From: Seison nebaliae
Taxonomy: Eukaryota
Length of the DNA stretch: 60,571 bases
Reading direction: 5' to 3'
Assembly (NCBI GenBank): GCA_023231475.1
Contig: JALJEE010002723.1
Coordinates: forward strand, 1-60,571
The position numbers were made by a program, and so were the translations under genes. Under the pieces are notes generated by a model that searched no databases, had not been told where the DNA came from, and saw nothing but the letters and a program-made list of their open reading frames with translations. Below, one piece after another: positions 1 to 60,571 of this stretch. Position 1 is the stretch's first letter; each line of letters begins with the position of its first letter.

Positions 1-11
1 AACTCTTCACA

Positions 12-1040
12 TTAATGAAAGGATGGAAATGCGAATAGTGAATTACTGATATTGGTAATAAGTGCGCAATACCTCGATATTATCAACAGTGGAAAAGGTG
101 GTAACTCTAAGATCGTAAACATGAACGCTCTATTGAAGGGACGTGTACATCCTAGTAGAATTCGTATACAATGATTATATGTCCTGTCCAATGATAACAT
201 ATATTTTAAGAAAACGATGAGGGAACACTGAATACCTTAGAAATCAGTGGATAATGTTCTGAATTACTTTAATCTTAATTTAATTGATAGAAATTTGCAT
301 TTATGGTTCAATGAATCTTTGAAATTTCGAACGAATCTTTTCGATAAAACTAGACGTCGTCTAACGGTTATCCATTTGACAACCTAGAAAAATGATTTTC
401 CTGCTACTTAAATTACGAAATTCCAGATATTTGTTTGAAAATTATATATTACACAAAATTTTTGATTTCGTATCATTACATTTAATTCTGCAATTACTTA
501 ATTGAATGATAATCTCGTTTTTTAATTCAGTTAGTTGATGTGGATTGTTTATGGGCAAAACAATATCATCTGCATGCGCATAAACTGTTGAATAACTGAG
601 ATTTCTTACGTTGGTATACGGTGATTTCGCCACCCTATTTCATCAATTTTGAACAGTTCGCCACCTTACGTGTGTATTTTCGGTGATTTCGCCACCCTTC
701 TATGTAAATCTGTCTTTTCTTTTTCAAAGAATGGACACTTTGCAACCTTGCCTGTGTATTTTCAGTGATTTCGGTACCCTTCTATGTAAATCTGTCTTTT
801 TCAAGTAATGGACACTTTGCCATCCTTCATGTAAAAAAAGAATGCTATTTCGGTGATTTCGCCACCCTTGTAAAACAAAGTTTGAAAAAAGAAGGATAAA
901 TGAAAGAATATGGCAGGGGAAAAGATGGGTTACGTTTTAGGGAAACCTGAATCACTGGCCTGAATACAGAGAACCAACAATGTATCAGAGAGGAAATAAT
1001 CATCGTTTTGCCAGAACATTTGGATACGTGGAATCTCTGC
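12..1040 (-). mobile_element. Degenerate non-LTR retrotransposon (LINE) reverse-transcriptase remnant, interrupted by a repeat insertion
   Basis: Minus-strand fragments in RT order: VYAHADDIVL (YADD-like motif, ORF 442..633), then ..IKCNDTKSKIL.., then KYLE (KYLG-like, ~425-435), then a post-RT-like RTYNHCIRILLGC...LELPP (ORF 12..200). Multiple stops and frameshifts; boundaries approximate. Confidence 0.55.
613..929. repeat. Tandem-repeat insert (core CGGTGATTTCGCCACCCT, two ~85-90 bp units plus partial copies) flanked by 7-bp direct repeat TTACGTT
   Basis: Core at ~619, ~681, ~762 (variant) and ~851. TTACGTT at 606-612 and 930-936. Confidence 0.7.
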
Positions 1041-2226
1041 AGAGACTCAATGGAATTTTTTTTTTCCTGCAACTCTTGCAGAAGGACGACTCCTTTCTTG
1101 ATACTTCTTGAGATCAACTCCATATATGTCGAGTTAATATGGAGCCACATCTTACAAGAGTTGTTATTTAGGTATTGTTAGTTGACAGCGAATACAGAGG
1201 TACAAAAGTTATCGACTAAGAAAGATTCAAGACATATTGAACGGTTAAAAAGATAATCAATAGATTATTTAGTTCCGATTAACAACTTCGACAAAGTTTG
1301 AGTAAAAAAGAAGAGCCATCACGAGAAATCCCACATCAACCAACCGTCACACAGATATGGAACGAATAAATAAACAGATCCAGCAAGGACATAGTGGTTT
1401 GAATGAGATAATGGAATTAATTGACGATGACGTCACCATGATGAAAGTACAATTCATCCGAAAGCATACATTATGCAGCATATCCAGGATCCATTTCTTG
1501 TTTGACGGACGAGTTGCTCTCGGTGAATTTCTGACCATCAACATCATCATTGTCCGCTTGGAAGCTCCTCCACATAAGAAGAATTATTAAACGATTGAAT
1601 AATGTTTTCAGCCATCTCAAAATAATCTTTTGAGTTTATGTTCATGCGAAAGAAATCAATTTATTATTAAATACTCAATGTATACCCAATTTTTTGGTAT
1701 TTTCATGAATACTACATAAATAATGCGCCATATCCACCGTGGTTATGGACAATTGAGGGAATTCTCAGAATGAATAATTTACTAGAAGGAACTTTTAAAA
1801 TTCTTAATTCCTCATTATTATTCTACGAAAACACAGAAGTTTCCGATACAAAAATACAGTTTAAGTTAGTAAGGCGTTCGAAAAATACAACATAAAAAAG
1901 AAAAAAATCAAAGAATTGACTACGTAGTTTTTTCCTGTTCCTTCGTCCAACAGCTTCCACCTAAAATCAATTAACGATATATTTAATTCAAAAATTGCTT
2001 AATATGTAAGTACAAAGCTTTAAATATGAGTTAATAAGTAATTCGAAATAAGTTTGAAATATTTTAAATTAACTGAAAATTTTGTTTAGAAGACATAAGG
2101 GATGTATTTTTAATAATCTATGAAATTTCCCAGACATCCAGATGAGAAAGAGAATAACAAAACATAATTTTTTTGGTCAGTGAAATTTAACGAAATAATT
2201 TGGAAAAAATATTGTTAAATCAATAG

Positions 2227-4035
2227 ATCGTGACGATGCAAAGATTAGATTTATCCAATTGTGAGAATGGTCGTATTCGTTGTTATGACAATCGAGGAGA
2301 CAGTATTCTTTGTAAATGTCGTGAATTTTGTTATATGGATATTAGAAGAGCGGACAATAAATTGTCTTTCGAATATAATCGTGGATGTACGGTTGCATCG
2401 AATGAGATTGAAAAGGATTTAATGGATAGAATTTTATGTTCTAACATTCTTTCGGTGAACACTCAACGCTATGCGAAATGTTGTAATACATCGTTATGTA
2501 ATGGAAAGGAAGGATTAGAACAATTGAGAATTGAATCGAAATTCACTTTGTTGAACGAGGATGAAAATTCGATAAATTGGTATGAAATATTCGGATATGT
2601 TTCCATTGGGATTCCTTTCATTATTTTCCTTGTACTTTTCTATCGTTTCTTCTCTAAATCATCAACACTCTTCAATCGAATACTCAAAATAAATGGTTCC
2701 AATTCTCCAGCGATCGGGTCAGAAGAAAAACCATTGAAATTGAACGAAGATGACACAATTTCTACTTCAACGAAAGAACAAAATATTTCATATCCTTGGG
2801 AAGATCGAGCTTTGGGCACTTCCTGCAACCACAAAATGGACAATCACAATTTTGCAATGGATATGACCTCTGGGTCGGGTTCCGGTCAAGCACGACTAAC
2901 AGCGAGAACGATAGCTCATGATATCGTTCTCGATGAGAAAATAGGACAAGGTCGTTTTGGAACGGTTTATAAAGGAACTCGACATGGCGAAGAAGTGGCA
3001 GTGAAAATATTCTCATCGATTAGTAAGGCATCGTTTGAACAAGAAGCATTTCATTTGAGAATTCCTCAAATTTATCATCCCAATGTTTTGAGATTAATTG
3101 CAACCGATTCATTCGATACAAATACAAATATAGAATTTTGGATTGTCACCGAATTCCATTCATTGGGATCACTTCACGATTATATTAACTCAGTCGATCT
3201 CAATTTAACGACAGCATTCGAACTATTAAGAACAGCGGCCGATGGTCTTGCTCATCTTCATCGTCGCATTTGTGGTTTCGGACCAAATAAATTATATAGT
3301 AATGGAAGTTGGAGTAAACCAGCCATTGCTCATCGTGACATCAAAAGTCAGAACATTCTCGTCAAAAGTGATCTAACATGTTGTATTGGTGATTTGGGGA
3401 TGTGTGTGGCGGAGATTGACAATTTGGGAAATATTGAACCGAACATTCAGATTTATAGTGGAACACGTCGTTATATGGCTCCTGAAATCCTTCAACATAT
3501 GGCAAAACATCATATCGGAGCGTTGATGGCAGCTGATGTTTATTCATTCGCATTAGTAATGTGGGAACTGATGAATAGTTGTGTCATTCCAAATGAACAA
3601 TTTTCAATCGATTCGAATGAAATGGTAGAGAGTGAAGAGACCGGTATTGGGAAATCATTGATTCCTAACAATAACCATTTAAATATTGTAAGTGTAAATA
3701 GTGAAAATTCAAGATTACCATATGCCGATCACGTTGGCAACGATCCATCAACAGAAGAAATGATCAAATGTGTATGTGCGAACGAACGACCGAAACTAAG
3801 AAATTGCAACATCCCAAATGTAAGATTAATCAATGAAACTATTCGTGAATCATGGATTACGGATCCAAATAGCCGAATCTCATCTCAAAGAATTGCTAAA
3901 AGTCTCAATTTTTATAAGAAATCCAAATTAAATGGGAAATTACCGACGGAAAATTCTTTAAAACATTATTTCAACGACGATTTTCACGTAGAATGTCCAA
4001 ATAAGTCTTCTGTAGATTCATTGGAGAAAGTTTAA
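2227..4035 (+). CDS. TGF-beta/activin/BMP family type I receptor Ser/Thr kinase (5' signal-peptide exon not located)
   Basis: Cys-rich ectodomain with CCNTSLCN box, TM segment (IFGYVSIGIPFIIFLVLFY), GS box DMTSGSGSG, kinase motifs GQGRFG, VAVK, HRDIKSQN, DLG, GTRRYMAPE. The ORF opens right after an AATAG acceptor at 2226. Confidence 0.93.
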   Translation: MVTMQRLDLSNCENGRIRCYDNRGDSILCKCREFCYMDIRRADNKLSFEYNRGCTVASNEIEKDLMDRILCSNILSVNTQRYAKCCNTSLCNGKEGLEQLRIESKFTLLNEDENSINWYEIFGYVSIGIPFIIFLVLFYRFFSKSSTLFNRILKINGSNSPAIGSEEKPLKLNEDDTISTSTKEQNISYPWEDRALGTSCNHKMDNHNFAMDMTSGSGSGQARLTARTIAHDIVLDEKIGQGRFGTVYKGTRHGEEVAVKIFSSISKASFEQEAFHLRIPQIYHPNVLRLIATDSFDTNTNIEFWIVTEFHSLGSLHDYINSVDLNLTTAFELLRTAADGLAHLHRRICGFGPNKLYSNGSWSKPAIAHRDIKSQNILVKSDLTCCIGDLGMCVAEIDNLGNIEPNIQIYSGTRRYMAPEILQHMAKHHIGALMAADVYSFALVMWELMNSCVIPNEQFSIDSNEMVESEETGIGKSLIPNNNHLNIVSVNSENSRLPYADHVGNDPSTEEMIKCVCANERPKLRNCNIPNVRLINETIRESWITDPNSRISSQRIAKSLNFYKKSKLNGKLPTENSLKHYFNDDFHVECPNKSSVDSLEKV

Positions 4036-4375
4036 TTTATTTTGTCTTATTCATTCTTATTTCATTCTTATGTAATCTTCTTTTCGTTTTCTATTCTTCA
4101 TTCTTCTTGTGTGGAACACTTTAATCTTATTTTACTTGTGACAAAATAAAATTATTTATAAAATCTAAAAAAACAATTAACAAAGTTTTATTTTCTCAAA
4201 AAAAAAAGTGAAAAAAGAAACAAAAATTTCACAGTTGAATTATAATTGAATAAGTTTCATTCAATCGATTCGTTTGACTAACATAAATATTGTTCGCCCA
4301 ATTTTTATGAAGGGAATTAATGTCGAGAACTGTCATTATATTTTAAGACTTATAAATAATATTTAGAAGAAACGA

Positions 4376-4721
4376 ATGATGATATCTACACGAAACTTTT
4401 ACCTATTTGCTTTATGTCTCCTATTATTCAATTTATTTGTTCCAAGTCAAGCAAGATATCTTTCAGAATCAGATAATGATTTAGCACTTACTCAAGTTCT
4501 TCTATTTTATACATTCCCATCTAGTCTCTCGAACATTAATTGAACAGAAAGATAAAAGATTCTTCAACGAGGGATTCTTTAAGAACATCGCTAAATCAGC
4601 AATTGCGAATGCAATCGTTTCGAAACTGATGGGTGGCAGTGCGAGAAGAGGAGCTAAGCATGGAGCAATGATGTCAGGTGTATGGCAAGGAGTAAGTAAA
4701 GTTCTGGGAAAGAAAAAATAA
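4376..4721 (+). CDS. Secreted cationic amphipathic peptide precursor 1 (antimicrobial-peptide-like), 97 aa, 2 exons (4376-4495, 4548-4721)
   Basis: Manual translation MMISTRNFYLFALCLLLFNLFVPSQA-RYLSESDNDLALTQ|KDKR-FFNEGFFKNIAKSAIANAIVSKLMGGSARRGAKHGAMMSGVWQGVSKVLGKKK*. Signal peptide, acidic propiece, KR site; phase-0 intron GTTCTT..AACAG (52 nt); paralog next door. Confidence 0.85.
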
Positions 4722-5028
4722 TTTGATAGAAATGATGAATAAAAATCTTCCATTGCTTGTTCTTGTCAATCAATTGATGTCCTTAGTTTTAACTATCAAT
4801 AAAACTTTTATGTTCCTCATTGTCGATTAACTGTTGACTCTTACTCCTTCATGTATTAATTTTACGAGTAACAATGAAAATAATGATATATCGAACTTCC
4901 AGTAAACGAAATTTATATGTTACAAATAGAAATAATTTCATTCGATTAAACGTTAACATAAATAATTATTTCTATTTCATATTCTTCAAATATTCCCATA
5001 TTGTAACTTCACTTGTCCAATAACGAAA

Positions 5029-5420
5029 ATGTTACGGAAATCGGTTTGTTCATTTCTTCTCATATTATTGATTATGGAATTACAAATTCCACTGATCAAA
5101 GCAAGGTATTTGGATTTCGAAGCAGAAGATTTATTTGATGAAGTTCGTTTTATGGAAATCTTCTTCTAATCGATTTTCAAATTGAAACATGTTCAATGTT
5201 ATTTTAAAACTATTTTTAGCCATTGGAAAAACGATTCATTTTCGGCAGTCGAAGCGGAGGTGGTGGTGGGGGAACTTTAAAAAATATGGCGATATCGGCA
5301 GCAGCTAGTGCAATTTTATCAAAATTGATGGGTGGTAGCGCTGGTTCTGGTGCGAAGGCTGGAGCATTGACATCTGGTGTGATGAGTGGAATAAGGAAAT
5401 TAATTGGAAAGAAAAAATAA
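5029..5420 (+). CDS. Secreted cationic Gly/Ala-rich peptide precursor 2 (paralog of precursor 1), 104 aa, 2 exons (5029-5142, 5220-5420)
   Basis: MLRKSVCSFLLILLIMELQIPLIKA-RYLDFEAEDLFDE|PLEKR-FIFGSRSGGGGGGTLKNMAISAAASAILSKLMGGSAGSGAKAGALTSGVMSGIRKLIGKKK*. Same architecture and intron position as the paralog; intron GTTCGT..TTTAG (77 nt). Confidence 0.85.
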
Positions 5421-5941
5421 AAGTTCACAATCTTACCAAGTCAACAATTTTGATAAACATTTTTTAATCTAATTATTTGTAGTTTTTTAGCAGTTTGGAT
5501 AATATTATTTTTTAATCTTATTATTTATAATAAATACAAAACACTTTCAAAAGATTTATTTTTCATGAAGCTTCTAATATTATATTTTTCATATAACTTT
5601 TATTAATAATGAAATTTTCTTATTATGTCTAATGAGAATGTTAAATGAGCTATTTGATAAAATGTGGAGAATAAGAGAATTAGAAACCATAGGGAGAATA
5701 AAAGACAATGATAGAAATTTAAAAAAAACTTTCACAAGAATTTCTTATTTCGTAACAGGTCAATTCATTAGAGTAATTATCGTGTATATTTCAATCAGGA
5801 AGATAAATGAATGAATGAGAGAACTGGATGTATTGGCTTACTGTTAAATAAGTCGATAAATAAAGTGAGATTTAACGTGTTCACAAGTTGCTATAAATTC
5901 ATAACAAACGAACTCTGAAAAAAGAAGAAACGGTAAAAAAT

Positions 5942-7138
5942 ATGTCGAAGAAATCGGATAAGAAAGAACAAGTTGCAATTAAACCGTTGTTGGGTCGAGT
6001 GACGACTAATGTCAAAATGGGAATTGTCGGACTGCCGAATGTTGGCAAGTCGACATTCTTCAATGTCTTGACCAAATCACAAGCAGACGCTGCTAATTAT
6101 CCGTTTTGTACGATTGATCCGAATGAAGCACGTGTGGCAATTCCAGATAGTCGATTTGATGATTTATGTCAAAAATATAAACCAGACAAACGAATTCCAT
6201 CATTTTTATCTGTGGTAGATATTGCAGGTTTGGTAAAAGGTGCTCACGAAGGTGAAGGATTAGGAAATGCTTTTCTCTCTCATATTCGTGCTTGTGATGG
6301 CATTTTCCATATGGTTCGAATATTCGATAGTGAAGAGATTACTCATTATTATGAGACAGTTGATCCCATTCGAGATATAGAAATCATTCGTGAAGAATTG
6401 AGATTGAAAGATTTGGAAATGTGCAAGAGAGCATTGGAAGATGCAGAGAAGAAGGCGTATCGTGCCACTGACAAACGATTGAAAGATGAATTGATTATTG
6501 TTCAAAAATTTTATGATCAATTACAAAAGGGATGGATTTGGAATGGTGTGTGGAATGATCGGGAAATCGAATTACTCAACAAACATCTATTCATCACAAG
6601 TAAACCATCAGTTTATCTTCTCAATATGTCAGAACGAGATTATCTCCGTCAACGAAATTCGAATCTTCCCAAAATTAAAGAATGGATCGATAAAAATGAT
6701 GTACGAGCTCCTATCATTCCATTCAGTGCCGAATATGAAATGAATGTAATGAATCAGCCCATTCCTCCTAATCCAACACCATCGGGTGATAATGAAAAGA
6801 AAGATAAATCAGTCTTGAAACGAATTATTCTGAGTGGACAGAAAGCACTTCGACTCATCTACTTTTTCACGGTGGGAAAAGACGAAGTGAAATGTTGGAA
6901 TATTCGTGAAGGTACAAAAGCTCCACAGGCAGCTGGACGAATTCATTCAGATTTCGAACGGGGATTCATCATGGCCGAAGTGATGACATATGAAGCGTTG
7001 AAACGATGTGGAAATGAAGTGGCCGTAAAAGCGGAAGGTGCTTATCGACAACAAGGCAAATTATATGTCGTTCAAGATGGTGATATTATTCTCTTCAAAT
7101 TTAATGCCGGTGCCGGTTTATCCGGTGGGAAGAAGTGA
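5942..7138 (+). CDS. OLA1: Obg-like ATPase 1 (YchF family), single exon, 398 aa
   Basis: [16 protein letters not shown]-loop, [33 protein letters not shown]-terminal TGS domain ending [14 protein letters not shown]. Confidence 0.97.
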
Positions 7139-7855
7139 AAAAATCCATTGGAAAATTTAAATTTTATTTTATATGAAAATTTTTTTTCAAGTTAATTATC
7201 ATTGATGGAATTGATATTTTCCTTTGAAAATAAAAATAATTAAATAATCTTCCCATTCACCACTACATATAATAATCGTTGTTGTTGTTGTTGTTTGTTG
7301 AAGTTCTGGTGTATGAATGATTCTGATGATAATGATGATAATGATGATGATGGTGGTGAGATGAGAAGAATTATCCTTCGACGTACCTCATCGTTCTGTA
7401 CTTATCGATAATAAGGAGAGGGCGCCTGTTGGATAATAAGAGAGAAAGAAAAAAAAATGAGTGAAATGATAACACATCGTTAGATGGTTGACATGTTAAT
7501 GTGATGAATGAGGATGCGGATGAAATGGTCATAAAATGGTCAACGAATGACTGTCAATGAGATTATATTGACCAGGAAAAAAGAGGAAAGTTAAATAAAT
7601 GGAGATGATTATGAGAGAAGAGACGAATGGAAAGATATATCGTTGGATAGGGAATGGGAAGGATGATATTTCATTTATTTTTCTTTCGATGAATAGAGAA
7701 ATGAATATGTCTTATCTTCCATATACACTCTTTCCATCGACCAATCCAAATGATAATAAAATAAGAAAAAAAAAGGAAATAAATATAAGTCAAATTCTTT
7801 TTTTTTTTAGGATACTCATTTAATGATCTATCTCCATGGAACGGTATAACATTGA

Positions 7856-10800
7856 TCAATCTATCGAACTCTTTACCGGTCGATTATTAGTATTATCGTT
7901 AGAATGCTCATCATTTGTGGTTTTGAGCTGACTCAGCTCGTTTTCTCTTTGACGTCTTCTGGAACCGTTAAATACTTGTAAGAAGTAACCTACAATATCA
8001 TTCTTGAGAATATAGGGATCACTCATAAATTTATCAGCTCTCATTTTCTGTTGTCGTTTCTCTTCTTCACGTTCTTCTTCACTCATATGATTGGGTGTTA
8101 TCGCTTGAATATTTTCCAATGATAACTTTTCTCCATTGATCAATTTATCAAATATTTCATAAATGTCTTTCATTTTCCTATTTGTACTTTCATCATTATT
8201 TCGATGATGTGCCAATTTCAATCGTTTTTCTGGTAATTCTAATGGAAAATAAACATCAGAATTTAAGATCTCTGTCATCTCTTTATAACATAATGTATCA
8301 CAATAATGTTTCATGTCCGTTTGTGCTTTATGACGACGACGTTGACAACGTTCTCCTTTAAATGGACGTTGTTGTGAATGAAGTTTTTGGCTTGTCGATG
8401 ATCCTTCTGGTGAGAAATTTGAACAACTGAAAACTTTTCTGGCAAGAGCGACATATCGGAATAACGGTTTTGGATTGATAAGAATGTTGAAAATCGTTTT
8501 ATCAATGATACCTTCATGAATATCCTTCTCTCCAAAAACATTAAAAAGATAAATTGTTAATCGAGAAATATCTCGAATTGAAATAGAGAACGAATGATTA
8601 ATAAGACAATTTGGTTCAATACCATCAACTTCACTGATACGGAATCCATGAGTACGAAGAAGATCAATTAGACTGAACAGTGTTCGAATGATTAGTGGAG
8701 AAAATTTTTGGAAGAGAATTTTCATTCTCATCGTAAAATGACTCTTACTACACACTTCATCCCAAAGACGTTCACTGTCATATAAAAGTTTCTTCTCATT
8801 CATTTCAATCGGATGTTCCTTATACCAAAATCTTATTGATTCTAAACGTTCATCTAACGATTGAGGAAAGAGTGAACGAGAATTTTTCGCGAATTTCGAA
8901 TCTTCAAAAAGCGATAATTTCGCTTTTCTCGAAATTAATTCTGGTTGTTCGTCATAAATATTCCTTTTACGTCGATAAGCTGAATAAGTTCGCCACATCA
9001 ATTTGTAATAAGTTGAAATATGATTTCTTTTCGTTCCAATTAGAGCTAAATCATCTTTCGTCATACCATAATCTGGTAATTTTCTATATGTCTTCCTCAC
9101 CGGAGAGAAGAAAGCGAATGATGATGAAGAAGAAGATGAAGAAGAAGAAGATGATGATGATGATGATGACGAGGATGAGAGTGAAGATGGTATAGATGGA
9201 ATAATTCTGGTTGATGTTCGATTTGATGCATTGATTTTCGATGTCAATGTGGAATATGGTGAACGAAAGGATTTATGTGAATTGAGATCAGACACCGATT
9301 TTGAACGGCGGCGGATACCAAACTTTTGAACGTTCGATAGAAGATAATCAGTATCCAATAATCGATATTGAAAATAAAGAAATGTTGCTAAGGAACAGAA
9401 GTTGCCTGAAAGTTTTAATTGTTCGATAGATTTGGAGGATAATCGTCGAGGTACTGACATTAATCCTCGAAATATTCGATAACTTTTATATTGAGAAACA
9501 TTTGAGAGATATTTCTCCATTGACAAATTGGAGAAGATGATTGATTCTTCTTTAGAGAAATCTTCTTTCGATATTCCATTACAATGAAGATATCGTTGAA
9601 ATATTTGATCTAAAGAGTTGCCTTCGAATTTAATGATTTCATTAACCATCTTCTGACGATAAGTTTTCGATGTTTCATTCGTATTCATCATTGGATCATC
9701 GCCATCAAATATTACTTTCCTAAATGGATTCGGATATTCATTCATCTTCACATCACAATCGAATGACCTTCTATTAAACGGTAACCAATGAACACTATGT
9801 GGCCATGGTTTCAATGAGAATAAATTGAATGCTGGTGAAAGACTAACGTTGTTGGGTATAGTGGAACTGTTCTCTAGTTCCTCAAAAATTAATCCTTTCT
9901 CTTTATCGTATGTGACTTTTGTATAATATTTATGATTATGATCTGGAGGTAAAATGACAAAATTGTCATGAAATGATCTGTTCATAATCGACAAATTATT
10001 ACTATCATTATTGTTGTTGTTGTTATTGTTATGTTCGATGTTATCATTCTTCATTATTAAATCATCATTTTCTTGAGAATTATAATTACTATTATTCTCA
10101 TTATTGTTAGATGAATTATTATTTGATATTCCATTTTTTTCTTTCTTCATACCATCTAAATGATTCTCATCATCACTATCATGATATCTCTTATTTTCAT
10201 CAGGTTGATCGCTATCATCATCTTGATCCATCATATCGTCGAATTCTTTCATTTCTTCATCAATCTGATCATTCTCCACGTCGGGTTGAAGGAAATCCCA
10301 AATTAGAATGTTGTCGTCATGAGAAGACGATACGATTTGGAAATCATCGAATTGTAATCGGAATACTCGTCCACTATGTTTCACAAGAGTTTGAACACAA
10401 ATATCTTCATTAGGCACTTTGGGATTGAGAGCTTTCTGCAAATCCCACACTTTAATCTTTCCATCATATGCTCCCGAAATTATTCGTTTACCATTAAATC
10501 GGATACATCTCACCAAATCATCATGACCATCTAATACTCGTAAGCAAGTGGCTAATTCCACATTCCATAAGCGAATAGTATTGTCCGATGATCCACTCAC
10601 CACCAATCGATTTCGATATTGAAGACAAGCGATACCACGTTTATGTCCTAACAACGTTCGTACATAAGTACATGTGGGTGTGGACCAAACACGAATATGT
10701 CGATCGCCACTTGCTGATACAATATAATCCTCATCAAAATCAACCACATTAACAGCAGCACGATGACCAGTTAATGTTCCCGCTAACACAACTTCCAATG

Positions 10801-23638: not shown

Positions 23639-23856
23639 CCGGAATGGAGCCAAATTTGGCAAAGTTCCAAATGAAGATATGAGATTTGGCTACGTTCCAA
23701 ATCAAGAAAAAATATTTGGCTACATTCCAAGTGAAAAACAAAGATTTGGCTACCTTCCAAATGGAAAAAAAAGATTTGGCTACGTTCCAAATGCAGATAA
23801 GAGGTTTGGCTACGTTCCAAATGCTTTTTTTTTAAAAAAAATTGGCTACATTCCGG
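23639..23856. mobile_element. MITE-like element: 15-bp terminal inverted repeats enclosing a 30-bp tandem array
   Basis: Left CCGGAATGGAGCCAA (23639-23653) vs right TTGGCTACATTCCGG (23842-23856), 14/15 complementary. Core TTTGGCTACGTTCCAAAT at 23655, 23685, 23715, 23745, 23775, 23805. Confidence 0.65.
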
Positions 23857-24726
23857 TTACGAACGAAATACATTGTTCTTATCAATACCGCTCGAACGAA
23901 TGTTCTCATTTCGTTCGCGAACGCTTTCTATAAAAATTTTATAAAAATTTTACAAAAAAAAATAAAAAATGAATCAAATGACATATATACAGTGAGAATT
24001 TAGGCAGTTATGAAAAAATTTTTATTTTCAAGATGAATGAAGAAAATTTTAGTCGTAGAAAATTTTTATGAATAGAAGATGAAAAACCATTTTATTTTAA
24101 AAATAGTGTTATGAATATTTAGTACTCTTTGATGGTAACGAGGACTGGTAATTCTTGGAGAACAATGTAAACTGTTCATAAATTTAGAAAATGAAATAAA
24201 TTGCTTAATGATTGTAATGTTCTTTTCAAGGCACTGGTGCTTATGTAACAAGTTGATACATTAGTTGCAACTGGAAATTAATAATTGAAATTTTGTGTTA
24301 AATTTTTTTGATAAGTTTAAATAAAAGAATAACCATTTATTAACAATAATGAGAAAGTTGAATGTAAATATAACTGGAATATAACTCCTATGATAACTGG
24401 AAATACGTACAATTGTTTAATTATGGTTGTCGCCTTATTGAAAATTTTGCTTATGTTCAATAAAAACTTCGAATTGAAATGTGGTATTAGTCAAACGTAA
24501 CCTATTTGCGGAAGATTCTATGAATTTGTTTCTTCAGTGAAGATACAAAAGATGGACTTTGATGTTTAAATAAATTAATGTTAATTGTTTTCGATGGTGG
24601 AATAATAAAGAGTTATCGTTCAATTATTAAACATCAACATAAAGAAATTTTATCCATCGTTTGTATAATAAAAAGTAAGCTATTTATTGCAGACAAGATT
24701 TTTATTTTTATTTGAATCATTAGAGA

Positions 24727-26165
24727 ATGACAGAAAATTTGTTAAACTTTTAAATTCATAAGTTCATTTTGAAAAATTATTCAATTTTTAGGAAATCAAT
24801 CGACTTCATTAAGAAAGAAGAAAAGTATCTGGCTCACAATTATGCTCCAGTCGAAGTGGTAATTCGAAGGGCGAAAGGATGTCGAGTGGAAGATGTGGAA
24901 GGACGTCAATATTATGATTTTCTTAGTGCATATAGTGCAGTGAATCAAGGACATTGTCATCCACGGATCGTTAAAGCTATGATAGATCAGGCATCAATTT
25001 GTACTTTGACCTCACGAGCTTTTTATAACGACTGTTTGGGCGACTTCTCTGAATATATGCACAAGATTTTTGGTTATGATAAAGTTCTGCCAATGAATTC
25101 AGGAGTTGAGGCATGTGAGACAGCAAACAAATTGGCGAGGAAATGGGCTTATAAAGTTAAGGGAATTAAAGAGAATCAAGCAGTGACTTTATTCGCGGAA
25201 AATAATTTTTGGGGAAGGTCAATCGCAGCAGTCTCTTCTTCAACGGATCCCTTAGCTTACAAGGACTATGGACCATTTGTACCAAATTTTAAAGTTCAGT
25301 TCATCAACTTTTTTAAGAAATCATTTCTTTTCAAGAATATTCCTTATGATGACGCTGAAGCTTTGGAGAACGAATGCAAGAATAATCCAAATATTTGTGC
25401 ATTTATGTTAGAACCGGTTCAAGGAGAAGCTGGTGTTGTAGTTCCATCTGATGGTTATTTGAAAAAAGTTCGTGATATCACCAAGAAATATAACGTTCTG
25501 ATGATTGTCGATGAAGTACAGACAGGTGTGTATTGTAAATCTTAAATATTTTGAATTGGAATTTTATATAAAAATTTTTATGAAATTTTAGGATTGGGCA
25601 GAACCGGAAAATTATTATGTTCCAATCATGAGAATGTTCGACCTGATATTGTTACGTTAGGGAAAGCGATGTCTGGAGGATTATATCCCATTTCAGCTGT
25701 TTTGTGTGATGATGAAATTATGTTGACAATAAAGGCAGGGGAACATGGATCGACATATGGTGGAAATCCGTTAGCTTGCAAAATAGCCAAAGAAGCAATT
25801 TCAGTTCAATTTTATAAAATTTATAATTTAATATTCTCATCAACGAATTGTAGACTATTATTGATGAAAAGATGTGTGAGAAGTCGATGGAATTGGGAGC
25901 ATACACGATAGATAAATTGAAGGTGATAGCGAAGAAATTTGGAGAAGTGAACGAGATCCGAGGAAAAGGATTAATGATTGCCATCGTTCTCAAAGAGAAA
26001 TCAGACGGAGGAAAACTCAGTCAAATTTTTGCTTCTAATGGTCTTTTGGCAAAATGCACACATAGTCATATAATTCGATTGGCGCCACCACTTATTATTA
26101 CAAAGAAAGAAATTGATGAATGTTTACAAATAATTGAGAAATCCTTAGGGCAATTCACTCGATAA
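24727..26165 (+). CDS. OAT: Ornithine aminotransferase, 5 exons
   Basis: [77 protein letters not shown] lysine in [28 protein letters not shown]. Introns 24741-24791, 25294-25335, 25526-25591, 25804-25853. Confidence 0.97.
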
Positions 26166-27756
26166 AATTAATTAGAAATCATTCAATTAATTGTTCTCAT
26201 AAATCATAATATGAAAATCTATATGCTAAAGTGATATAAAAGAATGCCATTTGACAATTATTATTATTATTATATTTTAAGTCGAAAATATTCTGAAAGA
26301 ATAAACTGTTTAGAAAATTTTCTTCCTATTTATCCAATTGAAGTCAATCGACAAATAAAAAATCAATGTTTGTTATTGTTGTTGGTATTTTGTTTGCTCT
26401 AATGTTATTGTCGATTGTATTTTTTTCCGTCATGTCACTCCATCAAGTGGGTGATGACTTGTGGGAGATGGGAGCTGCTAGGTGAATATACTAATCGTTA
26501 AAGTAAAGACTATTTTGGAGTGGGAGAAGAAGAAGAAGAAGAAGAAAAAGAAGAAAGAAGTCGATAAGGAGAAAATAATTTCATTTAATGCATTGAATTG
26601 GGATTTGATTTAAGAGAAATTAATCTGACCATCGAGACGCAAGGAGAAGAAATTTGATTATGTTAATTAAGAAAATAAATTTTTGTTTCTGTCTTTAACT
26701 GTCGATTGATGTTGAGTGTTTGATAGAAATTGATCATGTTGATAGGAGAAGAGAATATATTAATCTTAATATGATTATCGATTCTTGATGTCTATCTAAT
26801 ATCTTCATTCAAATTAAATGTAATTCATTCAGTTTCTATCAGTAGTACTGATTCAGTACTTGATTTCCTAGTATACTCCAATTATCTAGTTCGACGATGA
26901 AACTGTTCCAAGTGAATGACACATTTTACTCTACTAAAACTCGACTGGAAATAATATAATTCATAGAATATAACTTCTTTCTGATTGAAGACTGTGTAAT
27001 TTTCCAGATTGATTCCTTGATTTAGGGAGATAAGAAGGAAATGAATTTCTTTCATTTGTCAAAAGATGGAATCTAACGAATAATTTGATTTGACTACACA
27101 TTCCTATTCTTCAATTAGCCAACGGCTATGAGATGCTTAGAAATTCTACATAAGATTAAGCATGAGTTATGCAATTCCGATTTTCTATTTAGAATTTATC
27201 ATTCCAATTATAATAATTGTTCCTCTTTCTTTTATTAGGATGATCATCTTCCTCAGATTCCTAATATGAAAATGATGGTAGCACAGCCGTTCTAACTTTC
27301 GGCAATTATTTAATTTCTCTCAATTAACATCAAATATGGTAATGAGATGGAGATGTTGGGAAAAAAAACTAAATTATAAAATAATAAGGTAAATTCTGTC
27401 CTTCATCATTCTCTCAATTCATAATTATTTATCTAATGAATTTCTGCCCTAGTCGTTATTGTTTCTCCTTACAATTCTCCCATTCTCAACAGATATTTCT
27501 TCGTCTAATTCCCCATTGGGATATGTACTACTCATGAGATAATTGATGAATCTATTGGAAAATTTATCAAATGACAAAAACAAATTTTTTTAGAATGTTA
27601 ACGGACAAATAAAATTCTTATTATATTTTCATTGAGAGAAGATGACATCGGACAGACCATGTTAGTCCATTGTTTCTTTTGTAGATGTGATGGTAAAGTA
27701 ACGCATTAAACATTTTTGTAGCAAAATGGAATTTCCTTCGTAAAAGTTTCAATTCG

Positions 27757-28119
27757 ATGTTGAAACCGGATGAAAATGATGCTGAAGATGATGACGACTC
27801 AATGCAGATCATTCATCATGATGAACATAAGATTTCCGATGATGATATATCAATACCAAGTCTGGATGATTCGATTACATCATCTTTATACGACCCTTCG
27901 TATGACGATCATTATTCTTTTGTGAAACGTCAAGAATCTTTGAGATTGAGAAAAAAATTTAAAAATCAAATGAGAAATAAAGAAAGAGAGAATCATCTTG
28001 GAACGAAAATGGCAGTTGCATTATTAACAACGTTGATGGAACAAGAATTATCGGAGCCAACAATAAATCCCATAAAAAATCTTAATATTATGAACAATAA
28101 CAATAACACTACCCCAACC

Positions 28120-28155
<36 letters not shown>

Positions 28156-31100
28156 AATAATAATAATAATAATAATAATATGATTAAGAAAAGTTTAAGC
28201 GGAAACGTTTATGCGAATAGAAATCATAATAGAATTGAAAGAAGAAGTAATCCTCCTGTATCAACATCATTAATAGCAACGAGAATGAAAAGTGGTAGAA
28301 TAACAACAGGAACAAGAACATCTTGGAATGATATGTCTACTATGACAACGAGTTCAAATATGAATCGGAAAGTTAATTCAAATCTGACAAGAGCTTCATG
28401 TCAAGCTTCAAATAATTGCTTTGCTTTCCCGATTAATTCTCATGTGAGCGAACATGCATTGTCTTGCCAGAAACCAAAGAAGAAAGATGGAAAAGTTACA
28501 GAAGCAGAAGTAACAAAGAAGGCGGATTACTGTCTAAGGCAAAGTCAACAGTTGCCACTGTTTAGGAAGAGGAAAGACGACTCATATAATAAGCGACAAC
28601 AATGGGAACGAAGGAATGAATTACAAGTAAATGAATGTTTTATGGGAACGATGAATGAAGAAAAAATGGGGAAAAAAGAAGAAATTGAAAGGAATAGTTT
28701 GAAGAATAATCGTTTCATAAAAAGGAAAGAAGAGAAGCTTCTCACTGAGAAGATGAAGAAGAAGAAGAAAGAAAGCAGAAATGAGATGAATTTGGGAAGA
28801 TTCACTCTTAATCCGGAACAATTACCTTCATTTTTATCTAGAAATCATTTGAGATCAATAAAACATCCCATAACCAACAGTTCAATAACAACATTAACCA
28901 AAAAATTTAATGATAATTCCATTAATAATGGATGTGTTAGTAAACAGGATGGAAGACTGCTTTCTACAACATTTTCTGCACAGAATTTAGTCAGTCTATC
29001 TGCTTCAGATTTTATTAAAAAGAAGAAGAAAAGGAGGAGTATTTCCGATGTTATAAATAGAGAAGAGGTGGAGTATCATCAGCATGAGTGTAAGAAGTGT
29101 GATAGAAATATGCCGACGACGCAAAATGATGAATTCATGAAAAGAAATATGAATGAAGTGTTTTCTTTTCATTCATTAGCATTGGCACAATCTTCCTCCA
29201 ACAAATCAACAGTCGTTACATCTTTGACTTTAATGACTGATCTCCCATCATTATCGTCAAGAACTATACCATCATTACCGAACTCATCGTGCGAATACTC
29301 TCAAGCCCGTCGTAATGAGATGGAAATTGATGTTGGACGACTTCCGATTAGTCAAATGAATGACGACTCTCAACTTGTCTTATCGGTATCATCATCTACA
29401 TTATCCACATTATCGCCAACGATTTTAGATGGAATGGCTCACATTTCTATTGATCCATTGACGATGTCGGGTGATAATTGTCGGAGTATTTTCATGAGTG
29501 ATGGACGTATATCATCGCCCAGAAAAAGTTCGATTACTATAAATTGCTTCGATGATACTGACGAACGAGTCGATATAAGTGAATCAATAAACGAGAATAT
29601 GATGATACATCAGGAGAAATTTGCTGTCAGTATGGAAGAGATTCAGATGAAGAATGTTGAAGAAGAGGAGAGTGGATGTATGTCAATTTCAATGTCAAAT
29701 TCGACGCATTTCATACAATCGAAAGAAAGTATTTTGTTTGGAGAATCATTGTTGTCCGGTGGAGCAAGTGGATGTAATTATAAAAGTAATGTAGAAATGT
29801 TGGGTAGATCACCAACTTCTGACAACTGGGAATTGGAGAATGTATTAAATAAATTGAACGATTACTTGAAATTTATTTCCATGTGTATCTATTATCAGTT
29901 TCGGAAGAATAGTTTTCGAATAATTCCGAAGTCGAACTCACGATTCGATATAACTGGAAGATTTTGGAGAAATAATTTTATACTCTTATCATCAACACCA
30001 TCATCATCCAAACCAGCTCCTTCATCATACTCATTCCCAACATCAACGATAATACCAAAGTGTTCATTTCTTCCTTCTACATCATCAGACCCATTATCTA
30101 CATTTCCAATTGCATCATCCAAATTTATCAACTTTATTTCATCCATATCAACAGCTTATTCATTATCGGCTATTAATAAGAGTGATCAGCAGCAGCAACA
30201 ACAGCAATATCAACAAGAGAAGACGGAGAAGAATGGAATAATCGTAAACAACAATAGTTGTTTGTCGAATAATGAGAAAATTAATTCGTTGAGAAGATAT
30301 GAAAATGATTCGATTCTAATGCAAATGATAGATGCTTATCATTTCCTGATAATGGTGATTAATTATAAAGTAAATAGAACAAAGTACTTGAAGAACGGGA
30401 GGAACGATATTCAGTTTACAACAAATCTTTATCAGGAACCGGGGACGATATTCTCAGAAACAACAACACTCTCATCGACGACAATTCCATTACGTACCGT
30501 CGTTCCCGTACTTACATCGTTCACGACAACAATACCATCATCCACCTCAATTACACGTATGAACGATACGCAAATGTGCAAGTTACTTCGACAACAACTG
30601 AAAAATTACAATGAGTTCGTTTCACTTCCAATTTATTCATCGATTTCTACAATATCCTCTTTCTCCTCAACCGATTCATTGGAGGTCAGCCATGTAACAC
30701 GATTATTTAATAATGCTACTCAAATGAAAGATAATGATTCAATTCTTCCAACATTTCGTCACACAAGCAATTTCCATCCTGATTACTGTTCTCAACAACA
30801 ACAACAACAACAGGATTGCCAACAGCAACAGCAACAGGAAGAGAAGAATGAATGGAAATTATCGGAAACATCGTTAATGTCTATTGCCTCTGCCCGACAA
30901 CAAGAGAACTCTTGTACAGATAATCGATTAATAGATGGAGAGAAGGAAAATGATCTTGAATCTTTCAAATCTGAACCTAATTCCGAAGAAATGTTGAATG
31001 AGATGAAAGGAACATCTTTGTATATCATTCGTTACAATGATGCAACAAGTCAGCGATCGTTGAATGATGGAACAACGGACACGAAAAATTTAGATGAGAA

Positions 31101-34100
31101 ATTTATTCATTCATCTACACCACCTGCGAAGAAATCGTCAAACAATTTACGGAAAACTTCCAAAAAACATTTATCATCTTCATCATCATTATCGTCATCA
31201 ATGGACAATATGGAGAGTTGTCGTAAGAAACCATGTGATACGAAAACATCTTTTCATCATTATTTCAATCGAAATTATGTACAATGTTGTGAAAACAATG
31301 GAAAAGAACAAGTTTCAACAATCAATCATTTTTATAATTATCCCAATCATCGACCAACAACAATAACAACAAAAACTAAAACAACAACAACAACGACATT
31401 AGATCGAGGTGAGTTAAAGAATAAAAGTTGTTATGATAATTCTCCATATGTACAATATCCGGTATCGTCCAAGATGTTGGGAGCTGTTATGGTATCATCG
31501 CCACAAACGATTTCTCATTTCTCCATCAAGACACCAGTTGGATCAATTAAACAAATTAACAATAAATCATATCATTTACCAATTACTAATATGAAACTGA
31601 CTGCGTCTTCACTTAATGGACCAACAACCACAGCTGATCTAATAATTCCAATAACTTCATCTACAACTACCACCATCTCATCTATGTACTCAAAAAGAGA
31701 TAGACGAAAGGTTATATCTTCAGAGAGTAATTCACAAGACGAAGAAAGTATGAGAAGTAATAGTAGTAGAAGACCTTATAGAAGTAACCTGGCAAACAAT
31801 TGGGATATGATGAAGCCAGATTGTGTAAGGAAAGCTGATAATAGAAATGAAAAGAAACTACAACCTCAACAACCTCTGTTATCTTATGAGAAACGAATAC
31901 ACCAGTCTACCGGTAGATCCAGTTAGTAAATCTGTCTACTCATTCCCGTAGCATAAACCATTTGTTTCGATTTTTCCTTTTAATATGAATTCTTCACCGA
32001 TTATTCGAGAATTGTTCAATCAGACTTAATTTATCTGTTCCTAATTAATCCAATAATAAGACTATGCTAATTTGGAACAAAGTAGTTCATACGTTCTAAA
32101 ATCTTCCATCCGTATAATATTCCAATCAGTGGAAGTTTTCTTTAAGGAAATATTTTAATCTAGAAATTTATTTAACTTTTCTTCCTCTGTTTATTTCCTA
32201 TTAGCAATTCAATCAATCGACACATTAGATAGAATGACAATTACATGATGATAAACTTGTAATTTCTTTAAATTAATGAAAATAATCTTCATCTGTCAAA
32301 CATGATTCTTTTAAGTCCCCAATTATTCTGTCTTTCCATCTTTCTGCTCGGCAGAAGGAAGAAGTTAGCCATTTGATTTCCTTTTTCAAAGAAACGATGA
32401 CGATTTTTATATCTCTTTCTGTTCCAAAGTCAATAGACAGTTAAAGGTCAGAATGTTGTGTCAAATTTTATCCTCTTAGAGAATGTCATTGTCACTCATT
32501 CTTTCACAATGGTATGGAGAAATTACAATAAATATATCATGACTAACGTTGTAGAATACGTCATGTAAAAACTTTCACCTAGAAAAAAATATATATATAT
32601 ATATTAGCATTTCTTGAGAAAACTTAAACTTTTCCCATTACTATTCTCATCTGAATAACACAAAATTGTTTTTCAATTTTCATTTTTCATTCCTATTTCT
32701 TCTGATCCAAATCAAAATTTCAACAATTAGTCATCAAATTCGGGATAATAGTTGTAGTTTTGCATTCAGTTTGATAGTATTATATAAACTTAACAAAATT
32801 ATCGGATCTTATAATCTAGTGGAGTATTGAGATGGGGAGAAATCTTCTTCCTGGTTTGTGCGTGGGAGAAAATGAAATTTAATCATTTTGTTAATGTTCA
32901 TCATTATTTGTCGGTCTGTTACACCAAGTCAGTAGAGCAGATGGAAGTAAATGCGAACGACGTATTTCTACAATTATTATCAGTCAACCAACTTAGGAGA
33001 AACCATATAGAATGTAACAAGAATAATTGGTAATAACATTGAGCGAAATTGAGTAGATTCCAATTTCCGTCATCATTATTCAATTAGCCTCTAATGATTT
33101 GAACGAATGAGATTAATCAAATTTCACTGAGGAGAAAACCTTACAATTTCTTCCATAATATTTCCAGAAGGCTGATGTGAATAAGTAAAGAACATGAAGC
33201 TGTAAGTAATTGTTTATTTGTCTAATTGTTATTTGGGTTGACTTGCTAATTGAATTGAATCATAGTTAAATTGATCCTATCAGCAGAAGGAGAGAAATAA
33301 AGAAAGAAAGAAAGAAAAGCATCTAAAGCTTTTTAAACGGCAACAAATTGAAAGAGACTGTCTTCTTTCAGAGAATCATCGGATTCATTTGCCAATTATT
33401 ATTTTCTTCAGTTTTCTATCGCCATATCATTTCTCATTCAATTTCTTTGACTATGCTTCCTTAAAGAGATTTATCTACTAAATGAAGTAAATCAGAATAG
33501 TTCGACCAGCAGCGTCAACTACGTACTAGTTGGGGGAATGATGTTTCTTTCATTAGAAAGGAAATTTACAGTGAAATGAACCAGAACAATAAAGACTAAA
33601 GAAGAAATGGATCGGTAACTTCTTCACAAATTAAGTACAATGGTTAAAATCGAATATATATCGCATATGTAATGAGCGCATGAATAATTATAATCGTCAT
33701 GGCCATGAGATATATGCCGTTATGTAATCTAGTTCTGTTGGTGGGTGGAAGAAAAAGATGACAATTTATTTTGGATGCCACAGTTCCTCTCATAACATCC
33801 ATCACAATTGAACGACTAACAAATTTCACATAAGAAAGAAAGTCGAAATATGTCGTCCCAATCGTAAGTAGTCCACATAGAGTTGAAATGTAGATTGTCG
33901 ATGCTCTCGTAATCCATTCAGATGTGGAGCGGCTGCCATAACAAAAGAATAAGGAGTTAAATGAATGAAAGAATGATTTACTGAGAAGAAAGTAAGGAGA
34001 ATTGGGAAAGGAAAGAAATGCAGTAAAATAGCATACATATACGCCATCGACTCTGACTGGCTGATGTTGTAATAATTAAGTATGAGGGACGGTACATACG

Positions 34101-37100
34101 ATCCGCTTACAATATTCATGTACGAACAAATATGGATATGAATGAGAATAAGAAGAATAGAAAAGAAGAATATGAATATGAATAGTCGTCGAAAGGACTT
34201 TTCAGGTAACTCGCATTATTTGTACTAACTAAATTCTGTTACAGATCAATCTATATGCTCAATATTGCCATTACGAGTACCATTACTGTTGGTGTTCTTG
34301 CTCCATTTCACTATATTACCGCCACTAGTATATTCATCTCTTCTTATTATTCTTCTTCTTCTTCCTCCCTATAAGAATTACTATTTTATACTTTTCTTAT
34401 TGTATGTAACATAGGAAGAATGATATAATAGAAACACAATTAATAATAATCGTATACTACCACGCGTGTCATCGCCCGTATTCATTTGTTGGAAGGGTGG
34501 GGGATCATGTTGAAATGTACTGCGTTTGGTCGAGAAAGGAGTTGTTTATTTATTGTTGAAATATTTCATTACATCAACAGAACCGTTTCCCATTGCCAGT
34601 TAAAAATGGAAATGTTATGAGAGATATTTCCTTAAGAAATAATTAACAAATGACAAATAATTAATTTTTATAATTTTATTTGACATACGATAACTTTTCC
34701 TTGAACGACTTCATCCACATTTCTCGCTTATCGATGTCTTTATACTTATTATCAGATTAGGGGGAGAATATTACTCGAATAGCTATTCCTTCTTTAATTG
34801 TTATTTTTTACAATAACAATCGAGTAGAAATTATTGTTTTTCTTATTCTCATTATTCCACTTTTACCTATTGTTGTACATCAGGAAAAGTTATGATTGTT
34901 TCGAATACGATAGTTTGCATAACCGACGAGGAATAATTGAAGAAGTCAATTTAAAAATTTACTTCTAATTTGCTTCATATCCATCGACACCGATGTGTTA
35001 GGGTGTGTATGCGCGCCTATGTGAGTGTGCTTGTTAAATATTCGATTAGATTACTGAGAAGGAATAATGAAATTTTCTTCTTATCGTCTCTAATATTCAT
35101 AACTAATAAGTTCCATCTCCGATTTATTCTTAAATTACGGAACGGATAAGACTCGGTTATTCTGCGTGATCAATACTATTTCGACTAAGATTTACGGAAC
35201 ATATTAATTATTTTCATCAAATCCATCTCGAACAATGTCGTTGTTGTTGTTGTATATTATCTTCTTCTGGTTATTGGTATGGTTGGTAGGATAGTTCGGA
35301 TGAATAATTATTGTTTAAATGATTCGTTACTCGACATTAGAATCTTATGCAAATATCTCCCACTATTATCAGACGTGACATTAATCGTTACAAAATTCTC
35401 TTCGAAACATATAGACTCCATTGGTTGGAGTGGAATTGAGTTGAACGTGCAAATTTTTCGGAATTGACGAAAAGAATTTGTGGAATATTATTGTCCTGAT
35501 TTCATTCTCTATTGGTTTTCAACGGGAGAATATTATTTTTGTTATTGATATTTTTATTGGACTTTTTTCTTTTCTTCAACGACTTCTTCTTTAACAATTA
35601 ACTAGCTGAATTGATTCATGAGAAAATGAGACTTACTCTTATTTCTCAATCAGTTCTCTCATCTCAATTTTTTTCCTCATTTCGATGTCCTCCATTCAAT
35701 GTCAATTGATTTTTATTTCCGAATTGTTTGTTCTATGACATCTTTAACGAAATGGAATATGTCTTCTTTCAATAAGGAAACCTGATTCATTCGATATATC
35801 TTCTTTCCGATATTCTCATTCTCCTATTTTCCATTTAGATGATGAGAGATTAAGTGATCGTATCTTCTTGCGGTTCGATGATAAAATGGGAGATAATGGT
35901 ATCCCATCAACCAAATACCTGACAACGAAACATACGAGAGAAATCGAAATTGAAATTTCTCCGGACTCTCCTGTACCATTCAAACATCATCATCAAACCT
36001 CTTCGACATTATCGTCCTCCTCACCCGCTTCATCCAAAGACACGCCCACCGTTACTTCACTTTCTACTTCGTCTTCGTCTTATGTCAAATCGATTCATAA
36101 TGAAAATATTAGTAATTCGAATGAGGTGGAATGCAACGGGAAGATTATTTGGGAGTTCCAAACAAAATCTCCTCCAATTAATGCTAAAGGCGGCTTCCGA
36201 ACTTGTATCATGGCCGAACCACCGAAAATTCGAAAGAAGGAAAATTTGACGAAACAGTTTATTAATAATAGTAAAAACCGGAAGACTAACATCGACATCA
36301 CATCAACAACAAATAATAGTAGAAATGATAATGAAAAGAAAAATATATCAAAGACAAATCGACAGAAGAAATCCGGATATAATGATGATAAAGCATTCAA
36401 TTCTGATTTGCGTTCTTATCATCATTGTGATTCATTCATCGACATTGATCAGCCGGCTAATAGATGTCGTTGTGAGAATTGTATTCAGAGACGTCTTTTC
36501 AAGCAAATGAAAATGAAAAAGAATTGTGATAAATATTGTTGTTCTCATGACAATTGTATGAGTTGTACAGATCATTTACCCATCAAATGTCCTCAACAAA
36601 TGATGACTCATCATTTAAACAATAATAATACTCATGTAGATAATCGATGTTTTGTTCCATCCTACAGGAAACAAGTTCACTTCAACAGTTCATCTTCATT
36701 ACTCTCTTCCATTTCAACGATATCGGATGATGATATTCAACCACAATCGTGGTGTGAATTGGCAAATCTCATCGATCGACAACATCATAAAGTTTTTGGA
36801 TTCTGTAAATGTAACGAATGTGATAATTGTGGAATGATGAGGAAAGAATCTTATGATGATACTATTTGTCCATCAACATTTAATCATCCTTCACGAACTC
36901 GGAAACCGGTTATGTCACCGAACTCTTGTATGTCCAATAGAAACCATTCGTCCAATTGCTACCTCAACAAACCATATTGTGCTAATTGTTCGAAGAATTT
37001 CAGTGGAAAACTAAAAAGTTGGAAATCGAATGAATATGCACAATCGTCTGATAATCTTCCACTTTCTAATGAATCGCAAAATTGTTGGGAAGGATCGTAC

Positions 37101-38297
37101 CCGTCTAGTACGTTCGATGATAGACATTATTCCAATAATTGTTTTTCTTGTAAAGACTGCTCAGAACTCTATCGTAATAATTCGATGCGCTCAACCCAAT
37201 TTGATAATCAGCATCATCGTTCCAATTTTGAAACACATCACAGTCATTCTCACCAATCACGTCCAACAGCATTTGATGGAAATAATATGAGAAAAATAAA
37301 ACATTCATCTTCATTAAATGATCGTTCTTTGATAACTTCATCCAATAACATTTCAAAAAACTCTGGGACTATTAACAATTCTTCACTTTCTATTTCTAAT
37401 GATAAATTTGATACTTTACCATCTAAGACACCAAAAGATTTGTCACAAAAAGCGAAGAGTAAAAGAAAAAAGACCAATTTATTTCATGTTTTCCAACGAA
37501 CATTTAATTTCAAAAAATCTCCAAATATTTCACCAAGAATCTTAGATAAGAGACATCAACCACCTAGTCAATCAAATATCAACATCCAAGATCAAATTCC
37601 ATCACAGCGAAGATATAACAAGCAACATGTTGTAAAGGATGATGGCCGTCAACCCAAAAGTTCTTTTAGAAGAATAAATTCTATAAAGAAATTATTATCT
37701 CCTACAGAACCGAGTAAGAGGAAACTTCAAATGTCCAAAAAGAATTCGTCGATCCTCAAAAATACAAATAGTTCCAATGACAGTAAATGTGGAAGATGTT
37801 CCAATATTAATCGTTATCACGGTGTATCTTTTGCCCCTCAAGCTCCTGCTAAAAATCAACCAAACTATCCAACTTATAATTTTCCCAATTCATCTAATCA
37901 AAATACTAATCCACCGTTCGATTTCTCTTGTCCTTCCCAACAACAATCTGCACCAAAATGTAATTCATTCTATTACAATCATCCACATCATTCACATTCA
38001 CATTCGCAACCTCATCATCATCATCATCTTCGGCATCATCAACAATCAAAGCATGCTGCACAACAGCAACAACAACAACAACATACGAAGAATAACAATG
38101 TTTGTTCTTTTAAAAGAAATTCGACATCTGAAGCTCAATATCGTCCGGTCGTTTATGATACTTCTCCAGTGAACTTCTCAAAAATACCGAATGAATTGTC
38201 GAACACTATTATCAATAATGATAATTATTTCGATCTTTCCGAACAGACATCAAAATATCCGAATAAAGTGTCAAATACACAATTTCATAGAAAATGA
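27757..38297 (+). CDS. Large low-complexity (S/N/Q/T/H/C-rich) orphan protein; two giant ORFs (27757-31921 and 35839-38297) probably joined by a ~3.9 kb intron, ~2,200 aa
   Basis: 1389-aa and 809-aa stop-free ORFs in very AT-rich DNA cannot be chance. Phase-1 donor TCCA|GTTAGT at 31922 is frame-compatible with the polypyrimidine acceptor TTTTCCATTTAG| at 35838. No domain recognised; the join is inferred. Confidence 0.6.
28118..28180 (+). repeat. Coding (AAC)n(AAT)n trinucleotide repeat encoding poly-Asn
   Basis: aacaacaac...aataataat within ORF 27757..31926. Confidence 0.9.
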
Positions 38298-38613
38298 ATT
38301 TTTTCCGATTCCTCTTTCATTATTTAAATTTCCTTATTTTCCATTTATCTACTAATCTTCTTTTAATATACAAGATTTTTGAATAAAATAATGTAAATAG
38401 TTGAAACGAATCTTGCTCCTTCCCATTAGTAAAATAGAATGAGAACAATAATTGAAAATACGTCCTATGGTTTTTTCATGGCGAACCTGCGGAGATTCAT
38501 AATTATCTCCGTATTATGATCTTATTACCAAAAATTTTCAAATTGTTCATTAAATTTGAGACTAATCTTTAATAGGAAAAATCGTTAAATTTCTTCTTGT
38601 TCTCCTCCACATT

Positions 38614-41600
38614 ATGAAATATTTTTTGAGCATTCTCATTCTTTTCGTCATGGTAAACGAATATCGAATAAGTACTCAAGTGCTCAAATTTAAGGAATAT
38701 GAACATTGCAATTTAATTAATGAAGCAATACGATTGTTTTACAAAAGACTTTATCTCAATCATACGATCCGATATGATGGCGAAATAAAATCCATAGGAA
38801 GATTGGGTGAATTTAATGTTTGGAAATATTTCCTTCAACAAGATCGACTTACTCGACCGAGTAAATACGTGAATAATTCCTACTTCTCTACTACAACAGA
38901 AAAACCGATAACTTTTGATTTTCAAGAATTTGCGACGGATTATCGTAAAATTTTTGATAAACAAACTCTTAAAATCGATTTTTTCAAATTGCCACCCTTA
39001 ACCTTTTATGGACTCATCACACTCTTATTCATCATTTCTCTTCTTTCTGCATTGCTCTCCGTCATTTCAATTAAAGTTCAAGCAGGTCGAAAAGTTTCTT
39101 TTTCATTTTTCTCAAAATATTAATTCGAATATGGACACCAGGAACCGCTTGATACATTCTTCACTGCCGGAGGTCGTGTTAGTGCTGGATTGACGGCTAC
39201 TCAAATTATTAGTAAATGGATGCCATTAAGTACAATAACAACACCGGGTGCACATTTCGCATTAGTTTAAATTTTCAATATTTTGTTAATTACTATAGTT
39301 TTAATATAGAGTGGTATTGGTGCCGTATTTTGGGCAGTCACCGGCTATTTTGTTCAATTAATCTTCACCGCCTTAATCTCGTTACAGTTCAAGGTAACCG
39401 CGCCAGGAGCTAAAACATTTCTTCAAGTTTAATTCTATTAAAGTGATTTGAACATCTCCAAAAAATTTAATTTAGGCAATTCAAGCAAGATATTCGAAAA
39501 GAACGCATATCTTCTTCATCGCTTTTAGTGTTCTGACCAATATTATTTATGCAACATTCTTAATTGCAGGTTAACTTTCGTTGGAGGTTTATCTAATAGA
39601 AATATATTGTTATTTTAGAGGGAGCAGTATTAATTGAAGAAGTAACTGAGGACACATCATCAATAATCGCTGCTCTTTTGTTGATTATTCTCTCAGCTTG
39701 TTTTATATCAATCGCTGGTTTCGGAGGAATCGTTTATTTCTCTTATGTAAATGTTGCAGTCATATTTTGTGTATGTTTCTACATATCTTATATTGTTAGT
39801 TTTGTCTTTCTAACTTTTTTTTGAATAAATCCAATACTTAGATATTTCATGGATACAATCAAGATATTTATACTCTACCAAATGCCCGATTACCACAACA
39901 ATGTGTCGGTTAAATGTTTTTGAATGAAAAAAATGTTCAATAATATATTTCAGGTGATTATAGTCATATTTACAAATTATTAAATTGTCTCAAATCAGCA
40001 AATGAGAATAATTACAAAAATTCCTTATTAACCGTTTTTACCGCTGATGGAGCATGGTATGGGGCCATAACATTTTTTAGCACTCTCGGAATGAGTTTCG
40101 TCGACCAATCCTTCTGGCAAAATGGTATTTCCACAAGACCAAGAAAACTCGTTGAAGGTTTCATCATCGGTGGTATGGCTTTTTATCCATTGTCCATGTT
40201 AATGGGCATCGCATCAGGTTCCATTTAATCTTTCCTCATTCTTCACTTTTTTCGTAACAGGAAGTGCTTTCGTTAGTTTACAATATTGGCAATATGTCGG
40301 TTATGATGTATTAACGGATATAAATGACGCTTTAAATAAATCGAATGCAACTGACGTGGTGAATAATATACGACGATCTTTACCAGATCTTTCTTTGGTA
40401 GATCCGATAGAATATTCAACTTCAAAATTAGAAATTGGTTATTTTATTATTTTCCATGTTAATTAATTAATTATAATCAATTTGTAGGAAATTTATTTTT
40501 AGCTGCTGCTAATTTGCTTTACGGATCAATTGGAAGTAAACTAGTCATGGTAATTGCTATGTTTAGTGTTCCCGCAACTGTCTCTTCTGAACTATTAGCG
40601 ATCGCCAGTATAATGGTATATGACGTGTATTCGACATATATTATGGTTTTAATTAATTTTATGTATAAATCGTTCATTTCATTCACTTAGCCATTCCGAG
40701 TAGTGAAATCATTCCAAACTTGTATATTATGTGGGAAGGATCGAAATTTCTATACACGACAACAAGAAAGACAAAATGAATTACAATATGGACAGACGCC
40801 TCATGACGTCCTTCCAATAGACAATAGTTTAATGACGAAAAGTCATTCCCCAACAAGTCTCTCTTCATTTCTTAAGTTCATTAAAAAAACTGAACATTTT
40901 TTCGCTTCTTCAGGAGATAGAAAGAAGACTAAATCGAACAAAAAGAAAGCACGAGCCAAACGGATGAGTTGTGAAGATCGTAATAATTTGAAGGTGAGAA
41001 GGGATCATGCTGAAGCGTTTAGAATATTCTCATCTAATTGAATGAAATATAAATTTTAATATTTTCAGAAGTGATACCTTAGATATCGACACACCCAGTT
41101 TACATGATACAGCACAATCATCAGATGCTGAATTACCCGATACATCATATCACGATTCTAATATATTGAAAACTGCACGTCAACGTCTTAGAATGCGAAT
41201 GAAGAAGTCAAAGATTTGTACATGTGAATCCGTCACACATTGTTTGGCTTGTGAAGAAGATTATCGGTGCACTTTTCATCAACAATTCTTCATCTTATCA
41301 TTTCACTTAGTTATGAGGAACTATACAATCCAAGAAAAGATGGCTTCACAGTCAAAGTATATTTATGTCCAATGCATGGTGCTTATCGCGAATATACAAA
41401 TCGTATAATTGCCAAACGAAAATGGTTTATGTTCTTGTCGCCTGTTATGGTTGCAGTTTGTGTAACAATTATTTTATTTATCGGAGTTGGTTATTTTCGT
41501 CTCTTTAACATTTACATATATATACCAATAGTTATCACCACCCGTTCTAACATCATTACTTGCCTTATTAACTGTAAGTGCTGTTCCGGCTTTAGCAGGA

Positions 41601-42668
41601 ACTGTTTTTTGGGCAAGACAAACTACCACAGCGGTCATGAGTTCAGTAATATGTGGAAGCATTTGTTCATTCCTAGCATGGATAATATCTAGTTATCAAT
41701 ATGCTTTGAATACCAATCGGCAATTCAAATTGAAAGATCTAAGTTTCTTTTTTAATTCCAAATAAAATGATAATTCAGATGCCAATATAGTCAATACGAA
41801 AGCGTTCGTCATTGGTTGTATTAGTGGATTGAGCGTCAGTACATTTCTTGACATTTTCGTAACGTTTATCCAAACGAATTCCTACATTCAACATTTATAT
41901 GATTTCATAAGAAACAGACGACATAACGTTTCCATAAAAGTTTCTAATTATTCATTAAATTATTCATTAAAATTCAAAAATTGTCTTACATTTCCAGCAT
42001 ATCATTTTCAATTATCACTCAGAATTGAATACCAAATATAATGTGGATGTTAAGAATGAAGTGTGGAACAGAACGAGGGATATCGACAATGCTCTCCGAC
42101 CATGGACGGAAATTCTATCAGATGATTTCAATGTCGGATTAAAAGTTAGTCTGCTGAAATTTTTTTATAAAATTATTTGAAATATTATAATCATTTTCAT
42201 TTCTCTTTTATTAATCATTTCATTAGAGTTATGAATTAGGACAACGACCAAGTTATCGTCATTGTGAGAATCAAGTATCAAATTTATTTCGAATGACAAC
42301 ATTAACTTTTATTTGTTGTACGAGTATTATCGTCATCATTTGGCCGCTAGTCGAATATATTATAAATGATTTTTATGGAGCTGAAGCAGTTATGGGTAGA
42401 ATTTCTTTTCATGTTAACTTTTTTATTAATAATTTAATATTTATATGAAACTACTTTTCAGTTCATCATCATCTTCTTTGAATCCTGGTTGATGATTGCA
42501 GCAGTGTACTGTGTAATTTCACCTATTTTCTACGAAGGAGTTGTTCTCTATCAATCCCATAAATATCGACAGAATTTGAATTTGCAAGATGGAATGATGG
42601 ACATAGAAGATCTACCAAATGATTCTCTAAGTCCTTCAGAATTGCCCAACATTGAATCTATTGACTGA
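38614..42668 (+). CDS. DUR3: DUR3-like urea/solute:cation symporter (SSS family), about 16 exons
   Basis: Spliced translation gives DTFFTAGGRVSAGLTATQIISKW, SGIGAVFWAVTGYFVQ, FKVTAPGAKTFLQAIQARYS, FVDQSFWQNGISTRP..GFIIGG, SSELLAIASIMVYDVYSTYI, CPMHGAYREY, SAVPALAGTVFW, RDIDNALRPW, collinear with DUR3 motifs. Stop TGA at 42666-42668. Confidence 0.82.
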
Positions 42669-42863
42669 AAACAGGAATGGCAAAAGATATTTAGAAAAAA
42701 AATTTATGGAATTTTAAATTGATTTTCGAATGTTCGTGGAAAATTTTATTATTTTAATTTTTTACCATTAGGGTTTGGATCAACAGCATCGTAATTTTTT
42801 TAGTAAAAATTGAAAACGATTCATTTAGCGCTGATGATTTCCACTTACAAATTGTAATTGGAA

Positions 42864-45800
42864 TTATTTCGTGATATCCTTCAAAAATTTCATGTGATTA
42901 ATATAGCCACGATGATTTGGATCATAGAAACTGATTATACAGTTTATATCATCAGCGTCCACTTTTTTAGTATTCAATTTCATTAAAGTGTTTCGGAAAT
43001 CGTTTATTTCTATTTTTCCTGTTTTCTTCACGTCGATATTAACGAAAGTTTTCCTGAGTTCTTTTGAATGTTTACCAAGCTAACAAAAGAAGTGAAACCT
43101 ATGTATAAAAAATTTTTGGGAACTTTCTTTTTGAAAATGGAGAGCATTGAATTTATATCATACGTTTCAATACCTCGTGTGTTGGTTCGTGTTTGTCGAG
43201 TTACGTTTTTACCATTGGACATTTCTTGGTTATTTGCAGCAACTACATGAGGTGACTTCCCCGTGGTTAACATTGAATGAATACTTTCGTTGTTATTCTC
43301 ACTCTGCAATGAATGATATCGCATCGTATTATTCCTGGCGAATGGTCGAAGAAATTCAGTATAATTTACTCTGAAATTTATCGTTTAAAATGATGAATGA
43401 TAGTCTCCGAAAGAAACTTGTTATTGAGAGGATCGACAAATTTTGTTATTAATCTTTCTAAATCGTTATTGTTCAAACGAACTTCAAATTCTTGAAAAAT
43501 ACGTTTCAATTGATTTTGTTCAACGAATCCATTCTTTTGACTATCCATATGATGAAGCGCTGCTCGTAGTTGTTCGAAATTTATATCTAACTAAACTCAA
43601 GAAAAATCGAGAATTTATTAGAAAAATTAATTAAGAAAACTTTGTTTCTTAGAATGATATCTAGAATCTCTTTATCCGAATTTAATTTATTGGATCTTTT
43701 CATAAAATCACTGTCTCCAAATTGTGGAGGATTCCTTTTTGAATTTGCAAAATGGGCGCTCTTTTTCGAATAACCGAAATGTCGTGCAAATTCCCAAAAA
43801 TCTAAACATTTATTCTTCTTCAACAAGAATGTATCCCATAGTTTCTCGACTTCATTCCTCTTAAAAGGTTCATCAAAATTCAATCTATTCCACGTAATTT
43901 TAAATTGAGAAGAATTCTGAAAATTGATTTAAAACCTTTTAAGAAATAAATAAAATTTCTCTTGAGACATTTGTCCATCATTCATATCATCAATTTCTTC
44001 AAATTCTTTTTCCACTATATTGAATCGATGCTTTACCACATATTTCAATATGCGATTCATCTAAAATAATTAATAAAATTAAAAATTATACTTGAATAAT
44101 TAACTTCTTCAATTGTTCTCTTTCCGGGATCATGTTTAGTTGTTGGAAATTGGGAATCCGAACGAGAAGTACTAGAATTACTGAACGGGGTTGCTCGACT
44201 ATCGACTTTGCTAGTAGGAAAAATCAGATGATTCTCTTGTTTCTTATTATATCCAGTTTCCGTCCAACCAATTGCTGAATTCTTCAACGAGGAATCGAAT
44301 TGTGATAACCAATCACCATATTTCACTTGTCCTACAATAAGGAATAATTTTGAAAAAAATATAATTAAAAATCACCTGAATTAGTCAGGGGAACATTTTG
44401 AAGATATTCTTCAAATTCTTCGTCAGTAAATTTTATACCAAGTTTATCTTCAATTATTTCTCGAAATTGCATCACTCGAATTGAACCATTTACTTGACGA
44501 TCGTTCATTCTGTTCAATAAAAGAATAATTTGATATAAAGAAAAGTGGAAGGCATTAACTTAAATTTTTCCATGAGATTCAAAAAATCATGATGCATTAA
44601 TCGTAATAAAGAATTCTCAACGAACTGTAAATTTAATTTCTGTTCATTTTCCAAATATTTGAAGTGTCTAAAAGAAGTTTAGGAATGGATGAAAACACAT
44701 TGAAAGGTTAGTCAGTTGATTAAATAAACTTATTATGTTCTTTTGATTCATTCTCTCTAATAATTTTATTTACCATTCCATATTGACCTCTAGAATTGAA
44801 CACTTCTAATACTTTCTCATAAGGGATCGACGTTTTGCATTCACTCAACAAATTACAACGATCGAAAAACACATCCAATAAATTCGCTTCCAAAGGCAAA
44901 CCGAATTCGTTGAGAATTTTCCAAAATTCCATTCGTGAAATCTTTATGAAAATTAATTTGATTATTTAAATAAGAAAAGTCTAGGAAAACTTTTCCTTCT
45001 TTCTTTTTATCTAATTTCCTGAACTTATGTCTCAGTTGTTGATATCCATCTGATATTATATCGTTTATCCAATTGTCAATAGAAGAAATTATTTCTTTCC
45101 GACTTTTTGTTTCATTTTTAGTTGAACGAATTCTTCCGATAAATTCTTCATTCTCCAATAACTCTCGGACATCATTGCAATCTAACGGATTTTTATGTGT
45201 TCCTTGAGAGAGACTGACGGAAAAATTATCATAATGAAATTTGAGGATAAATTTGAACATTTTCCATAATTTTTCATATTCATCAAGTCCCACCGATACC
45301 GAATTGTTTAATAGAAATGAATATATTTCGGCTTTGTATACTTTCTTCGTTTGATTTCCTTTAGTATTTGGGAGAATATTCATTAACTCTAATTCTCTAC
45401 AAAAGTTTTGTAAATAATATTCGTATGAAATAATCTACTTACTCGTTTCTCAAAGATTCTTTTAAGAATTCAATCATTTCATCTACTGACACTGAATTGT
45501 TTCCTGATGTGGTTGAATGTAATTGGTACATTGATCGAGAAACGGGATTCCTTGAAGAAAAGTGGTCGCTATTTTGTCCTGAATTGTTCTTCTCCTCAAT
45601 ACTTAAAACAGCATCGAAAAACTGACTATATCTAAAGAAAATTTTTAATGTTAATTTTATTAGAAAGAAAATATAACGATATTTCTTTCTTTGATTCCAA
45701 ATTGAATTTCGAGAGAAGTTTATTGAAATCATTCGAATTCAGATGAAATTTTGCACCCAAAATATTTGATAAAATATGATGTAAGGATTGTTTGGAAACA

Positions 45801-46484
45801 ACGCCATTGCCTAAACGGTAAGGAATATTGAAAAAAAATTTTCAAAAAATATTTAAAAGTTTTCCAAAAATTATTGGAAGGAACCTTTAGGGTCGAAGTT
45901 GATAAATTTACATTTTATTTCATGAGAATTTGATTTGACTTTCATACGAATATGAGTTTTTAACTCATTCACTTCTAATTCATCTATATTCGAAATTTTG
46001 TGAAGAGGTGAATTGGATGGAGGAATATTAGAGAAATGTTCTTATTCTATATTAGAATGAAAATTTAGTGAAAAATCCAACCGATTCGATTGAGAACATT
46101 CATCTTCTTGGTATTCTTTTTCCGATATCTATCCTTGTACGATTCACGTGACCATTGTGAAATGGATGAAGAAACTCGTGAATTCAGTTGTTGATAACTT
46201 CTCGACATCATACTACTTCGTCTGGACGATATACGAGAGAACAAGTTCTGATTGGGAACTGAAGTACCGTCGTAATTGGCATCTCCAAATGTTTGAGTTC
46301 GTCTCATAAGTGACTTTGATTGTGGAAGGAGATCAGTATTACTGAAACGTTTCTGTCTTAAAATTGGATGTTCGATCGGGATTTGAAGTGGAGTTCGATT
46401 TCGGTGAGTCGAAGGATTTTTCTCCTTAAATTCATTTCCTCTTGAAAAACTGGATTGAACAACATGAGCTGCAACAGCTGCCAT
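42864..46484 (-). CDS. Multi-EF-hand calcium-binding protein, EFCAB6-like, many short introns
   Basis: Repeated EF-hand-like segments (FINFDPKG, FRKLDKKKEGK, FYDPNHRGYINHMKF*), plus LDFWEFARHFGYS...PPQFGDSDFMKRSNKLNS resembling EFCAB6. Full exon structure only partly resolved. Confidence 0.7.
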
Positions 46485-47450
46485 TTCTGGTCTTTCTGTT
46501 GATAGACAATACGATTAAAGATCTAATGAAGAAAATAATTCAAAAGAAATAATTATCCATTCCTTCTCATTAAACATCATCCTGATCAATAACGTTGTTG
46601 TTCTTAATAAGAAATTATGGAAAATATTATTCTCAATTAACTTGCAGTCTGTCGTATAGAACTTTATTTCGACATATGTCTTTGAAGTGAAGGCGAAAAA
46701 AAATCAATTCAATGCCAAACGAACCGATAGTCGTGACAACCATTTTCAGGATTGAATCGTTTTCATTCAATTTCACTAACCATCGTTCACCTCTTATCAG
46801 GACACGACGCTTTCCGATTGTAAGAAATAAATATAATTCGATTTGTTTAGTTCTTCTAACGAGTGTCACACATATCTTCAAACATCCATTTCCTCACGTA
46901 ATTCACACTTCGTCTTCTATTTATTAGCTGGAAGTCAGACAAATCAAAAACAATTTTTGTTTTGACACGTTGAATGGAAATTAATCAAATGGATCGAAGA
47001 TTCTATTTTACAATAATCAACTCTATCCCATTCAATCGTATCACTTATCGATAATGATGAAATTCCCCAAGAAATTGAAGAAAGACTAGATGGATCTAGT
47101 CAAGTGAATTATGCGAAGTGTTTCCAATAATTATTCACTTACTAAATTTATTAACTGTGAAGTGCGAGTGCATCATGTGATAATAATTTTAAATGAACTA
47201 CTTCCGCATTATAATTAAATGCAACAAATAATACTTCGAAGAAAAAAAAGTCACCCGACTAATCCTAAAAAGTTTAGGCAAAGATTAATTTTTTCTATTT
47301 CCGTTTAACTCTCCTACACTTCTCCAATAAATTCCTAACATTAGGAAGGTGAAATTTCGTTAGAAACAAGAATGAAGAAAAACTTTGGAAAAAAAACTTT
47401 CATCCTCTTCATTTTCCTTATTTTCTTTTATTAAATTTCTTAAATTACAT

Positions 47451-47777
47451 TCACGGAATTTTTCTAGGTTTTGGAGTATAATATCGTTTTATACCCAAAT
47501 CGTCCTCTGACTTTCTTTCACCTTCCTTCTTTTGTTCGTTCACCTCATCCTTTTTTCCTTCCTGTGGTGTCATGTTGTTGTAGAATTTTCGATCACACAA
47601 CTTGTTATCAATTTTATTGCCTATATCATAATATTTAATCTCGGCCGTATATTTTCTCTTCAGTTGTTCAGCAGTTAACTGATTATCCGGAATATTCAAA
47701 AGTGATTCTCTCGTCATTAGATGTTTCGACATATGATCTGTAAAAGGGGGGATTGGATATTTTCTATTTTTTGTCAA
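47451..47777 (-). CDS. Possible small orphan protein or terminal exon (108 aa)
   Basis: Stop-free 327 bp of higher-complexity sequence in an AT-rich spacer; starts at TTG, so may need an upstream exon. No recognised motif. Confidence 0.35.
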   Translation of the reverse strand: MTKNRKYPIPPFTDHMSKHLMTRESLLNIPDNQLTAEQLKRKYTAEIKYYDIGNKIDNKLCDRKFYNNMTPQEGKKDEVNEQKKEGERKSEDDLGIKRYYTPKPRKIP

Positions 47778-49592
47778 TATTTCTCTTTTCTCTTTTCTGT
47801 TTTTTCATTTTGAATTATTTTATTCGAAAATGGAATCACAATTTTCGATTTAACTAAACATTTAACATAATGATCAATGATCTTAATGTCCGTAATGAAT
47901 TTTCTTTCATAAAAAATGAGAGAATAATTATGTTACGTGTTATCGATTTTTTATCACATGTATGATGCAAGAAAGAAAGCGCCTGGACTAAATAAAACAA
48001 TCCTAACTCAACTGAAATTGTTTTTTCGTCCAGTTACTAATTTACCGTTTAATTTCTATTATTGTTTCTCCAATTTCATGATAGAAAGTTGGTGAGTTTA
48101 TAGAATGATGAAATTTTATTTCGATCAGAAATAATTTTGTTATGTATTTTTAAATTCTTATTAATTTTATTCAATAATCAATAAGTTGTTAAAATTAATG
48201 TTCTTACTATTTCTTATGAATTTGATGATTTAATTAACATTTCTCTTTCGATTTTCTATTTATTCATTTGCATATTCCATTTTGATTAATATAAATCTCA
48301 TTAATAAAATCTTTTGTTCTTCCTTTTTCGACAATTTTCCAACTCATTTAATACATCTCAAATTTCATTTTATTTTCTCTCATCTCTACAGGAAAGTTAT
48401 CAAGTGCTCGAATATGTTCACTCCCTAAATCTTACAATAATAAAAAAAAAAAAATAAACAACTTTAAGATTATAGTTATTCATTGAAATAGTTCTCAAGT
48501 TTTATTGTAATGGTGTAAAGAAAAAGAATTTCCTTAATTTATTATTCAGCAGTTCAGTTTTCGACTAACAATTAGAAAGTAAGGAAATTTATTAGAACTT
48601 GTAAGTTATTATAATAAGAAAGTTGAAATTCAGCTAAACAATAAATAGGAACTAATAAGAGTAAATTAGTATGTTAAGGTAATATTTGGAGATGCGATTT
48701 TTTGAACATTTTCATTCCAGTACAAATAGCCAGTAACCATGTCGTATACGATTTTTAATTTCAAAAGGTATTAATATGTTGACGTTTCATCAATCAAATG
48801 AATAAACTGAATCAAAATTCACTCAGCAAAATTAAATAAAATTATTCCAATAACAAAATGTCTTCCAAAAATCAGATTCCTATTTATTTAATTATCCATC
48901 ATATCCAATGATGTTTGTTAATGGTTAAAAAAGGAATATTTTACCAATTGTTCTATCGAAGTACCTTATTTCATTATGAAAATAGTCTTGGACTGATCAG
49001 AATATTTAAAAACTAAGCTTTAGTTTCGGCGGATATTTAAAAAACTATTAAGAATTAAGCTTAGTTCAGGAAATTCGTCACTTTAGCTCGACGAACAGAG
49101 AAATGCATTACATAATCGTCTGTAATAGACATGTGCTCTTATTAACTAAGAGAGATGGTTTATACAGAATATCTCTCTTTTCGTCAATTATATTCGTCGA
49201 TACAGCATGTGTTAAAATGAGTGCATTATTCGTTAAAGAAATAGTTGTGCAGGAAAGGTGAATAAGCGCGAGCGAATAGATAGAGAGAAATTGTTCAGGA
49301 AGTAAATATTATTACTTCTCGCATAAATTCCTGCCAATCTATCTGGCAATCACTAATTAATTGTTCGTAGTACATCGTCCTAATTATCAATGATGTTATA
49401 TGAACATCTAAGTTAAGAATTGATCTAAATAATGAGACTTGATACATCTACTAATACAATTGGGATATTTGATAAAATATAACTAAGAATATTATCGACT
49501 ATTTTATGAATTCGTCTCAATTAATTCTACAAATTCAATTTGATATCTTTCAAAAACGTTATTTCTCATAATCTTCGATAATTTGAAGTATA

Positions 49593-52500
49593 ATGCATCG
49601 ACAAGAAATGACGGCTTCTCCTCAATTTGATATCATATCGTCCTCTGCTTCTATGACTGGAAATCGACGTATGATGCATAGTGCAGGATTAGCTACTAGT
49701 AGTGGCATTTCTAGTGCCAACCCATTTGGTATTATCGATATGCCGAACCCGAACATCTCACAAAACGTTCCTAAACCAGGAACCTTTCGTTACGCAATGA
49801 AAAAATTGTTCGAAACATTATCACTACCAGGTGGAAACACAAGATCATTGTTTATTTTTGGAGAGAAGAATTTCATCAGACGACAAGCAAAAAAACTGAT
49901 TGAATGGGGTCCATTTGAATATCTTGTTCTGTTGACAATTATAGCGAATTGTATCGTTTTGGCATTAGAAGAGCATCTTCCGAATGGCGATAAAGCGACA
50001 CTTGCATTGGAATTGGAAAAGACGGAAATGTATTTCATTATCATATTTACGGTGGAAGCAATGTTTAAGATTGTTGCTTTGGGTTTTATTCTAAACAAGA
50101 AAGCGTATCTCCGAAATGTGTGGAATATTATTGATTTTATAGTAGTTGTTACTGGATTTATCACTGTATATGCAGCAAGTAGTTCGTTCGACTTAAGAAC
50201 ATTGAGAGCTGTTCGAGTACTTCGACCATTAAAATTAGTGTCAGGAATACCCAGTTAAATTTTTTTTTAAAATTCAATTCAATTTCTTTTTTCGCAATCT
50301 GAAGGTTTACAAGTTGTTCTTAAATCAATCATCAAAGCGATGATTCCACTTATTCAAATTGGTTTATTGGTCTTATTCTTCATTGTGGTCTTCGCCATTA
50401 TCGGTCTAGAATTTTATAGCGGAATTTTCCATTTCACTTGTTTTGATAAAGAAACTAGTTATTTTTTTACTCATTTCGGTTTTAATAAAATATTTTTTAA
50501 AAGATGAAATATCTTTCAAAGGTGATGTAACTCCTTGTTTATCTAATCCGGATAAACCGTTCAGTTATTCAATTTTAATAAAATTTGAGTTCTTTATTTT
50601 TTTCAGTTTCGAGTGGAGCTTTCCGATGTGAAGCTAACTTCGGATCAACATCTCAATGTCGATTATATTGGGAAGGTCCTAATTATGGTATCACCAGTTT
50701 CGATCATATCGGTTATGCCATGCTTACCGTCTTCCAATGCATAACAATGGAAGGATGGACTGATGTTCTTTATTGGGTTAAATTTTAAGTAAATCTTACA
50801 ATTCATTAAATTATTTTAATAGGCAAATGATGCGGTTGGTCATTTGTTCAATGCACTCTACTTCCTGACAATTATCGTTATTGGATCGATGTTTATGTTG
50901 AACTTAATTTTGGGAGTACTTAGTGGGTTTGTGAATTTCATTTGAGATTATTTTAATGAAAAATTCTAAAATTTATTAGAGAATTCGCTAAAGAAAGAGA
51001 ACGGGTGGAAAACCGTCGGACATTCCTCAAATCTCGACGACAGAAACAAATTGAGAAGGAAATTAATGGATATATGAATTGGATATTTCGAGCTGAAGAA
51101 TCGTTATTAAGTGAAGAACATACCACCGATGCTATCAAGAGACAAATATTGGAATGTTAAACTTTTTTATGAGTTTTATTAATTTCGAATAAAATGGAAT
51201 TATAGCGAGAAGATATGCAGCTCAAAAGAGTATTAAAGGACCAATGAAAGCTGATGAAATGGAGGAAGAGGAAGACGATGATGAAGATGAGGAGGATGAT
51301 GAATATGATGATAATCCGTGGAAGGAATATTGTGATTGTAAGAAATTTAAAGCCAGAATGCGATTACGTATGAGAAAAGCAATAAAAACACAAATATTTT
51401 ATTGGACAGTTATTCTTCTCGTGTTTTTGAATACGGTTTGTGTAGCTGTCGAACATTATAATCAACCACAATGGCTCACAGATTTTTTAGGTTTGAAATA
51501 TTTTTCAATTTGAAAAATTGAATTTTATTATAAATTTAGCATGGGCTGAATATGTTTTCATACTTCTTTTTCTGAGTGAGATGTGGTTTAAGATGTATGC
51601 TCTTGGTCTATCACTCTACTTTAAATCGTCATTCAACATCTTCGATTGTGTTGTTAGTAGGAAATATTTACTCCCTTCATTTTATCAACTCATTTGCAGG
51701 TAATTGTTGGAAGTATATTTGAGATTGTGTGGGCGACATTTAAAGACGAATCTTTCGGTATATCTGTTTTACGATCTTTGAGATTATTACGAATATTCAA
51801 AGTGACAAGGTTTCTCCCTCATTTTTTTCTTTTCTTTAAATTATTTTCGATGTTTTTTTTAAGATATTGGGCTAGTCTTCGAAGTCTTGTCATTTCGTTA
51901 CTCAATTCAATGAGATCAATTATTTCTCTTCTATTTCTATTATTTTTATTCATTCTGATTTTCGCTCTATTGGGAATGCAATTGTTTGGTGGCGAATGGA
52001 ACTTCCCTGAAGGTAAACCACCCGCCAATTTCGATACTTTTGTAGTTTCATTATTGACCGTTTTCCAAATTCTAACTGGAGAGGATTGGAACGAAGTAAT
52101 GTATGATGGAATTCGTAGCAAGCAACGTGGTAGTGGTGGAAATGGATTATTATATTCTATTTTCTTTATAGTTCTCGTCATTTTCGGAAGTTATACATTG
52201 TTAAATGTCTTTTTGGCTATTGCTGTCGATAATTTGACAAATGCACAAGCAATTGAAGAAGCTGGAAAAGAGTTGGAAGAGAAGATTGGGAAGGATCTTC
52301 CTCCTACTGCTAATGGTGCAAATAATCCGAATGCTGCACTGAATGTTGTGTCACGGGCATTTGGTGGATTAAGTCGTGGAACGACTCCATTACCATTTGG
52401 GGCAGCAAGACAAGCTGCATTGCAAGTACAAAGTCGTGCTGCCACACCATTTGATTCGTCGAACAGTACCGCTACTCCTGGAATGTTAATGTTCTTATCT

Positions 52501-55500
52501 TCGATGAAAGATACTTCACCACATCAACATTTACAAAAATTGCAACAAAATCAACCATTAATTTCCACGTTTGGTAGTAATGCTGCTGAGAATGCTTATC
52601 ATGCCGTTTTAAAAGAACAAGAGATGCAAAGACAACAACAATTGGCTATGCAATTAGCTTGGCAACAACAATTGGAAGAAGAAGAACGTCAAAGAAAAAT
52701 AGCTGCACAACGACCAACAGGAGCCTTAGCTATTGCCGGTGGATTTTTAGGAGGTGCTATGGCAAGTATGAAAGCTGCAATGACAAACACTACTCCAACT
52801 ACTACTTCAGCCAATACTATGTTGTCTCAACAACAACAACAACCCCAACAATCTACCGTACATGATTTGAAAGCGACAACTCCAAATATAAATGCGAAAG
52901 TTGATTTAGATTATATTCCGGGATTAGATGATGAAGATGAAGTAGATGAAATAATGTTTCCTGATGAAAATGAAGAATTGGAAGCACAAAGAAAGAAACA
53001 AGAATTGGAGAATAAAACTAAAAAGAAGAAGAATGATGAAGAGAAATGTGAAGAAAAGAAAACACGACGACCTCCTCCAATCAATCCTTATTCATCTATG
53101 TTCGTTTTTAGTGAAACGAATCCAATAAGACGTCTTTGTCATTCATTAGTAACGATGAGATATTTTGAAATGGTCATCATGTTTGTAATTTGTGCAAGTT
53201 CAATTACACTGGCAGCCGAAGATCCAGTAGATCCGGAATCGTTAAGGAATACCGTTCTCAATTATTTCGATTATGGATTTACTGCTGTCTTCACTTTTGA
53301 ATTATTGCTAAAAATTATAGATTTGGGTGTTGTACTTCATCCACATTCATTTTGTCGTGATATCTGGAATATTATTGATGCCACCGTTGTATTATGTGCT
53401 ATCGTAGCATTCTTCTTTGTGGGTGATACGGAAGGTGGAGCAGGTAAAAATTTGAATACGATTAAATCATTCCGCGTTCTTCGGGTACTTCGTCCACTTA
53501 AAACAATTAAACGTGTTCCGAAACTCAAAGCCGTTTTCGATTGTGTTGTCAATTCGATAAAGAATGTATTGAATATTCTTATAGTGTATCTACTTTTCCA
53601 ATTCATATTCGCTGTCATTGGAGTGCAATTGTTTAATGGAAAATTCTTTTATTGTACCGATCAATCAAAATCGACAGAAGTGCAATGTCAAGGATATTTT
53701 TTTGAATATCAAGACCACGATATCGATTCATTCCCAACGAAAAGAAAACGCGAATGGTTAAGACATTCTTTCCGTTATGACAATGTAGTAGAAGCGATGT
53801 TGACTCTATTCACTATACAAACGGGAGAAGGATGGCCAAAAGTTTTACAGAATTCCATGGATTCGACTGTCGCTGATCATGGTCCCGAACCCGGCAATCG
53901 CCGTATTTTAGCCATATATTACATTACTTTCTTTATTGTCTTTCCATTTTTTTTCGTTAATATTTTCGTGGCTCTCATCATTATCACATTCCAAGAACAA
54001 GGTGAACAAGATCTTATCGAAGGTGACTTGGAAAAAAATCAGGTTATACTACAATTAACGATAGATCTTTAGAATTACTTTTTTTCATTTTAGAAATCAT
54101 GTATTGATTTTGTTGTGAATGCTAGACCAGGTAAACGATATATTCCAAAAAATAAAGGTAATTTCCAATATCGAGTATGGCAATTAGTTGAATCGAACTC
54201 ATTCGATTATTTTGTGATGTTGATGATTGCTTTGAATACAATAATTCTTATGATGAAAGTTTTATTAAGTTCTTCTAATTCCTTCTTATGACTTTCCTCT
54301 GATATTGTAGTTCCACAATCAACCAGTAGAATTTCAAAATGTTTTTCGAAATTTGAACGTTTTCTTCACTACTATCTTCACAATCGAATGTATACTTAAG
54401 ATTATCGCTTATTCTCCTAAGGTTCGATTGGAAGATGTCGATACAATATTGTTGTAATACTTTTTGTAGAATTATTTCAAAGATGAATGGAATCTCTTCG
54501 ATTTCATTACTGTTGCTGGTTCGATAACAGATGTATTGGTTTCTCAATTCGGAGGGAATGTTCTTCTAATATAATTTCTTTAATTTTCATTTATATTTCT
54601 TTTGAAGGAAAATTTGAATATGGGAGCATTACGATTATTTCGTGCGGCTCGTCTCATTAAATTGTTGCGACAAGGATATACGATTCGATTGTTACTTTGG
54701 ACATTCATCCAATCTTTCAAAGTTCTCTTTCTCTTCATTTCTACATTTGGATTTTATTAAATACTGATGACAATTAGGCATTACCTTACATCTGTTTATT
54801 GATGGCAATGTTGTTCTTCATTTACGCAATTATTGGAATGCAAGTCTTTGGTAATTTAGCATTGGATGTGGATGGAAGTGCGATTAATCGACATAATAAT
54901 TTCCGGAATTTTCTAACAGCACTACTCTTACTATTTCGGTTAATCCAATTCAATTTTTTAAGTTTTTGATTAATCGTAATTTTAAATATCATAAAGATGT
55001 GCAACTGGTGAAAGTTGGCAAGCAATAATGATGTCTTGTTTAAGTGGATCTAAATGCGAACCTCTTTCCGGTCAAACTAAATGTGGGAATACATTAGCTT
55101 ATATCTATTTTTGTACTTTTATTTTTCTTTCATCTATGCTCGTTAGTTGATATTAATTGATAATAATATATTGAAATTTATTTGTAGATGTTGAATTTAT
55201 TCGTTGCTGTAATCATGGATAATTTCGATTATTTGACCAGAGATTCCTCTATCTTAGGTGCTCATCATCTCGATGAATTTATTAGAGCATGGGCTGAATA
55301 TGATCCGGCTGGGACGTTAGTCTTTAATTTCCAATGTTTAACTCTAATTCGAATGCTTAGTGGAAGGATACCTTATATTGATATGTATGAAATGTTAAGG
55401 GATATGGAACCACCAGTTGGTTTCGGTAAGAAATGTCCATATAAATTAGCGTATAAACGTTTGATACGAATGAATATGCCAATTTGTGTAGATGGAACTG

Positions 55501-57755
55501 TTTATTTCACTTCAACATTATTCGCACTGGTCAGATGTTCACTTCTGATTAAAATGCCAACATTAGCTGATAGTCGTGATCAAGCGGATAAAGAATTAAG
55601 AACTGTTATCAGGAAACTTTGGCCAGTACAAGGGGTGAAGAAACTTGATCTTTTAGTTCCACCTCATGATCATATACATGGGAAAGATAATCGAAGAGTA
55701 CTGACCGTGGGGAAGATTTATGCAGGAAAATTGATTTTAGAGAATTATCGTGCATATAAATTGAGTAAATCGAGAGGATATGAATCAAGAGGTAGACAAC
55801 CGTCAATTTTTTCACAGTTAGTTGGTGCAATGCGTTGTAATACTTCCAATTTCCCAACGGAAAACACTGGAACGCATAATACTCCGAATAATATGGGTAC
55901 GATTATTGGACCAAGTTCAGCAACTGGTGGTGGAGGTGTCGTTGTGAGTGGGGCAGGTGGAGGATTGACAGCTGGTTCACCTCATGGTTTTGTTCTTCCT
56001 GGATCTCAAATAATTAATAATCGTATGAACGAACCAGTTATTGGAAATATTCATGATCCAGCCAACGAAAGGAATTATATGCAATCACCAGATCAATTTT
56101 CAAATTGGATAGTAAATAGTCGTCGAGGAAGTATCGATAATGGACTTAATAATGTTGCACAACATTTATTTGCTCTATCTCCCACAAATTCTAGACGTGG
56201 ATCGATTTATGGAAGTGGAGGAACTTCTGGTGGAATGAAATCAGATTCACGATTGGGTTCTCTCATAAGAAAGCCATCTATGGCACTTCGACGTTCCATG
56301 AGTCCGTATGGAGGAAGAGAAGTTTTAGATAATAATGTAGTTGCTATGCCTAATGAAGGATTAGCAAATAATCAGTTACAAACCTCACAACATCATCCGA
56401 TGAATACATCTGTTGTAATGAGAACTGATACAAATAATACTTCAAAAGTAACTTCAATTCCTTTAAATGTTATTTCTACTTCATCTCAAATTCCAATGAG
56501 TCAACAGTTAGTTGAAGTTCAACAACAGCAACAACAACAACAACAACAATTATCATTTAATCAAACTCATCAACAACAAACATCACTCAATAATAATAAT
56601 AATAATAATCAGCAATCTTCTTTTATTAATCAATTTCCACATCATCAACAGCAACAACAAAGACAAGTACCACCAAATATGATAAATGAACATTTTGAAC
56701 AAATTGAACAACAACCAAATATCCTCTCAAAGCAACAACAACAACAACAGCAATGGAATTCAACAAATAGCGATTCTATTAATATTAGTGAAGCACCAAT
56801 ATTTGTAGTTAGTCCTCCTAGTCGACCTACATCACCAACAAAGAAAGCGCAATCATCAGCGATAACAATCGATTCAAAGAATCAGATGGAGACCTGTCTA
56901 ATTGATGAAATGGAAGGTCAGTTTAATACTGATATTAATCTCCAACAAATTCCAGGCAAATTAACTCAATTACAATATTCGGTCCAATCGCATAAAACAA
57001 ATATGGAAATTGATGAGTTAACTTCTCCTTCGATGGCCGGCAGACAAACCGCTCAAATTGATCCTCAATTACAATTCACACAATCTCAATTGCAATTCGG
57101 CGATAATTTATTTGAAGAGAACTATAATAATAACATTATACGTCGTCCTCCCTTACAATCTAGTCGTGCTCTCGATCGTCCGTCCATCATTCCTGATCAA
57201 CTAACTGATATTCTAAATCAACAGAATCTTTCTCAACTTCGAACTTCACATGTTATCGCATTGAATGAGACCACAGAAGATTCGATAAATTCAGAATTAA
57301 TTTCTGAGGGAAATAATTCAATTAATCAGTATGAAGATGATGAATCGACGGAAGATATCGAAGAGAATGAATACGAAGAGGAAGAAGAAGTTCAGTATGA
57401 AGACGAAGAATATGACGAAGAGGAAGAAGATGAAGAACTAGCATCTTTTGAAAATGAAGAAGAATATGAGACGTACAGCGAAGAAATTTACGAATATGAA
57501 GAAGAAGAAGGAGAAGAAGAAGAAGAAGAAGAAGAAGAAGAAGAAGAAGAAGAAGAAGAAGAAGGAGAAGAAGAAGAAGAAGGAGAAGACGAAGAAGAGG
57601 AATTCGAAGAAGAAGAAGAATTAGAAGAAATCGAAGAAGCCAATACTAATTTGAGTGGTCAGTATATCGAAGAAGAAGATGAAGATGATGACGATAATTA
57701 TGAATATTATGAAGTTGATGAAGAAGGTGACGATAATTCTTATGAAGAAAGTTAA
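49593..57755 (+). CDS. cac: Voltage-gated calcium channel alpha-1 subunit, Cav2 (P/Q/N/R type; cacophony/unc-2 class), 18 exons
   Basis: EWGPFEY, S4 [18 protein letters not shown], four pore glutamates (TMEGW, TGEDW, TGEGW, TGESW = EEEE), [21 protein letters not shown], Cav2-type [39 protein letters not shown] region [12 protein letters not shown]. 17 introns of 43-58 nt restore the conserved protein. Confidence 0.96.
57497..57630 (+). repeat. Coding (GAA)n repeat encoding the poly-Glu tract of the Cav2 C-terminus
   Basis: gaagaagaag... with occasional gga/gac interruptions. Confidence 0.9.
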
Positions 57756-57809
57756 GAAACAATTTTTGATAATTTTTTGTCATTTAAATTATTTTGGAAA
57801 ATTCCATTG

Positions 57810-58238
57810 TCAGAAATTTTCGGACACTTCTCGTCGTTTTTGTTCAATAAAATTTTTAGAGTTGTATTCCAGTTCATTGTTTTCATTCAAAAATACTTGA
57901 TTCCAAAGAAGTATTTCATCTAACAACTTACCACAAAACGGACATGTCGGTTCTTCATCTTCTTCTCTTTCCACCAGATCACCAAGACATCTCTCTAGAC
58001 AGAGTACATGCAAACAAGGTAATAACAGCCCTACTTCTTCAAATATTTCCCTACATTGAGTACATTCTTCCAACTGAATCTTGTCTGTTATTTTCTGAAT
58101 TTGGTAATATTTTCCATCATTGTCATCTTTCTTCTCACAATTCTTTTCATTCTTTTCTTGAACTACGTTCGGAAGTTGAGCTTTCTTTGCTTTCTTTTCT
58201 GGTCTGAAGTTCAATTTGATTTTTCCTCCTTTCTTCAT
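57810..58238 (-). CDS. Small C3HC4 RING-finger protein
   Basis: CTQC-x11-CLHVLCLERC-x14-CPFC RING pattern with basic N-terminus. First in-frame ATG at 58238 (the ORF track starts at GTG 58256). Confidence 0.75.
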   Translation of the reverse strand: MKKGGKIKLNFRPEKKAKKAQLPNVVQEKNEKNCEKKDDNDGKYYQIQKITDKIQLEECTQCREIFEEVGLLLPCLHVLCLERCLGDLVEREEDEEPTCPFCGKLLDEILLWNQVFLNENNELEYNSKNFIEQKRREVSENF

Positions 58239-59067
58239 CTTCTTTTCCAATAGCACTATTCACTATTACATGTATAAAATCTTTACCGATATATAAAATG
58301 ATTATATTTAATTCAACTTTAAAAACTCTTTCGAGAAAAACTAGTTTGCTATTAGAAATTATATTGGTCGATTATTAGCATGAAACCTGATTATTAATTC
58401 ACTTAACTTTATAGCTTAACAGTTGCTGTGATGTGAAAGGTAAAGTTTTATTAATATTGTACTATTGAATTCACAATATTTTTCGGATGCAATTTCTACT
58501 TTACTATTAATAATTAATTATAAGATATCATATCGTGGATTTTTTGAAATATCAAAAATTAATGTGACATATACGTAATAGGTCTAAAGATAATATAGGA
58601 GTATTCGTAGAAAATGAACAACAAGTCGGTGATTCAAGACCAGCTTTATTGATTCACCTTTATTCACGTAAATCTAATTTGTAAGAATATTGCTGAGTAA
58701 ACGAAAGATTATTCATAATTTCTTTATTGCGTTATTACTATATCTTCAGCATTTGATTAATTACTTCACCTTTAGTATAATAATATCTTTCACATCATTT
58801 TCTACCAGAAAGTTAATTTCCGTTTATCTTTTATGTGTTTTATTATACATATTGTGATAAATTAACTATATACAAGTATGTAGTACAAATATATTAAATT
58901 TTACCTTTTACCAACTTCATTCACACGCTGGAATTCTTTTTATAGTGTTTAATTGATCTGTTTTACAATAAATAATATATTTTAAGTTTTCCTCTGATTT
59001 ACTATGATTTGGTAAAATATTCCCTTGTTATTTTACTTTATCTTTTTGAAAATTTACGATAAAATCT

Positions 59068-59139
59068 TGCGTCAGTCTGTAATGGAACCCGGATCAATTG
59101 CTTGGAAGACAACCATGCTAAACTTTACACCACTGACGC
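59068..59139 (-). pseudogene. tRNA-Gly(TCC) pseudogene
   Basis: Minus strand GCGTCAG..CTGACGC acceptor stem and CT-TCC-AA anticodon loop are intact. The D-loop lacks GG, the T-loop is TTCCATT (B-box G lost) and the T-stem is mismatched. Confidence 0.8.
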
Positions 59140-60234
59140 ACGTTCTCGTATAATAATCATCTTATTTATAGTTATTTGACTGCAATATTTAAATTATTCT
59201 TTTAAATCTAACATACCTCTAACATAACATCATATATTACTCCTAAATTTTTTTATCTTGTTGTGTTATGTAATCATTGTTAGCTTGAAATATTTCGCGA
59301 TTATTCAAAGAGATTTCTAAACTACATTTTAGATAAACTAAAAATTCCAAATCGTTAAAAACCTTCTCATGAGACAGTGATTTTAACTTTATGATCTTCC
59401 ATTGTTGATAGTTTTTCCAATTGCTTCTTTAGCAATTCCTAGTTTTTCCAATTGTACAATTCCTAAGCAATTGCTTCTGGCTAACAAGTGGGAAAGTGTG
59501 TTTCATTGATTCCTCATTCATTTGTATTTCACTTAACGATTTGGGTTGTATCACCGTTCTGGTTTTTTAACGGGTATCAATGACCTTAAAATAGGGTACT
59601 GCGATGTTCCGGATAGAGTTCATAAACTTTGTCATAATGGGAAAGTTATGGAAGACTACCATATGTTTCCAACGTTTATGATATATATATATCATAGACG
59701 ATACAATAATCTGGTCCATACAATAATCTGAACATCGTTGCGGTCGATTTATCTGTATATTCCATAATATGAATATTTATTTATATTATTATAATTTTTT
59801 TACTTGGAATCCCCTGGAGGAAAAAAGAATATATAAATTGTGAACTATTTGTCTAATACGTACAAGCTCACGACCCCGTGGATAAAAACCAAATCAGATG
59901 AGTATAATCATGTTGAAAACCTCGAGCCGACGACTCGTCGAAGAAATAGACGATGAATAATCCATTTCATAATAGTTAGAAAAGAATTGAATTCATCCCA
60001 CTGTTCGAAGGTTGTAAATGGGACGTCCGAGTTATCGATACAATTTTGATGAGAGATAAATACCTCCTGAACAGCAAAAGGGGAAACGTAAATCTTAACG
60101 TAAATGTCAATATTATATATTATATTACAATTGAGAAGAGGTAGATTATAATCATATAATTCTAACTGGTTGTCTCAGAAATTCAAATTCTATATTCTTC
60201 TCTTGTTACTAGTTTGTTCTATTATTATTTTCAA

Positions 60235-60347
60235 GGCACGATGGCCGAGTGGTCTAATGCGCCAGACTCAAGATTACATCTTACATTAGACATAATGTGT
60301 ATTCTGGTCCTCAATTGAGTGCGCGGGTTCGAATCACGCTCGTGTCA
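60235..60347 (+). tRNA. tRNA-Leu(CAA) with a 29-nt canonical intron (60273-60301)
   Basis: GGCACGA/TCGTGTC acceptor, GGCCGAGTGGTCTAA A-box, CCAGA-CT-CAA-G[intron]T-TCTGG, long variable arm, GGTTCGAATC B-box; one T-stem mismatch. Confidence 0.88.
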
Positions 60348-60571
60348 AAATTTTTATTCATATTTTAGTTAACTTATCACCATTCTCTGCCAGTGAACGC
60401 CATTACTAAAATTCTAAGCATAGAGATAGAATATATACAGTAGAAACTTAAAGTAATCGGACACTTTTACGTTTTTATAAAACCGGTCATAACTTCTGTC
60501 CTATCAAGTATCTTTCGTAAAGGTGGATATCACAAAATAGCCCTATTCAAGCTCTTAAACATAGTGCAAAA

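Follow-up and report, generated by a model that had tools for sequence, protein, structure and literature searches.

GTT as the usual intron start on a contig of Seison nebaliae suggests a retuned 5′ splice-site code in an intron-rich animal

Introns of animals usually start with GTA or GTG, and in genomes rich in introns the 5′ splice-site consensus is considered to be fixed, since a single RNA has to read many thousands of sites. The closest described departure is that of Entamoeba, in which donors read GUUUGU(U) and U1 has co-evolved with them (ACAAAC; Roy and Bowser, 10.1101/2022.06.08.495308). About nine in ten Entamoeba introns have U at +3 and the introns are AT-rich with GT..AG ends, but the genome is intron-poor, both +3 and +4 are changed and GUUUGU is near-invariant (88-90%). 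Shifts at +4 (A versus U) were tied to METTL16/SNRNP27K and U6 m6A (PMC11732430; PMC10581693). In the animal Fritillaria borealis, 95% of introns escape GT/AG, through U2AF duplication and snRNA m6A changes (PMC13326754).

Here we analyzed one Seison nebaliae contig of 60,571 nucleotides (the window), where T occupies +3 in 56 of 62 curated predicted introns. Seison shares with Entamoeba the +3U, the GT..AG ends and the AT-rich introns, but it is an animal with as many as 17 introns in a gene; its donors are fixed at +3 alone, and GTTTGT is found once in 55 GTT donors. The METTL16/SNRNP27K shifts are comparable in that a single donor position changes throughout a lineage, with a link to the machinery that recognizes it, predicted in the case of Seison. 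Those shifts act on +4 at the U6 step, whereas in Seison +3 is changed and +4U is not favoured. F. borealis is likewise an animal whose splice code departs from the usual across the genome, a departure seen for Seison on one contig, but in Seison GT..AG is retained and a single internal base is altered. An earlier note on this DNA knew of no prior description of the pattern; +3U with a co-evolved U1 is published for Entamoeba (10.1101/2022.06.08.495308), and what appears to be new is its occurrence in an animal rich in introns, where +3 is the one position altered. No animal case of +3U was found in the literature searched, from which one Syndermata annotation paper was absent.

The 62 introns lie in nine genes (Table 1) and their junctions come from homology (17, Cav2), from an NCBI model (17) and from a codon model (28). 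The six without T at +3 have A (2), G (3) or C (1), and the purine looked for at +3 in U2-type introns is present in 5 of 62. All 62 have GT..AG ends, where GT/GC..AG was imposed as a search condition on the 28 model-derived introns and not in the blind Cav2 ranking. The 5′ signal of minor, U12-type introns is RTATCCTT; such introns were rejected, as this start is in none of the intron sequences examined. Compared with the intron-internal composition (49% T, 33% A), T at +3 is in excess (p = 4e-12) and A is in deficit (p = 1e-8). GTT also exceeds what is expected from the base that follows GT within introns (T in 35/62; p = 6e-9), and it makes up 40% of all GTN in the window. Uncurated counts, by models blind to +3, are lower (57/73 and 47/60). 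A filter that made no use of homology (GTN..YAG, 42-60 nt, AT-rich) did not discriminate, as its T fraction of 0.50 equals that at 22-40 nt. No branch-point motif is prominent at a fixed distance, and an Rfam scan of the window gave three tRNA-type matches only.

Table 1. Genes, Cav2 introns and exceptional donors in the window; a slash marks the exon end, and matches are to the consensus at the six positions outside +1 to +3.
Feature	Positions	Strand	Introns and donors	Remarks
Two paralogous short peptide genes	4376..5420	+	one GTT intron each (4496, 5143)	
HtrA2-like gene	14436..18994 region	-	1 intron, donor 15148, GTT	
AKAP17A-like gene	14436..18994 region	-	donors 18913, 18640, both GTT	label of the earlier note
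Patatin-domain (PNPLA2-like) gene	20029..22839	-	6 introns, 5 GTT	
Ornithine aminotransferase (OAT) gene	24727..26165	+	4 introns, 3 GTT	
Transporter gene (DUR3 in the earlier note)	38650..42668	+	17 introns, 15 GTT	NCBI model P0241
Gene, presumably EF-hand-like, 3′ part	42864..46030	-	13 curated introns, 11 GTT	open frame 838 codons; unused by the earlier note
Cav2 calcium channel alpha-1 gene	49593..57755	+	17 short introns, all GTT	
Cav2 donors 1-9		+	GTTAAA 50254, GTTATT 50458, GTTATT 50564 (or 50559), GTTAAA 50777, GTTTGT 50927, GTTAAA 51156, GTTTGA 51491, GTTAGT 51653, GTTTCT 51810	
Cav2 donors 10-17		+	GTTATA 54043, GTTTTA 54259, GTTCGA 54422, GTTCTT 54560, GTTCTC 54722, GTTAAT 54939, GTTAGT 55142, GTTAGT 55316	
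Cav2 intron 1 (GIP S/LQVV)	50254..50304	+	GTTAAA	1-2 residues from insect alternative-exon edge
Cav2 introns 2 and 3	50458-50503 and 50564-50606	+	GTT donors	
Cav2 intron 5 (VLSG/EFAKE)	50927..50979	+	GTTTGT	<=3 residues from insect alternative-exon edge
Cav2 intron 13	54560..54607	+	GTTCTT	at Drosophila isoform indel edge
Cav2 intron 15 (LLFR/CATGE)	54939..54996	+	GTTAAT	<=4 residues from Anopheles alternative-exon edge
Exception CAG/GTATGT	22561..22601	-		5/6 matches
Exception CAG/GTGTGT	25526..25591	+		5/6 matches
Exception CAG/GTGATT	44332..44375	-		5/6 matches
Exception CGA/GTAAGT	45397..45442	-		4/6 matches
Exception CAA/GTCTCT	40857..40913	+		3/6 matches; in frame, stop-free; from NCBI model
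Exception TCG/GTGCAC	41267..41310	+		1/6 matches; contrary to compensation

These counts agree with the earlier description of a +3 nearly fixed as T, with +4 to +6 variable and +5G in the minority. The total given there, 44/47 over eight genes, becomes 45/49 because the NCBI model of the transporter (named hypothetical protein SNEBB_011039, Seison nebaliae) replaces a count of 14/15; the GTT majority in that gene and the rule itself hold. The counts for the peptide genes (2/2), HtrA2 (1/1), AKAP17A-like (2/2), PNPLA2 (5/6) and OAT (3/4) were reproduced by the +3-blind model, and the ninth gene, absent from that tally, adds 11/13. The OAT intron at 25294 coincides with a 14-residue gap in the alignment to a solved OAT. 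Pfam gave no match for the AKAP17A-like gene or for two fragments of the gene at 42864..46030.

In Cav2, where GTT had been claimed for 17 of 17 donors, the coordinates were correct and homology selects GTT at all 17. For each intron, 390-1045 candidate pairs were scored without a splice-signal term; the junction proposed earlier was top-ranked in 13 of the 17 introns (with ties among equivalent slides) and was the best canonical pair in 16, and the slightly better pair in intron 3, at 50559, starts with GTTCAG and is likewise GTT. The predicted introns are GT..AG and 43-58 nt long, and once they are excised, 2442 codons read through without an internal stop and show 937-1062 identities with every one of 11 Cav2 homologues. 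Breaks in the paralogue alignment at 50255 and 50778 were set aside as intron evidence, because the codons at these points would match GT even if no intron were present. A second, diverged lineage is seen in run X2, which like X1 behaves as genomic contigs; the 12 indels listed, of 68, are all within Cav2 introns 2 and 3.

The 56 GTT donors have A at -2 in 34, G at -1 in 17, A at +4 in 22 (p = 0.005 with the base that follows TT as background), which makes GTTA the commonest donor tetramer, G at +5 in 14 (6% G in the background) and G at +6 in 2; T at +4 is under-represented (18/56, p = 0.004). The preferences for -2A, -1G, +4A and +5G stay in the ordinary U2-type register. There are 26 distinct hexamers in the 55 GTT donors. 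A +4C excess (p = 0.0016) was dismissed, since against the base-after-TT background it gives p = 0.12. In the 18 cases that offer both GTT and non-GTT sites at 40-70 nt from the acceptor, the donor used is GTT in 16 (8.3 expected); this test takes no account of reading frame or of preferred length, and for the 28 codon-model introns it is partly circular. The exceptions, only six sites, match the consensus at other positions better than the GTT donors do (mean 3.8/6 vs 2.2/6, p = 0.006) and more often have CAG at the exon end (3/6 vs 3/56, p = 0.009). Based on the sequence, +3U looks like a positively read base, because the residual signal is in the normal register and the non-GTT donors match the consensus better elsewhere.

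It may be asked if the pattern is local to the contig or a product of junction calling. The junctions are predicted from DNA, blind models erred (three false non-GTT calls in Cav2) and 28 of 62 introns rest on the codon model, but the pattern extends across 51 kb and both strands, in nine genes, and holds in 32 of 34 junctions fixed by homology or NCBI, and we find either explanation hardly credible. Another option is that +3 is no longer read: in introns that are short and intron-defined, a mutational bias towards T or the avoidance of TpA would then fill it with T. The T-rich introns and the share of T after GT would fit, but T in 90% of donors exceeds both backgrounds and +4 to +6 are not fixed as T. 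The ordinary short U2-type introns of bdelloid-like rotifer loci (L001, L013) are like those of Seison in length (~50 nt), composition and weak +4 to +6, yet +3 is A in 26 of 31 control introns (GTA in 12/14 in a separate bdelloid-like count). With one +3-blind model for both, +3T is found in 47/60 introns of the Seison contig and in 4/31 of the equally short and AT-rich L001 introns (Fisher p = 2e-9), at like composition (T 0.49, A 0.32-0.33). An unread +3 is thus very improbable, and the earlier argument that AT-richness is insufficient is upheld. It is also highly unlikely that the GTT introns arose by new insertion of an introner, a mobile element with an end that reads GTT. The genome does have remodelled introns, for example in OLA1 (none here, seven in bdelloid-like loci; in a quick OLA1 tree the window sits on a long branch), but even the two most similar of the 62 introns score no higher than shuffled pairs do (34 vs 30-44), and in the search for target-site duplications a 5-base end common to intron and exon occurs in one of 62, although these tests would miss very old elements. 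Four Cav2 introns (1, 5, 13 and 15) are within four residues of insect alternative-exon edges. The earlier note proposed that old introns were converted rather than newly inserted; the sequence comparison supports that at least some introns are old. A literature search on Cav2 intron positions returned nothing relevant.

If +3 is read, the question is by what. Shifted U1 pairing occurs at rare human sites. Roca and Krainer (2009) reportedly described this +1 register at GUUAAGU-type sites, said to be rare in humans and to require +6G. A standard U1 paired in this way, or with a bulge, would suit the common GTTA, and both kinds of site begin with GUU, but in Seison most donors are GTT, and it is +5G, not +6G, that is enriched. 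The shift predicts +5A, +6G and +7T, whereas +6G is scarce and +5A (18/56) is at background; neither shift (p = 0.25) nor bulge (p = 0.27) scores above the null, in contrast to the normal register (p = 0.02), and we consider this improbable. A possible, if doubtful, reading is that U1 has stayed as it was, or is dispensable, and that +3U is recognized either by a diverged U1-C, LUC7, PRP8 or SNRNP27 or when U6 engages the site, through a wobble of the ACAGA box G with +3U. All the donor statistics fit it equally well. One source reports that U1-C of Entamoeba is highly diverged, that U6 ACAGA pairs with +2 to +6, and that a standard U1 is retained in most atypical-donor lineages (Saccharomycotina, Micromonas, Thecamonas, Giardia, Trichomonas) (10.1101/2022.06.08.495308); U1-independent splicing is known, and in a review 5′ site commitment is placed mainly at the hand-over to U6/U5 rather than at U1 (PMC11732430). 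However, a U6-driven shift should favour +4U and +5G as in Entamoeba, and here +4T is under-represented and +5G is a minority.

It is likely that the splicing machinery of Seison nebaliae was retuned. The explanation we prefer, with belief and doubt evenly balanced, is that the GTT rule exists since the major spliceosome of this lineage reads U rather than A/G at +3, most probably through a U1 in which position 6 is predicted to have changed from U to A. In favour of this, Entamoeba, the single +3U lineage found in the literature, has a compensating U1. A U1 with ACUAAC replacing ACUUAC would pair with +3U, and ancestral GTA donors could thus have become GTT in place, after the split from bdelloids. 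Residual GTA/GTG donors would survive where they pair more strongly at the remaining positions, or by means of a canonical U1 copy that is also retained. This U1 reading is weakened by the standard U1 of most atypical-donor lineages and the commitment argued at U6/U5, by a compensation test of six sites that includes GTGCAC, by the weak +4 to +6 (the mean score with the changed U1 is 6.3 of 11), and by its scope of one contig. A pattern scan, an Rfam check and then a comparison of DNA runs with L145:281-490 gave a U1-like contig, one in each of two DNA runs, which covers 292-358 with 12 differences, has position 6 not readable and possibly comes from another organism; its depth is 5.4 vs ~14 and 15.2 vs ~28, and its flank has 18/30 G+C against 29% intergenic G+C in the window.

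The wider scenario, which we regard as plausible with slightly more doubt than belief, is that an intron-rich animal recoded its 5′ splice site genome-wide, so that thousands of ancestral GTA introns became GTT in place, in step with a one-base U1 change and possibly via a two-U1 phase still used by the residual GTA/GTG donors. In the published +3U case, an intron-poor amoeba, few sites needed changing. A single-position switch in an intron-rich animal with bdelloid relatives that keep GTA in equally sized introns allows a direct test of reader/target co-evolution. Several questions are raised: did U1 change, were old introns converted or replaced, do two U1 types coexist, and is +3 set by U1 or at the U6/protein step? 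Gene finders trained on GTR may mis-annotate the Seison genome. If the genome-wide recoding is true, Seison would provide an animal case of co-evolution between an snRNA and its many targets, one that can be set against canonical relatives.

All 17 GTT donors that the earlier note had placed in Cav2 lie where it put them, each with an AG 43–58 nt downstream. Removal of these introns leaves a frame of 2442 codons with no internal stop, and the spliced protein shares 937–1062 identities with every one of 11 Cav2 homologues, which come from molluscs, one brachiopod, one annelid, nematodes and arthropods. For every intron 390–1045 alternative pairs were ranked by homologue score only, with no splice-signal term, and the proposed junction came first in 13 of the 17 (ties with equivalent slides included). 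Introns 2, 3, 6 and 13 sit in variable loops, and there it ranked 6, 119, 3 and 26, respectively. If only GT-AG, GC-AG and AT-AC pairs are admitted, it tops 16 of the 17, and the better-scoring canonical pair of intron 3, at 50559, is GTT too. A second lineage over the Cav2 region in sequencing run X2 (depth about 6) fits the boundaries of introns 2 and 3, since the 12 indels listed, of 68, are all within these two introns. This lineage accounts for about one fifth of the depth in runs X1 and X2 at 50467–50592 and 51861–52599, and in exon it is about 16% diverged (116 differences in 739 bases).

A codon-based model with a flat score at +3 to +6 was applied to nine regions of this seisonid rotifer contig. 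Uncurated, it gave GTT in 57 of 73 introns, a set that includes three false non-GTT calls in Cav2 overruled by homology, and it recovered the introns previously drawn in the two peptide genes, HtrA2, AKAP17A-like, PNPLA2 and OAT. The curated set holds 62 introns: 17 in Cav2 by homology, 17 in DUR3 by mapping the NCBI protein onto the DNA, and 28 by the codon model. In DUR3 the predominance of GTT stands, but the proposed count of 14 out of 15 gives way to the 17 introns of the deposited NCBI model (15 GTT, one GTG and one GTC); a fragment of the transporter gene is a 100% match to P0241, S. nebaliae SNEBB_011039. In the ninth gene, 10 upstream predictions (six GTT, four GTG) were judged unreliable and excluded, a predicted GTC intron at 45103 was dropped because its sequence can be translated in frame, and one of 111 nt at 43968, likewise GTC, made way for a 51-nt GTT intron at 43935; 838 codons are open after this curation. 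The names DUR3, AKAP17A-like and EF-hand are assumed labels, in part those of the earlier note, and Pfam gave no match on the tested fragments of the genes so labelled.

Over the 62 curated introns the +3 base is T in 56, G in three, A in two and C in one. These introns have a median length of 49 nt and interiors of 49% T and 33% A, from which +3 departs by an excess of T (p = 4e-12) and a deficit of A (p = 1e-8). The base after GT within introns is T in 35 of 62, and +3T exceeds this background as well (p = 6e-9). Acceptors are TAG in 35 of 61, CAG in 16 and, fairly commonly, AAG in nine; no branch-point motif at a fixed distance was found among the curated introns. In these predicted introns of one contig, the GTT donor pattern is real.

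Genomic loci at about 80% identity to the query, Adineta OLA1, are here termed bdelloid-like. Their OLA1 introns are 49–61 nt long, with interiors of the same composition as in the window, and begin with GTA in 6 of 7 cases at locus L001 and 6 of 7 at locus L013, one GTT site being common to both; two near-copies of L001 (L002 and L003) were left uncounted. One self-trained model, blind to +3, was applied to the whole of L001 and the whole window, and gave A 26, T 4 and C 1 in the former (31 introns of 40–70 nt) and T 47, G 7, C 3 and A 3 in the latter (60 introns; Fisher p = 2e-9). Short AT-rich introns alone therefore do not yield GTT, as had been argued from base composition, bdelloid-like introns of like composition using GTA (26 of 31 in L001). 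In this control of two bdelloid-like species, the Seison window state is distinct from the bdelloid state.

The genes of the window fall into two kinds, intron-free or intron-rich. OLA1, whose best named matches include rotifers (61–63%), is an unbroken frame here versus seven introns in its bdelloid-like counterpart. The frame of the WD40 gene, which we take to be beta-TrCP-like, extends about 800 residues beyond the propeller, and no Pfam domains were found in this extension. The products of the tandem peptide genes start like a signal peptide and go on to an acidic pro-region, a KR site and a Gly/Ala-rich cationic peptide with a GKKK end; they look like precursors of secreted antimicrobial-type peptides.

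Features located in the window
Feature	Position	Strand	Remark
Loose repeat, second	about 615–870		seen by eye
Receptor Ser/Thr kinase	2236–4035	+	long unbroken frame
Short paralogous peptide genes, tandem pair	4376–4721, 5029–5420	+	read by eye
OLA1	5942–7138	+	long unbroken frame
WD40 gene	7856–12376	-	long unbroken frame
tRNA-Thr	19531–19603		ordinary
30-base tandem repeat	23654–23823		5.7 copies, between PNPLA2-like and OAT genes
Cav2 frame end	57399–57755	+	very long glutamate-rich acidic tail, provided the region is unspliced
tRNA-Gly	59067–59140		ordinary
tRNA candidate	60235–60347	+	Rfam, 113 bases, absent from ARAGORN list; possibly contains an intron

The 56 GTT donors have A at -2 in 34 and, at -1, G in 17 and A in 27. 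At +4, A occurs in 22 (p = 0.005 vs. the base after TT), at +5 G occurs in 14 against a G background of 6%, and at +6 in two. Scored for U1 pairing, 55 GTT donors exceed the null when aligned in the normal register (p = 0.02) and do not when the register is shifted (p = 0.25) or bulged (p = 0.27). Over the six positions -3 to -1 and +4 to +6, the six donors other than GTT agree with the consensus at 5, 5, 3, 1, 4 and 5, a mean of 3.8 vs. 2.2 for GTT donors (p = 0.006), and three of these donors follow a CAG exon end, compared with 3 of 56; GTGCAC, with one match only, runs contrary to this compensation. Where a GTT and a non-GTT GT both lie 40–70 nt from the acceptor, GTT is chosen in 16 of 18 cases vs. 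8.3 expected, a partly circular comparison that ignores frame and length. Taken together, these preferences, register scores, compensation and choices are read as +3U adding recognition strength.

According to a preprint on Entamoeba (10.1101/2022.06.08.495308), standard U1 pairs through ACUUAC with GUAAGU, and +3 therefore lies opposite U1 position 6. A predicted U-to-A change there would account for donors altered at +3 alone and otherwise in the usual register, and we give even chances to such a change underlying the GTT donors. Entamoeba itself, according to that source, has U at both +3 and +4 and a U1 that compensates for this. That +3U is instead recognised by some protein, or during the U6 step, is possible but, in our view, rather doubtful: it would agree with the retention of a standard U1 by most lineages with atypical donors, as the preprint has it, and with the view, in a review (PMC11732430), that commitment to the 5' site happens at transfer to U6, but Seison donors do not favour +4U. 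As to the U1 genes, a pattern scan of the genome contigs returned 92 loci, and 8 of 10 given to Rfam are U1. Comparison of one U1 locus, L145, in four runs yielded one U1-like contig in X1 and one in X2 (1 of 12 differences listed), whose owner is ambiguous from depth and a G+C-rich flank. Many bacterial genome bins (L081–L165) carry arrays of eukaryotic U1 genes, some adjoining U2 or 5S rRNA; these arrays are host contamination.

A literature search of partly available sources, short of the Syndermata annotation by Hagemann et al. 2024, found no description of donors starting GTT in Seison, in any rotifer or in other animals. In its accessible portions the Seison genome paper (PMC8351084) uses "splice" once, in the methods, and its two supplements gave no match to the terms sought; the text of PMC12256650 has no "splic", "intron" or "snRNA", and the available parts of PMC12690905, PMC10125929, PMC3464624 and PMC10639083 do not describe it. 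A transformed donor consensus is a known phenomenon; in an animal it is apparently undescribed within the literature searched.

Regarding the age of the introns, exon edges were taken from between-isoform differences within ten insect species, which gave eight distinct edges at residues 60–1650 (472–483 taken as one, and those in the poorly aligned tail beyond 1780 excluded). Four of the eight fall at most 4 residues from Seison Cav2 introns 1, 5, 13 and 15, the chance expectation being about 10% per edge by hand estimate, and at the other four there is no Seison Cav2 intron. Presumably many more of the 17 positions coincide with vertebrate Cav2 exon borders. The earlier note had proposed that old Cav introns were converted rather than inserted, which fits these four positions. 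The 62 introns show no similarity to each other beyond that of shuffled copies, and they have no target-site repeats. Because of the insect-edge coincidences, and of introns neither alike nor flanked by such repeats, the comparison favours conversion of existing introns, shown for at most four positions, as the probable origin of the GTT donors in Seison.
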